In this document: positions 1 to 64,000 of the stretch, piece after piece | Layout: every line of letters starts with the position of its first letter | Numbering within the stretch: position 1 is the stretch's first letter | NCBI RefSeq assembly: GCF_003019035.1 | Contig: NZ_CP027447.1 | DNA: 64,000 bases | Reading direction: 5' to 3' (one strand) | Source of the DNA: Escherichia coli | Lineage (GTDB): Bacteria; Pseudomonadota; Gammaproteobacteria; Enterobacterales; Enterobacteriaceae | The notes under the pieces: model-generated | What the model saw: the letters and a program-made list of their open reading frames with translations, nothing else | Told to the model about the DNA's origin: nothing | Databases searched by the model: none | Position numbers and translations under genes: made by a program

Positions 1-1100
1 AAGTGGTTGCGGCGGTGGAAGCGCAGTTGAAAAAGCTGTCGCACACCTGCTTCCAGGTGCTGGCTTACGAACCGTATCTGGAGCTGTGCGAGATTATGAA
101 TCAGAAGGTGCCGGGAGATTTCGCCAAAAAAACGCTGCTGGTAACGACCGGTTCTGAAGCGGTGGAGAACGCGGTGAAAATCGCCCGCGCCGCCACCAAA
201 CGCAGCGGGACCATCGCCTTTAGCGGTGCATATCACGGGCGTACGCACTACACGCTGGCGCTGACCGGCAAGGTAAATCCGTACTCTGCGGGTATGGGGC
301 TGATGCCAGGCCATGTTTATCGCGCGCTTTATCCTTGCCCGCTGCACGGCATCAGTGAAGATGACGCTATCGCCAGCATCCACCGGATCTTCAAAAATGA
401 CGCCGCGCCGGAAGATATCGCAGCCATCGTGATTGAGCCCGTTCAGGGCGAAGGCGGTTTCTACGCCGCGACGCCAGCCTTTATGCAGCGTTTACGCGCT
501 CTGTGTGACGAGCACGGGATCATGCTGATTGCCGATGAAGTGCAGAGCGGCGCGGGGCGTACCGGCACGCTGTTTGCGATGGAGCAGATGGGCGTTGCGC
601 CGGATCTTACCACCTTTGCGAAATCGATCGCGGGCGGCTTCCCGCTGGCGGGCGTCACCGGGCGCGCGGAAGTGATGGATGCCGTCGCTCCAGGCGGTCT
701 GGGCGGCACCTATGCCGGTAACCCGATTGCCTGCGTAGCGGCGCTGGAAGTGTTGAAGGTGTTCGAGCGGGAAAATCTGCTGCAGAAAGCCAACGTTCTG
801 GGGCAGAAGCTGAAAGACGGATTGCTGGCGATCGCCGAAAAACACCCGGAGATCGGCGACGTACGCGGGCTGGGGGCGATGATCGCCATCGAGCTGTTTG
901 AAGATAGCGATCCCAGCAAACCGGACGCAAAACTCACCGCCGAGATCGTGGCACGCGCCCGCGATAAGGGTCTGATTCTTCTCTCCTGCGGCCCGTATTA
1001 CAACGTGCTGCGCATCCTTGTACCGCTCACCATTGAAGACGCTCAGATCCGTCAGGGTCTGGAGATCATCAGCCAGTGTTTTGCTGAGGCGAAGCTGTAG
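1..1100 (+). CDS. gabT: 4-aminobutyrate aminotransferase, 5' partial (gene starts upstream of window)
   Basis: ORF track 3..1100; class-III PLP aminotransferase-like sequence; immediately upstream of gabP and csiR as in the gab operon. Confidence 0.9.
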   Translation, partial: VVAAVEAQLKKLSHTCFQVLAYEPYLELCEIMNQKVPGDFAKKTLLVTTGSEAVENAVKIARAATKRSGTIAFSGAYHGRTHYTLALTGKVNPYSAGMGLMPGHVYRALYPCPLHGISEDDAIASIHRIFKNDAAPEDIAAIVIEPVQGEGGFYAATPAFMQRLRALCDEHGIMLIADEVQSGAGRTGTLFAMEQMGVAPDLTTFAKSIAGGFPLAGVTGRAEVMDAVAPGGLGGTYAGNPIACVAALEVLKVFERENLLQKANVLGQKLKDGLLAIAEKHPEIGDVRGLGAMIAIELFEDSDPSKPDAKLTAEIVARARDKGLILLSCGPYYNVLRILVPLTIEDAQIRQGLEIISQCFAEAKL

Positions 1101-1109
1101 CACCGCACC

Positions 1110-1256
1110 ATGCCGGAGGCGACGCTTTGCGGCTTGTCCGGCCTACGAGAATCCAGGTCGGATAAGGCGTTTACGCCGCATCCGACAATCTGTACGTGAA
1201 CAGGAATAAATCTATGTCGGCCGGATAAGGCGGAGCCGCTCTCCGGCAAAAAGAAC
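1110..1256. repeat. REP/BIME cluster in gabT-gabP intergenic
   Basis: Several GCCGGATAAGGCG/CGCATCCG-type palindromic units visible in the sequence. Confidence 0.6.
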
Positions 1257-1336
1257 CAATAACAATTAAACGCGTGACCCGACGCGGGAAATGTCGGGGC
1301 GCTCTCCCAAGTGACACACTTTCGAGAGGATTCAGG

Positions 1337-2737
1337 ATGGGGCAATCATCGCAACCACATGAGTTAGGCGGCGGGCTGAAGTCACGCCACGTCACCATGT
1401 TGTCTATTGCCGGTGTTATCGGCGCAAGTCTGTTTGTCGGTTCCAGCGTCGCCATCGCCGAAGCGGGCCCGGCGGTATTACTGGCCTATCTGTTCGCCGG
1501 ATTACTGGTGGTTATGATTATGCGGATGTTGGCGGAAATGGCGGTTGCCACGCCCGATACCGGTTCGTTTTCCACCTATGCCGATAAAGCCATTGGCCGT
1601 TGGGCGGGCTATACCATCGGCTGGTTGTACTGGTGGTTTTGGGTACTGGTTATCCCACTGGAAGCCAACATCGCCGCCATGATCCTGCACTCGTGGGTTC
1701 CAGGCATTCCCATCTGGTTATTTTCCCTGGTCATTACCCTCGCCTTGACTGGCAGTAATTTATTAAGCGTTAAAAACTACGGCGAATTTGAGTTCTGGCT
1801 GGCGCTGTGCAAAGTCATCGCTATCCTGGCCTTTATTTTCCTTGGTGCAGTCGCAATTAGCGGTTTTTACCCTTATGCCGAAGTGAGCGGGATCTCAAGA
1901 TTGTGGGATAGCGGCGGCTTTATGCCCAACGGCTTCGGTGCGGTATTAAGCGCGATGTTGATCACCATGTTCTCGTTTATGGGCGCAGAAATTGTCACTA
2001 TTGCCGCCGCGGAATCTGACACGCCGGAAAAACATATTGTCCGCGCCACCAACTCGGTTATCTGGCGTATTTCTATCTTCTATTTGTGCTCTATTTTTGT
2101 CGTCGTGGCATTAATACCGTGGAATATGCCGGGGCTGAAAGCCGTTGGATCTTATCGCTCGGTTCTGGAGTTGCTCAATATTCCCCATGCGAAATTAATC
2201 ATGGACTGCGTGATATTACTTTCCGTAACCAGTTGCCTGAACTCGGCGCTGTATACCGCTTCCAGAATGCTCTACTCCTTAAGCCGTCGCGGTGATGCGC
2301 CCGCGGTAATGGGTAAAATCAACCGCAGTAAAACCCCGTATGTGGCGGTATTACTCTCCACCGGCGCGGCATTTTTAACGGTGGTGGTGAATTATTACGC
2401 GCCTGCGAAAGTGTTTAAATTTCTGATCGACAGCTCCGGTGCTATCGCCCTGCTGGTTTATTTAGTCATCGCCGTTTCACAATTGCGGATGCGCAAAATT
2501 CTGCGAGCAGAAGGAAGCGAAATTCGCCTGCGGATGTGGCTTTATCCGTGGCTCACCTGGCTGGTCATCGGCTTTATTACCTTTGTGTTGGTAGTGATGC
2601 TATTCCGCCCGGCGCAACAGTTAGAAGTGATCTCCACCGGCTTATTAGCGATAGGGATTATCTGTACCGTGCCAATTATGGCTCGCTGGAAAAAGCTGAT
2701 AATGTGGCAAAAAACACCCATTCATAATACGCGCTGA
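1337..2737 (+). CDS. gabP: GABA permease (APC family)
   Basis: ORF 1274..2737; start trimmed to ATG 1337 (MGQSSQPHE...), giving 466 aa; multi-TM amino acid permease. Confidence 0.9.
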   Translation: MGQSSQPHELGGGLKSRHVTMLSIAGVIGASLFVGSSVAIAEAGPAVLLAYLFAGLLVVMIMRMLAEMAVATPDTGSFSTYADKAIGRWAGYTIGWLYWWFWVLVIPLEANIAAMILHSWVPGIPIWLFSLVITLALTGSNLLSVKNYGEFEFWLALCKVIAILAFIFLGAVAISGFYPYAEVSGISRLWDSGGFMPNGFGAVLSAMLITMFSFMGAEIVTIAAAESDTPEKHIVRATNSVIWRISIFYLCSIFVVVALIPWNMPGLKAVGSYRSVLELLNIPHAKLIMDCVILLSVTSCLNSALYTASRMLYSLSRRGDAPAVMGKINRSKTPYVAVLLSTGAAFLTVVVNYYAPAKVFKFLIDSSGAIALLVYLVIAVSQLRMRKILRAEGSEIRLRMWLYPWLTWLVIGFITFVLVVMLFRPAQQLEVISTGLLAIGIICTVPIMARWKKLIMWQKTPIHNTR

Positions 2738-2757
2738 TAATGATCAGGAGTCACACC

Positions 2758-3420
2758 ATGACCATTACCTCTCTGGATGGCTATCGCTGGCTGAAGAACG
2801 ATATTATTCGCGGCAATTTTCAGCCGGATGAAAAATTACGGATGAGTTTGCTGACATCGCGTTATGCACTTGGCGTTGGGCCGTTGCGGGAAGCGCTTTC
2901 GCAACTGGTGGCAGAACGACTGGTCACGGTGGTGAATCAAAAAGGGTATCGGGTGGCGTCTATGTCAGAGCAAGAGCTGCTCGATATTTTCGATGCCCGC
3001 GCCAATATGGAAGCGATGTTGGTGAATCTGGCGATTGCCCGCGGTGGCGATGAATGGGAGGCAGACGTTCTTGCGAAGGCGCATCTGCTCAGTAAGCTGG
3101 AGGCCTGTGACGCCAGTGAGAAAATGCTTGATGAGTGGGATCTTCGTCATCAGGCGTTTCATACTGCAATTGTGGCGGGCTGTGGTTCTCACTATTTGCT
3201 GCAAATGCGTGAACGGTTGTTTGATCTGGCGGCGCGCTATCGATTTATCTGGCTGCGGCGAACAGTGCTTTCGGTGGAAATGCTGGAGGATAAACACGAT
3301 CAGCACCAGACCCTGACTGCGGCGGTACTGGCGCGAGATACCGCGCGCGCCAGTGAGTTAATGCGCCAGCATTTACTGACGCCAATTCCCATTATCCAGC
3401 AGGCGATGGCTGGCAATTAA
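2758..3420 (+). CDS. csiR: GntR-family transcriptional repressor CsiR
   Basis: ORF 2740..3420; start at ATG 2758 (MTITSLDGYRW...), 220 aa; position after gabP. Confidence 0.85.
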   Translation: MTITSLDGYRWLKNDIIRGNFQPDEKLRMSLLTSRYALGVGPLREALSQLVAERLVTVVNQKGYRVASMSEQELLDIFDARANMEAMLVNLAIARGGDEWEADVLAKAHLLSKLEACDASEKMLDEWDLRHQAFHTAIVAGCGSHYLLQMRERLFDLAARYRFIWLRRTVLSVEMLEDKHDQHQTLTAAVLARDTARASELMRQHLLTPIPIIQQAMAGN

Positions 3421-3870
3421 CTACTCTTCAGGAATACGCAACACTTGCCCCGGGTAAATTTTATCCGGGCTTTTTAGCATCGGTTTATTCGCTTCGAAGA
3501 TTTTATTGTACAGATTGGCGTTACCGTAGACCTGTTTGGAAATGGCACTCAGAGTGTCGCCAGACTTAACGGTATAAAACTGGCTGGCAGTGGCTGGTGT
3601 CGTCGTTTTCACCTGATCATCGACACTGGCAATACCGGAAATATTCCCCACCGCAACAAGGATTTTCTCCTTCGCCTCCTGACTCAGGCCGTCACCCGTG
3701 ACCGTCGCTTTGCCGTCGGCAATTTGAATATTCACTTTATCGGCATCAGGTATACCGGTTTTGTTCAGATGCTCCTGCACCTTCTTCGCCTGATCGTCTT
3801 TATCGTGCAGACCTGTAACCGCGTCCCAGAGTTTTTCTCCGGCATCTTTCACAAAATTGAACAGACCCAT
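3421..3870 (-). CDS. ygaU: BON/LysM domain protein
   Basis: ORF 3421..3897; start trimmed to [13 protein letters not shown] (149 aa); LysM-like C-terminus. Confidence 0.85.
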
Positions 3871-3953
3871 AGCTACCTCATTCGTTAACGGAAACACTCA
3901 GAAAGTGTAGCAGAGGAACGCGGCGCGTTAACGCCGCGGGGGTGAACACAGAT

Positions 3954-4112
3954 TTAATCGCGGGTTTGCACCCAAAACGCGTGAATCAAACCGGGGATAT
4001 ACCCAAGCAGTGTCAGCAGAATATTAATAATGAACGCCCAACCGAACCCTTTACCGAGCAGCACGCCGAGCGGCGGCAGAATGATGGTGATGACGATTCT
4101 CCAGAAACCCAT
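3954..4112 (-). CDS. yqaE: small UPF0057-family membrane protein (52 aa)
   Basis: Hand translation of minus strand: MGFWRIVITIILPPLGVLLGKGFGWAFIINILLTLLGYIPGLIHAFWVQTRD; below the 60-aa cutoff of the ORF track. Confidence 0.8.
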   Translation of the reverse strand: MGFWRIVITIILPPLGVLLGKGFGWAFIINILLTLLGYIPGLIHAFWVQTRD

Positions 4113-4294
4113 ATGTACTCCCTATAAGAAAATTACTCATTGTTTAAAAAGAGATTTTATCTCTTAAGCGTAGTAATTTTAGCGGAGCCTGCCAGTTTCA
4201 GCTTACGCTTTTACTCTCATTTACGCTGCTGAGGCTGGTATATGTTGCATTTTTAGTTTAGAGTTTGCTTAATTTAGAAAATACTTAAATAACT

Positions 4295-4594
4295 ATGACT
4301 GAACTCGCGCAATTACAGGCCAGTGCCGAACAGGCAGCGGCCTTATTGAAAGCAATGAGCCACCCTAAACGGTTGCTGATTCTGTGCATGCTTAGCGGTT
4401 CCCCCGGCACCAGCGCGGGAGAGCTGACTCGCATTACCGGACTGAGTGCCTCTGCGACATCACAGCATCTCGCTCGTATGCGGGACGAAGGGCTTATCGA
4501 CAGCCAACGGGATGCCCAACGCATTCTATATTCCATTAAAAATGAGGCGGTAAATGCCATTATCGCCACCCTGAAAAATGTCTATTGTCCGTAA
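4295..4594 (+). CDS. ygaV: ArsR-family transcriptional regulator
   Basis: 99-aa ORF with ArsR-like HTH; position before ygaP. Confidence 0.85.
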   Translation: MTELAQLQASAEQAAALLKAMSHPKRLLILCMLSGSPGTSAGELTRITGLSASATSQHLARMRDEGLIDSQRDAQRILYSIKNEAVNAIIATLKNVYCP

Positions 4595-4603
4595 GGAGTC
4601 ACT

Positions 4604-5128
4604 ATGGCTTTGACAACCATTTCGCCGCATGATGCACAAGAATTAATCGCACGCGGCGCAAAGTTAATCGATATTCGTGACGCTGATGAATATCTTCGTG
4701 AACATATTCCTGAAGCAGATCTGGCTCCATTATCCGTACTGGAACAGTCAGGTCTTCCGCCTAAATTACGTCGCGAGCAAATTATATTCCACTGCCAGGC
4801 AGGTAAACGCACCAGTAATAACGCCGATAAATTAGCAGCGATTGCCGCCCCCGCAGAAATCTTTTTACTCGAAGATGGGATTGATGGCTGGAAAAAAGCA
4901 GGATTACCAGTAGCGGTAAATAAATCTCAACCCTTGCCGTTAATGCGCCAGGTGCAGATCGCTGCGGGTGGTTTAATATTAATCGGCGTTATACTGGGTT
5001 ATACCGTAAATAGCGGTTTCTTCTTATTAAGCGGCTTTGTTGGTGCCGGGTTACTGTTTGCAGGAATTAGCGGTTTTTGTGGGATGGCAAGGTTGTTAGA
5101 TAAGATGCCGTGGAACCAACGAGCTTGA
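4604..5128 (+). CDS. ygaP: membrane-anchored rhodanese-domain protein
   Basis: 174-aa ORF; rhodanese-like N-terminus with CQAGKR active-site loop and hydrophobic C-terminal helices. Confidence 0.85.
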
Positions 5129-5174
5129 GAAGAGACGCCGGACGCGCCATAGCGGCGGCATCCGGCCTCAGTAA

Positions 5175-5579
5175 TTAGATCAGGAAATCGTCGAGAGATT
5201 TACCTTCTGCCAGCGCCTGAGCGATTGGCTTCGGTGTACGGCCCTGACCGGTCCAGGTTTTAGTTTCACCGTTAACATCGGTGAATTTATATTTCGCCGG
5301 ACGCGGCTGGCGTTTTTTACCAGCGCGTGGGGCAGCCGCAGAGTTATTACCCAATAACTCTTCCGGGTTAATTCCGTCAGCTTTCATCAGCTCCAGCCAG
5401 GTGCTAATTTTTTCCTGGCGCTCTGCCAGCTCACGCTGCTGCTGTTCTTCTTCTTCACGTCTTTCTTTAGTGACAACCCTGAATTTTTCGAGCATTTCTT
5501 CAAGAACGTCAATGGAGAATTCGCGAGCCATCGCACGGAGAGTGCGAATGTTATTTAAACTTTGTAACATTACGGACAT
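5175..5579 (-). CDS. stpA: H-NS paralog StpA
   Basis: 134 aa; H-NS family sequence ([21 protein letters not shown]... [10 protein letters not shown]). Confidence 0.95.
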
Positions 5580-6245
5580 AATAAAGAAAACCTTTTAACG
5601 CCAAAACAAAAAAGTATTTCGTCGCGTAGTGTAAGCGATCACTTATTATATTTCCACAAAATTTAATCTATTTACAGTCCTGCACGAGATTATTTCAGCT
5701 GTTATTTTCTGAAACTCTCAGAATAATTTCAAGATTATATATTAGCCATTTTGATGAGTAATTTCGGTTATTGGTGAACAGAGCGGCGCTCTCTGCTCGC
5801 TAATTCCGCAAGCCTGACAAAACCAAAGTGAATAAAAATGCAACTCAACAGAATAAAAGAAAACATCACTCACTGGTGCTTTCTGCTGTCAATGTACGTT
5901 ATCTGGCATAAAAAATGCTGAAAATGACCCGGTCACGACATACACCGAATTCTCTACGCTTATAGCGTTACCTCCCCCCAAACCTTCATGAGTGAAAATA
6001 AAGGTAAACACATATCCAATTGATTTAATTAAAAATAAATCATATCGGCATGTAAAAATCCACAATGTACAAAAAACGCGCCGTTACGGAATATTTTATC
6101 TACAAAAACAGATTAAATAAAAATTTTTCACTAATTGATTAGTCATAGCCAGCGATATACGCTATGCGAAAATGCAGATGGCAATGAGATCCACTGCTTT
6201 CACCTCCATTAACATCCCATTACGCTTTTATTAAGGAGCATTAGC
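5580..6245. promoter_or_regulatory. AT-rich divergent regulatory region between stpA and alaE
   Basis: About 660 bp of strongly AT-rich non-coding DNA between two divergent genes; curved, H-NS-type target composition. Confidence 0.4.
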
Positions 6246-6695
6246 ATGTTCTCACCGCAGTCACGCTTGCGTCATGCAGTTGCAGATACGTTCGCGATGG
6301 TTGTTTACTGTTCTGTCGTGAACATGTGTATTGAAGTTTTCCTCTCCGGAATGAGCTTCGAACAGTCTTTTTATTCCAGATTGGTAGCGATTCCGGTGAA
6401 CATCTTAATTGCATGGCCATACGGTATGTACCGCGATCTGTTTATGCGCGCAGCACGCAAAGTTAGCCCGTCGGGCTGGATAAAAAATCTGGCGGATATC
6501 ATGGCTTATGTGACGTTCCAGTCACCGGTGTATGTGGCGATCTTGTTAGTGGTGGGCGCAGACTGGCATCAGATTATGGCGGCAGTCAGTTCAAACATCG
6601 TTGTTTCGATGTTGATGGGGGCGGTTTATGGCTACTTCCTCGATTATTGCCGCCGACTGTTTAAAGTCAGCCGTTACCAGCAGGTAAAAGCCTGA
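6246..6695 (+). CDS. alaE: L-alanine exporter
   Basis: 149-aa membrane protein ORF; position between stpA and ygaC. Confidence 0.85.
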
Positions 6696-6731
6696 CCCTT
6701 CTTTTCGCGACTGGCATCGCCAGTCGCGTCT

Positions 6732-7076
6732 TTAACTGGCTTCGCCAAATAAACCATTCAAATAACGTTCAAGCGCAACACGCGAACTAAAGCCATGTGG
6801 GATACCGTAATGCTCATGACGTTCACCCGCTAAATAGAGCGGAAATTGCTGGTAATGATCGCAAGTTTTAATATCGGAAGCGGGTTCAGCCAGTGTTGAA
6901 CTACGTTCTTTTAATGTTGGATGAATCACCAGGGCGGTACGTCCCATTCGCGCTTCGCGATTAACATAGACATAATTTTCCCCACGGCGGTAACCATACG
7001 CTTTCTGGGTTACCACATCGACAGTAAAACCGACTTTTTCAAGTACGCGCGCCACCTCGTCTGGTCGTAAATACAT
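6732..7076 (-). CDS. ygaC: DUF2002-family protein
   Basis: 114-aa ORF in conserved position. Confidence 0.8.
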
Positions 7077-7227
7077 ATTTGATCCTCGTTATTATCAACC
7101 GCGGGCCTACCTTACCTGATTGCGCATTCACAACGCTTTCAGAAAAGTCCATAAAGCCGCGATGAACCTCAGTTAAGAAAATTATGGTCTACACTGAAAA
7201 TTACATCGAATTCTAATGGGGGATCAT

Positions 7228-7557
7228 ATGTTTAACCGACCGAACCGCAACGACGTTGATGATGGCGTGCAGGATATCCAGAATGATGTCAATCAATTAG
7301 CTGACAGTCTCGAATCTGTATTGAAGTCCTGGGGCAGCGACGCCAAAGGGGAAGCCGAAGCCGCTCGTAGTAAAGCGCAGGCTCTACTGAAAGAAACCAG
7401 GGCGCGGATGCATGGTCGTACTCGCGTCCAGCAAGCCGCGCGCGATGCCGTTGGCTGCGCGGATTCTTTTGTTCGTGAAAGACCCTGGTGTAGTGTGGGT
7501 ACAGCGGCAGCGGTGGGTATTTTTATCGGCGCACTGTTAAGCATGCGCAAATCGTAG
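7228..7557 (+). CDS. ygaM: ElaB/YgaM-family membrane-anchored protein (DUF883)
   Basis: ORF 7216..7557; start at MFNRPNRND (109 aa); C-terminal TM helix. Confidence 0.85.
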   Translation: MFNRPNRNDVDDGVQDIQNDVNQLADSLESVLKSWGSDAKGEAEAARSKAQALLKETRARMHGRTRVQQAARDAVGCADSFVRERPWCSVGTAAAVGIFIGALLSMRKS

Positions 7558-7587
7558 TGCAAAAATGATAATAAATACGCGTCTTTG

Positions 7588-7616
7588 ACCCCGAAGCCTG
7601 GCTTCGGGGTTTTTTA
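7588..7616. terminator. bidirectional intrinsic terminator between ygaM and the MocR-type gene
   Basis: ACCCCGAAGC-CTGG-CTTCGGGGT stem-loop followed by TTTTTT. Confidence 0.75.
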
Positions 7617-8948
7617 GCTTAAGGCTTTACGTAATTGTTGTGCTACCTGTCGCGCCATACCTTCGTTAACGATATTAGTAAACGAAAGCAGTAATCCACC
7701 TTCCCCACTTGAACGGATACGCCAGTCGCTAAGTGCCTGCACCGCAAGGCCTGCAGCATTGGCTTTACGCGCATGGGCAATATCATCGCCTATCATTCTG
7801 ATCACCATCTGGATACCACCTTTCTGCGGCACAACCTGAAATCCTTGCTGCGTCAACGCTTGCTCAATCCATTGCCGACGTTGAGCATAATGCTGACGCA
7901 TTTTCTTCAGATGCCGCCAGAAATGCCCCTCGCGAAGAAAGTCTGCCAGTGTGTTCTGCCATAGAACAGGTACCGCACATGGAGCCAGTGACGCCTGGTG
8001 GCGGAATTGTGCAATTTGCTTCACCGGCACCACCAGCCACGCACAGCGCAATGCAGGAAATAGCGCTTTGCTGAATGTTCCGGCATAAATTACCCGCTGC
8101 GGTGCGTCGAGACTTTTCAACGCCGGTAACGGCTTACCGTGATAGCGAAACTCACTGTCATAATCATCTTCAATAATCCATGCCTGACTACGATCTGCCC
8201 ATTCCAGTATCTGATGCCTGCGCGCTAAAGAGAGCGCCACACCCAGCGGACTTTGGTGTGCTGGTGTTATCAGGGCAAAACGCGCATCAGGATAATTTTG
8301 TATTCCGCTTGTGATATCCAGTCCATTGTCATCAACCGGCACAGGCAAAATTTCCACATCATGGCGAGTGACAATCGGGCGAATCAGTGGAAAGCCGGGA
8401 TCTTCTATCCACATCCCGTTTCCCGGTTTCGCCAGCGCGTGCAGAATTAAAGCTATTGAGGCCGCATAACCGTGAGTGATAAAGACCTGCTCTGGCTGAC
8501 AATCAATCCCACGTGAAACGCGTAAGTAATCAACTATTGCCTCGCGCAACGCCACCTCACCGCAAACATCGCCTAACGCCAAATCAAAGCGCGTCTGGGT
8601 ACGAAGGCGACGCCCCATCACCCGCGCCCACAGCTCTCGCGGAAAGAGATCGAGTGCGGGTAATCCCATTTGAAATGGCAACGGTTGCTGACTTTCACCG
8701 GCAAAAGCTACAACTTGTACAGTAGATTGTTGCGGATATATCCGCTCACTGACAAATGTGCCAGCCTGTCCCCGCCTGATCAGCCATCCTTGCGCCACCA
8801 GCTCAGCATACGCATTTTCGACAGTGGAACGAGACACCCCCAGCTCCTGCGACCAGGTACGACTTGAAGGCAGCCTTGCGCCGGGTTTCAGTTCCCCTTG
8901 CTCAATAGCCGTTTTTAACTGACGGGCGATATCCTGATAGCGCGGCAT
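7614..8948 (-). CDS. MocR/GabR-type regulator (GntR HTH fused to PLP aminotransferase-like domain)
   Basis: 444-aa ORF; N-terminal GntR-type HTH (MPRYQDIARQLKTAIEQGELKPGARLPSSRTWSQELGVSRSTVENAY), long aminotransferase-fold C-terminus. Confidence 0.75.
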   Translation of the reverse strand: MPRYQDIARQLKTAIEQGELKPGARLPSSRTWSQELGVSRSTVENAYAELVAQGWLIRRGQAGTFVSERIYPQQSTVQVVAFAGESQQPLPFQMGLPALDLFPRELWARVMGRRLRTQTRFDLALGDVCGEVALREAIVDYLRVSRGIDCQPEQVFITHGYAASIALILHALAKPGNGMWIEDPGFPLIRPIVTRHDVEILPVPVDDNGLDITSGIQNYPDARFALITPAHQSPLGVALSLARRHQILEWADRSQAWIIEDDYDSEFRYHGKPLPALKSLDAPQRVIYAGTFSKALFPALRCAWLVVPVKQIAQFRHQASLAPCAVPVLWQNTLADFLREGHFWRHLKKMRQHYAQRRQWIEQALTQQGFQVVPQKGGIQMVIRMIGDDIAHARKANAAGLAVQALSDWRIRSSGEGGLLLSFTNIVNEGMARQVAQQLRKALS

Positions 8949-9035
8949 ATGGTCTGCTTTTTTAGGTAATTTATGGCTCTCTTTAGCAGTCCATTATAGT
9001 GCTACATTGCGGGCGTTAATAAGAGGAGAAACTGT

Positions 9036-9467
9036 ATGACTACATTACGTCAGCCTTACTACGAACTTAGCCCGGCAGTGTATAACGCACTAGTGCAGGC
9101 CAAAACGGCACTGGAAAATAGCACGCTGGATACCACGTTGATGGAGTTAGTTTATTTGCGCGTCTCGCAAATCAACGGCTGCGCATTTTGTCTGGAGATG
9201 CACAGCAAAGCATTGCGCAAATCCGGCGTGCCACAGCACAAACTGGACGCCCTGGCAGGTTGGCGCGTAAGCCATCATTTTGATGAACGCGAGCGGGCGG
9301 CGCTGGCATGGGCGGAATCGGTAACCGAAATTGCCAGAACCCATGCGGAAGACGAGGTTTATCAGCCTTTGCTTGAGCATTTCAGCGCAGCAGAGATCAG
9401 CGACTTAACGTTTGCCATCGGGCTGATGAATTGTTTTAACCGTCTGGCCGTTTCCATGCGGATGTAA
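9036..9467 (+). CDS. carboxymuconolactone decarboxylase (AhpD-like) family protein
   Basis: 143-aa ORF with CAFCLEMH motif typical of the CMD/AhpD core; divergent from the MocR-type regulator. Confidence 0.65.
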   Translation: MTTLRQPYYELSPAVYNALVQAKTALENSTLDTTLMELVYLRVSQINGCAFCLEMHSKALRKSGVPQHKLDALAGWRVSHHFDERERAALAWAESVTEIARTHAEDEVYQPLLEHFSAAEISDLTFAIGLMNCFNRLAVSMRM

Positions 9468-9675
9468 CTTCTTGATGCCGGGTATTCGCCCGGCAAAAAA
9501 ACACAAAATCCCCTACCCCGTTGAGCCATTCATCGGTGGCGTAACCAATCTAAAATTCCCATATCTTGTGTGGTTGAATCTTTTTTCAACTACATCTAGT
9601 ATCTCTGTATCAACAGAGAGACAACCCGACGCGTATCATCGCGCCGTATCTTCATTTTAAACGGAAATACGAATC

Positions 9676-9921
9676 ATGCGCATTACTATTTACACTCGTA
9701 ACGATTGCGTTCAGTGCCACGCCACCAAACGGGCGATGGAAAACCGGGGCTTTGATTTTGAAATGATTAATGTCGATCGCGTTCCTGAAGCGGCAGAAAC
9801 GCTGCGTGCTCAGGGCTTTCGTCAGTTGCCGGTTGTGATTGCAGGCGATCTTAGCTGGTCTGGTTTCCGCCCGGACATGATCAATCGTCTGCATCCAGCG
9901 CCACACGCGGCCAGTGCATGA
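9676..9921 (+). CDS. nrdH: glutaredoxin-like protein NrdH
   Basis: 81 aa with CVQC redox motif; first gene of nrdHIEF. Confidence 0.95.
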
Positions 9922-10328
9922 GCCAGCTCGTCTACTTTTCCAGCAGCTCCGAAAATACGCAGCGTTTTATCGAACGTTTAGGGCTGCCCGCGGTGCGCAT
10001 CCCGCTCAATGAGCGGGAACGGATTCAGGTAGACGAGCCTTACATCCTGATCGTGCCCTCTTACGGCGGCGGCGGTACGGCTGGCGCGGTGCCACGACAG
10101 GTCATTCGCTTTTTAAACGACGAGCATAACCGGGCGTTGCTGCGCGGCGTTATTGCTTCGGGTAATCGCAACTTTGGTGAGGCATATGGCCGCGCCGGAG
10201 ATGTGATTGCCCGGAAATGCGGCGTGCCGTGGCTGTACCGCTTTGAACTCATGGGTACGCAAAGCGATATCGAAAACGTTCGTAAAGGAGTAACCGAATT
10301 TTGGCAACGACAACCGCAGAACGCCTGA
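9918..10328 (+). CDS. nrdI: flavodoxin-like protein NrdI
   Basis: 136 aa; 4-bp overlap with nrdH; operon position. Confidence 0.95.
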
Positions 10329-12445
10329 CGCAGGAAACGATGGATTATCACGCTCTGAATGCGATGCTTAACCTTTACGATAGCGCAGGTCGCATTCAGT
10401 TCGATAAAGATCGCCAGGCAGTAGACGCCTTTATGACAACGCATGTGCGTCCGAACAGTGTGGCCTTCAGTAGCCAGCAGCAGCGCCTGAACTGGCTGGT
10501 TAACGAAGGTTACTATGATGAAAGCGTCCTTAATCGCTACTCTCGCGATTTTGTCATTACGCTGTTTGCCCACGCGCACGCCAGCGGTTTTCGTTTCCAG
10601 ACATTCCTCGGAGCATGGAAGTTTTACACCAGCTATACGTTGAAGACATTCGACGGTAAGCGTTATCTGGAAGATTTTGCCGATCGCGTCACGATGGTGG
10701 CGCTGACGCTGGCACAAGGCGATGAAACACTGGCGACGCAGCTCACTGATGAGATGCTGTCAGGACGCTTTCAGCCAGCCACGCCAACATTCCTCAACTG
10801 CGGTAAGCAGCAGCGCGGCGAACTGGTTTCCTGTTTTCTGCTGCGTATTGAAGACAATATGGAGTCGATTGGCCGGGCAGTAAATTCCGCACTACAACTG
10901 TCGAAACGCGGCGGCGGCGTAGCATTTTTGCTGTCGAATCTGCGGGAAGCGGGCGCGCCAATTAAACGTATTGAAAATCAATCTTCTGGCGTGATTCCGG
11001 TGATGAAAATGCTGGAAGACGCATTTTCCTATGCCAACCAACTCGGCGCGCGTCAGGGGGCTGGGGCAGTCTATTTACATGCTCATCATCCCGATATTCT
11101 GCGTTTTCTCGATACAAAACGGGAAAATGCCGACGAAAAAATCCGCATTAAAACACTGTCGCTGGGCGTGGTGATCCCGGATATCACTTTCCATCTGGCG
11201 AAAGAGAATGCGCAGATGGCGCTGTTTTCGCCCTATGACGTTGAGCGGGTTTATGGCAAGCCGTTTGCCGATGTCGCCATCAGCGAACGCTATGACGAAC
11301 TGGTTGCCGATGAACGCATTCGCAAAAAATACCTCAACGCCCGTGATTTCTTCCAGCGACTGGCAGAGATCCAGTTTGAGTCTGGCTATCCGTACATCAT
11401 GTATGAAGACACGGTTAACCGTGCTAACCCTATCGCCGGGCGCATAAATATGAGCAATCTCTGCTCAGAAATTTTGCAGGTTAACAGCGCCTCAGAGTAT
11501 GACGAGAATCTCGACTATGCTCGTACAGGACATGATATTTCCTGCAATCTAGGGTCGTTGAATATTGCCCACACCATGGATTCCCCCGACTTTGCCCGCA
11601 CGGTAGAGACTGCCGTACGCGGTTTAACGGCGGTGTCAGATATGAGTCATATCCGCAGCGTGCCGTCCATCGAAGCCGGAAATGCCGCCTCACACGCCAT
11701 CGGTCTGGGGCAGATGAATTTACACGGTTATCTGGCGCGAGAAGGCATCGCTTATGGTTCGCCGGAAGCACTGGATTTCACCAATCTCTATTTCTATACC
11801 ATCACCTGGCACGCACTGCGTACCTCGATGTTGCTGGCGCGCGAACGCGGTGAAACCTTCGCCGGGTTCAAACAGTCACGCTATGCCAGTGGTGAATATT
11901 TCAGCCAATATCTGCAAAGTAACTGGCAGCCGAAAACGGCGAAAGTTGGCGAACTGTTTGCCCGTAGTGGTGTTACGTTACCTACCCGTGAGATGTGGGC
12001 GCAGCTGCGCGACGACGTGATGCGCTATGGCATATACAACCAGAATCTCCAGGCGGTGCCCCCAACCGGTTCTATCTCTTATATCAACCATGCCACGTCG
12101 AGTATTCATCCGATTGTGGCGAAAGTAGAGATACGCAAAGAGGGCAAAACAGGACGCGTTTACTACCCTGCCCCGTTTATGACTAACGAAAATCTGGCGC
12201 TGTATCAGGACGCTTACGAAATCGGCGCAGAAAAGATCATCGACACCTACGCGGAAGCGACTCGCCATGTCGATCAGGGGCTGTCGCTGACGCTGTTTTT
12301 CCCCGATACCGCCACCACTCGCGATATCAACAAAGCGCAGATTTACGCCTGGCGCAAGGGTATCAAAACGCTCTATTACATTCGCCTGCGTCAGATGGCG
12401 CTGGAAGGCACTGAAATTGAAGGCTGCGTCTCCTGTGCACTTTAA
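10301..12445 (+). CDS. nrdE: class Ib ribonucleotide reductase alpha subunit
   Basis: 714 aa; RNR large-subunit sequence. Confidence 0.95.
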
Positions 12446-13414
<969 letters not shown>

Positions 13415-13769
13415 GGGGGTTATTTTCAAAAATATCACTACCCGCGACAGGGAAATAATTCCCGCCAAATAGCTTTTTATCACGCAAATATTTTGTGGTG
13501 ATCTACACTGACACTCTGTTGCATTATTCGCCTGAAACCACAATATTCAGGCGTTTTTTCGCTATCTTTGATAAAAAATATCAACTTTTCTCGATTTGCT
13601 CTCAGCCCTTATATCATGGGAAATTCCGGCGATTTGCTCACATCAATATTCATGCCACATTTGCCATCAGGGGTTGCCTCAGATTCTCAGTATGTTAGGG
13701 TAGAAAAAAGTGACTATTTCCATTGGGTAATGTATCGACATAAACAAATAACAGGAATCTTTCTATTGC
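13415..13769 (+). promoter_or_regulatory. proU (proVWX) promoter/upstream regulatory region
   Basis: AT-rich 355-bp leader upstream of proV; the osmoregulated, H-NS-silenced proU control region is established knowledge; exact -35/-10 not assigned. Confidence 0.5.
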
Positions 13770-14972
13770 ATGGCAATTAAATTAGAAATTAAAAATCTTT
13801 ATAAAATATTTGGTGAGCATCCACAGCGAGCTTTCAAATATATCGAACAAGGACTTTCAAAAGAACAAATTCTGGAAAAAACTGGGCTATCGCTTGGCGT
13901 AAAAGACGCCAGTCTGGCCATTGAAGAAGGCGAGATATTTGTCATCATGGGATTATCCGGTTCGGGTAAATCCACAATGGTACGCCTTCTCAATCGCCTG
14001 ATTGAACCCACCCGCGGGCAAGTGCTGATTGATGGTGTGGATATTGCCAAAATATCCGACGCCGAACTCCGTGAGGTGCGCAGAAAAAAGATTGCGATGG
14101 TCTTCCAGTCCTTTGCCTTAATGCCGCATATGACCGTGCTGGACAATACTGCGTTCGGTATGGAACTGGCCGGAATTAATGCCGAAGAACGCCGGGAAAA
14201 AGCCCTTGATGCACTGCGTCAGGTCGGGCTGGAAAATTATGCCCACAGCTACCCGGATGAACTCTCTGGCGGGATGCGTCAACGTGTGGGATTAGCCCGC
14301 GCGTTAGCGATTAATCCGGATATATTATTAATGGACGAAGCCTTCTCGGCGCTCGATCCATTAATTCGCACTGAGATGCAGGATGAGCTGGTAAAATTAC
14401 AGGCGAAACATCAGCGCACCATTGTCTTTATTTCCCACGATCTCGATGAAGCTATGCGTATTGGTGACCGAATTGCCATTATGCAAAATGGTGAAGTGGT
14501 GCAGGTTGGTACACCGGATGAAATTCTTAATAATCCGGCGAATGATTATGTCCGTACCTTCTTCCGTGGCGTCGATATTAGCCAGGTGTTCAGTGCGAAA
14601 GATATTGCCCGTCGTACACCGAACGGCTTAATTCGTAAAACCCCCGGCTTCGGCCCGCGTTCGGCACTGAAATTATTGCAGGATGAAGATCGCGAATATG
14701 GCTACGTCATCGAACGCGGTAATAAGTTTGTCGGCGCTGTGTCTATCGATTCGCTTAAAGCCGCGTTAACGCAGCAGCAAGGTCTTGATGCGGCGCTGAT
14801 TGATGCGCCGTTAGCGGTCGATGCACAAACGCCTCTTAGCGAGTTGCTCTCTCATGTCGGACAGGCACCCTGTGCGGTGCCCGTGGTCGACGAGGACCAA
14901 CAGTATGTCGGCATCATTTCGAAAGGAATGCTGCTGCGCGCTTTAGATCGTGAGGGGGTAAATAATGGCTGA
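13770..14972 (+). CDS. proV: glycine betaine/proline ABC transporter ATPase
   Basis: 400 aa; Walker [13 protein letters not shown] signature LSGGMRQR, C-terminal CBS-like region. Confidence 0.95.
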
Positions 14973-16029
14973 TCAAAATAATCCGTGGGATACCACGCCA
15001 GCGGCGGACAGTGCCGCACAATCCGCAGACGCCTGGGGTACACCGGCTGCTGCACCGACTGACGGCGGTGGTGCTGACTGGCTGACCAGTACGCCTGCGC
15101 CAAACGTCGAGCATTTTAATATTCTCGATCCGTTCCATAAAACTCTGATCCCGCTCGACAGTTGGGTCACTGAAGGGATCGACTGGGTCGTTACCCATTT
15201 TCGTCCCGTCTTTCAGGGCGTGCGCGTTCCGGTTGATTACATCCTCAACGGTTTCCAGCAATTGCTGCTGGGTATGCCCGCGCCGGTGGCGATTATCGTT
15301 TTCGCTCTCATCGCCTGGCAGATTTCCGGGGTCGGAATGGGCGTGGCGACGCTGGTTTCGCTGATTGCCATCGGCGCAATCGGTGCCTGGTCGCAGGCAA
15401 TGGTTACTCTGGCGCTGGTGTTAACCGCCCTGCTGTTCTGTATCGTCATCGGTTTACCGTTGGGGATCTGGCTGGCGAGAAGTCCGCGAGCAGCGAAAAT
15501 TATTCGTCCACTGCTTGATGCCATGCAGACCACGCCCGCGTTTGTTTATCTGGTGCCAATCGTCATGCTGTTTGGTATCGGTAACGTGCCGGGCGTGGTG
15601 GTGACGATCATCTTTGCGCTGCCGCCGATTATCCGTCTGACGATTCTGGGAATTAACCAGGTTCCGGCGGATCTGATTGAAGCCTCGCGCTCATTCGGTG
15701 CCAGCCCGCGCCAGATGCTGTTCAAAGTTCAGTTACCGCTGGCGATGCCAACCATTATGGCGGGCGTTAACCAGACGCTGATGCTGGCCCTTTCTATGGT
15801 GGTCATCGCCTCGATGATTGCCGTCGGCGGGCTGGGTCAGATGGTACTTCGCGGTATCGGTCGTCTGGATATGGGGCTTGCCACCGTTGGCGGCGTCGGG
15901 ATTGTGATCCTCGCCATTATCCTCGATCGCCTGACGCAGGCCGTTGGGCGCGACTCACGCAGTCGCGGCAACCGTCGCTGGTACACCACTGGCCCTGTCG
16001 GTCTTCTGACCCGCCCATTCATTAAGTAA
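14965..16029 (+). CDS. proW: glycine betaine/proline ABC transporter permease
   Basis: 354 aa multi-TM permease; overlaps proV stop. Confidence 0.95.
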
Positions 16030-16086
16030 CTCTGCACTTGCCCGGTGACGCCGGGCATTATCACCCTGCCAAAAAAAGGAATAACA

Positions 16087-17079
16087 ATGCGACATAGCGT
16101 ACTTTTTGCGACAGCGTTTGCCACGCTTATCTCTACACAAACTTTTGCTGCCGACCTGCCGGGCAAAGGCATTACTGTTAATCCGGTTCAGAGCACCATC
16201 ACCGAAGAAACTTTCCAGACGCTGCTGGTCAGCCGCGCGCTGGAGAAATTAGGTTATACCGTCAATAAACCCAGCGAAGTGGATTACAACGTTGGGTACA
16301 CCTCGCTTGCTTCCGGCGATGCAACCTTCACCGCCGTGAACTGGACGCCGCTGCATGACAACATGTACGAAGCTGCCGGTGGCGATAAGAAATTTTATCG
16401 TGAAGGAGTATTTGTTAACGGCGCGGCACAGGGTTACCTGATCGATAAGAAAACCGCCGACCAGTATAAAATTACCAACATCGCGCAACTTAAAGATCCG
16501 AAGATCGCCAAACTGTTCGATACCAACGGCGACGGTAAAGCGGATTTAACCGGCTGTAACCCAGGCTGGGGCTGCGAAGGTGCGATCAACCACCAGCTTG
16601 CCGCGTATGGACTGACCAATACCGTGACGCATAATCAGGGGAACTACGCAGCGATGATGGCTGACACCATCAGTCGTTACAAAGAGGGTAAGCCGGTGTT
16701 TTACTACACCTGGACGCCGTACTGGGTGAGTAACGAACTGAAACCGGGGAAAGATGTGGTCTGGTTGCAGGTGCCGTTCTCCGCACTGCCGGGCGATAAA
16801 AATGCCGATACCAAACTGCCGAATGGCGCGAATTACGGCTTCCCGGTCAGTACCATGCATATCGTTGCCAACAAAGCCTGGGCCGAGAAAAATCCGGCGG
16901 CAGCGAAACTGTTTGCCATTATGCAGTTGCCAGTGGCAGATATTAACGCCCAGAACGCCATTATGCATGACGGCAAAGCCTCAGAAGGCGATATTCAGGG
17001 CCACGTTGATGGCTGGATCAAAGCCCACCAGCAGCAGTTCGATGGCTGGGTGAATGAAGCGCTGGCAGCGCAGAAGTAA
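16087..17079 (+). CDS. proX: glycine betaine-binding periplasmic protein
   Basis: ORF 16045..17079; start at ATG 16087 ([21 protein letters not shown] signal peptide), 330 aa. Confidence 0.9.
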
Positions 17080-17087
17080 TTTTTATT

Positions 17088-17168
17088 CGGGCGGATAAGG
17101 CGTTTTTGCCTCATCCGCCGCTCTGTACACAATGCCTGATGCGACGCTGGCGCGTCTTATCATACCTA
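17088..17168. repeat. REP/BIME element downstream of proX
   Basis: CGGGCGGATAAGGCG...CATCCGCC and GCCTGATGCGACGCTGGCGCGTCTTATCA palindromic units. Confidence 0.6.
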
Positions 17169-17270
17169 CAAACCACACCGCACATTTCAACAATCTATCT
17201 TTCATCCCATATTCATCAACATCCGCTATTATTGATTTCCAGCTTAATCATCACCTGATGAACAAAAATA

Positions 17271-18455
17271 ATGACTAAACCTAATCATGAGCTTAGCCCG
17301 GCGCTGATCGTGCTGATGTCTATCGCCACCGGTCTGGCGGTAGCCAGTAACTATTACGCCCAGCCATTGCTCGACACCATCGCGCGTAACTTTTCCCTTT
17401 CCGCCAGTTCGGCAGGCTTTATTGTTACCACCGCGCAGTTGGGCTATGCCGCAGGTCTGCTGTTTCTTGTTCCCCTCGGTGATATGTTTGAACGCCGCCG
17501 CCTGATTGTCTCGATGACCTTACTGGCGGCAGGCGGCATGTTAATCACTGCCAGCAGTCAGTCGCTGGCGATGATGATCCTCGGTACGGCATTAACCGGT
17601 TTATTCTCAGTCGTGGCACAAATTCTGGTTCCGCTGGCAGCGACGCTGGCTTCACCGGACAAACGCGGCAAAGTGGTCGGCACCATTATGAGCGGGCTGC
17701 TGTTGGGGATCTTGCTGGCACGGACCGTTGCCGGATTGCTGGCGAGTCTCGGTGGCTGGCGAACTGTCTTTTGGGTCGCTTCGGTATTAATGGCACTGAT
17801 GGCGCTGGCGTTATGGCGTGGTCTGCCACAAATGAAATCAGAAACCCACCTCAACTACCCACAGTTGCTAGGTTCTGTTTTCAGCATGTTTATCAGCGAT
17901 AAAATCCTGCGCACCCGCGCGTTGCTGGGCTGCCTGACCTTTGCCAACTTCAGCATTCTCTGGACCTCGATGGCCTTTTTGCTTGCCGCTCCACCTTTTA
18001 ACTACAGCGATGGCGTAATTGGTCTGTTCGGACTTGCAGGAGCTGCAGGGGCGTTAGGCGCTCGTCCGGCGGGCGGTTTTGCCGATAAGGGCAAATCACA
18101 CCTCACCACAACTTTCGGCCTGCTGCTGCTGTTACTTTCATGGCTGGCTATCTGGTTTGGACACACTTCTGTACTGGCGCTGGTTATCGGCATCCTGGTG
18201 CTGGATCTCACCGTGCAGGGCGTGCATATCACTAACCAGACGGTAATTTATCGAATTTACCCCGATGCGCGTAATCGCCTGACTGCAGGTTACATGACCA
18301 GCTACTTTATTGGCGGTGCTGCCGGTTCGCTAATTTCAGCCTCAGCCTGGCAACATGGCGGTTGGGCAGGCGTTTGTCTGGCTGGCGCGACGATTGCCCT
18401 GGTTAACTTACTGGTCTGGTGGCGAGGTTTTCATCGTCAGGAAGCCGCAATTTAA
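17271..18455 (+). CDS. ygaY: MFS transporter (intact here)
   Basis: 394-aa 12-TM-type ORF between proX and ygaZ. Confidence 0.75.
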   Translation: MTKPNHELSPALIVLMSIATGLAVASNYYAQPLLDTIARNFSLSASSAGFIVTTAQLGYAAGLLFLVPLGDMFERRRLIVSMTLLAAGGMLITASSQSLAMMILGTALTGLFSVVAQILVPLAATLASPDKRGKVVGTIMSGLLLGILLARTVAGLLASLGGWRTVFWVASVLMALMALALWRGLPQMKSETHLNYPQLLGSVFSMFISDKILRTRALLGCLTFANFSILWTSMAFLLAAPPFNYSDGVIGLFGLAGAAGALGARPAGGFADKGKSHLTTTFGLLLLLLSWLAIWFGHTSVLALVIGILVLDLTVQGVHITNQTVIYRIYPDARNRLTAGYMTSYFIGGAAGSLISASAWQHGGWAGVCLAGATIALVNLLVWWRGFHRQEAAI

Positions 18456-18578
18456 GCAATCAGCAACCGTTTTCGTGGCTTTACACTTATAAGGGTGTTA
18501 AGAAGCCCATCAGTCTGATAAGGTTAAGATATTCATTCAGTCTATTTATAATATTAACAATCGTTAAGCGTACACTCT

Positions 18579-19316
18579 ATGGAAAGCCCTACTCCACAGC
18601 CTGCTCCTGGTTCGGCGACCTTCATGGAAGGATGCAAAGACAGTTTACCGATTGTTATTAGTTATATTCCGGTGGCCTTTGCGTTCGGTCTGAATGCGAC
18701 CCGTCTGGGATTCTCTCCTCTCGAAAGCGTTTTTTTCTCCTGCATCATTTATGCAGGCGCGAGCCAGTTCGTCATTACCGCGATGCTGGCAGCCGGGAGT
18801 AGTTTGTGGGTTGCTGCACTGACCGTCATGGCAATGGATGTTCGCCATGTTTTGTATGGCCCGTCACTGCGTAGCCGTATTATTCAGCGTCTGCAAAAAT
18901 CGAAAACCGCCCTGTGGGCATTTGGCCTGACGGATGAGGTTTTTGCCGCCGCAACCGCAAAACTGGTACGCAATAATCGCCGCTGGAGCGAGAACTGGAT
19001 GATCGGCATTGCCTTCAGTTCATGGTCATCGTGGGTATTTGGTACGGTAATAGGGGCATTCTCCGGCAGCGGCTTGCTGCAAGGTTATCCCGCCGTTGAA
19101 GCAGCATTAGGTTTTATGCTTCCGGCACTCTTTATGAGTTTCCTGCTCGCCTCTTTCCAGCGCAAACAATCTCTTTGCGTTACCGCAGCGTTAGTTGGTG
19201 CCCTTGCAGGCGTAACGCTATTTTCTATTCCCGTCGCCATTCTGGCAGGCATTGTCTGTGGCTGCCTCACTGCGTTAATCCAGGCATTCTGGCAAGGAGC
19301 GCCCGATGAGCTATGA
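18579..19316 (+). CDS. ygaZ: AzlC-family branched-chain amino acid exporter subunit
   Basis: 245-aa membrane protein ORF. Confidence 0.85.
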
Positions 19317-19641
19317 GGTTTTGCTGCTTGGGTTACTGGTTGGCGCGGCGAATTATTGCTTCCGCTATTTGCCGCTGCGCCTGCGTGTGGGTAATGCCCG
19401 CCCAACCAAACGTGGCGCGATAGGCATATTGCTCGACACCATTGGCATCGCCTCGATATGCGCTCTGCTGGTTGTCTCTACCGCACCAGAAGTGATGCAC
19501 GATACACGCCGTTTCGTGCCCACGCTGGTCGGCTTCGCGGTACTGGGTGCCAGTTTCTATAAAACACGCAGCATTATCATCCCAACACTGCTTAGTGCGC
19601 TGGCCTATGGGCTCGCCTGGAAAGTGATGGCGATTATATAA
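19306..19641 (+). CDS. ygaH: AzlD-family exporter small subunit
   Basis: 111-aa membrane ORF overlapping the ygaZ stop. Confidence 0.85.
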
Positions 19642-19731
19642 CCCACAAGAATCATTTTTCTAAAACAATACATTTACTTTATTTGTCACTGTCGTTACTA
19701 TATCGGCTGAAATTAATGAGGTCATACCCAA

Positions 19732-20262
19732 ATGGATAGTTCGTTTACGCCCATTGAACAAATGCTAAAATTTCGCGCCAGCCGCCACGAAGATTTTCCT
19801 TATCAGGAGATCCTTCTGACTCGTCTTTGCATGCACATGCAAAGCAAGCTGCTGGAGAACCGCAATAAAATGCTGAAGGCTCAGGGGATTAACGAGACGT
19901 TGTTTATGGCGTTGATTACGCTGGAGTCTCAGGAAAACCACAGTATTCAGCCTTCTGAATTGAGTTGTGCTCTTGGATCATCCCGTACCAACGCGACGCG
20001 TATTGCCGATGAACTGGAAAAACGCGGTTGGATCGAACGTCGTGAAAGCGATAACGATCGCCGCTGCCTGCATCTGCAATTAACGGAAAAAGGTCACGAG
20101 TTTTTGCGCGAGGTTTTACCACCGCAGCATAACTGCCTGCATCAACTCTGGTCCGCGCTCAGCACAACAGAAAAAGATCAGCTCGAGCAAATCACCCGCA
20201 AATTGCTCTCCCGTCTCGACCAGATGGAACAAGACGGTGTGGTTCTCGAAGCGATGAGCTAA
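19732..20262 (+). CDS. mprA: MarR-family repressor of emrAB
   Basis: 176 aa with MarR-type wHTH; upstream of emrAB. Confidence 0.9.
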
Positions 20263-20388
20263 CGCGTCATCTCGCTCAAAAATCCAGATTTATAAAAGAA
20301 AAAATGACTGGCCAGCATCGCAACATGCTGGCCTTTTTGGCAAGCAGGTCGGCTCAGCCGATGAGTTAAGAAGATCGTGGAGAACAAT

Positions 20389-21561
20389 ATGAGCGCAAAT
20401 GCGGAGACTCAAACCCCGCAGCAACCGGTAAAGAAGAGCGGCAAACGTAAGCGTCTGCTCCTCCTTCTCACCTTGCTCTTTATAATTATTGCCGTAGCGA
20501 TAGGGATTTATTGGTTTTTAGTACTGCGTCATTTCGAAGAAACCGATGACGCATACGTGGCAGGGAATCAGATTCAAATTATGTCTCAGGTGTCTGGCAG
20601 CGTGACGAAAGTCTGGGCCGATAACACCGATTTTGTAAAAGAAGGCGACGTGCTGGTCACTCTCGACCCGACAGATGCTCGCCAGGCGTTTGAAAAAGCC
20701 AAAACTGCACTGGCTTCCAGCGTTCGCCAAACCCACCAGCTGATGATTAACAGCAAACAGTTGCAGGCGAATATTGAGGTGCAAAAAATCGCCCTCGCGA
20801 AAGCACAAAGCGACTACAACCGCCGTGTGCCGCTGGGCAATGCCAACCTGATTGGTCGCGAAGAGCTGCAACACGCCCGTGACGCCGTCACCAGTGCCCA
20901 GGCGCAACTGGACGTCGCTATTCAACAATACAATGCCAATCAGGCGATGATTCTGGGGACGAAACTGGAAGATCAGCCTGCCGTACAACAGGCTGCCACC
21001 GAAGTACGTAACGCCTGGCTGGCGCTGGAGCGTACCCGTATTGTCAGTCCGATGACCGGTTATGTCTCCCGCCGCGCGGTACAGCCTGGGGCGCAAATTA
21101 GCCCAACGACGCCGCTGATGGCGGTCGTTCCAGCCACCAATATGTGGGTGGATGCCAACTTTAAAGAGACGCAGATTGCCAATATGCGTATCGGTCAGCC
21201 GGTCACCATCACCACCGATATTTACGGCGATGATGTGAAATACACCGGAAAAGTGGTTGGTCTGGATATGGGCACAGGTAGCGCGTTCTCACTGCTTCCG
21301 GCGCAAAATGCGACCGGTAACTGGATCAAAGTCGTTCAGCGTCTGCCTGTGCGTATTGAACTGGACCAGAAACAGCTCGAGCAATACCCGCTGCGTATCG
21401 GTTTGTCCACGCTGGTGAGCGTCAATACCACTAACCGTGACGGTCAGGTACTGGCAAATAAAGTACGTTCCACACCGGTCGCGGTAAGCACCGCGCGTGA
21501 AATCAGCCTGGCACCTGTCAATAAACTGATCGACGATATCGTAAAAGCTAACGCTGGCTAA
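20389..21561 (+). CDS. emrA: multidrug efflux membrane fusion protein
   Basis: ORF 20377..21561; start at MSANAETQTPQQP (390 aa); HlyD-type adaptor. Confidence 0.9.
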   Translation: MSANAETQTPQQPVKKSGKRKRLLLLLTLLFIIIAVAIGIYWFLVLRHFEETDDAYVAGNQIQIMSQVSGSVTKVWADNTDFVKEGDVLVTLDPTDARQAFEKAKTALASSVRQTHQLMINSKQLQANIEVQKIALAKAQSDYNRRVPLGNANLIGREELQHARDAVTSAQAQLDVAIQQYNANQAMILGTKLEDQPAVQQAATEVRNAWLALERTRIVSPMTGYVSRRAVQPGAQISPTTPLMAVVPATNMWVDANFKETQIANMRIGQPVTITTDIYGDDVKYTGKVVGLDMGTGSAFSLLPAQNATGNWIKVVQRLPVRIELDQKQLEQYPLRIGLSTLVSVNTTNRDGQVLANKVRSTPVAVSTAREISLAPVNKLIDDIVKANAG

Positions 21562-21577
21562 TCCAGAGGTGCGTGTG

Positions 21578-23116
21578 ATGCAACAGCAAAAACCGCTGGA
21601 AGGCGCGCAACTGGTCATTATGACGATTGCGCTGTCACTGGCGACATTCATGCAGGTGCTGGACTCCACCATTGCTAACGTGGCGATCCCCACTATCGCC
21701 GGGAATCTGGGCTCATCGCTCAGCCAGGGAACGTGGGTAATCACTTCTTTCGGGGTGGCGAATGCCATCTCGATCCCGCTTACCGGCTGGCTGGCAAAGC
21801 GCGTCGGGGAAGTGAAACTGTTCCTCTGGTCCACCATCGCCTTTGCTATTGCGTCGTGGGCGTGTGGTGTCTCCAGCAGCCTGAATATGCTGATCTTCTT
21901 CCGCGTGATTCAGGGGATTGTCGCCGGGCCGTTAATTCCGCTTTCGCAAAGTCTATTGCTGAATAACTACCCGCCAGCCAAACGCTCGATCGCGCTGGCA
22001 TTGTGGTCGATGACGGTGATTGTCGCGCCAATTTGCGGCCCGATCCTCGGCGGGTATATCAGCGATAATTACCACTGGGGCTGGATATTCTTCATCAACG
22101 TACCAATTGGCGTGGCGGTGGTGTTGATGACCCTGCAAACCCTGCGCGGACGTGAAACCCGCACCGAACGGCGGCGGATTGATGCCGTGGGGCTGGCACT
22201 GCTGGTTATTGGTATCGGCAGCCTGCAGATTATGCTCGACCGCGGTAAAGAGCTGGACTGGTTCTCATCACAGGAAATTATCATCCTTACCGTGGTGGCA
22301 GTGGTGGCTATCTGCTTCCTGATTGTCTGGGAGCTGACCGACGATAACCCAATAGTCGATCTGTCGTTGTTTAAGTCGCGCAACTTCACCATCGGCTGTT
22401 TGTGTATCAGCCTCGCGTATATGCTCTACTTCGGCGCTATTGTTCTGCTGCCGCAGTTGTTGCAGGAGGTCTACGGTTACACGGCAACGTGGGCAGGTCT
22501 GGCCTCTGCGCCGGTAGGAATTATTCCGGTGATCCTGTCGCCGATTATCGGCCGCTTCGCGCATAAACTGGATATGCGGCGGCTGGTAACCTTCAGCTTT
22601 ATTATGTATGCCGTCTGCTTCTACTGGCGTGCCTATACCTTTGAACCGGGTATGGATTTTGGCGCGTCGGCCTGGCCGCAGTTTATCCAGGGTTTTGCGG
22701 TGGCCTGCTTCTTTATGCCGCTAACCACCATTACGCTGTCCGGTTTGCCACCGGAACGACTGGCGGCAGCATCGAGCCTCTCCAACTTTACGCGAACGCT
22801 GGCGGGGTCTATCGGCACATCGATAACCACGACTATGTGGACCAACCGCGAGTCGCTGCACCATGCGCAGTTGACTGAGTCGGTAAACCCGTTCAACCCG
22901 AATGCCCAGGCGATGTATAGTCAACTGGAAGGGCTTGGGATGACGCAACAGCAGGCATCAGGCTGGATTGCCCAGCAGATCACCAATCAGGGGCTGATTA
23001 TTTCTGCCAATGAGATCTTCTGGATGTCAGCCGGGATATTCCTCGTCCTGCTGGGGCTGGTGTGGTTTGCTAAACCGCCCTTTGGCGCAGGTGGCGGCGG
23101 AGGCGGTGCGCACTAA
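21578..23116 (+). CDS. emrB: multidrug efflux MFS transporter (14-TM)
   Basis: ORF 21569..23116; start at ATG 21578 (MQQQKPLEGAQ...), 512 aa. Confidence 0.9.
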   Translation: MQQQKPLEGAQLVIMTIALSLATFMQVLDSTIANVAIPTIAGNLGSSLSQGTWVITSFGVANAISIPLTGWLAKRVGEVKLFLWSTIAFAIASWACGVSSSLNMLIFFRVIQGIVAGPLIPLSQSLLLNNYPPAKRSIALALWSMTVIVAPICGPILGGYISDNYHWGWIFFINVPIGVAVVLMTLQTLRGRETRTERRRIDAVGLALLVIGIGSLQIMLDRGKELDWFSSQEIIILTVVAVVAICFLIVWELTDDNPIVDLSLFKSRNFTIGCLCISLAYMLYFGAIVLLPQLLQEVYGYTATWAGLASAPVGIIPVILSPIIGRFAHKLDMRRLVTFSFIMYAVCFYWRAYTFEPGMDFGASAWPQFIQGFAVACFFMPLTTITLSGLPPERLAAASSLSNFTRTLAGSIGTSITTTMWTNRESLHHAQLTESVNPFNPNAQAMYSQLEGLGMTQQQASGWIAQQITNQGLIISANEIFWMSAGIFLVLLGLVWFAKPPFGAGGGGGGAH

Positions 23117-23125
23117 GGTTGTCAA

Positions 23126-23150
23126 AGGGAGCTGCGGCTCCCTTTTTATT
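23126..23150 (+). terminator. intrinsic terminator after emrB
   Basis: AGGGAGC-TGCG-GCTCCCT stem-loop followed by TTTTT. Confidence 0.75.
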
Positions 23151-23373
23151 TGCTCATTCTGTAAACGGTTGTTTTATCCTCTCATTCGGTGTATCTTTTC
23201 GCCGCCCCAAACTCTTCCATTCACCATTAACCGGTTCTGAGCATTCGCTCAGGTTGTTAATTCTCTTTTTCCTTCGCCCTCGCTTTCGCGGGTGATACTC
23301 ACATTTTTCTTTTAACCCCATAACTCGCACCCTCGCGGGCGTACATTTATTACACACAAAATAATGGATTATT

Positions 23374-24081
23374 ATGAATACCCAACGGAAATACGGGAGA
23401 ACCTGGCATTATCCTTTCTCCCCTGGCACCACCAGCGATGACCGCATTAACGCCGATTACTGGCAGGATTTACAGGCCATCACGCAATTGGTGCACACAG
23501 AAAAACTCGACGGCGAAAATAACTGCCTTAACCGCTACGGCGTGTTTGCCCGCTCCCATGCCGCGCCTACGCAGTCGGCATGGACCTATAAAATTCGCCA
23601 ACGCTGGCAACTGCTGAAAAACGATCTCGGCGACCTGGAGTTGTTTGGTGAAAATCTTTATGCCGTCCATTCGATTGAATATCGCGCCATGGAGCAGGAT
23701 TTTTATCTGTTTGCCGTTCGCTGCCAGGATATGTGGCTGAGCTGGGAAGAGGTGCAGTTTTACGCCGCTCTGTTTGATTTCCCCTGCGTTCCCGAAATCT
23801 CCGGCCCGCAGCCGGGGAATGATGAAAAAAGCTGGCAACGTGATTTTTTGGCGCTGACCAATGCGCGCGGCGCGTTCGATCCCTGGGATACGCAAACTGG
23901 GCAACCCTGTACGCTGGAAGGCATTGTCAGCCGGAATCGTGACGCGTTTTCCGTCGCTGACTTTTCGCATAACGTCTTCAAGTATGTGCGCAAAAATCAT
24001 GTCAAAACCACCGTGCACTGGAAACGACACTGGCAACGGGCGCGGATGGCCCATGAGTTCGCTTATGGAGAACAGTCATGA
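23374..24081 (+). CDS. ATP-dependent RNA ligase-like nucleotidyltransferase (235 aa)
   Basis: Covalent nucleotidyltransferase motifs visible: motif I KLDGEN (Lys at about nt 23503), motif III-like ELFGENLYA, motif IV-like LEGIVSR, motif V-like FKYVRKNH. Confidence 0.55.
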
Positions 24082-25190
24082 TTTGGCAGCTTACCGACGA
24101 CAAACGCTGGTCGACGCTACGCCAGCGTTTCAGTTGGGTTGAGGAGATGCATCACACGCCACAAGACCCGGAGCATCATGGTGAAGGTGACGTCGGCGTG
24201 CATACCGAAATGGTGCTTAACGCCCTCGTTACTCAGCCAGAATTCCAGCAACTCCCCGCTCAACAGCAGGAAGTTTTATGGGCGGCGGCGTTATTGCATG
24301 ATGTTGAAAAGCGCAGCACTACCGTGCAGGAAAACGGACGTATTCAGTCGCCTGGCCATGCTCGTCGGGGCGAACTGACGGCCCGACAAATTTTATGGCG
24401 CGATATCCCAACGCCGTTCGTGCTACGCGAGCAAATTGTTGCGCTGGTGCGTCTGCATGGGCTACCGCTATGGTTACTGGAACGTCCGGAACCGGAGCGT
24501 TTGCTGCTTACAGCTGCAATGCGCATCGACACGCGTTTGCTCGCTTTGCTTGCTCGTGCCGATCTGCTTGGTCGCCAAAGCCCGGATCAGCAATCAATGC
24601 TGGAACGCATAGATCTGTTCGAGCTGTTTTGCCATGAGCAACAATGCTGGGGAAAAGCGCGCCCGTTCGTGTCTGATTCCGCACGCTGGCACTACCTGAC
24701 TCATGAGCAAAGTTCTACTGATTTTGTTCCCTGGGGGGCTGAACCTTTTGAGGTTATTTTGCTGTGTGGCTTACCGGGTATGGGCAAAGATCGCTATATC
24801 AGTGAACAGTGCCAGGGAATTGACGTTATCAGCCTTGATGATATGCGGCGGCGAATCAATGCTAGCCCGGATGACAAAACCGCTACCGGGCGTATTGTGC
24901 AACAGGCAAAAGAAGAGGCGCGCGTTTTTTTACGCCAGAAAAAGCCGTTCATCTGGAATGCAACGAACATTACCCGCCAGCTGCGTAGCCAGCTCATCAA
25001 TCTGTTTACGGCTTACGGCGCACGAGTAAAAATCGTTTATCTGGAAGTGCCATGGGCGCAATGGAAGCAGCAAAATGCCAGACGCAAGTATGCAGTTCCT
25101 GAAGCGGTCGTGATGCGGATGGCCTCAAGGCTGGAAGTTCCTCAACCTGATGAAGCACATAGCGTGGAGTATCGGGTGATTGAAAGGTAA
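24078..25190 (+). CDS. HD-domain phosphohydrolase fused to P-loop kinase (370 aa)
   Basis: N-terminal HD motifs ([17 protein letters not shown]); C-terminal Walker A-like GLPGMGKD; start overlaps upstream stop (ATGA), implying translational coupling with the ligase-like gene. Confidence 0.55.
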
Positions 25191-25229
25191 AAAAACCGGG
25201 CGGTGGTGTCACCTGCCCGGCTTCTTTTG
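25189..25229. terminator. bidirectional intrinsic terminator between the accessory cassette and luxS
   Basis: A-tract, CCGGGC...GCCCGG stem-loop, then CTTCTTTTG. Confidence 0.7.
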
Positions 25230-25238
25230 TTCCACTGA

Positions 25239-25754
25239 CTAAATGTGCAGTTCCTGCAACTTCTCTTTCGGCAGCGCCAGTTCTTCGTTGCTGTTGATGC
25301 GCACGTCACGTTCCAGAATGTTACGCGCAATATCCTGCGCTTCCTGCAACGAGTGCATCTGGTAAGTGCCACACTGGTAGACGTTCAGTTCCGGGATCTG
25401 ATTCTGATCCTGCACTTTCAGCACGTCTTCCATTGCCGCTTTCCAGGCATCAGCGACACGCTGCTCATCTGGCGTACCAATCAGACTCATATAAAAACCG
25501 GTGCGGCAGCCCATTGGCGAGATATCGATAATCTCTACGCCATTACCGTTAAGATGGTTACGCATAAAACCAGCAAACAGGTGCTCCAGGGTATGGATCC
25601 CTCTTTCTGGCATCACTTCTTTGTTCGGCACGCAGAAGCGCAGATCGAACACGGTGATTGCGTCGCCATGCGGGGTGTTCATTGTTTTCGCCACCCGAAC
25701 TGCAGGCGCTTCCATCCGGGTATGATCGACTGTGAAGCTATCTAACAACGGCAT
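25239..25754 (-). CDS. luxS: S-ribosylhomocysteine lyase (AI-2 synthase)
   Basis: 171 aa; LuxS sequence with HTLEH metal-binding motif. Confidence 0.95.
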
Positions 25755-25822
25755 TTAGCCACCTCCGGTAATTTTTTTAAAAATTTTCTGAACTCTTTCT
25801 TCCCAGGCGAGTCTGAGTATAT

Positions 25823-25895
25823 GAAAGACGCGCATTTGTTATCATCATCCCTGAATTCAGAGATGAAATTTTGGCCACTCACGAGTGGCCTTTTT
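25823..25895 (+). ncRNA. micA: Hfq-dependent small RNA MicA (SraD)
   Basis: Sequence GAAAGACGCGCATTTGTTATCATCATCCCTGAATTCAGAGATGAAATTTTGGCCACTCACGAGTGGCCTTTTT matches MicA as I recall it; terminator hairpin plus U-tract; luxS-gshA intergenic position. Confidence 0.85.
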
Positions 25896-25903
25896 CTTTT
25901 CTG

Positions 25904-27487
<1,584 letters not shown>

Positions 27488-27532
27488 TTAATTAGCATAA
27501 CTGTAATGGTGACCATATGTGCAGGCCTACAA

Positions 27533-27961
27533 TTAGTGCCACCACATCATGCCCTGAACGGTCGCTGCTGCAACTGCAACATAGCGTAACGCTTTACCAA
27601 GGCACAAAAAAAAGATTACCGGCCCCCAGGAGATGCGCATCCATCCCGCTAAGAGACACAGTAAATCGCCAACCACGGGCATCCAGCTTAATAATAGCGT
27701 GACTGCACCATAGCGTTTCAGCCAGCCGGTAGCTTTCTCTTGCCAGCGCGATGTTTTACGCAATGGAAAGAAACGCCCAAGGATAACGTTAGTTAACCCT
27801 CCAAGGCTATTACCCATTGTTGCTGTTAAAACTAAAACCCAGGGATGACTGATCCCGGAAAGCAACATTGCCACCAGCACGACTTCGGAGTTGCCGGGTA
27901 ATAGTGTAGCGCTGAGAAAACTACTGGCAAACAACGAGAAAAGCGATAACGCTTCACTCAC
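27533..27961 (-). CDS. yqaA: DedA/SNARE-associated family inner membrane protein
   Basis: 142-aa membrane ORF in conserved position. Confidence 0.85.
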   Translation of the reverse strand: MSEALSLFSLFASSFLSATLLPGNSEVVLVAMLLSGISHPWVLVLTATMGNSLGGLTNVILGRFFPLRKTSRWQEKATGWLKRYGAVTLLLSWMPVVGDLLCLLAGWMRISWGPVIFFLCLGKALRYVAVAAATVQGMMWWH

Positions 27962-28524
27962 AGCAAGCGAACATCCACAGCGTCCATGCCTGCTGCACGG
28001 GCCGCCTGAATACCGAAATCGGCATCTTCAAAGACCACACACTGCGTCGGTTGCACGCCCATACGCTGCGCGCACAACAAAAATGTGTCTGGCGCGGGTT
28101 TATGGTGTTTGACGTGATCGGCAGCAACGACGGCGTCAAAATAACGGCGTAATCCCAGGTGTGCCAGCAATGCCTCAGCGATGGCGCTTTCACTCCCCGT
28201 TCCTACAGCCATTGGGCGACGACCATGCCAGCTTTTCACCACTTCAACAAGAGGAAGCGGCTCGACACTATCCAGCAGCATACTTCTTACTGCTTCTGTT
28301 TTTTCACGCGCTAACGCATGCGGGTCGAGATCGGCCTGATTCAGCTCAATAATCGCCTGAGCAATACGCCAGGTGGGCGAGCCATTAAGCGCAATCATCG
28401 CCTGAACATCGTACTGAAGACCGTAGTGCCCTAATACTTCGCGCCACGCTTTACGGTGCGTAGGCTCCGTATCCAGGATTGTGCCATCCATATCAAAAAT
28501 TAAACCTGCATAACGCTCGTACAT
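27958..28524 (-). CDS. yqaB: HAD-superfamily sugar phosphatase
   Basis: 188 aa; HAD motif I DMDGT near N-terminus; 4-bp overlap with yqaA. Confidence 0.85.
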   Translation of the reverse strand: MYERYAGLIFDMDGTILDTEPTHRKAWREVLGHYGLQYDVQAMIALNGSPTWRIAQAIIELNQADLDPHALAREKTEAVRSMLLDSVEPLPLVEVVKSWHGRRPMAVGTGSESAIAEALLAHLGLRRYFDAVVAADHVKHHKPAPDTFLLCAQRMGVQPTQCVVFEDADFGIQAARAAGMDAVDVRLL

Positions 28525-28663
28525 GGTCTTCTCGCAAGTCGAAAAATATGACGCTACTTTAGCGTAATTGCTTGATTTTGTCGCTGACGGCGAAGGAGAA
28601 GAAAATTCAGGAAATGGATAAAGTAGTTATTTAGAAATGAGATATTTTTGAAGGAAATTTTTT

Positions 28664-28689
28664 GGAGAAGATGGTGCATCCGGGAGGAT
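28664..28689 (-). repeat. tRNA-Arg 3'-end fragment (26-bp direct repeat of argQ 3' end plus flank)
   Basis: GGAGAAGATGGTGCATCCGGGAGGAT occurs identically at 28664-28689 and at 28775-28800 (the true argQ 3' end); the first copy then diverges. Confidence 0.6.
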
Positions 28690-28782
28690 GACTCACTGGC
28701 GTTCGCCCTTCGGGCCGTTGCTGGCGTGCGGTTAATATCGCTACCTCTTCGATACTTTCATTGCTGAAGGTTACGGAGAAGA

Positions 28783-28859
28783 TGGTGCATCCGGGAGGAT
28801 TCGAACCTCCGACCGCTCGGTTCGTAGCCGAGTACTCTATCCAGCTGAGCTACGGATGC
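28783..28859 (-). tRNA. argQ: tRNA-Arg (anticodon ACG)
   Basis: Reverse complement reads GCATCCGTAGCTCAGCTGGATAGAGTACTCGGCTACGAACCGAGCGGTCGGAGGTTCGAATCCTCCCGGATGCACCA. Confidence 0.95.
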
Positions 28860-28921
28860 ATCGGGAAATTTATTTTACTGCTGATATTGATACCGCTACT
28901 AAAGCCATATCAAGTAAGAGA

Positions 28922-28998
28922 TGGTGCATCCGGGAGGATTCGAACCTCCGACCGCTCGGTTCGTAGCCGAGTACTCTATCCAGCTGAGCTACGGATGC
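28922..28998 (-). tRNA. argZ: tRNA-Arg (ACG), identical copy
   Basis: Identical 77-nt sequence; symbol assigned by position in the array. Confidence 0.9.
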
Positions 28999-29060
28999 AT
29001 CGGGAAATTTATTTTACTGCTGATATTTATACCGCTACTAAAGCCATATCAAGTAAGAGA

Positions 29061-29137
29061 TGGTGCATCCGGGAGGATTCGAACCTCCGACCGCTCGGTT
29101 CGTAGCCGAGTACTCTATCCAGCTGAGCTACGGATGC
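29061..29137 (-). tRNA. argY: tRNA-Arg (ACG), identical copy
   Basis: Identical 77-nt sequence; symbol assigned by position. Confidence 0.9.
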
Positions 29138-29201
29138 ATCGGGAAACTTACTTTACTGCAGATTTTTTGATACCGCCACTAAAGCCGTATCAAGTAAGAG
29201 A

Positions 29202-29278
29202 TGGTGCATCCGGGAGGATTCGAACCTCCGACCGCTCGGTTCGTAGCCGAGTACTCTATCCAGCTGAGCTACGGATGC
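29202..29278 (-). tRNA. argV: tRNA-Arg (ACG), identical copy
   Basis: Identical 77-nt sequence; symbol assigned by position. Confidence 0.9.
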
Positions 29279-29281
29279 AAA

Positions 29282-29374
29282 TGGCGGTGAGGCGGGGATT
29301 CGAACCCCGGATGCAGCTTTTGACCGCATACTCCCTTAGCAGGGGAGCGCCTTCAGCCTCTCGGCCACCTCACC
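29282..29374 (-). tRNA. serV: tRNA-Ser (anticodon GCU), long variable arm
   Basis: Reverse complement reads GGTGAGGTGGCCGAGAGGCTGAAGGCGCTCCCCTGCTAAGGGAGTATGCGGTCAAAAGCTGCATCCGGGGTTCGAATCCCCGCCTCACCGCCA. Confidence 0.95.
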
Positions 29375-29689
29375 ACACGCCTCTTACGAGTGCTTCGAAG
29401 AACTTGTTTATCGCTCATCGTCGCTGCGTGGCGCACATATTACTTTCTGAGACTTATAAGTCAAACAATTTTTCCCACACTTTTATCGTTTGCACACTTC
29501 ACGCTCAATTAGTCTGTAAAAACGTCAAAAAGAGTGTTTTATCAACAGAAAAACGGAGGTCTGACAGATAGCAGTAATGCAAAAAAATGGAGACTTAAGT
29601 TGAATGAACGGGAATAAAGCGAAAAGACAATGGAGTGAAAGAGAAATTTTGAGGGTGCGTCTCACCGATAAAGATGAGACGCGGAAAGA

Positions 29690-29875
29690 TTAGTAACTGG
29701 ACTGCTGGGATTTTTCAGCCTGGATACGCTGGTAGATCTCTTCACGGTGAACAGAAACTTCCTTCGGGGCATTTACGCCAATACGTACCTGGTTGCCCTT
29801 TACCCCTAAAACTGTCACGGTGACCTCATCCCCAATCATGAGGGTCTCACCAACTCGACGAGTCAGAATCAGCAT
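29690..29875 (-). CDS. csrA: carbon storage regulator (RNA-binding global regulator)
   Basis: 61 aa, [61 protein letters not shown]. Confidence 0.97.
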
Positions 29876-30109
29876 TCTTTGCTCCTTGAAAGATTAAAAG
29901 AGTCGGGTCTCTCTGTATCCCGGCATTATCCATCATATAACGCCAAAAAGTAAGCAATGACAAACACATTACATCTAAGCAGTCATGGCATTACATTCTG
30001 TTAAACCTAAGTTTAGCCGATATACACAACTTCAACCTGACTTTATCGTTGTCGATAGCGTTAATGCGAATGCCGTGAAGCGAGTCCACGGCATTGCCTG
30101 ACGCTTATA

Positions 30110-32740
30110 TTATTGCAATTTCGCGCTGACCCAGCCTTTCACACTGGCTAACGCTGCAGGTAAGGCCGCAGCATCCGTACCACCGGCTTGCGCCATGTCA
30201 GGACGTCCACCACCCTTGCCGCCCACCTGCTGAGCGACCATACCAATCAGCTCCCCTGCTTTCACACGATCTGTGACGTCCTTAGATACGCCTGCAATCA
30301 GAGAAACCTTACCTTCGACTACCGTTGCCAGCACGATAATTGTCGACCCCAGCTGATTTTTTAAATCGTCAACCATGGTACGCAACATTTTCGGCTCAAC
30401 ACCGCTAAGCTCGCTAACCAACAGCTTAACACCATTAACATCAATTGCCTTACTGGAAAGATTTGCGCTCTCCTGTGCGGCAGCTTGTTCTTTAAGCTGT
30501 TGTAACTCTTTTTCCAGCTGACGCGTACGTTCCAGTACTGAACGCACTTTATCAGCCAGATTATTGCTATCGCCTTTCAGCAGATGCGCGACTTCGCTTA
30601 AGCGATCACTGTCTGCATGAACGGTGGCGATAGCGCCTTCTCCGGTTACCGCTTCGATACGACGAACGCCTGCAGCAGTACCCGATTCAGAGATGATGCG
30701 GAACAGACCAATATCACCAGTGCGACTGGCGTGAGTACCGCCACACAGCTCGGTGGAGAAATCGCCCATGCTCAGCACGCGTACGCGCTCATCATACTTC
30801 TCGCCGAACAGCGCCATCGCACCTTTCGCTTTCGCCGCTTCGAGATCCATGATGTTGGTTTCAATCGGCAAGTTACGGCGAATCTGTGCGTTCACCAGGT
30901 CTTCGACCGCACGAATCTCTTCCGGTTTCATCGCTTCATTGTGTGAGAAGTCGAAGCGCAGCACTTTGTCGTTAACCAGTGAACCTTTCTGCGATACATG
31001 AGTACCCAGAACCTGGCGCAACGCCGCGTGCATCAGGTGCGTTGCGGAGTGATTCAGACGAATACGGGCGCGACGAGCCTCATCAACATCAGCCTGCACA
31101 GCGTCGCCCACTTTCAGAGAACCCGTAGCAAGTTTACCGATGTGACCAATCGCCTGGCCGTATTTCTGAGTATCTTCCACCGCAAAGGAGAAGTTAGCGC
31201 CTTTCAGTTCGCCTTTATCACCAACCTGACCGCCGGATTCCGCATAGAATGGCGTTTGATCCAGCACGACCACAGCTTCCTGGCCTGCATTGACGGCATC
31301 AACCGCTTTACCATCAACAAACAGCGCGGTCACTTTGCCGTTCAGTTCCAGATGGTCATAGCCTTTAAATTCAGATGCACTGTCAACACGGATCATTGCG
31401 TTGTAATCGGCACCAAAGCCGCTGGCTTCGCGCGCACGACGACGCTGCTCTTCCATTGCTGCTTCAAATCCAGCTTCGTCAACTTTGATGTTGCGCTCAC
31501 GACAAACATCAGCCGTCAGGTCAACCGGGAAGCCATAGGTGTCGTACAGACGGAAAGCAGTTTCACCATCCAGCGTATCACCAGAAAGTTTTGCCAGCTC
31601 TTCATCCAGCAACGCCAGACCGCGCTCCAGAGTACGAGCAAACTGCTCTTCTTCAGTCTTCAGCACCTGCTCAACCTGCGCCTGCTGGCGTTTCAGGTCT
31701 TCACCCGCAGAGCCCATAACGTCGATCAGCGGACCAACCAGTTTGTAGAAAAAGGTTTCTTTCGCGCCGAGCATATTACCGTGACGCACTGCGCGACGAA
31801 TGATACGACGCAGTACATAACCACGGTTTTCGTTGGACGGCATTACGCCATCCGCGATCAGGAACGCACAAGAACGAATGTGGTCAGCGATTACGCGCAG
31901 CGATTTATTGCTCAGATCGGTTGCGCCAGTGACTTTCGCTACCGCCTGGATCAGCGTGCGGAACAAGTCGATGTCATAGTTAGAGTTAACGTGTTGCAGC
32001 ACCGCAGCAATACGCTCCAGACCCATACCGGTATCTACAGACGGCTTCGGCAGCGGTTCCATCGTGCCATCGGCCTGGCGGTTGAACTGCATGAAGACGA
32101 TGTTCCAGATCTCAATGTAGCGATCGCCGTCTTCTTCCGGACTTCCCGGAGGGCCACCCCAAATGTGGTCGCCGTGATCGTAGAAGATTTCGGTGCACGG
32201 GCCGCACGGACCAGTGTCACCCATCTGCCAGAAGTTGTCAGATGCGTATGGCGCACCTTTGTTATCGCCGATGCGAATAATACGTTCGCGCGGGATCCCT
32301 ACTTCTTTTTCCCAGATTTCGTAGGCTTCGTCGTCGCTTTCATAGACGGTAACCCACAGACGCTCTTTCGGCAGGGCAAACCATTTTTCACTGGTCAGCA
32401 GTTCCCATGCAAACTGAATGGCATCGTGTTTGAAATAGTCGCCGAAGCTGAAGTTGCCCAGCATTTCGAAGAAGGTATGGTGACGCGCGGTGTAACCGAC
32501 GTTTTCCAGGTCGTTGTGTTTACCACCCGCACGCACGCAGCGTTGGGAAGTGGTAGCGCGGGAATAATTACGCTTGTCGAGCCCAAGGAACACATCCTTG
32601 AACTGGTTCATCCCGGCGTTGGTAAACAACAAAGTTGGGTCGTTATGGGGTACCAGGGAGCTGCTGGCAACTACCTGATGTCCCTTACTATGGAAAAAGT
32701 CGAGAAACGCCTGACGGATCTCAGCGGTGCTCTTGCTCAT
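30110..32740 (-). CDS. alaS: alanine--tRNA ligase
   Basis: 876-aa ORF; class II aaRS with C-terminal editing/DHHA1 region. Confidence 0.97.
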
Positions 32741-32868
32741 AATTATCCTGAAATCAAGCTAACGAAATATCGCTACCAGCCGTTGCGTGTCGTTAACCGC
32801 CCGGCTGGTAACTGAAAAGTGGGAATAAGATAAGTTTTCTTGACTGGGAAGTAAAATCCCGTATGCGT

Positions 32869-33369
32869 TCAGTCGGCAAAATTTCGCCAAATATCCTGGA
32901 TATCTTCCATCAGATAGCCACGATAGAGCAGAAAACGCTGGATCTTAACTTTTTCTGAAAAGGCAGTTGGCAAAGGTTCGCCATATTTTCGCGTCGCCTG
33001 ATCGCGCGCCAGTTCGCACCAGTCGATGTCACATTCACGCATCGCTTTTTCTGTCGCTTCGCGGGAAATACCTTTCTGATTCAGTTCCTGACGAATACGC
33101 GCAGGTCCATAACCTTTGCGACTACGACTGGCAATAAAGCGCGCCACAAATCGGCTGTCATCGAGATAGCCATGTTCATGGCACCAGGCGATAACCCGCT
33201 CGTAATCTTCTGCCGTAGCATCAATCTCTTCCGGGCCATTTTTGCCCATAATCGGTGCCGCGAGTTTACGCCGCAGTTCTTGCTCACTGTGATCGCGCAC
33301 CGCCAGAATGCGTACCGCACGATCCAACAGGCGAGCATATGCCGGGCGACGGGATGTTGATTCTGTCAT
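32869..33369 (-). CDS. recX: RecA regulator RecX
   Basis: 166 aa immediately downstream of recA. Confidence 0.95.
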
Positions 33370-33387
33370 GGCATATCCTTACAACTT

Positions 33388-33417
33388 AAAAAAGCAAAAG
33401 GGCCGCAGATGCGACCC
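33388..33417 (-). terminator. partial intrinsic terminator between recA and recX
   Basis: Minus-strand hairpin GGGTCGCATCTGCGGCCC followed by TTTTGCTTTTTT. Confidence 0.6.
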
Positions 33418-33437
33418 TTGTGTATCAAACAAGACGA

Positions 33438-34578
<1,141 letters not shown>

Positions 34579-35076
34579 TCAAGTGTTTTGTAGAAATTGT
34601 TGCCACAAGGTCTGCAATGCATACGCAGTAGCCTGACGACGCACCGCATCACGGTCACCGCTGAAGCATTCCCGCCGGGTAATGCCTTCACCACGGGCAG
34701 TGGCAAAAGCAAACCAGACGGTGCCGACAGGCTTCTCTTCACTGCCGCCATCCGGCCCGGCGATACCACTAATAGACACAGCATAATCAGCACGAGCCGC
34801 TTTCAGTGCGCCTATCGCCATTTCCACCACGACAGGCTCGCTCACCGCGCCATGCTGCGCCAGCGTCTCTTCACGTACGCCGATCATTTGCGCTTTGGCT
34901 TCGTTACTGTAGGTGACAAATCCGCGTTCAAACCAGGCGGAGCTACCGGCAATATCGGTAATCACTTTCGCTACCCAACCACCGGTACAAGACTCAGCAG
35001 TTGTTACGGTTGCGCCACGGACTTTCAGCGCCTGCCCAACCTGTTCGCTTAACTGCATCAGTTCACTGTCAGTCAT
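34579..35076 (-). CDS. pncC: CinA-like NMN amidohydrolase
   Basis: ORF 34579..35079; start at MTDSELMQLSEQ (165 aa). Confidence 0.9.
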   Translation of the reverse strand: MTDSELMQLSEQVGQALKVRGATVTTAESCTGGWVAKVITDIAGSSAWFERGFVTYSNEAKAQMIGVREETLAQHGAVSEPVVVEMAIGALKAARADYAVSISGIAGPDGGSEEKPVGTVWFAFATARGEGITRRECFSGDRDAVRRQATAYALQTLWQQFLQNT

Positions 35077-35220
35077 CACAACCTCTGTCAGTCATAAATT
35101 TATGCCGGACAAGATAGCACTTTCGTCAGGAAGATGGTGTTGGCGTTGCAATTTTACGAGGAGGATTCAGAAAAAAGCTGATTAGCCAGAGGGAAGCTCA
35201 CGCCCCCCTCTTGCAAATAG

Positions 35221-36306
35221 TTACTGCACGCGCGCCAGCGCCACGGCTTGTCCTAACTGCCAGACCGCCATTGCGTAATGGGTGCTGTGGTTATAACGGG
35301 TAATGGTGTAGAAGTTCGGCAGACCGTACCAGTACTGGTAACCTGTTCCAACATCCAGACGCAGCAGGCTGGCTTGTTGATGGTTGCCCAGCGGCTGCTG
35401 TGGCGTTAAACCTGCCGCGGCAAGTTGTGAAATGCTGTACTTGGTTTTGAAGCCATTTGGCAAGCCTGGAGCCTGACCGTTTGCCATCACCGCAACCTGA
35501 TCACCTTTCACCCAGCCGTGCGCTTTGAAATAGTTCGCCACACTACCAATGGCATCAACCGGATCCCACAGGTTGATATGCCCGTCGCCGCTGAAATCTA
35601 CCGCATATTGTTTGTAAGACGACGGCATAAACTGTCCGTAGCCCATCGCCCCGGCAAAGGAACCTTTCAGATTGAGCGGATCGTCCTGCTCATCGCGCGC
35701 CATCAGCAGGAAAGTTTCCAGCTCGCCAGAGAAATACTCCGCGCGGCGTGGGTAGTTAAATGACAGCGTTGCCAGCGCATCGAGGATACGGGTTTTCCCC
35801 ATCACGCGCCCCCAACGGGTTTCAACGCCGATAATCCCGACGATAATTTCCGGCGGTACGCCATACACCTGCCACGCGCGATTCAACGCATCTTCATACT
35901 GATTCCAGAAAACCACACCATTCTGCACGTTGTCCGGCGTAATAAATTTTTTGCGATAACGCAGCCATGCGCCGTTCGGACCTGATGGCGGTTTCACCGA
36001 TGTGGTTGGTGCCTGGTTATCCATCAGCCGCAGTACCGAATCCAGACGTTTCGCCTGAGAGAGAATTTCCTGCAACTGCTGACGATCGAAACCGTGTTTG
36101 TTCACCATTTTGTCGATGAACTGCTGGGCATTCGGGTTATTGGCGAAGTCACCGCCCATCTGCATCACATTGTGCTGCGGCTCAAGCAGGAAGCCGCCAG
36201 ACGGCGTTCCGGTGGTCGTTTCAGTCTCAGTAGGTTTTGGCTTGCTGCTACAGGCGGCAAGCAACACAAAAAGGGGAAGCAATGTTACATAACGACGCTT
36301 GAACAT
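35221..36306 (-). CDS. mltB: membrane-bound lytic murein transglycosylase B
   Basis: ORF 35221..36411; start at MFKRRYVTLLPLFVLLAACSS (lipoprotein signal), 361 aa. Confidence 0.9.
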   Translation of the reverse strand: MFKRRYVTLLPLFVLLAACSSKPKPTETETTTGTPSGGFLLEPQHNVMQMGGDFANNPNAQQFIDKMVNKHGFDRQQLQEILSQAKRLDSVLRLMDNQAPTTSVKPPSGPNGAWLRYRKKFITPDNVQNGVVFWNQYEDALNRAWQVYGVPPEIIVGIIGVETRWGRVMGKTRILDALATLSFNYPRRAEYFSGELETFLLMARDEQDDPLNLKGSFAGAMGYGQFMPSSYKQYAVDFSGDGHINLWDPVDAIGSVANYFKAHGWVKGDQVAVMANGQAPGLPNGFKTKYSISQLAAAGLTPQQPLGNHQQASLLRLDVGTGYQYWYGLPNFYTITRYNHSTHYAMAVWQLGQAVALARVQ

Positions 36307-36544
36307 GAGGGGTCCATTTAACAGATTCAACCAGGGGCAAGTATGGTAAAGCATCCCGCCCCGCACAAGGAAGCGGTAGTCACTGCCCGATACGGACTTT
36401 ACATAACTCAACTCATTCTCCTCACTACCTTCTTTATATAAACTTTCAAAATAAAATATTTATCTTTCATTTTGCGATCAAAATAACACTTTTAAATCTT
36501 TCAATCTGATTAGATTAGATTGCCGTTTGGTAATAAAACAATAA

Positions 36545-38082
<1,538 letters not shown>

Positions 38083-38092
38083 AGGCTGAAAC

Positions 38093-39247
<1,155 letters not shown>

Positions 39248-39292
39248 TTAACAGCGGAGATCCGTTAAGGATCTCCGCGAGACTAATAGAAT

Positions 39293-39322
39293 GCCTGATG
39301 CGCTACGCTTATCAGGCCTACA
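39293..39322. repeat. REP element downstream of srlD
   Basis: GCCTGATGCGCTACGCTTATCAGGCCTACA; preceded by a GCGGAGATCC-GTTAA-GGATCTCCGC hairpin at 39255-39279. Confidence 0.6.
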
Positions 39323-39352
39323 GGACTTCCGCCACTACATTAAGGAGAAGTT

Positions 39353-39712
39353 ATGGTATCCGCACTCATCACCGTCGCCGTTATCGCCTGGTGTGCGCAA
39401 CTGGCCTTAGGCGGCTGGCAAATTTCTCGTTTTAACCGTGCCTTCGACACACTATGCCAGCAAGGGCGGGTTGGCGTGGGCCGTTCCAGCGGGCGCTTTA
39501 AACCGCGGGTCGTGGTCGCCATCGCCCTGGACGATCAGCAGCGCATCGTCGACACCTTGTTTATGAAAGGACTGACCGTCTTCGCCCGACCGCAAAAAAT
39601 TCCCGCAATTACCGGTATGCATGCGGGTGATTTACAGCCCGATGTGATCTTTCCCCATGATCCACTATCACAGAATGCTCTATCATTGGCGCTTAAACTG
39701 AAACGTGGATAA
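39353..39712 (+). CDS. gutM: glucitol operon activator
   Basis: 119-aa ORF in conserved position. Confidence 0.88.
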   Translation: MVSALITVAVIAWCAQLALGGWQISRFNRAFDTLCQQGRVGVGRSSGRFKPRVVVAIALDDQQRIVDTLFMKGLTVFARPQKIPAITGMHAGDLQPDVIFPHDPLSQNALSLALKLKRG

Positions 39713-39778
39713 TTTCGTTGTGAATGTTACTTGCTTGCGAAGTTATCATTTTGAAACCTAAATCAGGTAATCACGCCC

Positions 39779-40552
39779 ATGAAACCTCGTCAGCGTCAGG
39801 CCGCCATTCTGGAGTATCTGCAAAAGCAGGGTAAATGCTCGGTTGAAGAATTGGCGCAATACTTTGACACCACAGGCACAACCATTCGCAAAGATCTGGT
39901 CATTCTGGAACATGCCGGAACCGTCATTCGTACTTATGGCGGAGTGGTGTTGAATAAAGAGGAATCCGATCCGCCTATCGATCATAAAACACTCATCAAC
40001 ACCCACAAGAAAGAGCTGATTGCAGAAGCTGCCGTTAGTTTTATCCATGATGGCGATTCGATCATTCTTGATGCTGGCAGTACCGTTTTGCAGATGGTTC
40101 CCCTGCTCTCGCGCTTTAATAACATCACAGTGATGACCAACAGCCTGCATATCGTCAATGCGCTATCCGAACTGGATAACGAACAAACTATCCTGATGCC
40201 AGGCGGAACATTTCGTAAAAAATCGGCCTCATTTCACGGGCAACTGGCAGAGAATGCCTTCGAGCATTTCACCTTCGATAAATTGTTTATGGGCACCGAC
40301 GGCATCGATCTCAATGCGGGCGTAACCACCTTCAACGAGGTCTATACCGTCAGTAAGGCGATGTGTAATGCCGCGCGCGAAGTGATTTTGATGGCTGACT
40401 CATCGAAGTTTGGTCGTAAAAGCCCCAACGTGGTTTGTAGTCTTGAAAGCGTCGATAAGCTAATTACCGACGCAGGTATCGATCCAGCGTTTCGTCAGGC
40501 GCTGGAAGAAAAAGGGATCGACGTGATCATAACCGGAGAGAGCAATGAGTGA
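39779..40552 (+). CDS. srlR: DeoR-family glucitol operon repressor
   Basis: 257 aa; DeoR-type HTH N-terminus. Confidence 0.9.
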
Positions 40553-41510
40553 AGCACTACTGAACGCGGGACGTCAGACGTTAATGCTGGAGTTGCAGGA
40601 AGCAAGCCATTTACCGGAACGTCTGGGCGATGATTTTGTTCGCGCCGCCAATATCATCCTGCACTGCGAAGGCAAAGTGGTGGTTTCGGGAATTGGCAAA
40701 TCGGGCCACATTGGTAAGAAAATCGCCGCAACGCTTGCCAGCACTGGCACACCGGCTTTTTTTGTCCATCCGGCAGAAGCACTGCACGGCGATCTGGGGA
40801 TGATTGAAAGCCGCGATGTGATGCTGTTTATCTCTTACTCCGGTGGCGCGAAGGAACTGGATCTCATTATTCCGCGTCTGGAAGACAAATCTATCGCGCT
40901 GCTGGCAATGACCGGAAAACCGACGTCACCGCTGGGCCTGGCGGCGAAAGCGGTGCTGGATATCTCCGTAGAACGCGAAGCCTGCCCGATGCATCTTGCG
41001 CCGACCTCCAGCACCGTGAATACCCTGATGATGGGCGACGCGTTGGCGATGGCAGTCATGCAGGCGCGTGGTTTTAATGAAGAAGATTTTGCCCGCTCCC
41101 ACCCAGCCGGGGCACTGGGCGCTCGCTTGCTGAATAAAGTGCATCATCTGATGCGCCGTGATGACGCTATTCCGCAGGTAGCGTTAACCGCCAGCGTGAT
41201 GGATGCGATGCTGGAACTCAGCCGCACCGGTCTGGGGCTGGTGGCAGTATGTGACGCTCAGCAACAGGTACAAGGCGTCTTTACCGACGGTGATTTACGT
41301 CGCTGGCTGGTTGGCGGCGGCGCACTCACCACGCCAGTCAATGAAGCGATGACGGTCGGCGGCACCACGTTGCAATCGCAAAGCCGTGCCATCGACGCCA
41401 AAGAAATCCTGATGAAACGCAAAATCACCGCCGCACCGGTAGTGGATGAAAACGGCAAACTCACCGGCGCAATTAACCTGCAGGATTTCTATCAGGCCGG
41501 GATTATTTAA
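40545..41510 (+). CDS. gutQ: D-arabinose 5-phosphate isomerase (SIS plus CBS domains)
   Basis: 321 aa; overlaps srlR stop. Confidence 0.9.
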
Positions 41511-43021
41511 TCCTTCAGCCCCAGACGTTTCGCCAACCGATGCAAGTTGGCGACGTCGGTTTCCAGCATCCGTGCGCTGGCAGCCCAGTTGTGATGATTT
41601 TGTGCCAGTGCCTGACGAATGGTTTCACGCTGGAACGCTTCTGTCGCTTCACGCAGGTTTTGCTTAACGATAGGCACCGCCGCCGCTTCTGGCGGCGGCA
41701 ACGTCACCTCAGGAAAAGCAAAATGTTGCGCTTCAAGAATCACTTCATCGCCGCTGCGAGTGGCTCTCGCCAGCACTACCGCCCGATGAATAGCATGTTC
41801 CAGTTCACGAACGTTCCCCGGAAAATTGTAGTGTTGCAGTAAATTTCGCGCTCCGGCACTTAATACCACGCGGGAGAGCCCCAACCGCAGGCGGCACTGT
41901 TCGCAGAAATACCCCGCCAGCAGAATGACATCATCGCCCCGCTCACGCAGCGGCGGCACTGAAAGTGGAAACACGCTCAGGCGGTGGAACAAGTCAGCGC
42001 GAAATCGCCCTGCCAGTACCTCTTCGCGTAAGTCACGGTTAGTCGCCGCCAGCACGCGCACATCGACCCGCAAACTGCGGTCATCGCCAACGCGCTGAAT
42101 ATCGCCATACTGCAACACCCGCAGCAGCTTGGCCTGCAATGCCAACGACAACTCGCCGATCTCATCCAGAAACAGCGTGCCGTTATCCGCCATTTCAAAC
42201 TTCCCGCTGCGGTTACTGATAGCGCCAGTAAACGCCCCTTTCACGTGCCCGAACAACTCACTTTCCGCCACACTTTCCGGCAGTGCGGCACAGTTGAGAT
42301 AGACCAGCGGATTCACCGCCCTTGGCGAGGCTTCATGAATCGCTTTCGCCACCAGCTCCTTACCGGTTCCCGTCTCACCGCTGATTAAGACGTTGAGATC
42401 GGACGCCGCCACAATCTCAATCTCTTTTTTCAATTGCGTCATGCCTGGCGACAGACCGATCATCTGCGTCTGTTTCACCGCTTCAAACGGCGCGGCATCG
42501 CCCGGCAGCATATTCTGGCTTTCCAGTTGCTCAATCAGCAACGCATTGCTTAACGCTCCCGCCGCCAGCGCGGCAATCAGGCGTAACTCTTCGTCGCTGA
42601 AAACATCGAACTGATCGGGCTGCATCCCGTCGAGCGTCAATGCGCCGATCAGGTTTTGCCCGGCAAACAATGGCAGACCAACGCAGGCGTGAACCTTCAG
42701 ACTCTCCTGCCCGGGAATCAAACCGTCATAGGGATCGGGCAATTCGCTGTCTGCGGGAAAGCGCACCACGTCCCCGGCGCGGGCAATCGCTTCCAGCCGT
42801 GGATGCCCTTCCAGCGCAAAGCGTCTACCGAGTACATCCTTCGCCAGCCCGTCGATGGCAAGCGGAATAAACTGCCGCGAGTCATAACGTAGCAACGCAG
42901 AGGCATCACACTCCAGCACCTGACGCAGCGTGGTGATCAGGCGCTGAAAACGATCCTGATGACCAATCCCACGCTGCAATTCGATGGCGATATTCGCCAG
43001 CACATCAACGGAAAAACTCAT
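41507..43021 (-). CDS. norR: sigma-54-dependent NO-responsive activator
   Basis: 504 aa; GAF-like N-terminus, AAA+ core with GETGTGKE Walker A and GAFTGA motif, C-terminal HTH. Confidence 0.95.
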
Positions 43022-43033
43022 CTTTGCCTCACT

Positions 43034-43089
43034 GTCAATTTGACTATAGATATTGTCATATCGACCATTTTATTGATAGTCATTTTGAC
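43034..43089. promoter_or_regulatory. three NorR binding sites (GT-N7-AC)
   Basis: GTCAATTTGAC (43034-43044), GTCATATCGAC (43055-43065), GTCATTTTGAC (43079-43089) in the norR-norV intergenic. Confidence 0.85.
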
Positions 43090-43143
43090 TACTCATTAAT
43101 GAGCACAATTTTATTTATAGAGTAAAAACAATCAGATAAAAAA

Positions 43144-43159
43144 CTGGCACGCAATCTGC
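43144..43159 (+). promoter_or_regulatory. sigma-54 (-24/-12) promoter of norVW
   Basis: TGGCACGCAATCTGCA fits the GG-N10-GC sigma-54 consensus, about 50 bp upstream of norV. Confidence 0.85.
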
Positions 43160-43207
43160 AATTAGCAAGACATCTTTTTAGAACACGCTGAATAAATTGA
43201 GGTTGCT

Positions 43208-44647
43208 ATGTCTATTGTGGTGAAAAATAACATTCATTGGGTTGGTCAACGTGACTGGGAAGTGCGTGATTTTCACGGTACAGAATATAAAACGCTGCGC
43301 GGCAGCAGCTACAACAGCTACCTCATCCGTGAAGAAAAAAACGTGCTGATCGACACCGTCGACCATAAATTCAGCCGCGAATTTGTGCAGAACCTGCGTA
43401 ATGAAATCGATCTGGCGGATATCGATTACATCGTGATTAACCATGCAGAAGAGGACCACGCCGGGGCGCTGACCGAACTGATGGCGCAAATTCCCGATAC
43501 GCCGATCTACTGTACAGCCAACGCTATCGACTCGATAAATGGTCATCACCATCATCCGGAGTGGAATTTTAATGTGGTGAAAACTGGCGACACGCTGGAT
43601 ATCGGCAACGGCAAACAGCTCATTTTTGTCGAAACGCCAATGCTGCACTGGCCGGACAGCATGATGACTTACCTGACAGGCGACGTGGTGCTGTTCAGTA
43701 ACGATGCTTTCGGTCAGCACTACTGCGACGAGCATCTGTTCAACGATGAAGTGGATCAGACGGAGCTTTTCGAGCAGTGCCAGCGTTACTACGCCAATAT
43801 CCTGACGCCGTTCAGCCGCCTGGTAACGCCGAAAATTACCGAGATCCTGGGCTTTAACTTGCCAGTCGATATGATAGCGACCTCTCACGGCGTGGTATGG
43901 CGCGATAACCCGACGCAAATTGTCGAGCTGTACCTGAAATGGGCGGCGGATTATCAGGAAGACAGAATCACCATTTTCTACGACACCATGTCGAATAACA
44001 CCCGCATGATGGCTGACGCTATCGCCCAGGGGATTGCGGAAACCGACCCACGCGTGGCAGTGAAAATTTTCAACGTCGCCCGAAGCGATAAAAACGAAAT
44101 CCTGACCAATGTCTTCCGCTCAAAAGGCGTGCTGGTCGGCACCTCTACGATGAATAATGTGATGATGCCGAAAATCGCCGGGCTGGTGGAGGAGATGACC
44201 GGATTACGCTTCCGTAACAAACGCGCCAGTGCTTTCGGCTCTCACGGCTGGAGCGGCGGTGCGGTGGATCGTCTTTCCACGCGCCTGCAGGATGCGGGTT
44301 TCGAAATGTCGCTTAGCCTGAAAGCCAAATGGCGACCAGACCAGGACGCTCTGGAGTTATGTCGTGAACACGGTCGCGAAATCGCCCGTCAGTGGGCGCT
44401 CGCGCCGCTGCCACAGAGCACGGTGAATACGGTGGTTGAAGAAGAAACCTCTGCCGCCACGACGGCTGACCTCGGCCCACGGATGCAGTGCAGCGTCTGC
44501 CAGTGGATTTACGATCCGGCAAAAGGCGAGCCAATGCAGGACGTTGCGCCAGGAACGCCGTGGAGTGAAGTCCCGGATAACTTCCTGTGCCCGGAATGCT
44601 CTCTCGGCAAAGACGTCTTTGACGAACTGGCATCGGAGGCAAAATGA
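43208..44647 (+). CDS. norV: anaerobic NO reductase flavorubredoxin
   Basis: 479 aa; metallo-beta-lactamase/flavodoxin fold with C-terminal rubredoxin CxxC...CPxC. Confidence 0.95.
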
Positions 44648-45777
44648 GCAACGGCATTGTGATCATTGGTTCGGGCTTCGCCGCCCGCCAACTGGTGAAA
44701 AATATTCGCAAACAGGACGCCTGTATTCCATTAACCCTGATTGCCGTCGACAGCATGGATGAGTACAACAAACCGGATCTCAGCCATGTTATCAGTCAGG
44801 GGCAACGTGCCGACGACCTTACCCGCCAGACGGCGGGTGAATTTGCCGGGCAGTTTAATCTGCACCTGTTTCCGCACACCTGGGTGACGGATATCGATGC
44901 CGAAGCCCATGTGGTGAAAAGCCAGAATAATCAGTGGCGATACGACAAGCTGGTGCTGGCAACTGGTGCCAGCGCCTTTGTCCCGCCTGTGCCCGGGCGT
45001 GAGTTAATGCTGACGTTAAATAGTCAGCAAGAGTATCGCGCCTGTGAAACGCAACTGCGGGATGCCCGACGCGTGTTGATTGTTGGCGGTGGCTTGATTG
45101 GTAGCGAGCTGGCGATGGATTTTTGTCGGGCAGGCAAAGCGGTCACGCTGATCGACAACGCTGCCAGTATTCTGGCGTCGTTAATGCCACCGGAAGTAAG
45201 CAGCCGCTTGCAGCATCGGTTGACGGAGATGGGCGTTCATCTGCTGTTAAAATCTCAGTTGCAGGGGCTGGAAAAAACGGATTCTGGCATTCTGGCAACG
45301 CTGGACCGCCAGCGTTGCATCGAAGTGGATGCGGTAATTGCCGCCACCGGGCTGCGCCCGGAAACCGCCCTGGCACGACGCGCCGGGCTGACGATTAATC
45401 GCGGCGTTTGCGTCGATAGTTATCTGCAAACCAGTAATGCCGATATTTATGCGCTGGGCGATTGCGCGGAAATTAACGGTCAGGTATTGCCGTTCCTCCA
45501 GCCGATTCAACTTAGCGCGATGGTGCTGGCAAAAAATCTTCTCGGCAATAACACGCCGCTGAAACTCCCGGCGATGCTGGTGAAAATCAAAACGCCAGAA
45601 TTACCGCTGCATCTGGCTGGCGAAACCCAGCGTCAGGATTTACGCTGGCAAATTAATACCGAACGCCAGGGAATGGTTGCGCGCGGTGTTGACGATGGTG
45701 ACCAGCTTCGCGCCTTTGTGGTCAGTGAGGATCGGATGAAAGAGGCGTTTGGATTGTTGAAAACGTTGTCGATGTAG
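44644..45777 (+). CDS. norW: flavorubredoxin reductase (NADH-dependent)
   Basis: 377 aa; FAD/NAD-binding GxGxxG motifs; overlaps norV stop. Confidence 0.95.
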
Positions 45778-45855
45778 GCATGGTTTTCTCCCTCGCCCAA
45801 AGGGCGAGGGGACTGTCCGCGCTACTTTTAACGCTTAGTTACGCCACATCCGCCA

Positions 45856-48096
45856 CTATGCAGCATGCAGGATGCGCGCCGCAGCAATAACCCCCTGCCC
45901 CAGAGACAAGCCGCCATCACCCGCCGGTAAACTCTGCGGAAAGAGTAATGTGAAATCAGCGAGATAATGCGCCAGGCGTGTACGCAGCAATCGGTTATGA
46001 ATAACCCCACCGCTAAATACCAGCGTAGTGATACCGCGCATCGTGGCCTGCTCACGCATCAACGCGGCAAAACCCTGCGCCAGCGCATCATGAAACGCCC
46101 ACGCGCGTTGATTAACCGGTGCCTGCCAGTTCAGCCACTGCTGCCAGAAAGTGGCGAGATCCAGTTGATTGTCCACCAGCGGTATCGTCACCGGATGCGT
46201 CACTCCGTCGCATGAGGCTGCGAGCGCCTCCAGAGCACAAGCCGCTTCACCTTCATAACTTAACGTGGCTGGCGCACAGCCCAGTGCCGCCGCCACAGCA
46301 TCGAACAAACGCCCACACGACGACGCCAGCGGCGCGTTAATTCCACGCTCAATGGCCCGCGCCAGCACGCTCCAGTTTTGCTGTTGCACACTTGCCGTTT
46401 CAGGGTAATTCTGCCACTCCGGCACAAAGCGCAGGCACTGCGCCAGCAGGTTACGCCACGGCTGCTTCGCCGCAAAATCGCCACCCGGAAGCGCCACCGC
46501 AGGCAAGCCGCCCAGATGCTGGCATTCGCGATAGTTCACCCGCAGACACTCGCCGCCCCACAAAGCGCCATTCTCCCCCATACCGATACCGTCGAGCGTC
46601 AACGCAATGACATCACCGCCATCCAGTGGCCAGTGATGTTCTGCCAGACACGCCGCCGCGTGGGCATGATGATGCAGCACCGTTTGCGTCGGCAGATTCA
46701 TTTCGCGCGCCCACTGGCTGGAGACATAGCCCGGATGCGCGTCATGCACAACGTATTGCGGAGTGAAATCGTAGATGTTTTGCATCAGGCGTAACGCTTC
46801 GCGCCACTGCATCTGGATGCCATCGTCACTTAAATCGCCCAGATGCTGACTCAACACCGCTTGTTCACCGCGCACCAGGCAGAAGGTGTTTTTCAGATCC
46901 GCGCCGAGACACAGCACAGGCGGAACATTTTTAAAGCCCGGAGGCAAAGCCAGCGCATCCGGCACATACCCCCGCGAACGGCGCAGCATTTCGCCGCTTT
47001 CGCGCACCACCGAATCATCCATCCGCTGCACGATGTCGCGGTTATGTATCAAGAATCCGTCGGCAATCCCCTGCAAATCCGCCAGCGCCTGTTCGTTGCT
47101 GATAGCTGGTGGTTTACCGCTCAGGTTGCCGGAGGTCATCACCAGCGGGCATTGCAGTTCCTGTAACAGCAAATGCTGGAGCGGGTTCGCAGGCAACATC
47201 ACCCCAACTTCGTTAAGGCCAGGGGCGATATCATCACAAAGCTCAGGTATGTATTTTTTATCCACCAGCACAATCGGCGCAGCGGGCGTGGTAAGCAACT
47301 GGCGCGCAGCGTCTGGTAAACTTTCTGCCACTGGCAACATGACTGCCAGCGGTTTCGCCGGGCGATATTTGCGCTCCCGCAGTGTTGCCACCGCGTTACT
47401 GTTACGCGCATCGCAGGCGAGATGAAATCCGCCAATCCCTTTGATGGCGACAATGTTGCCCATTTTTAACTGTGCGATAGCTGCCTGTAATGCCGCCTCT
47501 TGTTCTGCATGTTCACCATGACTTACCCATTCAAGATGTGGGCCACACTCCGGGCAGGCCACCGGCTGGGCGTGGAAGCGACGATCGAGCGGGTCGCGGT
47601 ACTCTTTATCGCAGGCCGGACATAGCGGAAACGCCTCCATCACGGTAAACGGGCGGTCGTAAGGCATCGCGCGAATAATAGTGAAACGTGGGCCGCAGTG
47701 AGTACAGTTGATAAACGGATAACGATAACGCCGCTCGCCTGGGGTATTCATTTCAGCAAGACAGGCAGGACAAGTGGCGGCATCGGGAACAATTTGCGTA
47801 TTCATGACGCCGCCTGCGCTCTGGCGGATAGTGAACTCAGTGGGCAGTTGTGACCAGATAAACGGCTCACGCTCGACGCTATCAATACGCGCCAGCGGCG
47901 GGCAGTGCTGATGCAACTGCACAAGAAACGTTTCCGGGGCTTCCAGCAGCCGGACTTCTACGCCATCGCCGTCATTACAGACATCGCCGTGAAGATTTAA
48001 TTGCTGTGCCAACTGCCAGACAAACGGACGAAAACCGACGCCCTGCACTTTGCCACGAATACGCAGTTGGACACCGCAAGATGTGTTTTTTGCCAT
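45856..48096 (-). CDS. hypF: carbamoyltransferase HypF (hydrogenase maturation)
   Basis: ORF 45856..48168; start at [28 protein letters not shown] (acylphosphatase domain), then Zn-finger CxxC pairs and YrdC/Kae1-like domains. Confidence 0.92.
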
Positions 48097-48248
48097 TGAG
48101 TTATTCCCGCCATCATGAATTGCGTAACCCGCCCTGCCGGACACGACAGCGTCGTATCCGGCAATCACAGGTCGGCGATACCGCCCGCTCCGTATTCTAC
48201 GAATATTTCCGGGAATTCCTTTGATGCCAGAACAGTTCAGTAAGATTT

Positions 48249-48776
48249 TTAGAACATCAGCGCCGTACGGCGACGTTTTTCTGCGCTCAGTTGTTCAAGT
48301 TTATTACGATCGACACAAATCAGCGCATGGGTCGGGCAAGCCGCCATACACGCCGGGCCGTCTTCACGATGGTTACAGAGGTCGCATTTATTAGCTTCGG
48401 CTTTGTCAGCGCGTACGTTAAGCCCTGCGCCGCTGTTGCGAATCACCGGACGTACCACCACTTCCATCGCGCCATACGGGCAAGCCACAACGCAGGTTTT
48501 GCAACCAATGCAACGTTCCTGCATCACATGAACAAACCCTTTATCACGGCTGATAGCACCATTCGGGCAGACGTTAGCGCACGGTGCATCTTCACACTGA
48601 CGGCAGACTGTTGCCGTGGAAATGTTCACACCTTTAATGACATGGATTCGCGGTAAAAAAGTTTCCGGGGTCAGCGATGCACAGTCCTGATTCTCCTGAT
48701 GAGAAACCACGCACGCCACTTCACAGGTACGGCAACCAATACATTTACTCGCGTCAGCAATGATGAAACGGTTCAT
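48249..48776 (-). CDS. hydN: 4Fe-4S ferredoxin-type electron transport protein
   Basis: ORF 48249..48791; start at [22 protein letters not shown]; multiple CxxCxxCxxxCP clusters. Confidence 0.9.
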
Positions 48777-48924
48777 CAAATTCTCCAGCAATGACAGTTA
48801 ATGCGCCGATACATTCACAAATCATGCCAGTTTTTAATTTACTGTTATTTAAAGAAATTAAATTCTGTAATGCAGGAAAAACGATGTCATCGACACTAGT
48901 GACGATGACATGTGTTGACAATGT

Positions 48925-49935
48925 TTATTGCGAAAGAGCAATGAGGGAGCCGCGGCGGATCAGTTTTCCGCTGAAGGTTTTCGGCGGTGAGAAATCCCCA
49001 CCATCGAGCATAAAAATCAGCCGTCCAATAATTTCCTGAATCATCTCAGTCACCGGAATTTTTACGCTGGAGAGCGCCGGAACGGTGTAGGGGGCAATAG
49101 CGATATCATCGAATCCGATAACTGACACCTGCTCTGGCACCGCTACGCCGCGCTCGTGCAACGCTTTCATCGCACCTATCGCCATATCGTCGTTACTGGC
49201 AACTAACGCGCTAAATTTAGCCCCACGTTCGAGCAACGTTTCTACCCCTTCGGCCCCGCTGGCGGGCGTCCATTTACCGTTAGCGATAAGTTTTTCATTG
49301 AGCGCAATACCATGCTGCGCCAGCGCGTCTTTATACCCGGCAAGACGTTCAACGCTGGTGGGGGAATCCATCGAGCCGGTAAGGAAAGCAATCTCCTGAT
49401 GTCCGGCGTTTATCAACTCTGCCACGGCGTTAAAGCTGGTCTGTTTATGATCGCACCAGACGCTATGGCTGGTGTTTTTGCGCAGGCGGCGATTAAGCAC
49501 CATTATCGGCTGACTGTGTGCGTCAATGATGTCATCAATCTCATCCACGCTTAAAAAACGCGGGTAAATCATAATGGCGTCGCAGCGCAAATCCAGCAGA
49601 TACTGAATCGCCTGGCGCTCTTCTTCGGCGCTGTGTTTACCATCTGCCAATAGCAACTGTCGCCCTTTCTCTTCCGCCATTCGCGCGGCATGAAACAGTA
49701 GTTCACTAAAATAAATGCCGTGGTAAAGCGTGTTGGTCACTACCAGCCCCAGCGTCTGAGTACTCTTCGCCGACAGATTGCGCGCCAGCAAGTTTGGGCG
49801 GTAACCGCTCTCTTCTACCGCCTGAAACACGCGATCTTTAGTCTCCTGGCTGACGTAGCCATTACCTGAAAGCACGCGGGAAACGGTCGCTTTTGAAACC
49901 CCGGCGCGCTTCGCCACTTCCAGCATCGTCGTCAT
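48925..49935 (-). CDS. ascG: LacI/GalR-family repressor of asc operon
   Basis: ORF 48925..50001; start at MTTMLEVAKRAGVSKATVSRVL (336 aa). Confidence 0.88.
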   Translation of the reverse strand: MTTMLEVAKRAGVSKATVSRVLSGNGYVSQETKDRVFQAVEESGYRPNLLARNLSAKSTQTLGLVVTNTLYHGIYFSELLFHAARMAEEKGRQLLLADGKHSAEEERQAIQYLLDLRCDAIMIYPRFLSVDEIDDIIDAHSQPIMVLNRRLRKNTSHSVWCDHKQTSFNAVAELINAGHQEIAFLTGSMDSPTSVERLAGYKDALAQHGIALNEKLIANGKWTPASGAEGVETLLERGAKFSALVASNDDMAIGAMKALHERGVAVPEQVSVIGFDDIAIAPYTVPALSSVKIPVTEMIQEIIGRLIFMLDGGDFSPPKTFSGKLIRRGSLIALSQ

Positions 49936-50193
49936 CATTTTCATCCCTTTACACGCAATCAACGCAGTGTACTGCACCGTTTGCCGATTGTCCTTGCGCA
50001 ATCGGCGGGAAAAATATTCAGGTGACCGGTTTCACAAATATAAAAAATGAACAATTAACTCTCTTGCTTATTTAGTGACAACTATTCATGATTTTGTGAA
50101 ACCGGTTTCCTAATTCCGTTTCAGCATCGGCATTTTCCGTCACGTCGACTGATAACAACTACATCTACCCTACTGATAACAGGATAAAATCCG

Positions 50194-53084
<2,891 letters not shown>

Positions 53085-53091
53085 GTAACCG

Positions 53092-53157
53092 TGCCGGATG
53101 CGGCGTGAACGCCTTATCCGGCCTACAAGGCCCGATAAGCGTTGCGCATCGGGCAAT
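53092..53157. repeat. REP pair (BIME) downstream of ascB
   Basis: GCCGGATGCGGCGTGAACGCCTTATCCGGCCTACA followed by an inverted partner GGCCCGATAAGCGTTGCGCATCGGGCA. Confidence 0.75.
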
Positions 53158-53170
53158 CTGGCGTTTGGCA

Positions 53171-53422
53171 TCAGAGCTGGTTCACCCCATCAAGAACATC
53201 CCCCTTTATCAAGCAACGCTGCGTCAGCGCCAGATCTTCCGATTGCGGGTCGCGCCCGGCGATGGGTTTGAGGACGAGTTTACGGTTGGGGGTATAAGTA
53301 AAACGCGTGAGCGCGGGATAGCTTAACTTGCCAAACCAGCCGTGAACACGCTGCCATTTGGCGTCTTTTACCTGATACAGACTGGTTATCCAGTAACCGG
53401 AATCAAACTGCATATCCAGCAA
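53171..53422 (-). pseudogene. orphan ORF fragment, possibly the 3' remnant of a gene truncated by the adjacent insertion
   Basis: 83-aa ORF with no convincing ribosome-binding site; an in-frame stop lies just upstream of its first ATG; sits between the ascB REP and the prophage-like region. Confidence 0.3.
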
Positions 53423-53636
53423 TTGCGTGTGGCCATTCCTTGATCAGACATGAGATAAATGAAGGGGGATCCGTGAGATAAATAACGAATTGGAGTGGGT
53501 TAACATGGGTTCTGGTGAACAGAACTGAAATTCTTTTTCGTTATACGATAGATAAGTCGGACATTGAAATCATCCTTTCTGGCAACTTAGAATCGAGTTT
53601 GCTGAAACATGACTCGTAACAAAAAGGATGATTCCA

Positions 53637-53798
53637 ATGACTACTCAAAACAATAAGCATGATAGCCTGGATTACTCAGAAAAGCCCAAAAGCAAGCACA
53701 TCGTGACGTTCGAGCGCGATTCCGGTAGAAAAGGAGAATCGTCTTCCTCTGCCAATAAAAACACTATACCGGCAGCTCCTGCTCCGGGGAAAAAATAA
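53637..53798 (+). CDS. hypothetical small hydrophilic protein (53 aa)
   Basis: Hand-translated MTTQNNKHDSLDYSEKPKSKHIVTFERDSGRKGESSSSANKNTIPAAPAPGKK; AAGGA about 10 nt upstream of the ATG; below the ORF-track cutoff. Confidence 0.25.
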   Translation: MTTQNNKHDSLDYSEKPKSKHIVTFERDSGRKGESSSSANKNTIPAAPAPGKK

Positions 53799-53801
53799 AC
53801 A

Positions 53802-54434
53802 TCATTCATCGTTCGTTGCACGAACGCGCCTGATCTCCACTCTGGCAATCTGATCTGCTGGAATATAGGTTGCCAGAGCTCCCCAGTACTTATCAACCAC
53901 GCCTTTATACTCTTCCCATTCGTTACTGCCTGAAGGGCTGCTGTGTGTGACGTAAAGAACCATATCGCCTTTATTCCCCAGGGTAAACGGACCGTTAGGC
54001 CACTCTTCAAAGTTCCCTGGCAGTCGTGACATCATACCGGAACCATCGCGAAGAATCACTCTGACCTCGGTGACGCTGAAGTCTGTTTGATCAAACATTG
54101 CCTGCCATGCTGAGCTGGTATCGTCAGACCATGAAATATCATTATTCCACAGTAATCTGTACATCCATTTGCGACCGTACCTGCGCCACCACGCACCACA
54201 TGTAACAGCACACAGAAGTGCTGGTGGTGTTGCCAGCCAGGCATTCAGACCTGCCCACATAACAGCCTGGTAAGCCATCATTGCTGTCAGGCCAAAAATT
54301 AGCGAAGAAAAAGTCACCTCAATGGGTTTGTGCTGATCCTTCAGCCCCACATTCGCAATAAAATACCCAATATAGCCACTGGTCAGAGTCACCAGTGTTG
54401 CCCATGGCAAATTTAACAACGAAACGTCAAACAT
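53802..54434 (-). CDS. prophage-encoded membrane protein, unknown function (3 predicted TM helices plus about 120-aa soluble domain)
   Basis: ORF 53802..54512; start trimmed to ATG 54434 (MFDVSLLNLPW...), which has an AGGGAG Shine-Dalgarno 6 nt upstream; lies just past the post-mor terminator. Confidence 0.6.
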   Translation of the reverse strand: MFDVSLLNLPWATLVTLTSGYIGYFIANVGLKDQHKPIEVTFSSLIFGLTAMMAYQAVMWAGLNAWLATPPALLCAVTCGAWWRRYGRKWMYRLLWNNDISWSDDTSSAWQAMFDQTDFSVTEVRVILRDGSGMMSRLPGNFEEWPNGPFTLGNKGDMVLYVTHSSPSGSNEWEEYKGVVDKYWGALATYIPADQIARVEIRRVRATNDE

Positions 54435-54471
54435 ATTTTCTCCCTGCATCCTGAATACTACAGAGAGAGCA

Positions 54472-54508
54472 TAAAAAAAGCACGGTAAGGGGTCTACCGT
54501 GCTTTTAT
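54472..54508 (-). terminator. intrinsic terminator after mor (end of the early operon)
   Basis: Minus strand reads GCACGGTA-GACCCCT-TACCGTGC followed by TTTTTTT; A-tract on the other side makes it potentially bidirectional. Confidence 0.8.
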
Positions 54509-54548
54509 ACAATAAGGAGATTTTTGAAAGGACTTTAACAAGCAGGAA

Positions 54549-54947
54549 TTATCTGGATTTGTTAACGTCTCTCGTCTCTTCTGGCAGATCTTCATCAAAC
54601 AACCTGCCCTGCATCCGATCCAGTTCTTCTTTTCTGACCCGCTTAACCACGCTGTAGACCCACTGAAGCGAAACACCAAACTTGCGGGCCAGTTCATGGT
54701 GGTTGCGTCCGTTAAACTCCCGGAAGATTTCCCGGTCGCGCTGACTGACCTTCCATACCATGCCCATCGGGAAATAAACGTTTTGCCCGCCCCAGACCTG
54801 CATCATGCGGTTCGCGACGGCCTGACCAATCTGGTCGGCAATTGCGGGCTCAATATCAATAATCTCGCGAACGGTCTCAGAGGTATGCTGTGCCAGTTCC
54901 ACCAGGAGTTCCGGCCCTTTACTTCGAAACTGATTCAGGTCGCTCAT
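54549..54947 (-). CDS. mor: Mor-family middle-operon transcription activator
   Basis: 132-aa ORF; C-terminal HTH (HHELARKFGVSLQWVYSVV) and position after GemA as in Mu; family assigned from memory. Confidence 0.75.
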   Translation of the reverse strand: MSDLNQFRSKGPELLVELAQHTSETVREIIDIEPAIADQIGQAVANRMMQVWGGQNVYFPMGMVWKVSQRDREIFREFNGRNHHELARKFGVSLQWVYSVVKRVRKEELDRMQGRLFDEDLPEETRDVNKSR

Positions 54948-55371
54948 GTTTTACTCCCGCAGCTCTGCGCTGCCACTTCTTCAGTTTCTCAATAACACTG
55001 CTTGCCTGTTCTGTATTGAGCCAGCGCAGGGCGCTGATGCCCGTTTCCCGCTTGATCCACCGCGCTAATGCATTTTCTGAACGGTCACGAACAATGCCGG
55101 CAGCAGCCATTTCAAGCCATAGCGCACGGATTTTCCTGGACTGCGGATGGTTATCCAGCGGTAAACCGGAGCTGGCTTTTCCGGCAGGCTTAACGCGAAA
55201 GCCTTTCCTTTTCATGGATTCCAGCACGCAGTTTAGTTGTGTGGTATCCATTCCTTTGGTTGAGGCTTTACCGGTCAGCCCCTGTAACATCTGGCGGTAG
55301 GTGTCTTCATCCATACCCAGTTCATTACGGGCAATATGAATGAGCTGGATAAGACGTTGTTTAGTCATCAT
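54919..55371 (-). CDS. gemA: GemA (Mu gp16)-like protein
   Basis: ORF 54919..55410; likely start at MMTKQRLIQLIHIARNELGMDEDTYRQ; resembles the Mu GemA/DUF1018 family by recall; overlaps mor start. Confidence 0.65.
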   Translation of the reverse strand: MMTKQRLIQLIHIARNELGMDEDTYRQMLQGLTGKASTKGMDTTQLNCVLESMKRKGFRVKPAGKASSGLPLDNHPQSRKIRALWLEMAAAGIVRDRSENALARWIKRETGISALRWLNTEQASSVIEKLKKWQRRAAGVKHERPESVSK

Positions 55372-55576
55372 CGTTGCTCCTTTTACCTGCGCCACCGATA
55401 TAATCGACATATAAAGGAAGCGCCACAGGCCAGCACAGGAACATCACCGACCAGCTAATCCAGTAGCCGGCACCACTGTAACGTGAATAAAACCCTGAAC
55501 GGCGGTGCAGTTCAGCAGTACACCAACCGACAAAACAATACCAGAACAGGGCACATACAACAGATTCAGCCGTCAT
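55361..55576 (-). CDS. hypothetical small membrane protein
   Basis: ORF 55361..55732; plausible start at internal MTAESVVCALFWYCFVGW; two hydrophobic segments; start uncertain. Confidence 0.35.
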   Translation of the reverse strand: MTAESVVCALFWYCFVGWCTAELHRRSGFYSRYSGAGYWISWSVMFLCWPVALPLYVDYIGGAGKRSNDDD

Positions 55577-55796
55577 TCTGAATATCCCCCCAACTGATAT
55601 GAATATTACGGGCAGCAATGACAGGGTCGTTATCCCACCATGCACCTGACATGTATTTTTCAACCTGTTCGCGTCCGGCAATAACACCAATTGTGATCCC
55701 CGGCCTGACGTTCTTAAAAAAGGCGCGGGCAAAAAGGTATCTGGCAGATATTCGGCAGGCTTTTAATTTCCGGCTGTTACCTGATAGCGTAATCAT
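55566..55796 (-). CDS. hypothetical protein (76 aa), translationally coupled to the upstream gene
   Basis: ATG overlaps the stop of the upstream 227-aa gene (ATGA arrangement). Confidence 0.4.
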   Translation of the reverse strand: MITLSGNSRKLKACRISARYLFARAFFKNVRPGITIGVIAGREQVEKYMSGAWWDNDPVIAARNIHISWGDIQNDG

Positions 55797-56476
55797 CTGG
55801 CCTCCAGTTTCTGTTGTTCCTGCCCACTGACCGGGCGGTGCAGTCTGACGTTCTGCCCTTCACGAAACCCCGCATAGCGCGAGGCGTCACCATTGCGGCT
55901 TCTTCCCGGTTTACGCGCCCTGGTGGTTTGCGTTTGCGGGTATTTATGTTCCAGCCACTGCTGCATCAGTTCACGTTCGTCATCAGTCAGGGCGAAGGAC
56001 TGTATTTCACTGATAACGGCCAGCACCCAGCCTTCAGCAAACTGGTCTCCACGGCTGGTGCGGGTGGCGGTTTTTATTCTTTTGTTCTGTGTGCTGATAT
56101 ACTGCTGACGCGCCTTTTTCAGCTGGCGGGCCAGCACTTCCCAAGTGTACGCAGCCAGTGCGGCCCGTTCCCGGTTGCCGTAGAATCCCACACCCGGATA
56201 TGTGCCGGGGTGAATGATGGAGTTAACACCAAATGCCTCGCGGATGATGTTCATCAGGCCCAACATATAGCGCGGTGGACGGAGGCTGCCTGTCGGCCAG
56301 TAGTGGCTGATGGTTTCATCAATATCACTCATGGCAATGTCGGAATGTGTGATGCCGTGAACATCCATCAGTTTACGGGCACGGCGCAGTGCCAGAGCGG
56401 CCTCGTGCGGGTTGCCGGATGCAGCCAGCGCCAGCAGTTTTTTCAGTTTCTCAATGTGTTTATCCAGGTCTGTCAT
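55793..56476 (-). CDS. conserved phage protein (DUF2786-like N-terminus)
   Basis: 227-aa ORF; N-terminus KLKKLLALAASGNPHEAALALRRARKLM resembles the DUF2786 signature as I recall it; 4-bp overlap with the upstream gene. Confidence 0.5.
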   Translation of the reverse strand: MTDLDKHIEKLKKLLALAASGNPHEAALALRRARKLMDVHGITHSDIAMSDIDETISHYWPTGSLRPPRYMLGLMNIIREAFGVNSIIHPGTYPGVGFYGNRERAALAAYTWEVLARQLKKARQQYISTQNKRIKTATRTSRGDQFAEGWVLAVISEIQSFALTDDERELMQQWLEHKYPQTQTTRARKPGRSRNGDASRYAGFREGQNVRLHRPVSGQEQQKLEAR

Positions 56477-56778
56477 TGTTCGGTATCTCCGGTGTACATG
56501 ACGCCCAGCCGTGCGGCAAGGCGTTCCAGTTTTTTCTGTTTGTGGAAGTCAATCAGCCGGCCCATCCCCTGAAGACGCAACTGCTCTGTCATGATTTCCA
56601 CGTCTGCCAGCTCTGCCGCGAGGTCACTTTCGCTGCCCTGTCCGTTCAGGTTGCGGGCAGCACTGGCCGCCAGTTCGGCGGCCTCTTCTGTCAGTTTCAG
56701 GGCCTGTGCATCCGGCCCGAAACGCTGCAGAGCCAGACGATAGAGGGCAGTGCGTGTGAGTATGGTGTTCCGTGTCAT
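56473..56778 (-). CDS. hypothetical phage protein (101 aa)
   Basis: ORF in the tightly packed early operon, same strand. Confidence 0.45.
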   Translation of the reverse strand: MTRNTILTRTALYRLALQRFGPDAQALKLTEEAAELAASAARNLNGQGSESDLAAELADVEIMTEQLRLQGMGRLIDFHKQKKLERLAARLGVMYTGDTEQ

Positions 56779-56787
56779 GCCGCGCCC

Positions 56788-57060
56788 TCAGTGCTTCCGG
56801 TCGACGGTGATGTGCAGGCCGCCTTCTGCAGTGGTTTCCATCCGGTACGGCACCTCATGCTCTGCCGTGTGGGTGAGTGTGTTCACCAGTACCTGCAGGG
56901 CAGCCTCCTTTCCGTTGGTCGTCACAATGGCCTGAGCGGCCATGCTGATTAGCGCTGTCAGGACGTGCTTCACATCGGTGAGGTCGCGGCATTCACACTC
57001 GTTGACATAGTGTTCAACAAGGGTTCGGGTGCGCTGTCGTGCTTCCTGTGGGGTAATCAT
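56788..57060 (-). CDS. hypothetical phage protein (90 aa)
   Basis: ORF in the early operon; 4-bp overlap with the upstream zinc-ribbon ORF. Confidence 0.45.
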   Translation of the reverse strand: MITPQEARQRTRTLVEHYVNECECRDLTDVKHVLTALISMAAQAIVTTNGKEAALQVLVNTLTHTAEHEVPYRMETTAEGGLHITVDRKH

Positions 57061-57251
57061 TGCGAGTCCTCCCTGTCAGGGCGGGAGAATTCCATGACGG
57101 GCACGTCCGCTGAAAAATGTTGGCTGCAGTACGGACAGACCAGGGTGACGCGCACTGCAGGTACGTGGTACTTACCGGACATCACGGCGATGGCGCTGTG
57201 AAAACGCAGGGCTGTTATATCCCTCTCGCACTGAATACATTTAAATATCAT
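57057..57251 (-). CDS. small zinc-ribbon protein (64 aa)
   Basis: Two Cys pairs, CIQC and CPYC, about 40 residues apart. Confidence 0.45.
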   Translation of the reverse strand: MIFKCIQCERDITALRFHSAIAVMSGKYHVPAVRVTLVCPYCSQHFSADVPVMEFSRPDREDSQ

Positions 57252-57348
57252 GATTTAATTCTCCTCTGTTTCCGGCGTGCAGAAGCCCACGGCGCTGACG
57301 CCGGAATAAAAAAGAAAATGTTTTTATTAAATAATTAACGTGGTGTGT

Positions 57349-57879
57349 TTACTGCACATCCTGCTCAAAAGGAATTATTGAAAAATCCTCAATATCACTT
57401 TTTATGGTAATACCGGGAATATTTTTCACGGCCTCTTTTTCATTCAGAATGGCATCTTTATTTATTTCCTCTTTTACACGAATAAAGCGCTCAAGCCCCA
57501 GACGTCTCAGTAGTTCAATAACATTATCCGCTCCACGGATACTGACTGATGGCGGACGGTTTCGCCACTGCACCTCGCCGGTGGTGAGGTTAGCGAACTT
57601 CACCTTCCCGTTGCCGGTCAGTTCATCACGGTGTGCCTCACACCATGTCTGAATACCGGACTGCAGTTCGGCCATGCGTTTTTTCAGGCTCTCGGTGAGC
57701 GGGGCATAACGTGCGGTGATATCGCCAATGGCGTCATTCATTTCTGTTTCAGCCCTGACCAGTTCACGTTGTGCGTCACCGAGCAGTCTGATTCCCTCAA
57801 TGACCTCTTCGCGTGTCCCCGGTACCCAGAGTGCCGCTGCGGACTTGATACGTTTTGCCCCTTTTGTACTTTTTGCCAT
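57349..57879 (-). CDS. gam: Gam-like host-nuclease inhibitor (Mu Gam family, DNA-end binding)
   Basis: 176 aa; strong similarity to Mu Gam as I recall it (...KRIKSAAA...ETEMNDAI...WCEA.RDELT..GKVK.ANL.TG.V.WR.RPPSVSIRG...RLGL.RFIR.K.EINK.AIL...GITVKS.IEDFSIIPFEQ). Confidence 0.8.
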   Translation of the reverse strand: MAKSTKGAKRIKSAAALWVPGTREEVIEGIRLLGDAQRELVRAETEMNDAIGDITARYAPLTESLKKRMAELQSGIQTWCEAHRDELTGNGKVKFANLTTGEVQWRNRPPSVSIRGADNVIELLRRLGLERFIRVKEEINKDAILNEKEAVKNIPGITIKSDIEDFSIIPFEQDVQ

Positions 57880-57906
57880 ATCTTATGATTTCTCCGGTTG
57901 TGCTGA

Positions 57907-58176
57907 TTACCACAAAGATTCCGGCCACACGACGCGACAGCCGTGCAGTTCGAAAACGCCCTGACGGAAATATCCCCTGTGGTCATGTCCGGTATACAGA
58001 TAACAGGCCTTTCCCTGCTCAAGCATGCGCATGCAATGCGCACTTCGGGAAACGCGGATGACAGGTTTGTTACCCCTGATGGTGATGCTTTGTACATCCG
58101 TGTTCGTCGCCTTAAGCGCCATAATGGCTGACTGCACTTTGCTGATTTGCTGGTTGATACCTGTGGTGGATTTCAT
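57907..58176 (-). CDS. hypothetical phage protein (89 aa)
   Basis: ORF between the partner ATPase gene and gam. Confidence 0.45.
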   Translation of the reverse strand: MKSTTGINQQISKVQSAIMALKATNTDVQSITIRGNKPVIRVSRSAHCMRMLEQGKACYLYTGHDHRGYFRQGVFELHGCRVVWPESLW

Positions 58177-58178
58177 TA

Positions 58179-59372
58179 TTAAACCCCTTTGACAACGTCA
58201 GCGTTGACCTGTGGAACCCCGATTTCAGCGGCCAGATTCATGGCGGCTATCACCAGGTTACTGACGGCCAGCGGATACAACAGGCTGACCATATTTTTAC
58301 GATGACTTCCCGGATTGCTCAGGCGGGCACGTATGGCATCCACTGCACTGGCGTCCATAATGTCCGTCAGTTGTTTACCTGCCCGTTGCAGTTTGAACGT
58401 CAGAAACTCTTCAAGGTTATTGTCCAGAGGCAGAAGTTCGACCACCTCACAGCGCTGAACGACTTCACGGACTTCCATATTGCGTTCAGACAGTTTTGTC
58501 GCCAGTTCCGGCTGGCCAATCAGCACGATGGACAGCAGTTTTTTGAAACCGGACTCCAGCTCAAAAAAGCGTTTGAGGTGTTTCAGTGTCGGAATGGGCA
58601 GACTGTGGGCCTCCTCAATCACCAGAACGTGGCTGAACCCCGCCTGGCTGCTGTCTTTCAGGACGCGATGCAACTGGCGAAAGCGGGCGTCCTGACTGCG
58701 TCTGATGCTTTCCAGTGGTGCGATGGTACTGATAATGGCTTCGGCAATAGCTGCTGCCTTCAGGGTTTTCCCTTTCACATCGTTGTCTTCCATAGCGATG
58801 ATGTATGGCTCGATAACAATTACCGGCGCATTCTCGCGGTTGATACGTTCAGTCAGGTCGCGGCGCAGCGTGGATTTACCCGCACCGGACTCACCGATGA
58901 CGGCCATAAACCCACCATGACGGGCTGTCTGGTACAACGCCTCACGCACGTAGCGAATGTCCGGGGTGGTGAACACATCATCAGAACCCTGCATGGCTTC
59001 GTCGGCGAACGGGTCACGGAAAAGACCAAACGCTTTTTTGGTTGCTGGAAATAACACCTGTTTTTTGAGTAACATATTCTCTTCCTCACTGAGGCTCGTT
59101 TTATCTGTGGTACCCGCTGTACGGGGCGTGGCCGCGCCCTGTACAGCATCAAAACTCTTCGCTGTATCAATCCCCTGACTTTCCAGCCAGGACGCAAGAC
59201 GCCGGCGCACTTCTCCGGGGCTGGTGCGGGGCCACGCGTTATGATTCACAATCTGGGCCAGCGTGGCCTCAGAAACATCGACAGCTCTCGCCACCACCGC
59301 CTGTGGAATACGGGCCTCTTTCAGTTGCTGCTTCAGTACCAGCATGTTTCCCTCCTCAGTTGCCGTTAACAA
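58179..59372 (-). CDS. transposition ATPase (MuB/TniB-like AAA+ target-DNA activator)
   Basis: 397 aa; Walker A GESGAGKST; immediately downstream of and overlapping the transposase gene. Confidence 0.75.
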   Translation of the reverse strand: MLTATEEGNMLVLKQQLKEARIPQAVVARAVDVSEATLAQIVNHNAWPRTSPGEVRRRLASWLESQGIDTAKSFDAVQGAATPRTAGTTDKTSLSEEENMLLKKQVLFPATKKAFGLFRDPFADEAMQGSDDVFTTPDIRYVREALYQTARHGGFMAVIGESGAGKSTLRRDLTERINRENAPVIVIEPYIIAMEDNDVKGKTLKAAAIAEAIISTIAPLESIRRSQDARFRQLHRVLKDSSQAGFSHVLVIEEAHSLPIPTLKHLKRFFELESGFKKLLSIVLIGQPELATKLSERNMEVREVVQRCEVVELLPLDNNLEEFLTFKLQRAGKQLTDIMDASAVDAIRARLSNPGSHRKNMVSLLYPLAVSNLVIAAMNLAAEIGVPQVNADVVKGV

Positions 59373-61125
59373 TGCTGATAACGCTGCTGCGGGCCGGCGT
59401 GGTCAGCGTGGCCATGACTTCATCCAGTGCGGCTTCCGGTACGCCGTCCGGGTACTGTGCCGTTAACTGGCGGTAATGTTCCGGCGTCCAGGTAAGGCCG
59501 TCGGCGCTGAACTTATCGCGCAGGGCTTTCGCGGCCTCCACATGAGTCATGGGACGTTGTTCAGTGCGCGGTCTGCGTACATCAGAGGCCTGACCGCGCT
59601 TCGGTATACAGGCCGGAAGTGTGGCGTCATCAATATGTTTATACGGGTCAAGCCGCCCGCCGAACGGCAGCGCCTTCGCCTTGCGTGCGGCAGCTGCATC
59701 TGCGGCGTTGTCTGTACCGGTGACCAGCGCTTCGGTTTCTTTTGCCGCCGTCTGTGCCGGTGTTTCCGGCAGGGCTTTGTAACTTTCGCCAAATACCGCC
59801 GCGCCTTCAGCAAAGCCAAACTCGTTCTTTCTGACCTCTTCGACCAGGAAGAACGTCTCGTGGCCGTCCTCACCGGTCAGAACCACCTGTGCCACATCGC
59901 TGCGCCATGGGTTACGGGTAATCATCAGTTTTTCACCAACCAGTACGCCCGGTACCGTTGATACGTCAAATTCAGTGCCCCGGAACGAGACACGAAGTTT
60001 TGGCGTGACTTTGCGGAGTTCTGGTGTCGTCACAGCCAGTTCACGGCATACCTCAACGGAAGGCGCTTTTTTCAGCTGCTCAGCAGTAATCTTCAGCCAG
60101 ATATCCGTGCGGGTTTTACCGTGGCGGCTGTGAACAGCTGTTGCGTTAAAGTGGCTACGCCATTTCGCGGCCAGCGCGTTGAGTTCTTCCAGACTGTGAA
60201 CCGGCCGGAACTTCAGACCCGGCTCCAGCTTGCGTTCGATAATGTCACGCGCCTTTTCCACCTGTCCGGTGGCGCGGGCGTTATGCGGCTTGTGCGCTAT
60301 CAGGTCGATGCCCAGTGAGCGGCACATGTTTTTCGTCATACCCGCGGTGTTTGCCGAGCCGGGGTCGAGATAGAGTATTTTCGGCACGCCGTGCAGCACG
60401 TCTGCGCCGCCACGCTCCTGCATGGCGTTGATAAGCACAGAACACAGGTTCTCACCGGATTCCGCACCCGTCACATACTCAACGTAAATCCAGCCGCTGG
60501 CATGGTCGGTAATCTCGTAACTCCACACGCGGTCACTGGCGATACGGGCAAGGTTAGCGGGCTTGTTCTTGTAGAACTTCGCGCTGTCCATCACCTGCAG
60601 CCCTTTGTGTCCATTGCTCAGGTAGTAAAGCGTGCAGAGAGAGGCATCAATCTGCCAGACATGATTGGGATGCAGACTGGCCACTTCGGTATGCGGCGCA
60701 GGGGCATCCAGTTGTTCCGGGTGCAGGCCATAGTTACGCAGGGCACGGCTGATAGCATCTTCGGACAACGGGAAAAACTCACCGGTGGTTTCATCTGTTC
60801 TGCCTGCGGAGATAAAGCCGTTAGCCCGCAGGGTTTCCACTGCATCTGCGATGGAATAGAGACGCTTACCGTTCTTGCGGGTGGCCTCACGTAGTGTGGC
60901 AGATATCAGCGCGGCTTCGTCGCGGGTCAGGGCGCTGCGCCCGGCATCGGCGCGTTTTTTGCGTTTATCAGTCACAGAGACCTCCTTCAGCCTGCGCAGC
61001 AGAGTGGCGCGGGACATGCCAAGTTCAGCACAGGCGGCGTCATATATTGCACCACGTTTACCATGCCCCGCGTCACGTGCCGCGCGGGCGACATAAACCA
61101 GTCGTTCAGTCAGGGCAGCATTCAT
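59356..61125 (-). CDS. DDE transposase (Mu A-like, rve/integrase-core type)
   Basis: 589 aa; N-terminal HTH region, central DDE-type core (HVWQIDASL..., LYLDPGSANTAG..., distal E), C-terminal extension; paired with the AAA+ ATPase gene. Confidence 0.8.
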   Translation of the reverse strand: MNAALTERLVYVARAARDAGHGKRGAIYDAACAELGMSRATLLRRLKEVSVTDKRKKRADAGRSALTRDEAALISATLREATRKNGKRLYSIADAVETLRANGFISAGRTDETTGEFFPLSEDAISRALRNYGLHPEQLDAPAPHTEVASLHPNHVWQIDASLCTLYYLSNGHKGLQVMDSAKFYKNKPANLARIASDRVWSYEITDHASGWIYVEYVTGAESGENLCSVLINAMQERGGADVLHGVPKILYLDPGSANTAGMTKNMCRSLGIDLIAHKPHNARATGQVEKARDIIERKLEPGLKFRPVHSLEELNALAAKWRSHFNATAVHSRHGKTRTDIWLKITAEQLKKAPSVEVCRELAVTTPELRKVTPKLRVSFRGTEFDVSTVPGVLVGEKLMITRNPWRSDVAQVVLTGEDGHETFFLVEEVRKNEFGFAEGAAVFGESYKALPETPAQTAAKETEALVTGTDNAADAAAARKAKALPFGGRLDPYKHIDDATLPACIPKRGQASDVRRPRTEQRPMTHVEAAKALRDKFSADGLTWTPEHYRQLTAQYPDGVPEAALDEVMATLTTPARSSVISIVNGN

Positions 61126-61128
61126 TGG

Positions 61129-62043
61129 TTATGCCTCCAGCCCGTTAATCTGTGGCGTCGGCTCAGTCAGCCATGAAGGCGCGACATCGCCTGTTGGCTC
61201 GTCCGGCAGGTCAAATGTGGAGCGCAGGCTACGCGCTGTGCTTTCCAGTTGACAGACCAGGCCTGCCATGAAGTCTCTGGGGGTATCAATCATGTTTTCA
61301 GCACAATATGCGCACAGCGTCTCAAAAGCGCTGGACAGTCGAACGGCGATAGCAGATTCCGCCTCAACCGCTAATGCTGTCACTTCCGCCCGCAGCTTCT
61401 TAACCTCTTCATCAGGCTCAGGCGGCTGAATACGGGATTTCTTCTCCAGTTTTGTGGAAAGCGAGTCGATTTTTTCGTTTTTGTCGGCCAGCACGCGCTG
61501 TTGTGCTGCGTTGGTTTCGCGGGCTTCGCGCAGGGCCTGACGCAATTCACGTACTGACATGCGATCAACGTCGTCAAGCGTCAGGCCGGCAACTGTGCCG
61601 CCGTCGGCCAATTCATCAAGTTCTTCATTATCCAGAACCATCAGGTCGTACAGTTTGGCTTTCCCCAAAACGCTCAACGTTGAGCGTTTTGTTGGCTCAT
61701 CACCTTCTCCCAAAAACTTCATACTGGCTTGCATCATGCGGCGAGCAACTTGTGGTGCAAGTCCGAGTTCATTTTCTAAAATGTTTGTAAAATCACCGTG
61801 TGGCTCATTTTCTTTTAAGATGATCAGCCGTTTACCCGCTTCCAGCATAGATTCAGCACTCTGCGCCATATAAAAACGTGCTTCGTGAACAATGCGATCA
61901 CGTTCATAAGGCAGTCCATCACCAAACTGCTGCATAATTTCCATGCGATGCTGTGTCATAGCGTTCAAATTGACATTGATGTTATCTGACAGCGGAACCT
62001 CAACATTCAGTTCAGTGTTAACGGGTGATTTGGTGCGTCCCAT
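61129..62043 (-). CDS. hypothetical phage protein (304 aa), predicted coiled-coil-rich
   Basis: ORF immediately upstream of the transposase gene; charged heptad-like central region. Confidence 0.45.
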   Translation of the reverse strand: MGRTKSPVNTELNVEVPLSDNINVNLNAMTQHRMEIMQQFGDGLPYERDRIVHEARFYMAQSAESMLEAGKRLIILKENEPHGDFTNILENELGLAPQVARRMMQASMKFLGEGDEPTKRSTLSVLGKAKLYDLMVLDNEELDELADGGTVAGLTLDDVDRMSVRELRQALREARETNAAQQRVLADKNEKIDSLSTKLEKKSRIQPPEPDEEVKKLRAEVTALAVEAESAIAVRLSSAFETLCAYCAENMIDTPRDFMAGLVCQLESTARSLRSTFDLPDEPTGDVAPSWLTEPTPQINGLEA

Positions 62044-62053
62044 TGATTACTCC

Positions 62054-62362
62054 TTACAAACGACTACCTGAAATAACTCGTTGGTTGATTTCGTTAATAC
62101 GATCCTGTGCACGCGCCATCTCGTGACTGTGAGCCATGGCGATCTGTAGTAACTGGATTCCCGGTGCGAAACGTCCGTTCTCTAATTTCATGGCCAGTCC
62201 CTCTTCAATAAGGGTATTAAGTGCTCGATTGATATTCGCCGGGGACTCCCCCAGGGCTGATGCCAGTTCACCGTTAGAAACACCGTTCAGAGCATGACCG
62301 CGTAGAGCTTTGAGTACACGTAGGATGCGGCTCCCGGAACTGGAAATATTTACTTTACTCAT
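62054..62362 (-). CDS. small winged-HTH protein (IclR-like DNA-binding domain only)
   Basis: ORF 62054..62425; likely start at MSKVNISSSGSRILRVLKALRGH...; start uncertain. Confidence 0.45.
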   Translation of the reverse strand: MSKVNISSSGSRILRVLKALRGHALNGVSNGELASALGESPANINRALNTLIEEGLAMKLENGRFAPGIQLLQIAMAHSHEMARAQDRINEINQRVISGSRL

Positions 62363-62414
62363 GTCACATTTCCATTTTTGCAATATGTGATAACCTGTTG
62401 CATATGTGGAAAAT

Positions 62415-62603
62415 TTATGCCGCATTTGACGTGGGTTTTAATCCCAGTTTTACGGCAATTTCATGGGCTTTGCCGTAACGAGCTTTGGTCTGTCCATTGA
62501 GAACACGATAGACCTCATTGCGGCTGTAGCCGTGTTCTTCGGCCCAGCGGGTAAACGTGATACCACGCTGACGGAAGAGATTTTTAACTTGTTCGGAAGT
62601 CAT
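62415..62603 (-). CDS. ner: Ner-like DNA-binding protein (Mu Ner/Nlp family)
   Basis: 62 aa; aligns with the Ner/Nlp HTH pattern (G.t..rWaee.G.s...vyrvL.G....kG..IA..LG.kP); first gene of the early operon, divergent from the repressor. Confidence 0.65.
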   Translation of the reverse strand: MTSEQVKNLFRQRGITFTRWAEEHGYSRNEVYRVLNGQTKARYGKAHEIAVKLGLKPTSNAA

Positions 62604-62640
62604 TGTTGTCTCCTTTGTTGATGCAATGATGTTTGTTTTA

Positions 62641-62695
62641 TATGTGATAGATTATGTGAACTATTGTTCTCATTGTCAATGAGGTTTATGTGAAT
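62641..62695. promoter_or_regulatory. candidate operator repeats in the repressor/ner divergent intergenic
   Basis: TATGTGA occurs three times (62641, 62653, 62687), the last two as TTATGTGAA; the third contains the repressor GTG start. Confidence 0.35.
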
Positions 62696-63115
62696 TTTGA
62701 TTCTCTTTGCGCGTCGCGGTTCAAAGCTGAGCGTTCGCGGTTATCACTCAAGCAGGCTGAAGTAGCAGCCCTTTGTGGCGTTTCAAGAGAAATGTGGGGG
62801 AAATATGAACGAGGGGTTGCTGTTCCCGGAGGTGAGTTACTTGCAGCCTTTGCAAGAATTGGGGCCAATGTACAGTTCATTCTTACCGGGGAGTCATCAG
62901 GTATAACTTTATCACGTGATGAAATGGAGTTACTGCAGCACTACCGGCAAGCACCGTTACAGGTCAAAGGTTCAGTTTTGTCGGCTTTGACTACTGGCTC
63001 CTCCAGAGAACGGGCGGAACAGGTTATTCATGGAGATGTTCTGGGGAATGTTATCAAAGGTAACGTAACCATAGGAACAGGTGGAATAATGAACAAAAAT
63101 ACCAAGAGAAGATGA
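62690..63115 (+). CDS. XRE-family (Cro/C1-type HTH) phage repressor candidate
   Basis: 141 aa, GTG start; N-terminal HTH (LSLKQAEVAALCGVSREMWGKYERG); divergent from the ner-transposase operon. Confidence 0.7.
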   Translation: MNFDSLCASRFKAERSRLSLKQAEVAALCGVSREMWGKYERGVAVPGGELLAAFARIGANVQFILTGESSGITLSRDEMELLQHYRQAPLQVKGSVLSALTTGSSRERAEQVIHGDVLGNVIKGNVTIGTGGIMNKNTKRR

Positions 63116-64000
63116 GTAAAGAGAAGCAAACAGTTAACGGGGATGTGGGTAACGTTGTCAGCGGTGATGTTACCATTCATAACTATTCTGCTGACATACT
63201 TCCTTCTGCCCAGCAACCAATTTCGTTGCTGCAAAAACGCGATTTACACAGATTGATGGATGAATTGGTTGATCTGGGGGAAAGTAAGCGCGAGCTATGG
63301 ATGACGATCCACACGAAACTTAATACCAAAACAGTTAATGAAATGACTGCGGCTGATTATCATGGTGCGGTTGAGATCCTTCAGAGATATGCACAACAGA
63401 TCCAGAATATGAAGGACTGTAATCTTCTGGTCAGCAAAATAATGGCGCTTACTGACCCTGGGTATCGTCTTGACCGTGACAGATACTGTCTGAAGCATTT
63501 CGGTACAACCCATCTTAAAGGCCTGGACAAAGAGCAGTTGCAGGCTGTGTTTGGTTATTTTGATGATCTGCTGAATATTCGTGATGAGAGTAAAACTCTA
63601 TCACCTCCATCGGAAAGCGGTGCAAAATCAGTCGCAACTGTACCAACCAGAAGCCGGAAGCCTCATGTAGTAGTGTTGGGGGGAGCGTTAGTTCTTGTAG
63701 CAATATTTTTCGTGGGAATGATTGTGTTCGCTGGTAAATGGGGAAATGCTAAAGCAGTAGCTTCTACTGAAACCAGCGTTTTTAACATTAAAACCAACGA
63801 CAAAATAATAGAAGATTCCATCCCCGCACTGCGCAGCATGTTTCCAGGATTAAATAAGTACTCAGATGATTTCCATTCGGTTTCAAGCTACAAGCAAAAA
63901 ACGGGCTGGCATACCCTTAAATTTACTGTATCAGCAAAGGCATCCGTCCCCGAAAATTATAGTGTTAAGGGCAAGGTTTGTTACATTAACATAAACCCTG
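63112..64000 (+). CDS. hypothetical single-pass membrane protein, 3' partial (runs off window end)
   Basis: Hand-translated open frame from ATG 63112 with no stop before 64000 (absent from ORF track because incomplete); ATG overlaps repressor stop (ATGA); TM helix VVVLGGALVLVAIFFVGMIVFAG. Confidence 0.6.
   Translation, partial: MSKEKQTVNGDVGNVVSGDVTIHNYSADILPSAQQPISLLQKRDLHRLMDELVDLGESKRELWMTIHTKLNTKTVNEMTAADYHGAVEILQRYAQQIQNMKDCNLLVSKIMALTDPGYRLDRDRYCLKHFGTTHLKGLDKEQLQAVFGYFDDLLNIRDESKTLSPPSESGAKSVATVPTRSRKPHVVVLGGALVLVAIFFVGMIVFAGKWGNAKAVASTETSVFNIKTNDKIIEDSIPALRSMFPGLNKYSDDFHSVSSYKQKTGWHTLKFTVSAKASVPENYSVKGKVCYININP

What the first reader, a model, noticed from the sequence alone, without database searches (positions are those of the whole stretch)
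53430..64000. Mu-like transposable prophage that appears to consist of the early region only
The minus strand carries a Mu-type early operon (Ner-like, wHTH protein, 304-aa protein, 589-aa DDE transposase, 397-aa AAA+ ATPase, Gam homolog, small ORFs, GemA-like, Mor-like), but about 1.4 kb past mor the sequence is host DNA (ascB REP). No late activator, lysis, head or tail genes are present on this side. The transposase and ATPase are shorter or different from canonical MuA/MuB, and two extra genes sit between ner and the transposase, so this is a distinct lineage. It may be a deletion remnant or a defective or satellite-like element that keeps repressor, transposition, Gam and Mor functions.
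Basis: partly seen in the sequence, partly recalled or inferred. Interest (0 to 1): 0.6.

Follow-up and report, generated by a model that had tools for sequence, protein, structure and literature searches.

The report
BcepMu-type prophage cut by window edge
This is the early-gene arm of an ordinary, widely distributed BcepMu-type transposable prophage of E. coli; its lysis, head and tail genes lie on the other side of the repressor, just beyond the end of the window, so it is not an "early-region-only" element.

Summary
The element ends at window 53441 with a TG terminus and two transposase-site repeats. The "early region only" reading is an artefact of the window edge.

The element belongs to the BcepMu lineage, not the Mu lineage. 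In BcepMu the early operon runs leftward from a central repressor/operator and ends with Mor next to the genome end. Lysis, head and tail genes run rightward from the repressor. Eight window proteins match BcepMu gp01, 02, 08, 09, 10, 12, 16 and 17 in the same order (34-68% identity), and the termini align in register with BcepMu's.

Copies 100% identical to window 53441-64000 sit at other chromosomal sites and continue into holin, lytic transglycosylase, terminase and portal genes. A 98.8% identical copy in E. coli A24 is a complete 38.5-kb prophage with 6-bp target duplications.

Two public assemblies carry this exact ascB/hycI junction. Each holds about 33.9 kb of contiguous DNA beyond it.

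Verdict: a known kind of prophage, near-identical to public sequences. Interest is low.

The parts
53171..53440 (-). 3' remnant of the host gene into which the phage inserted. In E. coli LF82 it is a 251-aa hypothetical protein (WP_005000912.1) lying between ascB and hycI.
   Evidence: The host match to LF82 and others is 100% and stops at 53441. The intact gene is seen in L002.
53435..53440 (.). Predicted left copy of the 6-bp target-site duplication, ATTCCT.
   Evidence: 6-bp duplications were read in three complete relatives: GCAAAT, CGTAGC, GCACAT. A public contig from the hycI side ends exactly at ...AGGAAT. The right copy itself lies outside the window.
53441..53483 (+). Mor-proximal terminus of the prophage. 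It starts with 5'-TG and has two GAGATAAAT putative transposase-binding sites (53452-53460 and 53475-53483), 23 bp apart.
   Evidence: repeat D5; these are the only two copies of the motif in 64 kb; ungapped alignment with the other end of relatives and with both BcepMu ends, with invariant T1 G2 A3, GATA at 14-17 and GATA at 37-40.
53637..53798 (+). 53-aa accessory ORF of unknown function (phrog_15726).
53802..54434 (-). 210-aa predicted membrane protein. It is a variable accessory gene at the genome end, present in A24 and ST131-2822 but absent from IAI39, NCTC9022 and PhiKM.
   Evidence: No Pfam or PADLOC match.
54476..54506 (-). Intrinsic-terminator-like hairpin (13-bp stem plus T run) just downstream of mor. 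It is the probable end of the early transcript.
   Evidence: (I3).
54549..54947 (-). Mor/C-family transcription activator, the last gene of the early operon. 56% identical to BcepMu gp01.
   Evidence: PF08765.
54919..55368 (-). GemA / Mu gp16-family protein. 44% identical to BcepMu gp02.
   Evidence: PF06252.
55361..55796 (-). Two small early ORFs of 71 aa and 76 aa, function unknown.
55793..56476 (-). 227-aa DUF2786/DUF7168 protein.
56473..56778 (-). 101-aa MazG-like nucleoside triphosphate pyrophosphohydrolase.
   Evidence: phrog_2245; annotation.
56788..57251 (-). Two small early ORFs of 90 aa and 64 aa, function unknown.
57349..57879 (-). Gam, a Mu Gam-like DNA-end-binding host-nuclease inhibitor.
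   Evidence: PF07352.
57907..58176 (-). 89-aa early ORF (phrog_2041), function unknown.
58179..59345 (-). Transposition ATPase of the AAA_22/ExeA type. 59% identical to BcepMu gp08. It is the functional counterpart of MuB.
59356..61125 (-). 589-aa DDE transposase with an rve core. 68% identical to BcepMu gp09 and 97.6% to Escherichia phage PhiKM.
61129..62043 (-). 304-aa DUF3102 protein. 42% identical to BcepMu gp10.
62054..62362 (-). 102-aa winged-HTH regulator. 34% identical to BcepMu gp12.
62415..62603 (-). 62-aa HTH protein of the BcepMu gp16 family. It is the first gene of the early operon, in the position that Ner occupies in Mu.
   Evidence: TIGR04111 scores 94.4 bits against a cut-off of 34..
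62604..62689 (.). 86-bp divergent control region.
- Candidate early promoter on the minus strand: -35 TTGACA at 62679-62674 and -10 CATAAT at 62656-62651.
- An 18-bp (near-)palindrome at 62655-62672 lies in the promoter spacer.
- A second, similar site lies at 62689-62706.
   Evidence: (D1). Function is inferred.
62690..63115 (+). 141-aa XRE/cI-type repressor with a GTG start preceded by GAGG. 39% identical to BcepMu gp17.
63112..64000 (+). 5' 889 nt of a 328-aa membrane-anchored protein gene. It overlaps the repressor stop codon and runs off the window. It is the first gene of the rightward arm and sits where BcepMu gp18 sits.
   Evidence: (phrog_10002).

Best explanation
Window 53441-64000 is the early (regulation/transposition) arm of a BcepMu-type temperate transposable myophage. 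It sits in a hypothetical gene between ascB and hycI.

Layout. Genes diverge from a central control region.
- The XRE-type repressor (62690-63115) and the genes after it read rightward. Beyond the window they continue into lysis, Mu-like head and P2-like tail genes.
- The early operon reads leftward: gp16-family HTH, wHTH, DUF3102, rve transposase, AAA_22 ATPase, Gam and accessory genes, GemA, Mor. It ends at a terminator next to the TG terminus.

Proposed mechanism.
- In the lysogen the repressor occupies palindromic operators that overlap the early promoter (inferred).
- On induction the transposase binds the paired GAGATAAAT-type sites at both ends. Together with the ATPase it carries out replicative transposition, leaving 6-bp target duplications. 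The duplications and many insertion sites were observed in relatives. The chemistry is inferred from BcepMu and Mu.
- Gam protects DNA ends.
- Mor acts in trans to switch on the rightward late genes.

The apparent lack of late genes arises because the window stops 1.3 kb into the rightward arm.
For: 1. Synteny and homology with BcepMu. Eight proteins in the same order and orientation show 34-68% identity. The BcepMu GenBank map has Mor as gene 1, 365 nt from the left end, and late genes after gp17. The published description agrees (PMC2771037).
2. TIGR04111 (BcepMu_gp16 family) is matched above its curated cut-off.
3. The termini align without gaps with both ends of BcepMu. TG..CA ends and 23-bp terminal repeats are described for this family (PMC2628397; PMC2920897).
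4. The E. coli A24 copy is 98.8% identical with no gaps over 10,560 nt. It is a complete 38,489-bp prophage with lysis, terminase, portal, capsid, sheath, tube, tape measure, baseplate, fibre and invertase genes.
5. Full-length relatives sit at three further sites.
6. 6-bp duplications were read at three prophages.
7. L008 and L011 are 100.000% identical to window 53441-64000 but lie at other loci. They continue into holin, SLT, TerS, TerL and portal genes.
8. The same ascB-side junction occurs in contigs of 48,035 and 34,292 bp. They are 99.995% and 100% identical to the window and carry about 33.9 kb beyond the junction.
9. A hycI-side contig ends exactly at the predicted right junction.
10. 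In complete E. coli genomes the late arm (300 genomes at >=80% coverage) is at least as common as the early arm (213 genomes).
Against: - The DNA to the right of 64000 in the source genome itself was not seen.
- The content of the unread ~24 kb of the two same-junction contigs is inferred from their length only.
- The predicted right-junction ORF was found on only one short contig, and that contig stops at the junction.
- Operator, promoter and Mor-target assignments are sequence inferences.
- No induction or transposition data exist for this strain.
Confidence: 0.93

Rival explanations
1. Deletion remnant. In this genome only the early arm survives and the late arm has been deleted somewhere to the right of 64000.
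For: - The window ends before any late gene, so this cannot be excluded directly.
- Decayed or partial relatives do exist. IAI39 has internal stops in four late-arm genes. A right-end-only remnant is seen in L031.
Against: - Everything visible is colinear with full-length copies, right up to the last base of the window.
- All early genes are intact.
- Same-junction contigs extend about 33.9 kb past the junction.
- A population-level search gives no sign of an early-only class.
Confidence: 0.04
2. A full-length but cryptic prophage. Both arms are present, but mutations in the unseen late arm make it non-inducible or unable to form particles.
For: - The IAI39 copy carries internal stop codons in four late-arm genes (small terminase, a small hypothetical, GPW/gp25 and others).
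- A24 has a frameshifted baseplate gene.
Against: - The visible arm is 100% identical to copies at other chromosomal sites.
- The exact transposase occurs with at least 10 different host flanks. This points to very recent mobility of this sub-lineage.
Confidence: 0.1
3. A satellite-like or autonomous non-viral transposon that keeps only repressor, transposition, Gam and Mor functions and depends on a helper phage.
For: None beyond the absence of late genes inside the window.
Against: - No second terminus occurs anywhere between 53484 and 64000. The GMGATAAAT motif appears only at 53452 and 53475.
- The rightward arm is identical to that of complete phages.
Confidence: 0.01

Closest known systems
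Burkholderia phage BcepMu (NC_005882) and phiE255; genus Bcepmuvirus / 'BcepMu-like viruses'
   Same: - The same two-cluster architecture. The early genes lie on the bottom strand and end with Mor at the left end. The control region is gp16/gp17. Lysis, Mu-like head and P2-like tail genes follow on the top strand.
- Homologous Mor, GemA, ATPase, transposase, DUF3102, wHTH, gp16 and repressor proteins (34-68% identity).
- A Tn552/rve-type transposase and an ExeA-like ATPase.
- TG termini, with two transposase sites in the same register.
- Variable genes at the genome ends.
   Different: - No nucleotide-level similarity to BcepMu (no blastn hit), and a different host (E. coli).
- The middle of the early operon differs. 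Here it holds Gam, DUF2786, a MazG-like protein and small ORFs. BcepMu has SSB, HU and DUF3164 there.
- The E. coli relatives carry a Gin-like invertase and an invertible tail-fibre segment. BcepMu is reported to lack these (PMC2771037).
- The accessory genes are different.
Escherichia phage PhiKM (PQ738613, filed by GenBank under Bcepmuvirus) and the prophages of E. coli A24, IAI39, ST131 strain 2822 and NCTC9022
   Same: - Essentially the same phage. The transposase is 97.6% identical to PhiKM's.
- 98-98.8% nucleotide identity over the early arm to the prophages, with the same gene order.
- The same termini and a 6-bp target duplication.
   Different: - The insertion site (ascB/hycI intergenic gene) is not present in any of the 5,426 complete E. 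coli genomes searched.
- The 210-aa and 53-aa end cassette is present here, in A24 and in ST131-2822, but absent from IAI39, NCTC9022 and PhiKM.
- PhiKM has a different immunity region.
Escherichia phage Mu (Muvirus)
   Same: - A temperate phage that integrates and replicates by transposition.
- Gam, GemA and Mor homologues.
- Mu-type TerS, portal, F and G head genes in relatives.
- TG..CA ends.
   Different: - The transposase has only an rve core and no MuA-specific domains. The ATPase is AAA_22/ExeA-like, not MuB.
- Phage Mu was not among the 69 tblastn hits of the transposase.
- The early operon points toward the nearest end instead of toward the late genes.
- The target duplication is 6 bp, against 5 bp for Mu (the Mu value is established knowledge).
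- Relatives have P2-like tails.
Pseudomonas phage B3 and B3-like transposable siphophages
   Same: - Homologous transposase (56% identity over the full length).
- The transposase is also on the bottom strand near the left end in the B3 records.
   Different: - B3-like phages are siphoviruses with different late genes.
- Identity is much lower.
- Not examined further here.

Membership tests
BcepMu-like transposable phages (Bcepmuvirus sensu lato) | rve/Tn552-type transposase homologous to BcepMu gp09, next to an ExeA-like ATPase homologous to gp08 | tested here: met
   68% and 59% identity over the full length, and the genes are adjacent. Pfam rve and AAA_22.
BcepMu-like transposable phages (Bcepmuvirus sensu lato) | Two divergent gene clusters. 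The bottom-strand early cluster ends with Mor at the genome end. The lysogeny control region (gp16/gp17) lies at the interface. | tested here: met
   Window gene order compared with the BcepMu map and PMC2771037. The gp16 family TIGR04111 is matched above its cut-off. The repressor is 39% identical to gp17.
BcepMu-like transposable phages (Bcepmuvirus sensu lato) | TG...CA termini with about 23-bp imperfect repeats recognised by the transposase | tested here: met
   The TG end and two sites 23 bp apart are in the window. The CA end is seen only in relatives. The alignment is in register with the BcepMu ends.
BcepMu-like transposable phages (Bcepmuvirus sensu lato) | Rightward arm with a lysis cassette, Mu-like head genes and P2-like tail genes | tested here: inconclusive
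   This arm is not inside the window. It is present in 100%-identical copies as far as the portal gene, and complete in the 98.8% relative A24. Same-junction contigs are long enough to hold it.
BcepMu-like transposable phages (Bcepmuvirus sensu lato) | Genus-level nucleotide identity to BcepMu (an ICTV-style criterion, recalled from my own knowledge) | tested here: not met
   blastn of the window arm against NC_005882 gave no hit. So membership holds at the level of the BcepMu-like group. Strict same-genus membership is not shown, although GenBank files PhiKM under Bcepmuvirus.
Mu-like phages sensu stricto (Muvirus: MuA/MuB) | MuA-family transposase and MuB ATPase | tested here: not met
   Pfam finds only rve in the transposase and AAA_22/AAA_16 in the ATPase. 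No Mu record appears among the tblastn hits.
Mu-like phages sensu stricto (Muvirus: MuA/MuB) | Repressor at the left end, an early operon transcribed toward the late genes, and a 5-bp target duplication | tested here: not met
   The early operon is transcribed toward the nearest end. Relatives have 6-bp duplications.
Defective / early-arm-only remnant or phage satellite | A second element boundary, or host DNA, shortly after the repressor region, with no structural genes | tested here: inconclusive
   No boundary occurs up to 64000, and the sequence is colinear with full-length copies. Same-junction contigs extend about 33.9 kb. The source genome beyond 64000 could not be read.

The most novel reading that the evidence does not exclude
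The two accessory cassettes are uncharacterised superinfection-exclusion or anti-phage defence (lysogenic-conversion) genes carried at the variable positions of BcepMu-type phages. One cassette is the 210-aa three-TM protein plus the 53-aa ORF between mor and the terminus. The other is the 328-aa membrane-anchored protein whose start overlaps the repressor stop. Their positions suggest expression in the lysogen, but this was not tested. Neither cassette matches Pfam or PADLOC.
Probability: 0.25. Interest if true: 0.35.

Novelty: already known. Interest (0 to 1): 0.1.

Why it matters
It matters little beyond correct annotation. The case shows that absence of late genes downstream of mor does not indicate a defective element in BcepMu-type prophages, because their early arm points outward.

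Some practical value remains:
- The exact end (53441), the 6-bp duplication and the terminal sites allow clean delimitation of these prophages in E. coli genomes.
- Identical copies at many chromosomal sites suggest this sub-lineage is currently mobile. It inactivates host genes where it lands: here a hypothetical gene next to hycI, elsewhere mdfA, hycE and lom.

Tried and rejected
- Same junction in complete genomes. I searched 5,426 complete E. coli genomes for this junction and found none. Only the host half or the phage half matches.
- Right junction at this site. I built the predicted chimeric ORF for the hycI side. The 164-aa version is not on record. The 170-aa version was found only on a 1,487-bp contig that stops at the junction.
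- Invertase look-up. I looked up the invertase at the far end hoping to see a hycI flank. The protein is in 27,240 blocks and none of the 10 places shown was this site.
- Accessory proteins. PADLOC and Pfam gave nothing for them.
- Terminal motif count. The motif occurs 2 times against 1.4 expected, so the count alone is not above chance. Its significance rests on position and register.
- Possible repressor nonsense mutation. I considered whether the A>T change at 62657 is a nonsense mutation in the repressor, given that RefSeq starts the gene at ATG 62654. I rejected this for three reasons. All 10 loci with the identical transposase, at different sites, carry the T. The GTG at 62690 has a GAGG Shine-Dalgarno sequence. 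It also gives a protein of BcepMu gp17's length.
- Mu membership was rejected.


Full report
**Observation**

A divergent HTH gene lies at 62690-63115 on the plus strand. A further plus-strand ORF starts at 63112 and runs off the window.

The homology assignments hold.
- PHROGs names the 589-aa protein a transposase and the next protein a DNA transposition protein. It also identifies a Mu Gam-like protein and a late transcriptional activator.
- Pfam finds an rve integrase core in the transposase and AAA_22/AAA_16 in the ATPase.
- Precomputed Pfam hits on identical proteins give Phage_Mu_Gam, GemA, Mor, DUF2786/DUF7168 and DUF3102.

**Where the element ends**

Megablast against 5,426 complete E. 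coli genomes shows that similarity to other copies of the element begins at window 53440/53441. Similarity to empty host sites stops at 53441.

In E. coli LF82 the empty site lies inside a 756-bp hypothetical gene between ascB and hycI. Window 53171-53440 is therefore the 3' remnant of that gene, and the REP after ascB lies just to its left.

The element starts TGATCAGACATGAGATAAATGAAGGGGGATCCGTGAGATAAATAACG. The 10-mer TGAGATAAAT occurs twice, 23 bp apart. GMGATAAAT occurs nowhere else in the 64-kb window.

**What kind of element it is**

The transposase is 97.6% identical to that of Escherichia phage PhiKM, which GenBank files under Bcepmuvirus. It is 68-69% identical to BcepMu and phiE255, and 56% to Pseudomonas phage B3. 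Phage Mu is not among the 69 hits.

Eight window proteins match BcepMu proteins in the same order and orientation:

| Window protein | BcepMu protein | Identity |
|---|---|---|
| Mor | gp01 | 56% |
| GemA | gp02 | 44% |
| ATPase | gp08 | 59% |
| Transposase | gp09 | 68% |
| DUF3102 protein | gp10 | 42% |
| wHTH protein | gp12 | 34% |
| 62-aa HTH protein | gp16 | 45% |
| Repressor | gp17 | 39% |

The 62-aa 'Ner-like' protein exceeds the curated cut-off of NCBIfam TIGR04111, 'BcepMu gp16 family'.

The BcepMu GenBank record places Mor as gene 1, 365 nt from the left end. Genes 1-16 are on the bottom strand, the repressor gp17 is on the top strand, and holin, endolysin, Rz, terminase, portal, head and P2-like tail genes follow. 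[quoted passage not shown] TG...CA ends and 23-bp imperfect terminal repeats are also described for this family (PMC2628397; PMC2920897).

An ungapped alignment was made of the window terminus, both ends of two E. coli relatives and both ends of BcepMu. T1 G2 A3, G12, GATA at 14-17, T20, G33, G35, GATA at 37-40 and T43 are invariant.

So host DNA about 1.1 kb past mor is the normal layout of this lineage. It is not a sign of truncation.

**Where the late genes are**

E. coli A24 carries a copy that aligns with window 53441-64000 without a single gap (126 mismatches, 98.8% identity). That copy is a complete 38,489-bp prophage inserted in mdfA.

To the right of the repressor A24 has the 328-aa gene and then:
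- accessory genes, holin, SLT transglycosylase and spanin-like genes
- DUF3486 (TerS), TerL, the DUF935 portal, Mu F-like and G-like genes
- protease, capsid, sheath, tube and tape measure
- a P2-like baseplate, tail fibres and a Gin-like recombinase

Full-length relatives also sit in hycE (NCTC9022), inside another prophage (ST131 strain 2822) and in lom of a lambdoid prophage (IAI39).

Both junctions could be read in three of them. They show 6-bp target duplications: GCAAAT, CGTAGC and GCACAT. The other end reads ...GCATTTATCGCGCGGCGCATCA, the inverted counterpart of the window's terminus.

In the complete-genome collection the late arm is found at >=80% coverage in 300 genomes and the early arm in 213. 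There is no visible class of early-only elements.

**Evidence for this sub-lineage and this insertion**

The exact 589-aa transposase occurs in 334 blocks of the assembly collection. The 10 places shown have 10 different host flanks. Nine of them continue past the repressor into holin, SLT, Mu-gp27-like TerS and TerL, and eight of these reach the Mu-type portal. The tenth (L017) sits on a contig that starts about 1.3 kb past the 328-aa gene, before any late gene could be seen. Two of the ten loci (L008, L011) are 100.000% identical to window 53441-64000 over all 10,560 nt.

The truncated host ORF next to the junction led to contigs with this very insertion:
- L019, from a 34,292-bp Logan contig, is 100% identical to window 53099-63413.
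- L018, from the 48,035-bp contig AASYSS010000021.1 of GCA_012647285.1, is 99.995% identical to window 43171-63413.

Both contigs carry about 33.9 kb of DNA beyond the junction. On the A24 map that is where the tail-fibre/invertible region starts. Several other draft contigs of this phage also break about 33.9-34.5 kb from the Mor-proximal end (my calculation from the ranges).

From the hycI side, a contig encoding hycH, hycI and the 5' part of the disrupted gene ends exactly at ...AGGAAT. That is the predicted right junction for a 6-bp duplication ATTCCT.

I could not read the remaining ~24 kb of the same-junction contigs, nor the source genome beyond 64000. Completeness at this site is therefore strongly indicated, not directly shown.

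**Mechanism (shown and inferred)**

Shown:
- the gene content and order
- the terminus with paired sites
- in relatives, the 6-bp duplications, the many insertion sites and the complete late arm

Inferred from the BcepMu/Mu paradigm:
- The repressor (GTG 62690, preceded by GAGG; 141 aa against 138 aa for BcepMu gp17) binds the 18-bp near-palindrome at 62655-62672.
- That palindrome lies in the spacer of a strong promoter-like site on the minus strand: TTGACA, 17 nt, CATAAT, 11 of 12 matches. A related site lies at 62689-62706.
- Derepression gives a leftward early transcript ending at the hairpin at 54476-54506.
- The rve transposase and the AAA_22 ATPase carry out replicative transposition.
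- Gam protects DNA ends.
- Mor activates the rightward late genes in trans.

**Comparison and novelty**

The element works like Mu, but it is not a member of the MuA/MuB family:
- There are no Mu-specific domains and no Mu hit.
- The early arm has the opposite orientation.
- The target duplication is 6 bp rather than 5 bp.

It is a member of the BcepMu-like group by transposition module, architecture, control region and termini. It has no nucleotide similarity to BcepMu itself.

Compared with BcepMu, the middle of the early operon differs. Here it holds Gam, DUF2786 and a MazG-like protein. BcepMu has SSB, HU and DUF3164. The E. coli relatives also carry a tail-fibre invertase that BcepMu lacks (PMC2771037).

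Near-identical sequences are already public and annotated. Bcepmuvirus prophages have been reported in E. coli ST131 (bioRxiv 10.1101/2022.05.07.487787) and among induced gut phages infecting Pseudomonadota (PMC12629997). The finding is therefore an already known kind of element, truncated by the window.

**Verdict**

The 'transposable phage of a non-MuA lineage' part is right. The 'early region only, remnant or satellite' part is not supported.
- Interest is 0.1.

Noticed in passing
window 62657 (within 62655-62672): An A>T difference relative to all 124 complete E. coli genomes that carry this control region. It breaks the perfect 18-bp palindrome TGAGAACTATTGTTCTCA in the early-promoter spacer. 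It also puts a TGA directly after the ATG that RefSeq uses as the repressor start. All 10 loci with the identical transposase, at different insertion sites, carry the T. So it marks a mobile sub-lineage. It also argues that the real repressor start is GTG 62690.
   Followed up: partly
window 53637-54434: A variable end cassette between mor and the terminus: a 53-aa ORF (+) and a 210-aa three-TM protein (-). A terminator-like hairpin (54476-54506) separates it from mor. It is present in A24 and ST131-2822 but absent from IAI39, NCTC9022 and PhiKM. It has no Pfam or PADLOC match. It may be a lysogenic-conversion or exclusion gene.
   Followed up: partly
window 63112-64000 (continues beyond the window): A 328-aa protein gene whose start overlaps the repressor stop (ATGA), so it is probably co-transcribed with the repressor in the lysogen. 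It has a central TM segment and only a weak Flk_N hit. It sits where BcepMu gp18 'membrane protein' sits, but shows no detectable similarity to it.
   Followed up: partly
window 53171-53440; L002 3932-4687: The insertion inactivates a conserved 251-aa hypothetical gene with a signal-peptide-like N-terminus, located between ascB and hycI. A related prophage in NCTC9022 sits only about 4 kb away, in hycE.
   Followed up: partly
6 bp left of the Mor-proximal terminus in the window and in L001, L003, L005-L017: Among 16 insertion sites, the first base of the 6-bp target is G in 11 and the third base is always A or T (T in 12). This hints at a weak target preference. The sample is small and the pattern was not tested statistically.
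   Followed up: no
L031 (GCA_024768715.1), 1-10573: At the aroA-side site where many genomes carry a full relative, this genome keeps only a tail-fibre fragment plus the invertase. These abut a P4-like integrase, a reverse transcriptase (RVT_1) and a SLATT_5 protein. It looks like a satellite or defence island that replaced most of the prophage.
   Followed up: no
L003 (PhiKM, PQ738613) 20200-20740: The 'partial genome' record of phage PhiKM joins the tail-fibre gene to the Mor-proximal terminus through a short segment annotated 'Fe2+ ABC transporter permease protein 2'. This suggests a permuted assembly that includes non-phage or flanking DNA.
   Followed up: no
L008, L011, L013, L018, L019 contig ranges: Draft-assembly contigs of this phage repeatedly break about 33.9-34.5 kb from the Mor-proximal end. 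On the A24 map this is the start of the tail-fibre/invertible segment. This may be why such prophages look incomplete in draft genomes.
   Followed up: no

What the first reader, a model, noticed from the sequence alone, without database searches (positions are those of the whole stretch)
53637..53798. Unlisted 53-codon ORF convergent with the prophage membrane-protein gene
A small hydrophilic Lys/Ser-rich ORF with a plausible AAGGA ribosome-binding site lies between the orphan fragment and the 3' end of the membrane-protein gene; its stop is 3 nt from the convergent gene's stop. It could be a small partner, for example an antitoxin-like or regulatory peptide, or simply noise.
Basis: seen in the sequence. 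Interest (0 to 1): 0.3.

Follow-up and report, generated by a model that had tools for sequence, protein, structure and literature searches.

The report
Conserved small prophage gene, convergent partner
The 53-codon ORF is a real, selected small-protein gene of unknown function. In every intact relative examined it sits tail-to-tail with a membrane-protein gene, as a two-gene accessory cassette at the end of a Mu-like prophage, and it is built so that only its own promoter should get it translated.

Summary
The ORF is present exactly as described: ATG 53637, stop 53796-98, AAGGA 8 nt upstream, 3 nt from the convergent stop. It is not noise, and it is not globally unlisted: RefSeq annotates it as a hypothetical protein and it is PHROG 15726. 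It lies 196 nt inside the end (about 53441) of a BcepMu-type transposable prophage inserted between ascB and hycI.

A homologous 46-57 aa ORF lies convergent to the membrane gene in 23 sequence-distinct loci. These include Klebsiella, Proteus, Salmonella and Bradyrhizobium, and one HK97-type head module. The one locus without it is a deletion. The frame is under purifying selection (pN/pS about 0.3, against 1-1.9 in the other sense frames).

Upstream is a sigma-70-like promoter whose -10 (TAGAAT) is invariant in 13 lineages. A covarying 17-20 nt inverted repeat has its left arm on the -35 and its right arm on the SD and AUG. This matches the IS-element device that blocks translation of read-in transcripts.

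A classical antitoxin is not supported, and two AlphaFold fusion tests showed no interface. Function remains unknown. Interest is moderate.

The parts
53171..53441 (-). Host DNA up to the insertion point: the 3' remnant of a 251-aa hypothetical gene that lies between ascB and hycI in uninterrupted genomes. It is context, not part of the element.
   Evidence: 100% match of 53090-53441 to LF82, where the stretch lies inside LF82_RS14085 (756 nt), next to hycI.
53441..53550 (.). Terminal att region of a BcepMu-type transposable prophage. It starts with TG (TGATCAGAC...). Two 16-nt direct repeats (53447-53462 and 53470-53485, core GAGATAAAT, 23 nt apart) are presumed transposase-binding sites.
   Evidence: homology in other E. 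coli starts at 53440/53441 and is flanked by different host genes (rhaS, sfaA, xylR, proP...); the repeats; the same terminal repeats in phage PhiKM, which lacks the cassette. PMC2628397: TG...CA ends in BcepMu-type elements.
53562..53581 (+). Left arm of the inverted repeat (CATTGAAATCATCCTTTCTG). It contains the -35 hexamer and lies upstream of the predicted transcription start.
53564..53593 (+). Sigma-70-like promoter of the small gene: TTGAAA, 18 nt, TAGAAT (10 of 12 matches). The start is predicted near 53601 (inferred).
   Evidence: scan. TAGAAT invariant in 13 of 13 lineages; -35 TTGAAA in 11 of 13 (TTGTAA and TTGAAC in the others).
53620..53639 (+). Right arm of the inverted repeat (CAAAAAGGATGATTCCAATG). 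It covers the Shine-Dalgarno AAGGA (53624-53628) and the start codon (53637-53639).
   Evidence: 84.6% of cells paired against 27-51% in slid controls, with 6 pairs changed on both sides. SD conserved.
53637..53798 (+). Small protein gene: 53 aa, hydrophilic, predicted disordered. Conserved N-terminal motif NN..D..DYSE.PK(S/G)..V and C-terminal PPxP-basic motif. Belongs to PHROG 15726.
53802..54434 (-). Convergent partner gene: 210-aa protein with three N-terminal transmembrane helices and a C-terminal beta-rich domain. PHROG 12870; distant homologues are borderline DUF6338.
54476..54506 (.). Strong intrinsic terminator between mor and the membrane gene (13-bp stem, A-run before it and T-run after it, so it looks bidirectional). 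It isolates the two-gene cassette. It is the first terminator a transcript from the small gene's promoter would meet.
   Evidence: a strong hairpin plus T-run at the same position in nine Mu-context lineages (window, L009, L011, L013, L015, L178-L181); four unrelated stem sequences occur among them.

Best explanation
The ORF is a genuine small-protein gene. With the convergent 210-aa membrane-protein gene it forms an autonomous two-gene accessory cassette (a 'moron'). Here the cassette is carried at the extreme end of a BcepMu-type transposable prophage.

Shown by computation:
- The gene is conserved and under purifying selection.
- In every intact relative it is paired tail-to-tail with the membrane gene.
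- It has a conserved SD and a conserved sigma-70-like promoter.
- A covarying inverted repeat puts the -35 in one arm and the SD and AUG in the other.

Inferred: transcripts that start at the gene's own promoter (about 53601) lack the left arm, so their ribosome-binding site is free. Transcripts that read in from host DNA carry both arms and fold back on the SD and AUG. The gene would then be translated only from its own promoter, wherever the phage lands. This is the logic IS elements use for their transposase genes.

Inferred more weakly: the peptide is cytoplasmic and disordered. It probably acts on or with the membrane protein as a negative regulator or antidote, either through its conserved DYSE.PK and PPxP motifs or because its mRNA must run antisense through the membrane gene as far as the terminator at 54476-54506.
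For: Coding:
- A homologous 46-57 aa convergent ORF ends from a 4-nt overlap to about 45 nt from the membrane gene's stop in 23 sequence-distinct loci, even where the membrane protein is only 41-46% identical.
- These 23 ORFs have no internal stop in the ORF frame, against 37-139 in the other five frames. They were chosen as open ORFs, so this is descriptive.
- NG86 dN/dS is 0.11-0.56 per pair. Pooled pN/pS is 0.29 in frame against 1.03 and 1.85 in the other sense frames. Excess synonymous change gives P about 5e-4 for two pairs.
- The SD lies 7-11 nt upstream in 19 of 21 lineages.
- It matches PHROG 15726 and is annotated by PGAP.

Pairing:
- Four of four look-ups that started from divergent small proteins found the convergent ~210-aa gene.
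- The cassette also sits in an HK97-type head module (L050) and in Bradyrhizobium.
- It is absent from related phages PhiKM and KP12, which share the att end or mor.

Promoter and fold-back: (z -4.2 for the plus strand). The compensatory TTGTAA/TTACAA change in L047 gives a perfect 17-bp repeat.

Precedent: the IS200 left end has a terminator against impinging transcription and a repeat that sequesters the SD (PMC4513863). The IS10 and IS50 cases are from my own knowledge.
Against: There is no expression or translation data.

Two AlphaFold2 fusion models with paired alignments place the peptide at pLDDT 30-41 with no interface. The paired alignments are shallow, so this is inconclusive.

The inverted repeat folds better as minus-strand RNA (z about -7 against -4). 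Of the 36 non-Watson-Crick cells, 23 are A.C or C.A, which are G.U pairs on the minus strand. The repeat may therefore act in the membrane gene's read-through transcript or in an antisense RNA instead.

Covariation in an inverted repeat cannot exclude a dimeric DNA-binding protein.

The Proteus-type lineages (L013, L036) have a different upstream region without this repeat.

L042 has lost the small ORF by deletion yet keeps an open membrane ORF, which argues against a strictly essential antidote.
Confidence: 0.6

Rival explanations
1. Spurious ORF. The interval is only the prophage att end plus the 3' flank of the membrane gene, and the open frame is chance.
For: 53 codons is within chance length. 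The peptide is low-complexity and AlphaFold2 gives it no structure. Direct protein search finds only 6 close clusters.
Against: The frame is kept open with a recognisably homologous peptide in 23 sequence-distinct loci, and its length differs only by whole codons. pN/pS is 0.29 only in this sense frame. The SD and promoter are conserved. The att repeats end about 90 nt upstream, and phages that share them lack the ORF.
Confidence: 0.03
2. The gene is real, but its main product is RNA. Convergent transcription from the strong promoter, or the inverted-repeat stem-loop on the minus strand (like IS10 RNA-OUT or IS200 art200), controls the membrane gene or the small gene. On this view the peptide is secondary.
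For: No terminator lies between the two convergent genes. The first one is the bidirectional-looking hairpin at 54476-54506, so the two transcripts must overlap. The minus-strand hairpin is very stable: -32 to -38 kcal/mol, z about -7. A.C mismatches dominate.
Against: Purifying selection acts on the amino-acid sequence. The peptide motifs persist with different codons in GC-rich Bradyrhizobium. The scan found no minus-strand promoter in 53300-54700 and I saw none conserved across lineages. The gap between the two stops ranges from a 4-nt overlap to about 45 nt.
Confidence: 0.15
3. A real small protein that is functionally independent of the membrane protein: two morons that travel together only because they sit side by side.
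For: No predicted interface. L042 keeps the membrane ORF without the small ORF. The peptide evolves much faster than the membrane protein (20-53% against 41-75% identity).
Against: Adjacency and convergent orientation are kept across Enterobacterales, alpha-proteobacterial-type loci and two unrelated prophage contexts. No small-ORF homologue was found without the membrane gene.
Confidence: 0.17
4. The inverted repeat is a DNA operator for a phage or host repressor that shuts the small gene's promoter, not an RNA fold-back.
For: One arm covers the -35. Symmetric half-sites of a dimeric protein also co-vary (cannot tell the two apart).
Against: The arms are 17-20 nt long and 38 nt apart, which is unusual for an operator. 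The second arm coincides with the SD and AUG in every lineage. Both RNA strands fold far better than shuffles.
Confidence: 0.15

Closest known systems
Protection of IS-element transposase genes from read-in transcription (IS10 'fold-back inhibition', IS50, and the SD-sequestering repeat in the IS200 left end)
   Same: It sits at the inward-facing end of a randomly inserting transposable element. The gene's own promoter lies between the arms of an inverted repeat. The distal arm covers the SD and start codon, so only externally initiated transcripts can fold back (IS200 in PMC4513863; IS10 and IS50 from my own knowledge).
   Different: The protected gene is a 53-aa accessory protein of a phage, not a transposase. 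Nothing has been tested experimentally. The complementary strand folds even better, so an RNA-OUT-like or 3'-UTR role is equally open.
Prophage morons (autonomous promoter-gene-terminator cassettes, as described for HK97/HK022-type phages; my own knowledge)
   Same: It is an accessory cassette with its own promoter, bounded by a strong terminator. It is present or absent among otherwise related phages. It is found at a genome end, and in L050 between head genes.
   Different: It has two convergent genes rather than one, and its function is unknown.
Type I toxin-antitoxin and other convergent antisense pairs (e.g. bsrG/SR4, txpA/RatA; my own knowledge)
   Same: A membrane-protein gene and a small convergent transcription unit have 3' ends that must overlap, on a prophage.
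   Different: The membrane protein is 210 aa with a folded cytoplasmic domain, not a hydrophobic peptide under 60 aa. The small unit encodes a protein under selection. Toxicity is untested.
Phage Mu com/mom at the Mu right end (my own knowledge)
   Same: A small regulatory ORF next to the end of a transposable phage, beside an accessory gene.
   Different: Com is a zinc-finger translational activator that is co-directional with mom. There is no sequence similarity: Pfam finds nothing in the peptide. Here the gene order is convergent.
PHROG 15726 / RefSeq WP_023892643.1 (small protein) and PHROG 12870 / DUF6338 (membrane protein)
   Same: Full-length profile matches at E 6.9e-40 and 2.2e-132, and identical RefSeq proteins.
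   Different: These are catalogue entries with no assigned function. DUF6338 is reached only by distant homologues and stays below Pfam's cut-off (25.4-25.9 against 26.5 bits).

Membership tests
Protein-coding gene (as opposed to a chance ORF) | Reading frame kept open with homologous sequence in diverged relatives | tested here: met
   23 sequence-distinct loci have no in-frame stop and differ in length only by whole codons.
Protein-coding gene (as opposed to a chance ORF) | Purifying selection specific to the frame | tested here: met
   dN/dS is 0.11-0.56. Pooled pN/pS is 0.29 in frame against 1.03-1.85 in the other sense frames.
Protein-coding gene (as opposed to a chance ORF) | Translation signal and evidence of translation | tested here: inconclusive
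   The SD is conserved 7-11 nt upstream in 19 of 21 lineages. No ribosome profiling or proteomics is available to these tools.
PHROG 15726 | Significant full-length match to the family profile | tested here: met
   E 6.9e-40, residues 1-53 on profile positions 1-53. The Salmonella Poona homologue matches only weakly (E 0.024).
IS-type fold-back protection against read-in transcripts | Inverted repeat with the distal arm over the SD and AUG and the proximal arm upstream of the native transcription start | tested here: met
   Arms at 53562-53581 and 53620-53639; -10 at 53588-53593. The long RNA folds at -24.7 kcal/mol (z -4.2). The RNA from the predicted start leaves the SD almost free.
IS-type fold-back protection against read-in transcripts | Pairing maintained in evolution | tested here: met
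   13 lineages: 84.6% paired against 27-51% when slid, with 6 pairs changed on both sides. Caveat: this also fits a minus-strand RNA or a protein operator.
IS-type fold-back protection against read-in transcripts | Read-in transcripts are translated less than native ones | not testable with these tools
   Needs reporter fusions.
Type II toxin-antitoxin (antitoxin) | Co-transcribed with the toxin in one operon; antitoxin has a DNA-binding fold | tested here: not met
   The genes are convergent. The peptide has no Pfam domain and neither protein has a PADLOC hit.
Type I toxin-antitoxin | Small hydrophobic toxin peptide (under about 60 aa) with an overlapping antisense RNA | tested here: not met
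   The membrane protein is 210 aa with three TM helices and a folded domain. Antisense overlap is inferred from the absence of an intervening terminator, not observed.
DUF6338 (PF19865), for the partner protein | Score above Pfam's gathering threshold | tested here: not met
   The window protein has no Pfam hit even at E 10. Homologues P0059 and P0066 score 25.9 and 25.4 against a cut-off of 26.5.
BcepMu-type transposable prophage (context) | Mor, GemA, Gam, ExeA-like B and Rve transposase genes; TG terminus; insertion at many different host sites | tested here: met
   Pfam Mor and GemA. Annotation of the identical prophage. Varied flanking genes. Related phage PhiKM is classified in Bcepmuvirus. 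The other end lies outside the window, so target duplication and the CA terminus were not checked.

The most novel reading that the evidence does not exclude
The pair is an undescribed kind of prophage accessory system. A three-helix membrane effector with a small beta-barrel cytoplasmic domain would be held in check by a convergently encoded, intrinsically disordered ~50-aa protein whose C-terminal PPxP-basic motif docks on that barrel, and/or by its antisense-overlapping mRNA. It would work as an exclusion, abortive-infection or addiction module. The IS10-like inverted repeat would supply both a fold-back against host read-in and a stable antisense stem-loop.
Probability: 0.15. Interest if true: 0.65.

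Novelty: new member of a known kind. Interest (0 to 1): 0.4.

Why it matters
Small proteins of about 50 aa are routinely missed or dismissed. This one can be shown from sequence alone to be a selected gene with a fixed partner, which gives a concrete two-gene cassette to test for superinfection exclusion, defence or addiction in clinically common E. coli lineages. About 117 complete genomes carry this end with at least 80% coverage.

The promoter-inside-an-inverted-repeat design suggests that transposable phages, like IS elements, shield end-proximal genes from transcription coming in from wherever they land. That would be a general and easily testable point about how randomly inserting prophages insulate their cargo.

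If the pair turns out to be ordinary cargo of unknown role, the result still corrects an annotation question: the gene is real, and its start is at 53637.

Tried and rejected
- Pfam, PADLOC and Rfam gave nothing for the ORF or region. The two Rfam hits are far below threshold and lie on the mor terminator.
- A direct protein search finds only close relatives. The wider family was recovered only through synteny and a profile search. The two long repeat proteins in that search (P0079, P0091) are low-complexity false positives.
- Two AlphaFold2 predictions of membrane protein or C-terminal domain, GS linker and peptide, run with paired alignments, left the peptide at pLDDT 30-41.
- The plus-strand hairpin at 53508-53526 was considered as a terminator against read-in. 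Its 3' arm is not conserved in L015 or L040, so it is more likely part of the att protein-binding region.
- I looked for a terminator between the two stops and for a minus-strand promoter for an RNA-OUT-like RNA. The scan found neither.
- I considered that the conserved C-terminal PPAP..KK reflects a DNA or RNA element downstream of the membrane gene. This is rejected because Bradyrhizobium encodes the motif with different codons.
- A viral-contig scan with the promoter/left-arm pattern returned mostly chance matches. Every hit that also had TAGAAT and an SD-ATG carried the small ORF.
- A literature search for DUF6338 found nothing functional.

Full report
**Observation.**
- ATG is at 53637 and TAA at 53796-98, giving 53 codons.
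- AAGGA lies at 53624-28, 8 nt before the ATG.
- Three nucleotides separate the stop from the stop of the minus-strand 210-aa membrane-protein gene (53802-54434).
- By length alone the ORF is unremarkable: there are 90 ORFs of at least 30 aa in the surrounding 8 kb.

**Context.**
- ascG, ascF and ascB occupy the window up to 53084.
- Host homology runs to 53441. In uninterrupted genomes such as LF82 that stretch lies inside a 251-aa hypothetical gene next to hycI. The 'orphan fragment' is therefore the remnant of a gene split by an insertion.
- From 53441 (TGATCAGAC...) the DNA matches elements that other E. coli carry next to quite different genes, such as rhaS, sfaA, xylR, proP and rstB. That is the signature of a transposable phage.
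- Reading leftward on the minus strand, the genes are transposase, an ExeA-like B protein, Gam, a DUF2786 protein, GemA, Mor and then the membrane protein.
- Relatives include phage PhiKM, classified in Bcepmuvirus, and Burkholderia phiE255. BcepMu-type elements have TG...CA termini (PMC2628397).
- Two 16-nt direct repeats with the core GAGATAAAT lie at 53447-62 and 53470-85. PhiKM shares them but lacks the membrane gene and the small ORF.
- The first ~110 nt are therefore the att end, and the small ORF belongs to variable cargo.

**Is it a gene?**
- RefSeq already annotates it: WP_023892643.1 at 100% identity and WP_167767286.1 in a copy that is 84% identical at the DNA level. It matches phrog_15726 over its whole length (E 6.9e-40).
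- A direct protein search found only six close clusters, so I went through the partner gene instead.
- Membrane-protein homologues extend to 34% identity in Klebsiella, Proteus, Salmonella, Serratia, Symbiopectobacterium and Bradyrhizobium.
- Wherever enough downstream DNA was available, a convergent 46-57 aa ORF ends between a 4-nt overlap and about 45 nt from the membrane gene's stop.
- The peptides align. They share an N-terminal NN..D..DYSE.PK(S/G)..V block, a variable Ser/Asp/Lys-rich middle and a C-terminal PPxP-basic motif.
- Starting from the other side, a profile of the peptides found about 19 clusters of 46-59 aa proteins and nothing else credible. All four divergent members I looked up have the convergent ~210-aa gene followed by mor and gemA.
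- The 23 sequence-distinct ORFs have no internal stop in frame, against 37-139 in the other five frames. They were chosen as open ORFs, so this is descriptive.
- Among the close variants dN/dS is 0.11-0.56. Substitutions concentrate at third positions (for example 5, 2 and 12 by codon position). Pooled pN/pS is 0.29 in the ORF frame against 1.03 and 1.85 in the other sense frames.
- The SD is conserved in 19 of 21 lineages. The upstream ATG at 53628 is not conserved, so 53637 is the start.
- One locus, L042, lacks the ORF. It is a ~230-nt deletion that runs from just after the -35 into the 3' end of the membrane gene.

**The cassette.**
- The pair also occurs outside Mu-like ends: between HK97-type capsid and head-tail genes in L050, in a GC-rich locus (L049), and in Bradyrhizobium, where the small gene follows a 156-aa gene.
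- In the nine Mu-context lineages examined, a strong intrinsic terminator lies immediately upstream of the membrane gene. Four unrelated stem sequences occur among them, so position rather than sequence is conserved. In the window it is at 54476-54506 and looks bidirectional.
- No terminator lies between the two convergent stops. This is moron-like architecture, and the convergent transcripts must overlap if both genes are expressed.

**Regulatory anatomy.**
- The only strong promoter-like site in 53300-54700 that faces the ORF is TTGAAA, 18 nt, TAGAAT at 53564-53593.
- TAGAAT is invariant in 13 of 13 aligned lineages whose peptides are as little as 20-50% identical.
- A 20-nt inverted repeat (53562-81 and 53620-39, 90% complementary) puts the -35 in the left arm and the SD and AUG in the right arm.
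- On a 13-lineage alignment, 84.6% of cells pair against 27-51% when the partner is slid, and six pairs change on both sides. Examples are UA to CG at one position, and TTGTAA/TTACAA in L047, which has a perfect 17-bp repeat.
- RNA that includes both arms folds at -24.7 kcal/mol (z -4.2). RNA from the predicted start near 53601 leaves the SD essentially free.
- IS elements use the same design so that transcripts entering from flanking DNA are not translated. IS200 is documented in PMC4513863; IS10 and IS50 are from my own knowledge.
- Caveat: the complementary strand folds more stably (z about -7, -32 to -38 kcal/mol). Of the 36 non-Watson-Crick cells, 23 are A.C or C.A, which are G.U pairs on the other strand.
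- The repeat could therefore act in the membrane gene's read-through transcript or in an antisense RNA, or it could be a protein-binding site. The scan found no minus-strand promoter.
- The Proteus-type lineages have a different upstream region.

**Function.**
- Nothing in Pfam, PADLOC or the literature assigns a role.
- AlphaFold2 models the membrane protein confidently as three TM helices plus a beta-rich C-terminal domain (pLDDT 85-92). By the positive-inside rule, my inference from the RRYGRK stretch after the third helix, that domain is cytoplasmic. The signal-less peptide could therefore reach it.
- Two fusion predictions with paired alignments left the peptide disordered and unplaced.
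- The partner role thus rests on synteny alone. L042 keeps an open membrane ORF without the small gene, in a genome that also carries an intact pair (L044). This weighs against a strictly essential antidote.

**Verdict.**
- 'Small partner' is supported by conserved gene order but not demonstrated. A classical antitoxin is not supported.
- The gene family is already catalogued as hypothetical. What is new here is the evidence for selection, the obligate convergent pairing across distant hosts and phage types, and the IS-like promoter-in-a-repeat.
- I rate it a new member of known kinds (a prophage moron small protein with IS-type translational insulation), of moderate interest.

Noticed in passing
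window 53441 to beyond 64000: A BcepMu-type (Bcepmuvirus-like) transposable prophage is inserted into a 251-aa hypothetical gene between ascB and hycI. Its early operon (transposase, ExeA-like B, Gam, DUF2786, GemA, Mor) reads leftward toward this end. The other end is outside the window, so target-site duplication was not checked.
   Followed up: partly
window 53450-53594; L004 3001-3144; L003 3001-3189: About 145-190 nt of this prophage end (att repeats plus the small gene's promoter region, without the ORF) occur as solo relics at 87-91% identity. They appear in roughly 190 E. coli records, including many ColV-type plasmids, with no annotation under them (hits H41-H64).
   Followed up: partly
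window 54476-54506 and 54435-54475: In the Mu-context lineages examined, the terminator between mor and the membrane gene is followed by a conserved TTTATTCT/TTTATGCT. Its loop holds a -35-like TGGATA/GTAGAC. This hints at a weak promoter for the membrane gene embedded in the terminator.
   Followed up: no
window 53610-53657: A 15-codon mini-ORF (MTRNKKDDSNDYSKQ) overlaps the small gene's SD and start in another frame. In a Salmonella/E. coli variant (P0003, 62 aa) a 1-nt indel fuses it to the small ORF. It is absent outside the E. coli group.
   Followed up: partly
window 53558-53645, minus strand: The inverted repeat folds much more stably as minus-strand RNA (-32 kcal/mol, z -7.0) than as plus-strand RNA (-24.7, z -4.2). 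The same holds in 13 lineages. It is unexplained whether this reflects a functional antisense or 3'-UTR structure, or only the A/C-rich composition of the 5' UTR.
   Followed up: partly
window 53090-53170: The spacer after ascB contains REP/BIME-type repeats. A query that included it matched more than 185,000 places in the E. coli collection.
   Followed up: no
L042 2560-2840 (IMG/VR UViG_2773858062_000006): A natural ~230-nt deletion removes the small ORF and fuses a 26-aa extension onto the membrane protein. The same genome holds two more related prophage copies (L044 with an intact pair, and L048).
   Followed up: partly
L050 1974-2760; L055 3001-4272: The same convergent pair sits inside an HK97-type head/head-tail gene cluster of a non-Mu prophage. 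In Bradyrhizobium the small gene lies 3 nt downstream of a 156-aa gene of unknown function on the same strand.
   Followed up: partly
window 53802-54434 (protein residues about 115-205): The C-terminal domain of the membrane protein is modelled as a small beta-barrel whose best, non-significant PDB matches are Sm/LSm proteins. The small peptide ends in a PPxPx[K/R]-like motif reminiscent of SH3 ligands. This is a speculative link, and AlphaFold2 does not support it.
   Followed up: partly

What the first reader, a model, noticed from the sequence alone, without database searches (positions are those of the whole stretch)
53802..54434. Terminator-insulated membrane protein gene just after mor: candidate phage-exclusion or abortive-infection cargo
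In Mu-type phages mor is followed by the late activator and lysis/structural genes. Here a strong terminator (54472-54508) ends the early operon, and a separately initiated gene with a good Shine-Dalgarno encodes about 210 aa: three N-terminal TM helices and a roughly 120-aa soluble domain with no motif I recognise. Nothing phage-like follows it. A stand-alone membrane protein at a module boundary of a prophage is a classic moron position for superinfection exclusion or abortive infection.
Basis: inference. Interest (0 to 1): 0.7.

Follow-up and report, generated by a model that had tools for sequence, protein, structure and literature searches.

The report
Two-gene membrane cargo cassette in Mu-like prophage
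The membrane-protein gene is real and is optional cargo at the end of a Mu-type prophage, but it always travels with an overlooked tiny proline-rich partner gene, forming an uncharacterised two-gene cassette that looks like a toxin/antitoxin-style or anti-phage module.

Summary
Window 53802-54434 (-) encodes a 210-aa inner-membrane protein with three TM helices and a cytosolic beta-barrel. It has a good Shine-Dalgarno and lies behind a strong terminator after mor.

The context was misread. The prophage is a Bcepmuvirus (BcepMu-type) with an inverted early arm. Nothing phage-like follows because the prophage ends at 53441.

The gene is not stand-alone. A convergent 53-aa ORF (53637-53798, +) abuts it. 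This ORF is disordered and Pro/Lys-rich, ends in PAPGKK and has the best sigma70-like promoter nearby. A partner of this kind follows the membrane gene in 23 of 29 loci from gamma- and alpha-proteobacteria, against 3% of control ORF ends. Its dN/dS is about 0.15.

The 1.1-kb cassette is accessory. It is present in 117 E. coli genomes, while 627 carry this prophage type. Near-identical phages lack it. Elsewhere it sits in siphophage structural operons, a plasmid-like element, and beside an IS and a recombinase.

The only family signal is a weak DUF6338 match, and no defence model matches.

Best guess, unproven: a membrane-perforating effector restrained by the labile micro-protein, working as an abortive-infection or addiction module. 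The moron idea is supported. The function is untested.

The parts
53441..53483 (.). Left end of the transposable prophage (TGATCAGAC...) with two copies of TGAGATAAAT (53451-53460 and 53474-53483), presumed transposase-binding repeats
   Evidence: Homology with 82 other E. coli prophage copies, inserted at different chromosomal sites, starts at window 53433-53441. The same end sequence is found in PhiKM and L061. Sequence read.
53564..53593 (+). Sigma70-like promoter TTGAAA-18-TAGAAT reading inward from the phage end towards the small gene
   Evidence: 10 of 12 consensus matches. Tied for best in 15 kb of the full prophage L002. Conserved in the divergent allele L061.
53637..53798 (+). Partner gene: 53-aa hydrophilic, disordered Pro/Ser/Lys-rich micro-protein (MTTQNNKHDSLDYSEKPK...IPAAPAPGKK). 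It converges on the membrane gene with 3 nt between the stop codons.
   Evidence: phrog_15726 and annotated in RefSeq. A convergent partner with a Pro-rich tail is present in 23 of 29 loci, against 16 of 527 control ORF ends. dN/dS 0.14-0.17. Alignment of 23 partners.
53802..54434 (-). Membrane protein, 210 aa: 3 TM helices (N-out/C-in), a conserved cytosolic loop (R/K)(D/E)HHK, a conserved linker ISWSDDxxSAW, and a C-terminal Sm/SH3-like beta-barrel
   Evidence: phrog_12870. Family of 523 clusters at 50% identity.
54469..54506 (-). Intrinsic terminator hairpin flanked by an A-run and a T-run (potentially bidirectional). It separates the early operon (mor) from the cassette.
   Evidence: Scan. 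The hairpin travels with different cassette alleles, and 6 of 14 pairs keep pairing through changes on both sides. No such hairpin is evident, by inspection, in the post-mor sequence of the cassette-less prophage.
54549..54947 (-). mor (Mor/C-family activator), the last backbone gene of the leftward early operon. It is context, not part of the cassette.

Best explanation
SHOWN. The finding is one half of a self-contained accessory cassette of about 1.1 kb. The cassette lies between mor and the left transposon end of a BcepMu-type prophage. Its order is: bidirectional terminator, 210-aa inner-membrane protein gene (-), convergent 53-aa micro-protein gene (+), and a strong sigma70-like promoter for the micro-protein. 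The gene pair recurs in gamma- and alpha-proteobacteria inside unrelated mobile elements, while every other neighbour changes.

INFERRED mechanism. The membrane protein is a latent membrane-damaging effector. Its three weakly hydrophobic, Gly/Ser/Thr/Tyr-rich TM helices would oligomerise, and its cytosolic Sm/SH3-like barrel would be the regulatory domain. The constitutively made micro-protein is intrinsically disordered and therefore probably short-lived. It would hold the effector off by docking short linear motifs, (D/N)-[YF]-x-x-P and the C-terminal PPxPKK, onto the barrel. When an infecting phage shuts off host expression, or the element is lost, the micro-protein would decay. The effector would then depolarise the membrane and abort the infection or kill the segregant.

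This is the logic of a toxin/antitoxin abortive-infection module. It also resembles effectors such as Cap15 and OptE, where a cytosolic beta-barrel gates TM helices.
For: Partner conservation: 23 of 29 loci against 3% of controls, purifying selection, and conserved motifs.

The pair is the only conserved unit in the alpha-proteobacterial loci.

Accessory and mobile:
- 117 genomes with the cassette against 627 with the prophage type.
- Absent from PhiKM and the ST131 prophage.
- Inserted between the head-tail adaptor and head-closure genes of an HK97-like phage.
- Next to tape-measure genes.
- On a RepA/ParA/YoeB plasmid-like element.
- Beside a serine recombinase and an IS3.
- Beside HigB/M78 and DUF4411/M78 pairs.

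The conserved residues are cytosolic or within the membrane, and the periplasmic exposure is under 10 residues.

The micro-protein has the strongest promoter nearby. Its composition is P 15%, S 12%, K 11%, with almost no hydrophobic residues.

In a fused-pair AF2 model only the last ~11 residues or so, the Pro-rich tail (...IPAAPAPGKK), rise to pLDDT about 59, against 31-37 for the rest.

Truncated alleles of the membrane gene are common in databases.
Against: No toxicity, binding or phage-challenge data exist. No PADLOC, NCBIfam or Pfam defence or toxin model matches.

Three loci keep an intact membrane ORF without the partner. That is hard to reconcile with a constitutively lethal toxin.

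No clear promoter was found for the membrane gene in E. coli.

The convergent orientation is atypical for type II TA pairs.

The AF2 hint of docking is weak, and no coordinates were available.

Neighbours in non-phage loci gave no PADLOC hits.
Confidence: 0.4

Rival explanations
1. Superinfection exclusion. The inner-membrane protein blocks genome entry of incoming phages, in the manner of T4 Imm, P22 SieA or HK97 gp15. The micro-protein would be an accessory factor or regulator.
For: Prophage moron position and inner-membrane location. Variable presence among otherwise near-identical prophages.
Against: Almost nothing faces the periplasm: a 9-residue N-terminus and a 7-residue loop. The conserved surface is cytosolic. 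The obligatory cytosolic disordered partner is not a feature of known Sie proteins (my knowledge). The cassette also sits on a plasmid-like element and beside an IS, outside phages. There is no homology to annotated Sie families in PHROGs.
Confidence: 0.15
2. A pure addiction (post-segregational killing) module that stabilises the mobile element and has no anti-phage role.
For: The same two-gene logic as above. It is found on a plasmid-like replicon next to YoeB and at the very end of a transposable prophage, where deletions would remove it.
Against: A transposable prophage inserted in the chromosome is not lost by segregation. Intact membrane genes exist without the partner. The convergent layout is unusual for TA pairs.
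Confidence: 0.15
3. A phage life-cycle function. The protein would be a holin/antiholin-like or early host-takeover membrane factor, made by read-through of the early transcript during lytic growth.
For: N-out/C-in 3-TM topology as in class I holins (plus my knowledge). The gene lies downstream of the early operon with no promoter of its own detected.
Against: The phage has its own lysis cassette elsewhere: a holin, an SLT transglycosylase and accessory genes at L002 13994-16047. Most sister prophages and PhiKM do without the cassette. A strong terminator insulates it from the early operon. The pair also occurs outside phages.
Confidence: 0.08
4. A physiological channel or stress protein: an MscS-like minimal channel (3 TM plus an Sm-like ring) that was simply picked up by mobile elements.
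Confidence: 0.07

Closest known systems
Pfam DUF6338 (PF19865), uncharacterised integral membrane proteins
   Same: Same size (about 200 aa) and same N-terminal TM plus C-terminal soluble layout. 26 of 178 family members give weak hits, E between 1e-3 and 3.5e-6.
   Different: The window protein itself gives no Pfam hit even at E<=10, so the family is at best a distant outlier. DUF6338 has no known function; the only paper that mentions it is unrelated.
S-2TMbeta effectors (CBASS Cap15, Panoptes OptE)
   Same: A short TM module fused to a cytosolic beta-barrel of about 200 aa in total. The effector is gated by a ligand bound to the barrel, and OptE is held OFF by its ligand (PMC12657218). One AFDB relative of this family carries that name.
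   Different: Three TM helices rather than two. No S_2TMBeta Pfam hit in any of 178 members. No cyclase gene nearby. Cap15 is absent from the PDB fold and sequence matches. The partner here is a peptide, not a nucleotide synthase.
Toxin-antitoxin / abortive-infection pairs with membrane toxins (e.g. CptA/YgfX, Hok/Sok logic)
   Same: A two-gene mobile cassette: a membrane protein plus a small, probably labile partner under a strong promoter. It is found in prophages, a plasmid-like element and islands next to other TA genes.
   Different: The genes are convergent rather than an operon. The partner has no DNA-binding fold. The 'toxin' is 210 aa with a folded cytosolic domain. Toxicity is untested. 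The Cpta_toxin hits are noise: 1-2 members at E about 1e-2 to 4e-4.
Phage morons (HK97/lambda sense) such as HK97 gp15
   Same: An optional gene block between backbone modules with its own transcription signals, present in some but not other near-identical phages.
   Different: No sequence relation. The terminator lies upstream of the membrane gene, and the recognisable promoter belongs to the partner gene.

Membership tests
Moron (accessory gene block in a prophage) | Present in some and absent from other closely related phages at the same junction | tested here: met
   117 genomes against 627. PhiKM and the ST131 prophage have mor 145-170 bp from the left end.
Moron (accessory gene block in a prophage) | Own promoter and terminator, independent of backbone operons | tested here: inconclusive
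   The terminator is conserved with the cassette. A strong promoter-like site exists for the small gene. No site passes the scan for the membrane gene.
DUF6338 (PF19865) | Significant match to the Pfam HMM | tested here: inconclusive
   The query gives no hit. 8 of 25, 6 of 47 and 12 of 106 relatives hit at E<=1e-3, best 3.5e-6.
S-2TMbeta (Cap15/OptE) | Two TM helices fused to the S_2TMBeta barrel (Pfam match) | tested here: not met
S-2TMbeta (Cap15/OptE) | Genomic coupling to a CD-NTase or mCpol nucleotide synthase | tested here: not met
   No such neighbour in any of the loci inspected.
MscS mechanosensitive channels | MS_channel domain (TM3 plus beta domain) detectable by profile or fold | tested here: not met
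Type II toxin-antitoxin | Co-transcribed pair; the antitoxin binds and neutralises the toxin; the toxin arrests growth | not testable with these tools
   The genes are convergent, not an operon. Binding and toxicity need experiments. The only hint is the raised pLDDT of the partner's tail in the fused AF2 model.
Type I toxin-antitoxin (hok/sok-like) | Small (<60 aa) hydrophobic toxin repressed by an antisense RNA | tested here: not met
   The membrane protein is 210 aa with a folded domain. The small gene is under protein-level selection, dN/dS about 0.15. An additional antisense effect of its transcript cannot be excluded.
Class I holin | Three TM N-out/C-in, about 75-110 aa, located in the lysis cassette | tested here: not met
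   The topology is similar. The protein is twice that size, and the phage's holin and endolysin block lies elsewhere, at L002 13994-16047.
Known anti-phage defence systems (PADLOC v2) | Match to any PADLOC model | tested here: not met
   No hits at E<=1 for the membrane protein, the partner or mor.

The most novel reading that the evidence does not exclude
A widespread, undescribed class of two-gene conflict module. A constitutively made, intrinsically disordered Pro/Lys-rich micro-protein plugs or latches the Sm/SH3-like cytosolic barrel of a 3-TM pore-forming effector. Phage-induced shut-off or degradation of the micro-protein releases the effector and collapses the membrane potential. This would be peptide-gated abortive infection, a protein analogue of the 'inhibitory ligand' logic of Panoptes.
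Probability: 0.3. Interest if true: 0.75.

Novelty: new variant of a known kind. Interest (0 to 1): 0.6.

Why it matters
If the model is right, the cassette would add a compact (1.1 kb), very mobile defence or addiction module. It has 523 sequence clusters across Proteobacteria and is absent from current defence catalogues. It would also assign a first function to the DUF6338-like membrane proteins. It would give an example of a disordered micro-protein acting as the off-switch of a membrane effector. For E. coli, it marks a polymorphic cargo site at the left end of a prophage carried by about 12% of complete genomes, including ExPEC lineages. Even if the mechanism is wrong, the result corrects annotation: the 53-aa partner gene is real, is under purifying selection, and is not called in at least some records (for example NRZ14408).

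Tried and rejected
1. Mor-dependent promoter idea. The terminator dyad is centred about 43 bp upstream of a possible TAGTAT -10, which recalls the Mor site at Mu Pm. However, the dyad occurs nowhere else in the full prophage and it co-varies as an RNA hairpin. I treat it as a terminator.

2. S-2TMbeta, DUF421 and MscS membership. These were suggested by names on a few AFDB hits and by the 3TM plus Sm-like layout. None is supported by Pfam scans of 178 members or by the PDB fold and sequence searches.

3. PADLOC and NCBIfam on the pair and on neighbours of non-phage loci: nothing.

4. Literature searches for DUF6338 and for the RefSeq protein accessions: nothing relevant.

5. The search for related loci with the 47-sequence alignment failed for lack of conserved blocks. 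I re-ran it with the 25-sequence alignment.

6. The fused-pair AF2 run gave only per-residue confidence and no coordinates, so docking of the tail on the barrel could not be verified.

7. The 'Synechococcus phage Ssp-JY41' hit turned out to be a plasmid-like record in which the homologue runs off the record end.

8. GC content does not set the cassette clearly apart from the phage: 0.44-0.50 against 0.48-0.62.

Full report
**1. The observation**

The minus strand of window 53802-54434 carries a 210-aa ORF. Its ATG at 54434 lies 6 nt downstream of AGGGAGAA.

Upstream on the same strand is mor (54549-54947). It matches phrog_532 'late transcriptional activator' at E 2e-45 and is annotated 'Mor family' in RefSeq.

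Between the two genes the terminator scan finds a 13-bp stem with a T7 tail at 54506-54476.

An AlphaFold2 model built on 25 homologues has mean pLDDT 78.7. It shows:
- three helices at 11-28, 37-60 and 65-97;
- a poorly modelled linker around residues 103-113; the conserved ISWSDDxxSAW motif spans about 99-110;
- a beta-rich domain at 119-205.

Hydropathy and charge (+5 directly after TM3) place the N-terminus outside and the C-terminal domain in the cytoplasm.

No sigma70-like promoter passes the scan between the terminator and the ATG on that strand. By eye there is only a weak TAGTAT with no -35 element.

**2. Context**

A megablast search against 5,426 complete E. coli genomes shows the phage sequence starting at window 53433-53441. 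In 82 genomes it is inserted at different sites (rhaS, sfaA, kefF, yodD and others). This is the signature of a transposable phage.

The end reads TGATCAGAC... and is followed by two TGAGATAAAT repeats.

A complete copy in strain FDAARGOS_1299 (L002) is about 38 kb. Its order is:
- left end, small gene (+), membrane gene (-), mor, gemA, and so on through gam, B (ExeA-type) and A transposase, all on the minus strand;
- then regulators, a Dam methylase, a lysis block, and head, tail and invertase genes on the plus strand.

The transposase is 68-69% identical to those of BcepMu and phiE255. It is 97.6% identical to that of Escherichia phage PhiKM, which is classified as a Bcepmuvirus.

From my own knowledge (Summer et al. 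2004, not re-read here), BcepMu-type phages have the early arm inverted relative to Mu. That explains why mor is the last backbone gene before the end, and why 'nothing phage-like follows': the chromosome (ascG, ascF and ascB, assigned from their translations from my own knowledge, not by a search) begins 360 bp further on.

**3. The missed partner**

A 53-aa ORF (53637-53798, +) converges on the membrane gene. It is preceded by AAGGA and, at 53564-53593, by TTGAAA-18-TAGAAT. Only 3 nt separate the two stop codons.

It is phrog_15726 and is annotated in RefSeq.

I collected relatives of the membrane protein from genomes, IMG/VR and assemblies. In Citrobacter, Salmonella, Serratia, Devosia, Pseudochrobactrum, Afipia, Bradyrhizobium, Sphingobium, Allosphingosinicella and others I found a convergent ORF of 33-62 aa at the same place.

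I then applied a strict test: stop codon within -45 to +150 nt, at least 30 aa, at least 3 Pro in the last 16 residues, and under 22% hydrophobic residues.
- 23 of 29 distinct loci pass, against 16 of 527 (3%) control ORF ends in the same loci.
- Three more loci have a clearly homologous partner with fewer prolines.
- Three loci lack a partner.

The partners share short motifs:
- (D/E)-[YF]-S-E-x-P-K in enterics;
- two or three [NS]-[YFH]-x-P-x-T repeats in alpha-proteobacteria;
- a C-terminal PPxPKK(K) or poly-Pro tail.

Their composition is P 15%, S 12%, K 11%, T 10%, so they are intrinsically disordered.

For the three pairs with unsaturated synonymous sites, dN/dS is 0.14-0.17. In the other pairs pN is about 0.35-0.4 while pS is about 0.8-1.0. 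The ORF is therefore a real protein-coding gene.

In the alpha-proteobacterial loci no other neighbour is conserved.

**4. The cassette is accessory and mobile**

- The A-B transposase genes of this prophage type occur at 80% coverage or more in 627 genomes. The 1,096-bp cassette occurs in 117.
- PhiKM and an ST131 prophage have mor about 145-170 bp from the same left end, with no genes in between and, by inspection of the post-mor sequence, no strong hairpin.
- A divergent allele (75% and 40% aa identity for the two proteins) sits in the same frame with nearly identical flanks.
- The upstream terminator hairpin travels with the different alleles. Six of its 14 pairs keep pairing through changes on both sides.
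- Elsewhere the pair lies between the head-tail adaptor and head-closure genes of an HK97-like prophage.
- It also lies next to tape-measure genes and on a RepA/ParA/YoeB plasmid-like record.
- It lies beside a serine recombinase and an IS3.
- It lies beside HigB/M78 and DUF4411/M78 pairs.

**5. What the proteins resemble**

The membrane protein has no Pfam, NCBIfam or PADLOC match.

A profile search finds 523 representative clusters, nearly all about 200-215 aa.

Among 178 relatives scanned one by one, only DUF6338 recurs, and weakly: 26 at E<=1e-3. There are no S_2TMBeta, MS_channel or DUF421 hits.

AFDB50 returns family members that are almost all 'uncharacterized'. A few are named S-2TMbeta or DUF421, which I could not substantiate.

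Conserved positions cluster in four places:
- TM1 (G20, Y21, Y24, G30);
- the cytosolic loop (H35, K36);
- the end of TM3 (W83, R84);
- the linker (S101, D104, A109, W110) and the barrel (G148, G153, D157, Y161, T163, G185, R202).

**6. Mechanism (inference)**

Four features point to a cytosol-regulated membrane effector with a labile protein off-switch:
- the conserved surface is cytosolic and the periplasmic exposure is minimal;
- the TM helices are short and only weakly hydrophobic;
- a disordered partner under a strong constitutive-looking promoter is obligatory;
- the cassette is strictly associated with mobile elements.

This is toxin/antitoxin or abortive-infection logic. It is also analogous to Cap15 and OptE, where a barrel gates TM helices and OptE is held off by its ligand (PMC12657218).

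A fused-pair AF2 run leaves the partner disordered (pLDDT 31-37) except for its last ~11 residues or so, the Pro-rich tail (...IPAAPAPGKK), at pLDDT about 59. That is a weak hint of docking.

Evidence against the model:
- three loci keep the membrane gene without the partner;
- the membrane gene has no recognisable promoter;
- the genes are convergent;
- there are no experimental data.

I give this model 0.4. The rivals are superinfection exclusion (0.15), pure addiction (0.15), a phage life-cycle or holin-like role (0.08) and a physiological channel (0.07).

**7. Verdict**

The 'moron' reading is supported. The 'stand-alone' description and the 'mor should be followed by late genes' argument are wrong. 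The proposed function remains plausible but untested.

The real unit is an undescribed two-gene cassette that fails the membership tests for every named family I tried. I rate it a new variant of a known kind (a mobile two-gene conflict or addiction cassette) with interest 0.6.

Noticed in passing
window 53450-53594: A 144-bp piece of the prophage left end (transposase-binding repeats plus the region up to the small-gene promoter) occurs at about 89% identity in about 105 places on large E. coli plasmids, many of them from avian isolates. It is unannotated there. In the one case inspected it lies next to IS3/IS1 remnants. It looks like a relic of a Mu-type end.
   Followed up: partly
L001 (E. 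coli IAL7250) 25917-27689: The only 100%-identical copy of the cassette region lies in a prophage with an internal deletion. The deletion joins the truncated transposase gene directly to the late genes and removes the repressor, regulator and lysis-start region. That copy is defective.
   Followed up: no
L064 2752-3100: In one sphingomonad-type contig two tandem copies of the poly-Pro partner ORF (...QPKAPPPPPP...PPPPQRG and ...PPPPSKG) follow the membrane gene. The partner gene appears to be duplicated.
   Followed up: no
L015 1457-13412: In Pseudochrobactrum the cassette is inserted inside the structural operon of an HK97-like prophage, between the head-tail adaptor and the head-closure genes. 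That is an unusual place for a convergently transcribed insert.
   Followed up: partly
window 53812-53828: A small inverted repeat, CGTTCGT-TGC-ACGAACG, lies inside the last codons of the membrane gene, exactly where the two convergent genes meet. It could act on the 3' ends of either transcript.
   Followed up: no
window 53098-53330: Between ascB and the prophage end lies a GC-rich stretch (GC up to 0.56) with overlapping short ORFs on both strands. It looks like REP-type intergenic repeats, so the phage may have inserted just beyond them. I did not examine it.
   Followed up: no
L005 7690-7977 (Serratia), also L046/L047: In some Mu-type prophages an extra gene of about 95 aa sits between mor and the membrane gene in place of the terminator hairpin. 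The cassette therefore has at least two upstream architectures.
   Followed up: no

What the first reader, a model, noticed from the sequence alone, without database searches (positions are those of the whole stretch)
61129..62425. Two non-canonical genes between ner and the transposase
Mu has ner directly followed by A. Here an IclR-like winged-HTH protein (domain only) and a 304-aa charged, coiled-coil-like protein are inserted between the Ner-like gene and the transposase, all tightly packed on one strand. They may be extra regulators of transposition or lysogeny specific to this lineage.
Basis: partly seen in the sequence, partly recalled or inferred. Interest (0 to 1): 0.4.

Follow-up and report, generated by a model that had tools for sequence, protein, structure and literature searches.

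The report
Conserved early gene pair, BcepMu/B3-like prophage
The two genes between the cro/ner-like gene and the transposase are real, but they are the standard, widely conserved partners of this family's transposase (BcepMu gp12/gp10, B3 ORF14/ORF13) and not a lineage-specific insertion; their function has never been tested.

The parts
62651..62679 (-). Early promoter Pe (TTGACA, 17-nt spacer, CATAAT) that drives the whole operon
   Evidence: Consensus scan: 11 of 12 positions match. It is the only minus-strand promoter-like site in 58000-63300, and no minus-strand terminator-like site lies between it and the transposase.
62415..62603 (-). Cro/Ner-like small HTH protein (62 aa), first gene of the operon
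   Evidence: TIGR04111 BcepMu_gp16 family, 94.4 bits against a cut-off of 34. PHROG 925, E 1.3e-32. AAGGAG ribosome-binding site.
62378..62405 (-). Conserved non-coding block (TAACAGRTTATCACATATYGCAAAAA) in the 52-nt cro-wHTH spacer. A near-copy (CTATCACATAT) lies at Pe, 62640-62650.
   Evidence: TTATCACATA is present in 30 of 59 distinct upstream regions, namely those with a gp16-type cro gene, while the flanking sequence diverges. The repeat between the spacer and Pe is seen. Function untested.
62054..62362 (-). 102-aa basic winged-helix protein: an IclR-type DNA-binding domain plus a C-terminal helix, with no effector domain (BcepMu gp12 / B3 ORF14 family)
   Evidence: Pfam HTH_IclR E 1.5e-6. 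PHROG 1368 full length, E 2.9e-44. 57% identical to B3 ORF14 and 34% to BcepMu gp12. pI 10.7, family median 10.6. dN/dS 0.03-0.11.
61129..62043 (-). 304-aa acidic all-helical protein, DUF3102 family (BcepMu gp10 / B3 ORF13 family)
   Evidence: Pfam DUF3102, 28.5 bits against a cut-off of 24.4. PHROG 1748 full length, E 3.7e-141. AlphaFold2 pLDDT 90.8. 1,653 clusters at 50% identity in public data.
61558..61902 (-). Globular helical domain (residues 48-162), the DUF3102 domain, with a putative HTH (helices 84-92 and 97-111) and a SAP-like motif at about 157-175
61600..61803 (-). Mosaic hypervariable patch (residues about 81-148, covering the putative recognition helix)
   Evidence: 28-68% nucleotide identity here, in prophages that are otherwise 97-100% identical over the early region (L018 and B7A). 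Allele classes recur in distantly related phages. dN/dS stays at 0.1-0.2.
61216..61554 (-). C-terminal long-helix (coiled-coil-like) region, residues 164-276
   Evidence: AlphaFold2 helices 164-205, 210-249 and 256-276. This part is shared with PHROG 4623 proteins of JBD25-type phages. In many relatives it shares the low divergence of the transposase gene.
59356..61125 (-). rve (DDE) transposase, 589 aa, BcepMu gp9 / B3 ORF12 type
   Evidence: Pfam rve only. PHROG 310 aligned from profile position 129. 68% identical to BcepMu gp9. No MuA hit among PDB sequences.
58179..59345 (-). AAA+ transposition ATPase (MuB analogue, ExeA family)
   Evidence: Pfam AAA_22 E 3.9e-20. PHROG 296 'DNA transposition protein'. 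The start follows the RefSeq annotation.

Best explanation
The two genes are the E. coli versions of BcepMu gp12/gp10 (B3 ORF14/ORF13), a conserved pair at the head of the early operon of BcepMu/B3-type transposable phages. Shown here: both are transcribed from Pe together with the cro-like gene, the transposase and the ATPase, with translational-coupling distances of 10 and 3 nt. Both are under purifying selection, and the gene order is essentially invariant across the family. Inferred: the 102-aa basic protein binds specific DNA as a dimer, through an IclR-type winged helix and a C-terminal helix. The 304-aa acidic protein is a dimeric adaptor. It has a ParB/KorB-like HTH helical domain that binds DNA or a basic partner, and a long-helix C-terminal domain for oligomerisation or docking. 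Together they most likely act early after induction as DNA-bound regulators or architectural factors. They would control the early replication-transposition phase, meaning early transcription and/or where and when the transpososome assembles. This would resemble the small KorA plus acidic KorB pair of plasmid RK2. They are not optional lineage-specific add-ons.
Confidence: 0.4

Rival explanations
1. Dedicated transposition subunits. The DUF3102 protein, helped by the wHTH, would be a third component of the transposition machinery. It would tether or organise the Tn552-like transposase on phage ends or on an enhancer-like site, or guide target choice. It would supply in trans what MuA does with its own N-terminal enhancer-binding domain and host IHF/HU.
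For: The DUF3102 gene lies immediately upstream of the transposase gene and within coupling distance (3 nt) in nearly all transposable-phage loci examined. PhiKM-type relatives are the exception, with one extra ORF between the two genes. KS10 has the arrangement with a different transposase lineage. In many mosaics the C-terminal domain shares the low divergence of the transposase gene while the N-terminal domain does not. The transposase matches PHROG 310 only from profile position 129 and hits no Mu-specific Pfam model.
Against: Full-length paralogues, including the C-terminal domain, sit in phage-plasmids with no transposase, next to an Arc-like repressor and a Mor-like activator. Co-inheritance with the transposase gene could be simple physical linkage. 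No site is shared between the phage ends (GAGATAAAT repeats) and the operator region.
Confidence: 0.25
2. The DUF3102 protein is a protein-binding factor, not a DNA binder. It could be an acidic antirepressor, or a factor that binds a host nucleoid or defence protein, made early to commit the cell to lytic growth. The wHTH would be an ordinary transcription factor.
For: The family is consistently acidic (median pI 5.1). The best structural match is the Raf1 alpha-domain, a protein-binding assembly-chaperone domain. In phage-plasmids a paralogue follows an Arc-like repressor gene, an order that resembles arc-ant of phage P22 (the P22 comparison is from my own knowledge). The hypervariable patch varies independently of every neighbouring phage gene, which fits a partner encoded elsewhere, for example by the host.
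Against: No similarity to known antirepressor families (ANT, KilAC, Bro-N) in Pfam. No hit to defence-related models. dN/dS in the patch is 0.1-0.2, so there is no sign of positive selection. ParB-type HTH hits recur, and KorB itself is acidic (my own knowledge).
Confidence: 0.15
3. One or both ORFs are dispensable passengers (morons) with no role in the phage life cycle.
For: Mu and other transposable phages work without them: no Mu record is among the 67 phage records that match. The early regions of these phages contain many accessory ORFs (PMC9936078).
Against: Position and order are invariant across Escherichia, Klebsiella, Burkholderia, Pseudomonas, Stenotrophomonas and Ralstonia phages, while the neighbouring immunity genes are swapped. 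Purifying selection is strong. There are 1,653 clusters at 50% identity.
Confidence: 0.05

Closest known systems
Pseudomonas phage B3 ORF14/ORF13 and Burkholderia phage BcepMu gp12/gp10 (also PM105_14/13, phiSHP3 orf18/17, JBD25 gp16/gp15)
   Same: Same two protein families (PHROG 1368; PHROG 1748 or 4623; Pfam DUF3102). Same sizes (about 100 and about 300-325 aa). Same order directly upstream of the rve transposase and the AAA+ ATPase. Same early leftward operon.
   Different: 52% and 41% identity for the DUF3102 protein, and 57% and 34% for the wHTH. B3, BcepMu and JBD25 have one to three extra genes (CII-like and others) between cro and the wHTH, whereas here the wHTH follows cro after a 52-nt spacer. 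BcepMu has a 70-aa gene (gp11) between gp12 and gp10.
Phage Mu early region (c, ner, A, B)
   Same: Divergent repressor and cro-like genes, then an early operon encoding a DDE transposase, an AAA+ ATPase, Gam, GemA and Mor. The prophage sits at different chromosomal sites in different strains and has TG...CA ends.
   Different: In Mu, ner is followed directly by A (established knowledge). Here the cro-like protein is BcepMu_gp16 family, not Ner. The transposase hits only rve in Pfam, none of the Mu-specific models, and no MuA in PDB sequences. The repressor is XRE-type. Two extra conserved genes are present.
KorA/KorB of IncP plasmid RK2, and ParB-family HTH proteins
   Different: No ParB/Srx-type N-terminal (CTPase) domain was detected. 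The C-terminal region is long helices, not the KorB or ParB dimerisation domain. There is no sequence similarity. The wHTH is IclR-type, not KorA-type. This is an analogy only.
IclR-family transcription regulators
   Same: The N-terminal winged helix matches Pfam HTH_IclR above the gathering score.
   Different: The protein is only 102 aa and has no IclR effector-binding domain. It is a stand-alone DNA-binding domain with one extra helix.
DUF3102 paralogues in SSU5-like phage-plasmids (e.g. Enterobacter pFJMB80062_2)
   Same: Same family (PHROG 1748 and PHROG 4623 matches). They sit at the start of divergent early operons beside a small repressor and a Mor-family activator.
   Different: No transposase or AAA+ ATPase nearby and no wHTH partner detected. 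One paralogue is shorter (243 aa).

Membership tests
BcepMu gp12 / B3 ORF14 family (PHROG 1368) | Full-length profile match and a size of about 100 aa | tested here: met
   PHROG 1368 E 2.9e-44, covering profile positions 1-100 of 101. 46 full-length distinct homologues of 98-104 aa.
BcepMu gp12 / B3 ORF14 family (PHROG 1368) | Position upstream of the gp10-like gene and the transposase in the early operon | tested here: met
DUF3102 (Pfam PF11300) / PHROG 1748 (BcepMu gp10, B3 ORF13) | Domain score above the Pfam gathering threshold, and a full-length PHROG match | tested here: met
   28.5 bits against 24.4. PHROG 1748 E 3.7e-141 over 1-302 of 304 residues. 54 of 61 aligned homologues hit DUF3102.
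IclR family of transcription regulators | N-terminal HTH_IclR winged helix | tested here: met
   PF09339, 28.3 bits against a cut-off of 22.
IclR family of transcription regulators | C-terminal IclR effector-binding domain of about 150-180 aa | tested here: not met
   The protein has 102 aa, and no such Pfam hit appears at E up to 0.01. It is therefore not a true IclR-family member; it only shares the type of DNA-binding domain.
ParB/KorB family | Central HTH DNA-binding domain fold | tested here: inconclusive
ParB/KorB family | N-terminal ParB/Srx (CTP-binding) domain | tested here: not met
   No Pfam hit other than DUF3102 at E up to 0.01. Residues 1-47 are low-confidence or a single helix in the model.
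ParB/KorB family | Cognate repeated DNA sites (parS or operator) | not tested
   No candidate sites were identified. The only repeated motif near the genes (TTATCACATAT) tracks the cro type, not DUF3102.
Mu-type early region (Ner followed by MuA) | Ner-family protein (Pfam HTH_35) | tested here: not met
   The 62-aa protein hits only HTH_31, below its cut-off, and TIGR04111 BcepMu_gp16. True HTH_35 Ner proteins do occur in some distant relatives.
Mu-type early region (Ner followed by MuA) | MuA-type transposase with Mu-specific N-terminal DNA-binding domains and the Mu C-terminal domain | tested here: not met
   Only rve is detected in Pfam. No MuA among PDB sequence hits at E up to 1. The PHROG 310 alignment starts at profile position 129.
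BcepMu/B3-type transposable phage (Bcepmuvirus / Beetrevirus-like) | Early operon cro - (wHTH) - gp10-like - rve transposase - ExeA-type ATPase ... GemA - Mor at the left end; transposon-like ends; variable insertion sites | tested here: met
   The closest phage, PhiKM, is classified as Bcepmuvirus (91% nucleotide identity). Gene order. Left end at window 53441 with TG and two GAGATAAAT repeats. Relatives are inserted in mdfA (with a 6-bp duplication, GCAAAT) or next to ybaV.

The most novel reading that the evidence does not exclude
The DUF3102 protein could be an obligatory third subunit of a large, unstudied class of phage transposition systems (Tn552-like TnpA plus ExeA-like TnpB). It would be a dimeric ParB-like adaptor whose exchangeable HTH patch sets DNA-site or partner specificity, and whose C-terminal helices dock the transposase. 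The small winged-helix protein would be its DNA-anchoring partner. That would be a new way of building a transpososome, in place of Mu's enhancer and IHF/HU.
Probability: 0.2. Interest if true: 0.55.

Novelty: already known. Interest (0 to 1): 0.25.

Why it matters
As a genome feature it is ordinary. Identical or near-identical proteins are already in RefSeq as 'DUF3102 domain-containing protein' and 'helix-turn-helix domain-containing protein'. The same pair was listed as conserved hypothetical proteins in the annotated B3, BcepMu and KS10 genomes. The residual interest is that this prophage family is common (about 12% of complete E. coli genomes, and many Salmonella, Klebsiella, Enterobacter, Pseudomonas and Burkholderia). 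Its transposition machinery has not been dissected as Mu's has. These two invariant, early-expressed genes are the obvious untested candidates for what differs from Mu. This analysis adds four testable leads: a ParB/KorB-like fold, a basic/acidic pairing, a recombination hot spot over the putative recognition helix, and paralogues in phage-plasmids that lack a transposase.

Tried and rejected
1. Sequence searches of both proteins and of two DUF3102 profiles against all PDB sequences found nothing meaningful.

2. I looked for Rosetta-stone fusions of the wHTH to DUF3102 or to the transposase. None was found. The longer homologues carry Cys-rich N-terminal extensions with no Pfam match.

3. Defence-system models (PADLOC) gave no hit for the DUF3102 protein and only generic wHTH hits for the small protein. 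A defence or anti-defence assignment was rejected for lack of evidence.

4. I tried a co-variation test. Two E. coli prophages (A24-type and B7A) differ in the hypervariable patch, and I compared them in full to find a co-varying DNA site. It was inconclusive, because they also differ in several accessory, lysis and tail regions.

5. I asked whether the TTATCACATAT motif upstream of the wHTH gene is the wHTH or DUF3102 site. It tracks the gp16-type cro gene, not the downstream genes, and is absent where another gene precedes the wHTH. It was not used as evidence.

6. Literature. 'DUF3102' returns 3 papers, whose titles and abstracts concern unrelated topics; I did not read them in full. The B3 genome paper is not held. 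[quoted passage not shown]

7. I considered a fused-chain AlphaFold run to test complex formation and dropped it, because the tool returns no contacts or PAE.

8. The first alignment (A1) was too divergent for the search for related loci. A 12-sequence alignment worked.

Full report
**What is in the sequence**

Window 53441-64000 is the left part of a transposable prophage. The finding lies in its early operon on the minus strand.

- A strong sigma-70-like promoter (TTGACA, 17-nt spacer, CATAAT; 62679 to 62651) is the only minus-strand promoter-like site in 58-63.3 kb. No minus-strand terminator-like site lies between it and the transposase.
- Downstream of the promoter lie, in order:
  - a 62-aa cro/ner-like gene (62415-62603);
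  - a 52-nt spacer;
  - a winged-helix gene (62054-62362);
  - a 10-nt spacer with TAAGGAG;
  - a 304-aa gene (61129-62043);
  - a 3-nt spacer with GGAGG;
  - the 589-aa transposase (59356-61125).
- An AAA+ ATPase (58179-59345 by RefSeq) and Gam follow.
- An XRE-type repressor is transcribed divergently (62690-63115).

Two details need changing.

First, the winged-helix gene most likely starts at 62362 (102 aa), not 62425.
- The PHROG 1368 profile aligns from residue 22 of the long ORF.
- RefSeq annotates 309 nt.
- The 46 full-length distinct homologues recovered are 98-104 aa.
- Relatives have a GGAG/GGGG ribosome-binding site before this ATG.

Second, the 'Ner-like' protein is a BcepMu_gp16-family protein (TIGR04111), not a Ner (HTH_35) protein.

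**What element this is**

- The 3.9-kb region is 91% identical to Escherichia phage PhiKM, which is classified as Bcepmuvirus. It also matches Phi06_2974 B and Klebsiella phage KP12.
- It is present in 642 of 5,426 complete E. coli genomes.
- The closest genome copy (strain A24, 99.4%) interrupts mdfA with a 6-bp duplication. Another copy (strain B7A) sits next to ybaV. The element therefore inserts at different sites.
- In the window the left end is at 53441 (TGATCAG...), with two GAGATAAAT repeats.
- The transposase hits only the rve Pfam model, none of the Mu-specific ones, and shows no detectable similarity to MuA among PDB sequences.

Mu is therefore the wrong yardstick for 'canonical' gene order.

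**Are the two genes lineage-specific?**

No. tblastn finds the 304-aa protein in 67 phage records and the wHTH in 24. The hosts are Pseudomonas, Burkholderia, Stenotrophomonas, Ralstonia, Escherichia and Klebsiella.

The block wHTH, DUF3102, rve transposase, AAA+ ATPase is annotated in the following phages:
- B3, as ORF14-13-12-11;
- BcepMu, as gp12-(gp11)-gp10-gp9-gp8;
- PM105, phiSHP3, Mae-JY22 and Lsp-JY19;
- JBD25;
- Bise.

Eighty IMG/VR loci were retrieved with a DUF3102 alignment. Every one of the 75 that reaches upstream has the wHTH immediately before the DUF3102 gene, and every locus that reaches downstream has the same transposase after it. Meanwhile the repressor and cro genes are often replaced.

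Metagenomic relatives at 36-48% identity still have the same transposase as the next gene.

The KS10 paper lists a BcepMu gp10-like 350-aa protein between the cro-like gene and a transposase of a different lineage (PMC2628397).

The family comprises 1,653 clusters at 50% identity. Where the databases give it a name, it is named only 'DUF3102 domain-containing protein'.

**Are they real genes?**

Yes. Across 69 comparisons dN/dS is 0.03-0.11 for the wHTH and 0.02-0.3 for the two halves of the DUF3102 gene. This is similar to the transposase.

**What the proteins look like**

The small protein:
- It matches Pfam HTH_IclR above threshold but has no effector domain.
- It consists of a winged helix plus one C-terminal helix.
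- It is strongly basic: pI 10.7, family median 10.6.

The large protein:
- It matches Pfam DUF3102 and, over its full length, PHROG 1748.
- With a 61-sequence alignment, AlphaFold2 gives pLDDT 90.8. The model has a globular helical domain (residues 48-162) followed by helices 164-205, 210-249 and 256-276.
- Weak SAP-like matches fall on the conserved DRMSVRELRxALRE motif.
- No solved structure is similar at the sequence level.
- The family is acidic, with a median pI of 5.1.

**Mosaic structure**

Prophages that are 97-100% identical to the window over the rest of the early region (IMG/VR locus L018; strain B7A) drop to 28-68% identity in window 61600-61800. This patch covers residues about 81-148, which includes the putative HTH.

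The protein alignment shows discrete allele classes of the putative recognition helix and the following loop, for example APQVARRMMQAS, AYRTSVRMMQAS and KRTAQVMMQAS. These classes recur in distantly related phages.

In many relatives the C-terminal half shares the low divergence of the transposase gene, while the N-terminal half does not. This pattern fits a specificity-determining module. It may also partly reflect simple linkage. dN/dS gives no sign of positive selection.

**Contexts that bear on function**

- Variants with a Cys-rich N-terminal extension of about 250 aa lack a separate wHTH gene. In one of them a true Ner (HTH_35) gene is directly upstream. This hints that the extension replaces the wHTH and that the two products act together.
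- SSU5-like phage-plasmids carry two DUF3102 paralogues, one of PHROG 4623 type and one of PHROG 1748 type. They flank an Arc-like repressor gene, lie next to a Mor-family activator, and have no transposase nearby. The family is therefore not tied to transposition as such.

**Literature**

- 'DUF3102' occurs in three papers, whose titles and abstracts concern unrelated topics; I did not read them in full.
- An RNA-seq study of the B3-like phage Fc02 shows that the pE operon fires within 10 min of induction. It states that most of the operon's ORFs are unassigned apart from A, B, gemA and mor (PMC9936078).

**Interpretation**

The best-supported reading (confidence about 0.4) is an early-expressed pair of DNA-bound regulator or adaptor proteins:
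- a basic winged-helix DNA binder;
- an acidic, probably dimeric protein with a ParB/KorB-like HTH domain and long helices.

This pair would be functionally coupled to the replication-transposition module.

The rivals are:
- A stricter version in which they are true transposition subunits (about 0.25). Invariant adjacency to the transposase favours it. The paralogues in phage-plasmids count against it.
- A protein-binding role for the DUF3102 protein, as an antirepressor or host-factor binder (about 0.15). The acidity and the Raf1-like fold favour it.
- Dispensable passengers (about 0.05).

None of these can be settled without experiments or interface predictions.

**Verdict**

The feature is an already catalogued, conserved but functionally uncharacterised gene pair of a common prophage family. 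Interest is low to modest.

Noticed in passing
window 53441-53500: Left end of the prophage. The host sequence ends at 53440. The phage starts with TGATCAGAC and carries two direct GAGATAAAT repeats (53452 and 53475), which are probable transposase-binding sites. In complete relatives the right end carries inverted ATTTATCGC copies and ends in ...GCATCA. In strain A24 the insertion in mdfA has a 6-bp duplication, GCAAAT.
   Followed up: partly
window 62378-62405 and 62640-62650: A conserved non-coding block (TAACAGRTTATCACATATYGCAAAAA) in the cro-wHTH spacer. It is kept in 30 of 59 distinct relatives while the flanks diverge. A near-copy lies just downstream of the -10 hexamer of Pe. It tracks the gp16-type cro gene. 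It may be a Cro operator or roadblock site controlling the distal early genes.
   Followed up: partly
window 61600-61803: A recombination hot spot inside the DUF3102 gene (residues about 81-148). Identity falls to 28-68% in prophages that are otherwise 97-100% identical over the early region. The allele classes are shared with distantly related phages.
   Followed up: yes
window 53628-54512: Extra cargo between Mor and the left end. It includes an ORF that RefSeq annotates as a 210-aa hypothetical protein and that looks membrane-associated. The cargo is absent from the B7A prophage, where Mor is the last gene before the end. It is probably a moron.
   Followed up: no
L094:3603-5630 and L095 (Enterobacter and Citrobacter IncF phage-plasmids): Two divergently transcribed DUF3102 paralogues (318 aa of PHROG 4623 type; 243 aa of PHROG 1748 type) flank a 58-aa Arc-like repressor gene. 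They lie next to a Mor-family activator and tail genes on one side and exonuclease/RecA genes on the other. No transposase is present.
   Followed up: partly
L090:2105-3718, L091:1056-2693; proteins P0208, P0239, P0241, P0258: DUF3102 proteins with Cys-rich N-terminal extensions of 200-260 aa (repeated CxxC/H modules, no Pfam match). In these loci no separate wHTH gene is present. In L090 a true Ner (HTH_35) gene is directly upstream.
   Followed up: partly
L002:7842-8159 (phage PhiKM) and IMG/VR loci L031-L036, L043, L052: In PhiKM-type relatives an extra ORF of about 105 aa is inserted between the DUF3102 gene and the transposase. The 3-nt coupling seen in the window is therefore not universal.
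   Followed up: no
window 56950-57050: A second small divergent patch (48-60% identity) between the window and the otherwise near-identical B7A early region. It lies at the junction of two small early ORFs (56788-57060 and 57057-57251).
   Followed up: no
L097:36604-39298 and L098:37273-39296 (complete relatives, outside the window): The right end of the prophage carries a serine recombinase (Gin/Cin-like) next to oppositely oriented tail-fibre and tail-fibre-assembly gene fragments. This suggests an invertible host-range segment like that of Mu.
   Followed up: no

What the first reader, a model, noticed from the sequence alone, without database searches (positions are those of the whole stretch)
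62604..62695. Triple TATGTGA motif in the repressor/ner divergent control region
The 86-bp intergenic between ner and the repressor contains TATGTGA at 62641, 62653 and 62687 (the last two as TTATGTGAA); the third copy includes the repressor GTG start codon. This looks like an operator array for the genetic switch of the element.
Basis: seen in the sequence. Interest (0 to 1): 0.4.

Follow-up and report, generated by a model that had tools for sequence, protein, structure and literature searches.

The report
Prophage switch: palindromic operators, not TATGTGA
The three TATGTGA copies sit in the on/off control region of a Mu-like prophage, but the conserved repressor-binding sites there are two 16-base palindromes (GAGAAC-N4-GTTCTC), so this is an ordinary phage switch that was read with the wrong repeat unit.

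Summary
The three TATGTGA copies are at the stated coordinates. Their statistical support is weak: any 7-mer occurs three times in 4% of composition-preserving shuffles of the 92 bp. The middle copy depends on T62657, which was found in none of 5,426 complete E. coli genomes. The 126 close relatives read TATGAGA or a variant there.

The element is a BcepMu-like transposable prophage. I compared 35 non-identical loci encoding repressor relatives (down to about 40% identity) and about 60 loci anchored on the ner-like gene. The conserved block is ATTATG-AGAACnnnnGTTCTC-nTTGTCAA. This is a 16-bp palindrome, O1 (62656-62671), filling the spacer of the leftward early promoter (-10 CATAAT, -35 TTGACA). 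A degenerate second copy, O2 (62690-62705), covers the repressor start codon.

Heteroimmune relatives carry different palindromes at the same position, and these covary with the repressor's recognition helix. Copy 1 lies in the ner-linked leader, which heteroimmune phages share.

The operator idea is therefore partly right, but the unit, symmetry and number are wrong. This is a new member of a known kind, of low to moderate interest. Binding has not been tested.

The parts
62690..63115 (+). Repressor gene, 141 aa, with an XRE/Cro-C1 type helix-turn-helix (recognition helix ...GVSREMWGKYERG...). It has no S24 peptidase domain. It starts at GTG 62690.
   Evidence: Pfam HTH_31 30.7 bits and HTH_3 23.2 bits. 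Closest solved structure is the P22 C2 N-terminal domain, E=9e-5. The start position is conserved as ATG or GTG in relatives. In this window the upstream ATG at 62654 is followed directly by TGA.
62415..62603 (-). 'ner'-like small DNA-binding protein, 62 aa. It is the first gene of the early (transposition) operon.
   Evidence: TIGR04111 BcepMu_gp16 family, 94.4 bits against a cut-off of 34. PHROG 925, E=1e-32. Pfam gives only a sub-threshold HTH_31 hit and no Ner-family hit.
62651..62656 (-). -10 hexamer CATAAT of the early promoter ('Pner').
   Evidence: The promoter scan scores 11/12 with a 17-nt spacer. ATTATG is conserved in at least 80% of 34 non-identical relatives and as (C/A)ATAAT in heteroimmune relatives.
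62674..62679 (-). -35 hexamer TTGACA of Pner.
   Evidence: TTGTCAA is conserved in at least 80% of relatives.
62656..62671 (.). Operator O1, GtGAACTATTGTTCTC (family consensus GAGAACTnnAGTTCTC). It is a 16-bp dyad filling the Pner spacer and touching the -10. Lower-case t marks the private SNP at 62657.
   Evidence: It is present with 0-2 mismatches in essentially every repressor-relative locus. L024 shows a symmetric double change, GCGAAC..GTTCGC. Heteroimmune relatives have a different palindrome at this position, which tracks the recognition helix.
62690..62705 (.). Operator-like site O2, GTGAATTTTGATTCTC. It overlaps the start codon and codons 2-6 of the repressor and begins 34 bp downstream of the start of O1.
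   Evidence: It starts 33-35 bp after O1 in most of the repressor-relative loci (30-41 bp in a few). Residues 4 and 6 vary, yet nnT-TCT-C is kept. Ser5 is TCT in 21 of 22 loci, while a control invariant Ser uses all six codons. Analogous second copies lie over the start codon in at least five other immunity types.
62681..62684 (+). Shine-Dalgarno GAGG for the repressor, 5 nt before the GTG.
   Evidence: Read directly from the sequence. A purine-rich AAGGGG or ATGAGG occupies this position in relatives.
62641..62647 (+). TATGTGA copy 1. It lies at about +1 of Pner, inside the ner-linked leader module, and is not repressor-specific.
   Evidence: It lies 4-10 nt downstream of the -10 (geometry). 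Heteroimmune relatives read TATGTGt, TgTGTGA or TATaTGt here. It is absent from distant repressor relatives.
62653..62659 (+). TATGTGA copy 2. It combines four bases of the -10 hexamer (TATG) with the first bases of O1. It is an exact copy only because of T62657.
62687..62693 (+). TATGTGA copy 3. It combines three spacer bases with the GTG start codon and the left arm of O2.
   Evidence: The 'TAT' before the start codon is not conserved in relatives.
62604..62650 (-). ner leader with SD GGAG and the CATCA-TTG-CATCA repeat. It is more conserved than the ner coding sequence. It is a candidate site for the Ner-like protein and/or the unmapped repressor promoter.
   Evidence: Identity is 94% over 62605-62656 against 83.8% over 62415-62655 in roughly 450 heteroimmune E. 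coli prophages. The ATC(A/T)TTGCATCA core persists in ner relatives of about 70% identity.
62669..62683 (.). Perfect 7-1-7 palindrome CTCATTG-T-CAATGAG. It is a by-product of the O1 right arm plus the -35 plus the SD, and is not conserved as a dyad.
   Evidence: The right arm varies in relatives (CAAGGGG, CAAGAGG, CAACGGA...) while TTGTCAA stays fixed.

Best explanation
The 86-bp gap is the lysis/lysogeny switch of a BcepMu-like transposable prophage.

The early operon (ner-like gp16, an IclR-type HTH gene, DUF3102, the rve transposase and the AAA+ B protein) is read leftward from a near-consensus sigma-70 promoter: -35 TTGACA at 62679..62674, a 17-nt spacer, and -10 CATAAT at 62656..62651.

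The divergently encoded XRE-type repressor most likely binds as a dimer to O1 (62656-62671). O1 is a 16-bp dyad (family consensus GAGAAC-N4-GTTCTC) that fills the promoter spacer, so binding would exclude RNA polymerase and keep transposition genes silent.

A weaker, half-degenerate copy, O2 (62690-62705), begins 34 bp downstream of O1's start and covers the repressor's own start codon. It most likely serves cooperative binding and/or negative autoregulation.

The TATGTGA triple is not the functional unit:
- Copy 2 is the -10 hexamer plus the left edge of O1, made exact by a strain-private A-to-T change at the least conserved arm position.
- Copy 3 is spacer plus start codon plus the left edge of O2.
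- Copy 1 lies at the transcription start of the ner promoter, in a leader shared by heteroimmune phages. If it is bound at all, the Ner-like protein is the likelier partner.

What is shown: the sequence features, their conservation, the covariation and the SNP distribution. What is inferred: binding, the dimer state, repression, and the role of O2. What is unknown: the repressor's own promoter.
For: 1. The promoter scores 11/12 and is the only sigma-70-like site in 62300-62800.

2. The block ATTATG-AGAACTnnAGTTCTC-nTTGTCAA is conserved at 80% or more per column in 34 non-identical loci. Their repressors are 99% to about 40% identical and their flanks are unalignable.

3. O1 is found with 0-2 mismatches, and O2 starts 33-35 bp later in most of these loci (30-41 bp in a few).

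4. Dyad symmetry is maintained by a symmetric double change in L024, GCGAAC..GTTCGC.

5. The operator covaries with the recognition helix and is independent of ner:
- SRE(M/I)WG(K/R)YE goes with GAGAAC..GTTCTC, including L113, which has a different ner leader.
- RETWSRYE goes with TGTGA-N8-TCACA in both L018 and L125.
- VKKLxQLxYE goes with GGTAT-N8-ATACC in both L114 and L118.
- E. coli prophages sharing the same ner and leader but encoding other repressors carry TGCTCATAATTATGAGCA, TGTCTAAAAATTTAGACA or TATCCCAAAAATGGGATA at the same position.

6. O2 is under DNA-level constraint. Ser5 is TCT in 21 of 22 loci, against six codons used at a control Ser. Residues 4 and 6 vary but keep nnT and Cnn.

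7. The conservation is not due to coding. The upstream ATG is out of frame with the repressor in relatives with 33- or 35-bp spacing. In this window that ATG is followed by TGA.

8. T62657 is private.
Against: - There is no binding, footprint or transcript data of any kind. Everything rests on comparative sequence analysis.
- The repressor's own promoter was not found; the scan reports no + strand sigma-70 match. The way O1 and O2 affect repressor synthesis is therefore guesswork.
- The left arm of O2 is forced by the start codon, and part of its conservation could reflect translation-initiation context rather than protein binding.
- O1 and O2 are not exactly in helical phase (34 bp is about 3.2 turns).
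- Several relatives (L017, L022, L095) also carry GTGAAC in O1, so the window's allele may be neutral.
- Relatedness among loci inflates simple counts.
Confidence: 0.75

Rival explanations
1. One reading: TATGTGA (or TTATGTGAA) is a direct-repeat operator unit, and three copies form an array bound by the repressor and/or the Ner-like protein.
For: Three exact copies lie in 53 bp. Any 7-mer occurring three times has P=0.04 in shuffles. A related half-site, TGTGA(T), really is the dyad arm in a different immunity type (L018, L125). ATATGTGATA recurs at 62383 downstream of ner.
Against: Copy 2 exists only through a private SNP; 108 of 126 related genomes read TATGAGA. The conserved unit across relatives is the inverted repeat GAGAAC-N4-GTTCTC. 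Copy 1 is shared by prophages with unrelated repressors and is variable in them. The 'TAT' before the start codon is not conserved. Spacings of 12 and 34 bp show no regular phasing.
Confidence: 0.07
2. The perfect palindrome CTCATTG-T-CAATGAG (62669-62683), which covers the -35 hexamer, is the repressor operator.
For: It is a perfect 7-1-7 dyad in the window and its close relatives, centred on the -35 of Pner.
Against: Its right arm is not conserved in relatives that keep the same recognition helix (CAAGGGG, CAAGAGG, CAACGGA...). Its left arm is simply the right arm of O1 plus the -35. Heteroimmune relatives place their dyads in the spacer, not over the -35.
Confidence: 0.08
3. The conserved ATGAGAAC...GTTCTC block is protein-coding: the N-terminal extension of a 153-aa repressor starting at ATG 62654, as annotated by PGAP in IAI39 and A24. 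On this view it is not a DNA site.
For: RefSeq annotates WP_001259268.1 from that ATG in IAI39 and A24. The 36-nt stretch is open and in frame in those genomes.
Against: In this window the ATG is followed by TGA. AH20E044 has GTG there and PGAP then calls the 141-aa form. Relatives with 33- or 35-bp spacing put the ATG out of frame. No SD precedes 62654, whereas GAGG precedes 62690. The start at 62690 alternates between ATG and GTG across relatives. The block is palindromic and includes promoter hexamers.
Confidence: 0.05
4. Copy 1 (62641) and the copy at 62384 are binding sites of the Ner-like gp16 protein or the IclR-type HTH protein. They would give autoregulation at the Pner start and control downstream of ner, independently of the immunity repressor.
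For: The 10-mer ATATGTGATA occurs at 62640 and 62383. Both sites are conserved together with the ner and IclR-like modules across heteroimmune E. coli prophages. The ner leader is more conserved than the ner coding sequence.
Against: In the large L069-L094 group the two sites are dissimilar (CTAACACACATAAGG against GTGTTTCATATATAG). A 10-mer shared within about 400 bp of AT-rich DNA is not rare; my estimate is roughly 0.1. Conservation at +1 may reflect promoter or leader function instead. There is no dyad symmetry.
Confidence: 0.25

Closest known systems
Phage Mu / D108 early control region (c repressor, Ner, divergent Pe and Pc, operators O1-O3)
   Same: The genetic layout matches: the repressor is divergent from a small Ner-position regulator that heads the transposase operon (A = rve DDE, B = AAA+), and a repressor operator overlaps the early promoter. 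As in Mu, the small regulator's site appears to be separate from the repressor's, because ner does not covary with O1.
   Different: The repressor is an XRE/Cro-C1 HTH protein, not a Mu c-type protein. The small regulator belongs to the BcepMu gp16 family, not the Ner family. There are two short dyads rather than Mu's three extended operator regions with an IHF site (the Mu details are from my own knowledge). The switch lies inside the prophage next to the lysis genes, not at its left end.
BcepMu / KS10 family (gp17 repressor, gp16 DNA-binding protein)
   Same: The ner-like protein meets TIGR04111 (BcepMu_gp16). KS10 has the same pair: gp13, a repressor similar to BcepMu gp17 and an E. coli prophage protein, and gp14, similar to gp16 (PMC2628397). 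Holin and SLT transglycosylase genes follow the repressor region in IAI39.
   Different: No operator or promoter has been described for this family in the papers I could search. The dyads and their architecture reported here come from comparison only.
Lambdoid CI/Cro and P22 C2 or 434 repressor operators
   Same: The same HTH fold class: P22 C2 N-terminal domain E=9e-5, 434 repressor E=0.02. The sites are short dyad operators overlapping a core promoter, with more than one site, and the immunity module is exchanged as a cassette.
   Different: There are two sites starting about 30-34 bp apart, not a tripartite OR with roughly 20-24 bp spacing. There is no S24 autocleavage domain. The Cro-position protein does not share the repressor's operators. 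O2 lies over the repressor's start codon.
B. subtilis LexA box GAAC-N4-GTTC and the SinR site GTTCTCT
   Same: The core letters are identical: O1 contains GAAC-N4-GTTC (PMC4234289), and its arm GTTCTC matches the SinR consensus half-site. SinR is also an XRE-type HTH protein (PMC3163267).
   Different: This is a resemblance of sequence only. The proteins and hosts are unrelated. The SinR duplex has its half-sites in the opposite relative orientation (GTTCTCT-AA-AGAGAAC). I did not test any homology beyond the generic HTH.

Membership tests
Mu Ner family (Pfam HTH_35 type) | Sequence match to the Ner-family profile | tested here: not met
   The Pfam scan of the 62-aa protein gives only HTH_31 at 24.2 bits, below its cut-off of 27, and no Ner-family hit.
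BcepMu gp16 family (TIGR04111) | Score above NCBIfam's curated cut-off over the full length | tested here: met
   94.4 bits against a cut-off of 34; residues 2-56 match profile positions 1-55 of 55.
XRE / Cro-C1 type HTH repressors (Pfam HTH_3, HTH_31) | N-terminal five-helix HTH domain above the gathering score | tested here: met
   HTH_31 30.7 bits (cut-off 27) and HTH_3 23.2 bits (cut-off 23), residues 10-56. P22 C2 N-terminal domain E=9e-5.
LexA-like autocleavable CI repressors | C-terminal S24 peptidase domain | tested here: not met
   No Peptidase_S24 or any other Pfam hit in residues 70-141.
Mu c-type repressor and operator system | Mu-type winged-helix DNA-binding domain in the repressor | tested here: not met
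   The Pfam, NCBIfam and PHROG scans return only XRE-type families.
Repressor operator within a core promoter | Dyad-symmetric site overlapping the -35 / spacer / -10 of the regulated promoter | tested here: met
   O1 (62656-71) lies between TTGACA and CATAAT. The same geometry is seen in at least 8 immunity types.
Repressor operator within a core promoter | The site covaries with the DNA-recognition helix of the cognate repressor | tested here: met
   Three helix classes each recur with their own dyad in independent ner and leader contexts.
Repressor operator within a core promoter | Specific binding by the repressor and repression of transcription | not testable with these tools
   This needs EMSA or footprinting and reporter assays.
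Transposable (Mu/BcepMu-like) prophage | A DDE (rve) transposase plus an AAA+ B-type ATPase downstream of the switch, with phage late genes nearby | tested here: met
   rve domain in the 589-aa protein and AAA_22 in the 397-aa protein. Gam, holin, SLT and DUF3486 genes lie in the IAI39 copy. 93% identity to Escherichia phage PhiKM over 75% of 6 kb.

The most novel reading that the evidence does not exclude
BcepMu-like transposable phages may share a switch design that has not been described. One strong dyad sits in the spacer of the early promoter. A second, degenerate dyad about three helical turns away is embedded in the repressor's own start codon and first five or six codons, so the N-terminus of the protein is dual-coded by its own operator. 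Immunity cassettes recombine exactly at the -10 hexamer. Within that frame, the window's private A-to-T change at 62657 would be a natural O1 operator variant that may alter repression or immunity.
Probability: 0.4. Interest if true: 0.4.

Novelty: new member of a known kind. Interest (0 to 1): 0.25.

Why it matters
The practical value is for annotation and for people who study these prophages.

- The analysis gives testable operator and promoter coordinates for a prophage family present in roughly a tenth of complete E. coli genomes. About 570-620 of 5,426 carry a ner-module relative, and 126 carry this immunity type.
- It shows that immunity specificity can be read from a dyad in the early-promoter spacer.
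- It flags a probable start-codon over-extension in RefSeq annotation.
- It shows that the repeat noticed by eye is largely a by-product of promoter and operator edges plus a private SNP.

It does not change how phage switches are understood.

Tried and rejected
- **Window-wide enrichment of TATGTGA.** It is not enriched: 8 copies against 6.3 expected.
- **The 7-1-7 palindrome over the -35 as the operator.** This was my first idea. I rejected it because its right arm is not conserved.
- **Other O1-like sites in the window.** The only other site within 1 mismatch is 60438-60453, inside the transposase gene. It is equally present in heteroimmune relatives, so it is explained by coding conservation.
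- **A + strand sigma-70 promoter for the repressor.** The scan found none. By eye the candidates are the extended -10 TGnTAGATT at 62645-53, GATTAT at 62650-55, and TTGATG-17-TATGTG. All are weak or lack a proper -35 or the final T, so I left this unresolved.
- **Known RNA families in 61900-63200.** Only one chance-level hit, E=0.73.
- **Literature on operators of BcepMu-type switches, the GAGAAC/GTTCTC dyad, or phage PhiKM.** Nothing relevant was found.

Full report
**What is at the coordinates**

The region lies between a 62-aa ORF on the minus strand (62415-62603) and a 141-aa ORF on the plus strand that starts with GTG at 62690. TATGTGA occurs at 62641, 62653 and 62687. The last two are TTATGTGAA, and the last contains the GTG. 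A fourth copy lies at 62384 and a TATGTGg at 62403, both downstream of the small ORF.

**The element**

Leftward of the gap lie five genes:
- the small HTH protein;
- an IclR-type winged-helix protein (62054-62365);
- a DUF3102 protein;
- a 589-aa rve-domain transposase;
- a 397-aa AAA_22 ATPase.

In E. coli IAI39 the same block is followed on one side by Gam and on the other by holin, SLT transglycosylase and DUF3486 genes. The small protein meets NCBIfam TIGR04111, 'BcepMu gp16 family', at 94.4 bits against a cut-off of 34. It showed no Mu Ner-family hit in Pfam.

The rightward protein is an XRE/Cro-C1 HTH protein (HTH_31 30.7 bits). It is closest to the P22 C2 N-terminal domain (E=9e-5) and has no S24 peptidase domain. 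KS10 and BcepMu have the same pair, gp17-like repressor and gp16-like DNA-binding protein (PMC2628397).

This is therefore the switch region of a BcepMu-like transposable prophage. It is 99.8% identical over 2 kb to one in E. coli A24, and 126 of 5,426 complete E. coli genomes carry it.

**Is the triple more than chance?**

The evidence is marginal.
- The window holds 8 copies against 6.3 expected.
- The 92 bp are T/G-rich. In 20,000 dinucleotide-preserving shuffles, some 7-mer appears at least three times in 4.0% and some 9-mer at least twice in 11.6%.
- No complete E. coli genome matches the 92 bp exactly.
- The version with A at 62657 (copy 2 = TATGAGA) is exact in 108 of 126 genomes.
- A 53-nt probe that requires T62657 finds nothing.
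- A24 and IAI39 read gattATGAGAAC, and AH20E044 reads gattGTGAGAAC.
- With the common allele only two copies remain, which 70% of shuffles reach.

**What is conserved instead**

I fetched 49 loci encoding relatives of the repressor, 99% to about 40% identical. I aligned the DNA upstream of their start codons.

The flanks diverge completely, but one block stays: ATTATG-AGAACTnnAGTTCTC-nTTGTCAA. On the minus strand this reads TTGACA, a 17-nt spacer, then CATAAT. That is exactly the promoter the consensus scan finds in the window (11 of 12 matches; -35 at 62679..62674, -10 at 62656..62651).

The spacer is filled by a 16-bp dyad, GAGAAC-N4-GTTCTC, which I call O1 (window 62656-62671, GtGAACTATTGTTCTC). 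It occurs with 0-2 mismatches in essentially every locus. L024 carries a symmetric double change (GCGAAC..GTTCGC), which preserves the dyad.

The perfect palindrome CTCATTG-T-CAATGAG (62669-62683) first looked like the operator. It is not conserved: its right arm varies freely, and its left arm is simply the O1 right arm plus the -35.

**A second site**

A degenerate copy starts 33-35 bp after O1 in most of these loci (30-41 bp in a few), and it begins at the repressor's start codon (window 62690-62705, GTGAATTTTGATTCTC). It overlaps codons 1-6, so I checked whether its conservation could be explained at the protein level.
- Residue 4 varies (D, G, N, S, C, I) but its codon almost always ends in T.
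- Residue 6 varies (L, H, Q, R) but begins with C.
- Ser5 is TCT in 21 of 22 loci.
- The invariant Ser of the recognition helix uses all six Ser codons in the same loci.

That pattern points to selection on the DNA.

**Covariation with the repressor, not with ner**

About 450 E. coli genomes carry a relative in which homology runs through ner and the leader up to 62655/62656. That is the outer edge of the -10, and homology stops there. Beyond that point each has a different repressor and a different palindrome in the spacer:
- TGCTCATAATTATGAGCA;
- TGTCTAAAAATTTAGACA;
- TATCCCAAAAATGGGATA;
- GGTG...CACC types.

Across 80 ner-anchored loci, the dyad tracks the recognition helix:
- SRE(M/I)WG(K/R)YE goes with GAGAAC..GTTCTC, even where the ner leader is different (L113).
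- RETWSRYE goes with TGTGA-N8-TCACA in both L018 and L125.
- VKKLxQLxYE goes with GGTAT-N8-ATACC in both L114 and L118.

L018 is telling. Its repressor has the same C-terminal domain as the window's (75% identity) but a different HTH, and it has a different dyad at the same place. At least five other immunity types also have a degenerate second copy 29-32 bp downstream, over the repressor start codon.

**What the three copies are**

- **Copy 2** is four bases of the -10 hexamer plus the start of O1. It is exact only because of the private T62657. That base is position 2 of the left arm, the least conserved arm position (about 1 bit against 1.6-2 bits for the others). L017, L022 and L095 also have T there.
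- **Copy 3** is three unconserved spacer bases plus the start codon and the left arm of O2.
- **Copy 1** lies 4-10 nt downstream of the -10, at about +1 of the ner promoter. It sits in the leader shared by heteroimmune phages, where it reads TATGTGt, TgTGTGA or TATaTGt. It is absent from distant repressor relatives, so it cannot be an immunity-specific repressor site.

**Mechanism (inferred)**

The repressor binds O1 as a dimer and blocks RNA polymerase at the early promoter. O2 adds cooperativity and/or autoregulation.

The Ner-position protein must act elsewhere, because it does not covary with O1. The leader is the obvious candidate. It is 94% identical between heteroimmune prophages, against about 81% for the ner coding sequence, and it carries a CATCA-TTG-CATCA repeat.

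I could not locate the repressor's own promoter.

**Coding alternative**

PGAP starts the repressor at ATG 62654 in IAI39 and A24, giving 153 aa. Several observations favour GTG 62690:
- the window has TGA directly after that ATG;
- AH20E044 is called at 141 aa;
- relatives with 33- or 35-bp spacing put that ATG out of frame;
- GAGG precedes 62690;
- the 62690 position alternates between ATG and GTG across relatives.

**Comparison and novelty**

The layout works like Mu: a repressor divergent from a Ner-position regulator that heads the transposase operon. The proteins, however, belong to other families, and the operators resemble the short dyads of lambdoid phages.

The core GAAC-N4-GTTC equals the B. 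subtilis LexA box (PMC4234289), and GTTCTC matches the SinR half-site (PMC3163267). These are resemblances of letters only.

I found no description of these operators in the searchable literature. I file this as a new member of a known kind. It is useful for annotation and gives clear experiments, but it would not surprise a specialist.

Noticed in passing
window 62654-62692; L001 5655-6116: RefSeq/PGAP starts the repressor at ATG 62654 in IAI39 and A24 (153 aa, WP_001259268.1), which makes the operator and promoter 'coding'. In this window that ATG is followed by TGA. The GTG/ATG at 62690 with its GAGG SD is the position conserved in relatives, so the 153-aa call is probably an over-extension.
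   Followed up: yes
window 62383-62392 and 62403-62409: A fourth TATGTGA (inside ATATGTGATA, the same 10-mer as at 62640) and a TATGTGg lie between the ner stop and the IclR-type HTH gene. TTATCACATAT (ner strand) is conserved together with that downstream gene in heteroimmune relatives. Another group has GTTTCATATAT instead. Its function is unknown; it may be a site for the gp16-like or IclR-like protein.
   Followed up: partly
window 62655/62656: The mosaic junction of the immunity cassette lies here. Homology with roughly 450 heteroimmune E. coli prophages runs through ner and the leader and stops exactly at the outer edge of the -10 hexamer. The repressor, its dyad and the -35 are exchanged as one unit.
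   Followed up: yes
window 62604-62656: The ner leader is more conserved between heteroimmune prophages (94%) than the ner coding sequence (about 81%). A CATCA-TTG-CATCA repeat just upstream of the SD persists in ner relatives of about 70% identity. It is a candidate Ner-like protein site or part of the repressor promoter.
   Followed up: partly
window 60438-60453: CAGAACACAGGTTCTC is the only other match to the O1 consensus within 1 mismatch in the 64 kb. It lies inside the transposase gene and is equally present in relatives with different repressors, so coding conservation is a sufficient explanation.
   Followed up: yes
window 63040-63175: The repressor's C-terminal tail (HGDVLGNVIKGNVTIGTG) and the N-terminus of the next protein (NGDVGNVVSGDVTIHNY; a roughly 328-aa protein with a predicted membrane segment, PHROG 10002, function unknown) share a GDVxGNVxxGxVTI motif. 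The two genes overlap by ATGA at 63112-63115. This may be a shared interaction motif or an accessory partner of the repressor.
   Followed up: no
L005 2724-2741; L082, L087: One heteroimmune type uses TATCC-N8-GGATA as its dyad. From memory, this is the consensus of the E. coli HipB operator; I did not check that. The repressor there has the helix ASYKSQLRWEKD.
   Followed up: no
L018 1402-1899 versus window 62690-63115: This looks like a natural domain swap. The L018/L019 repressor shares the window repressor's C-terminal domain (about 75% identity from residue 10) but has a different HTH (GIKRETWSRYE) and a different dyad, ATGTGAtcaataagTCACAT.
   Followed up: partly
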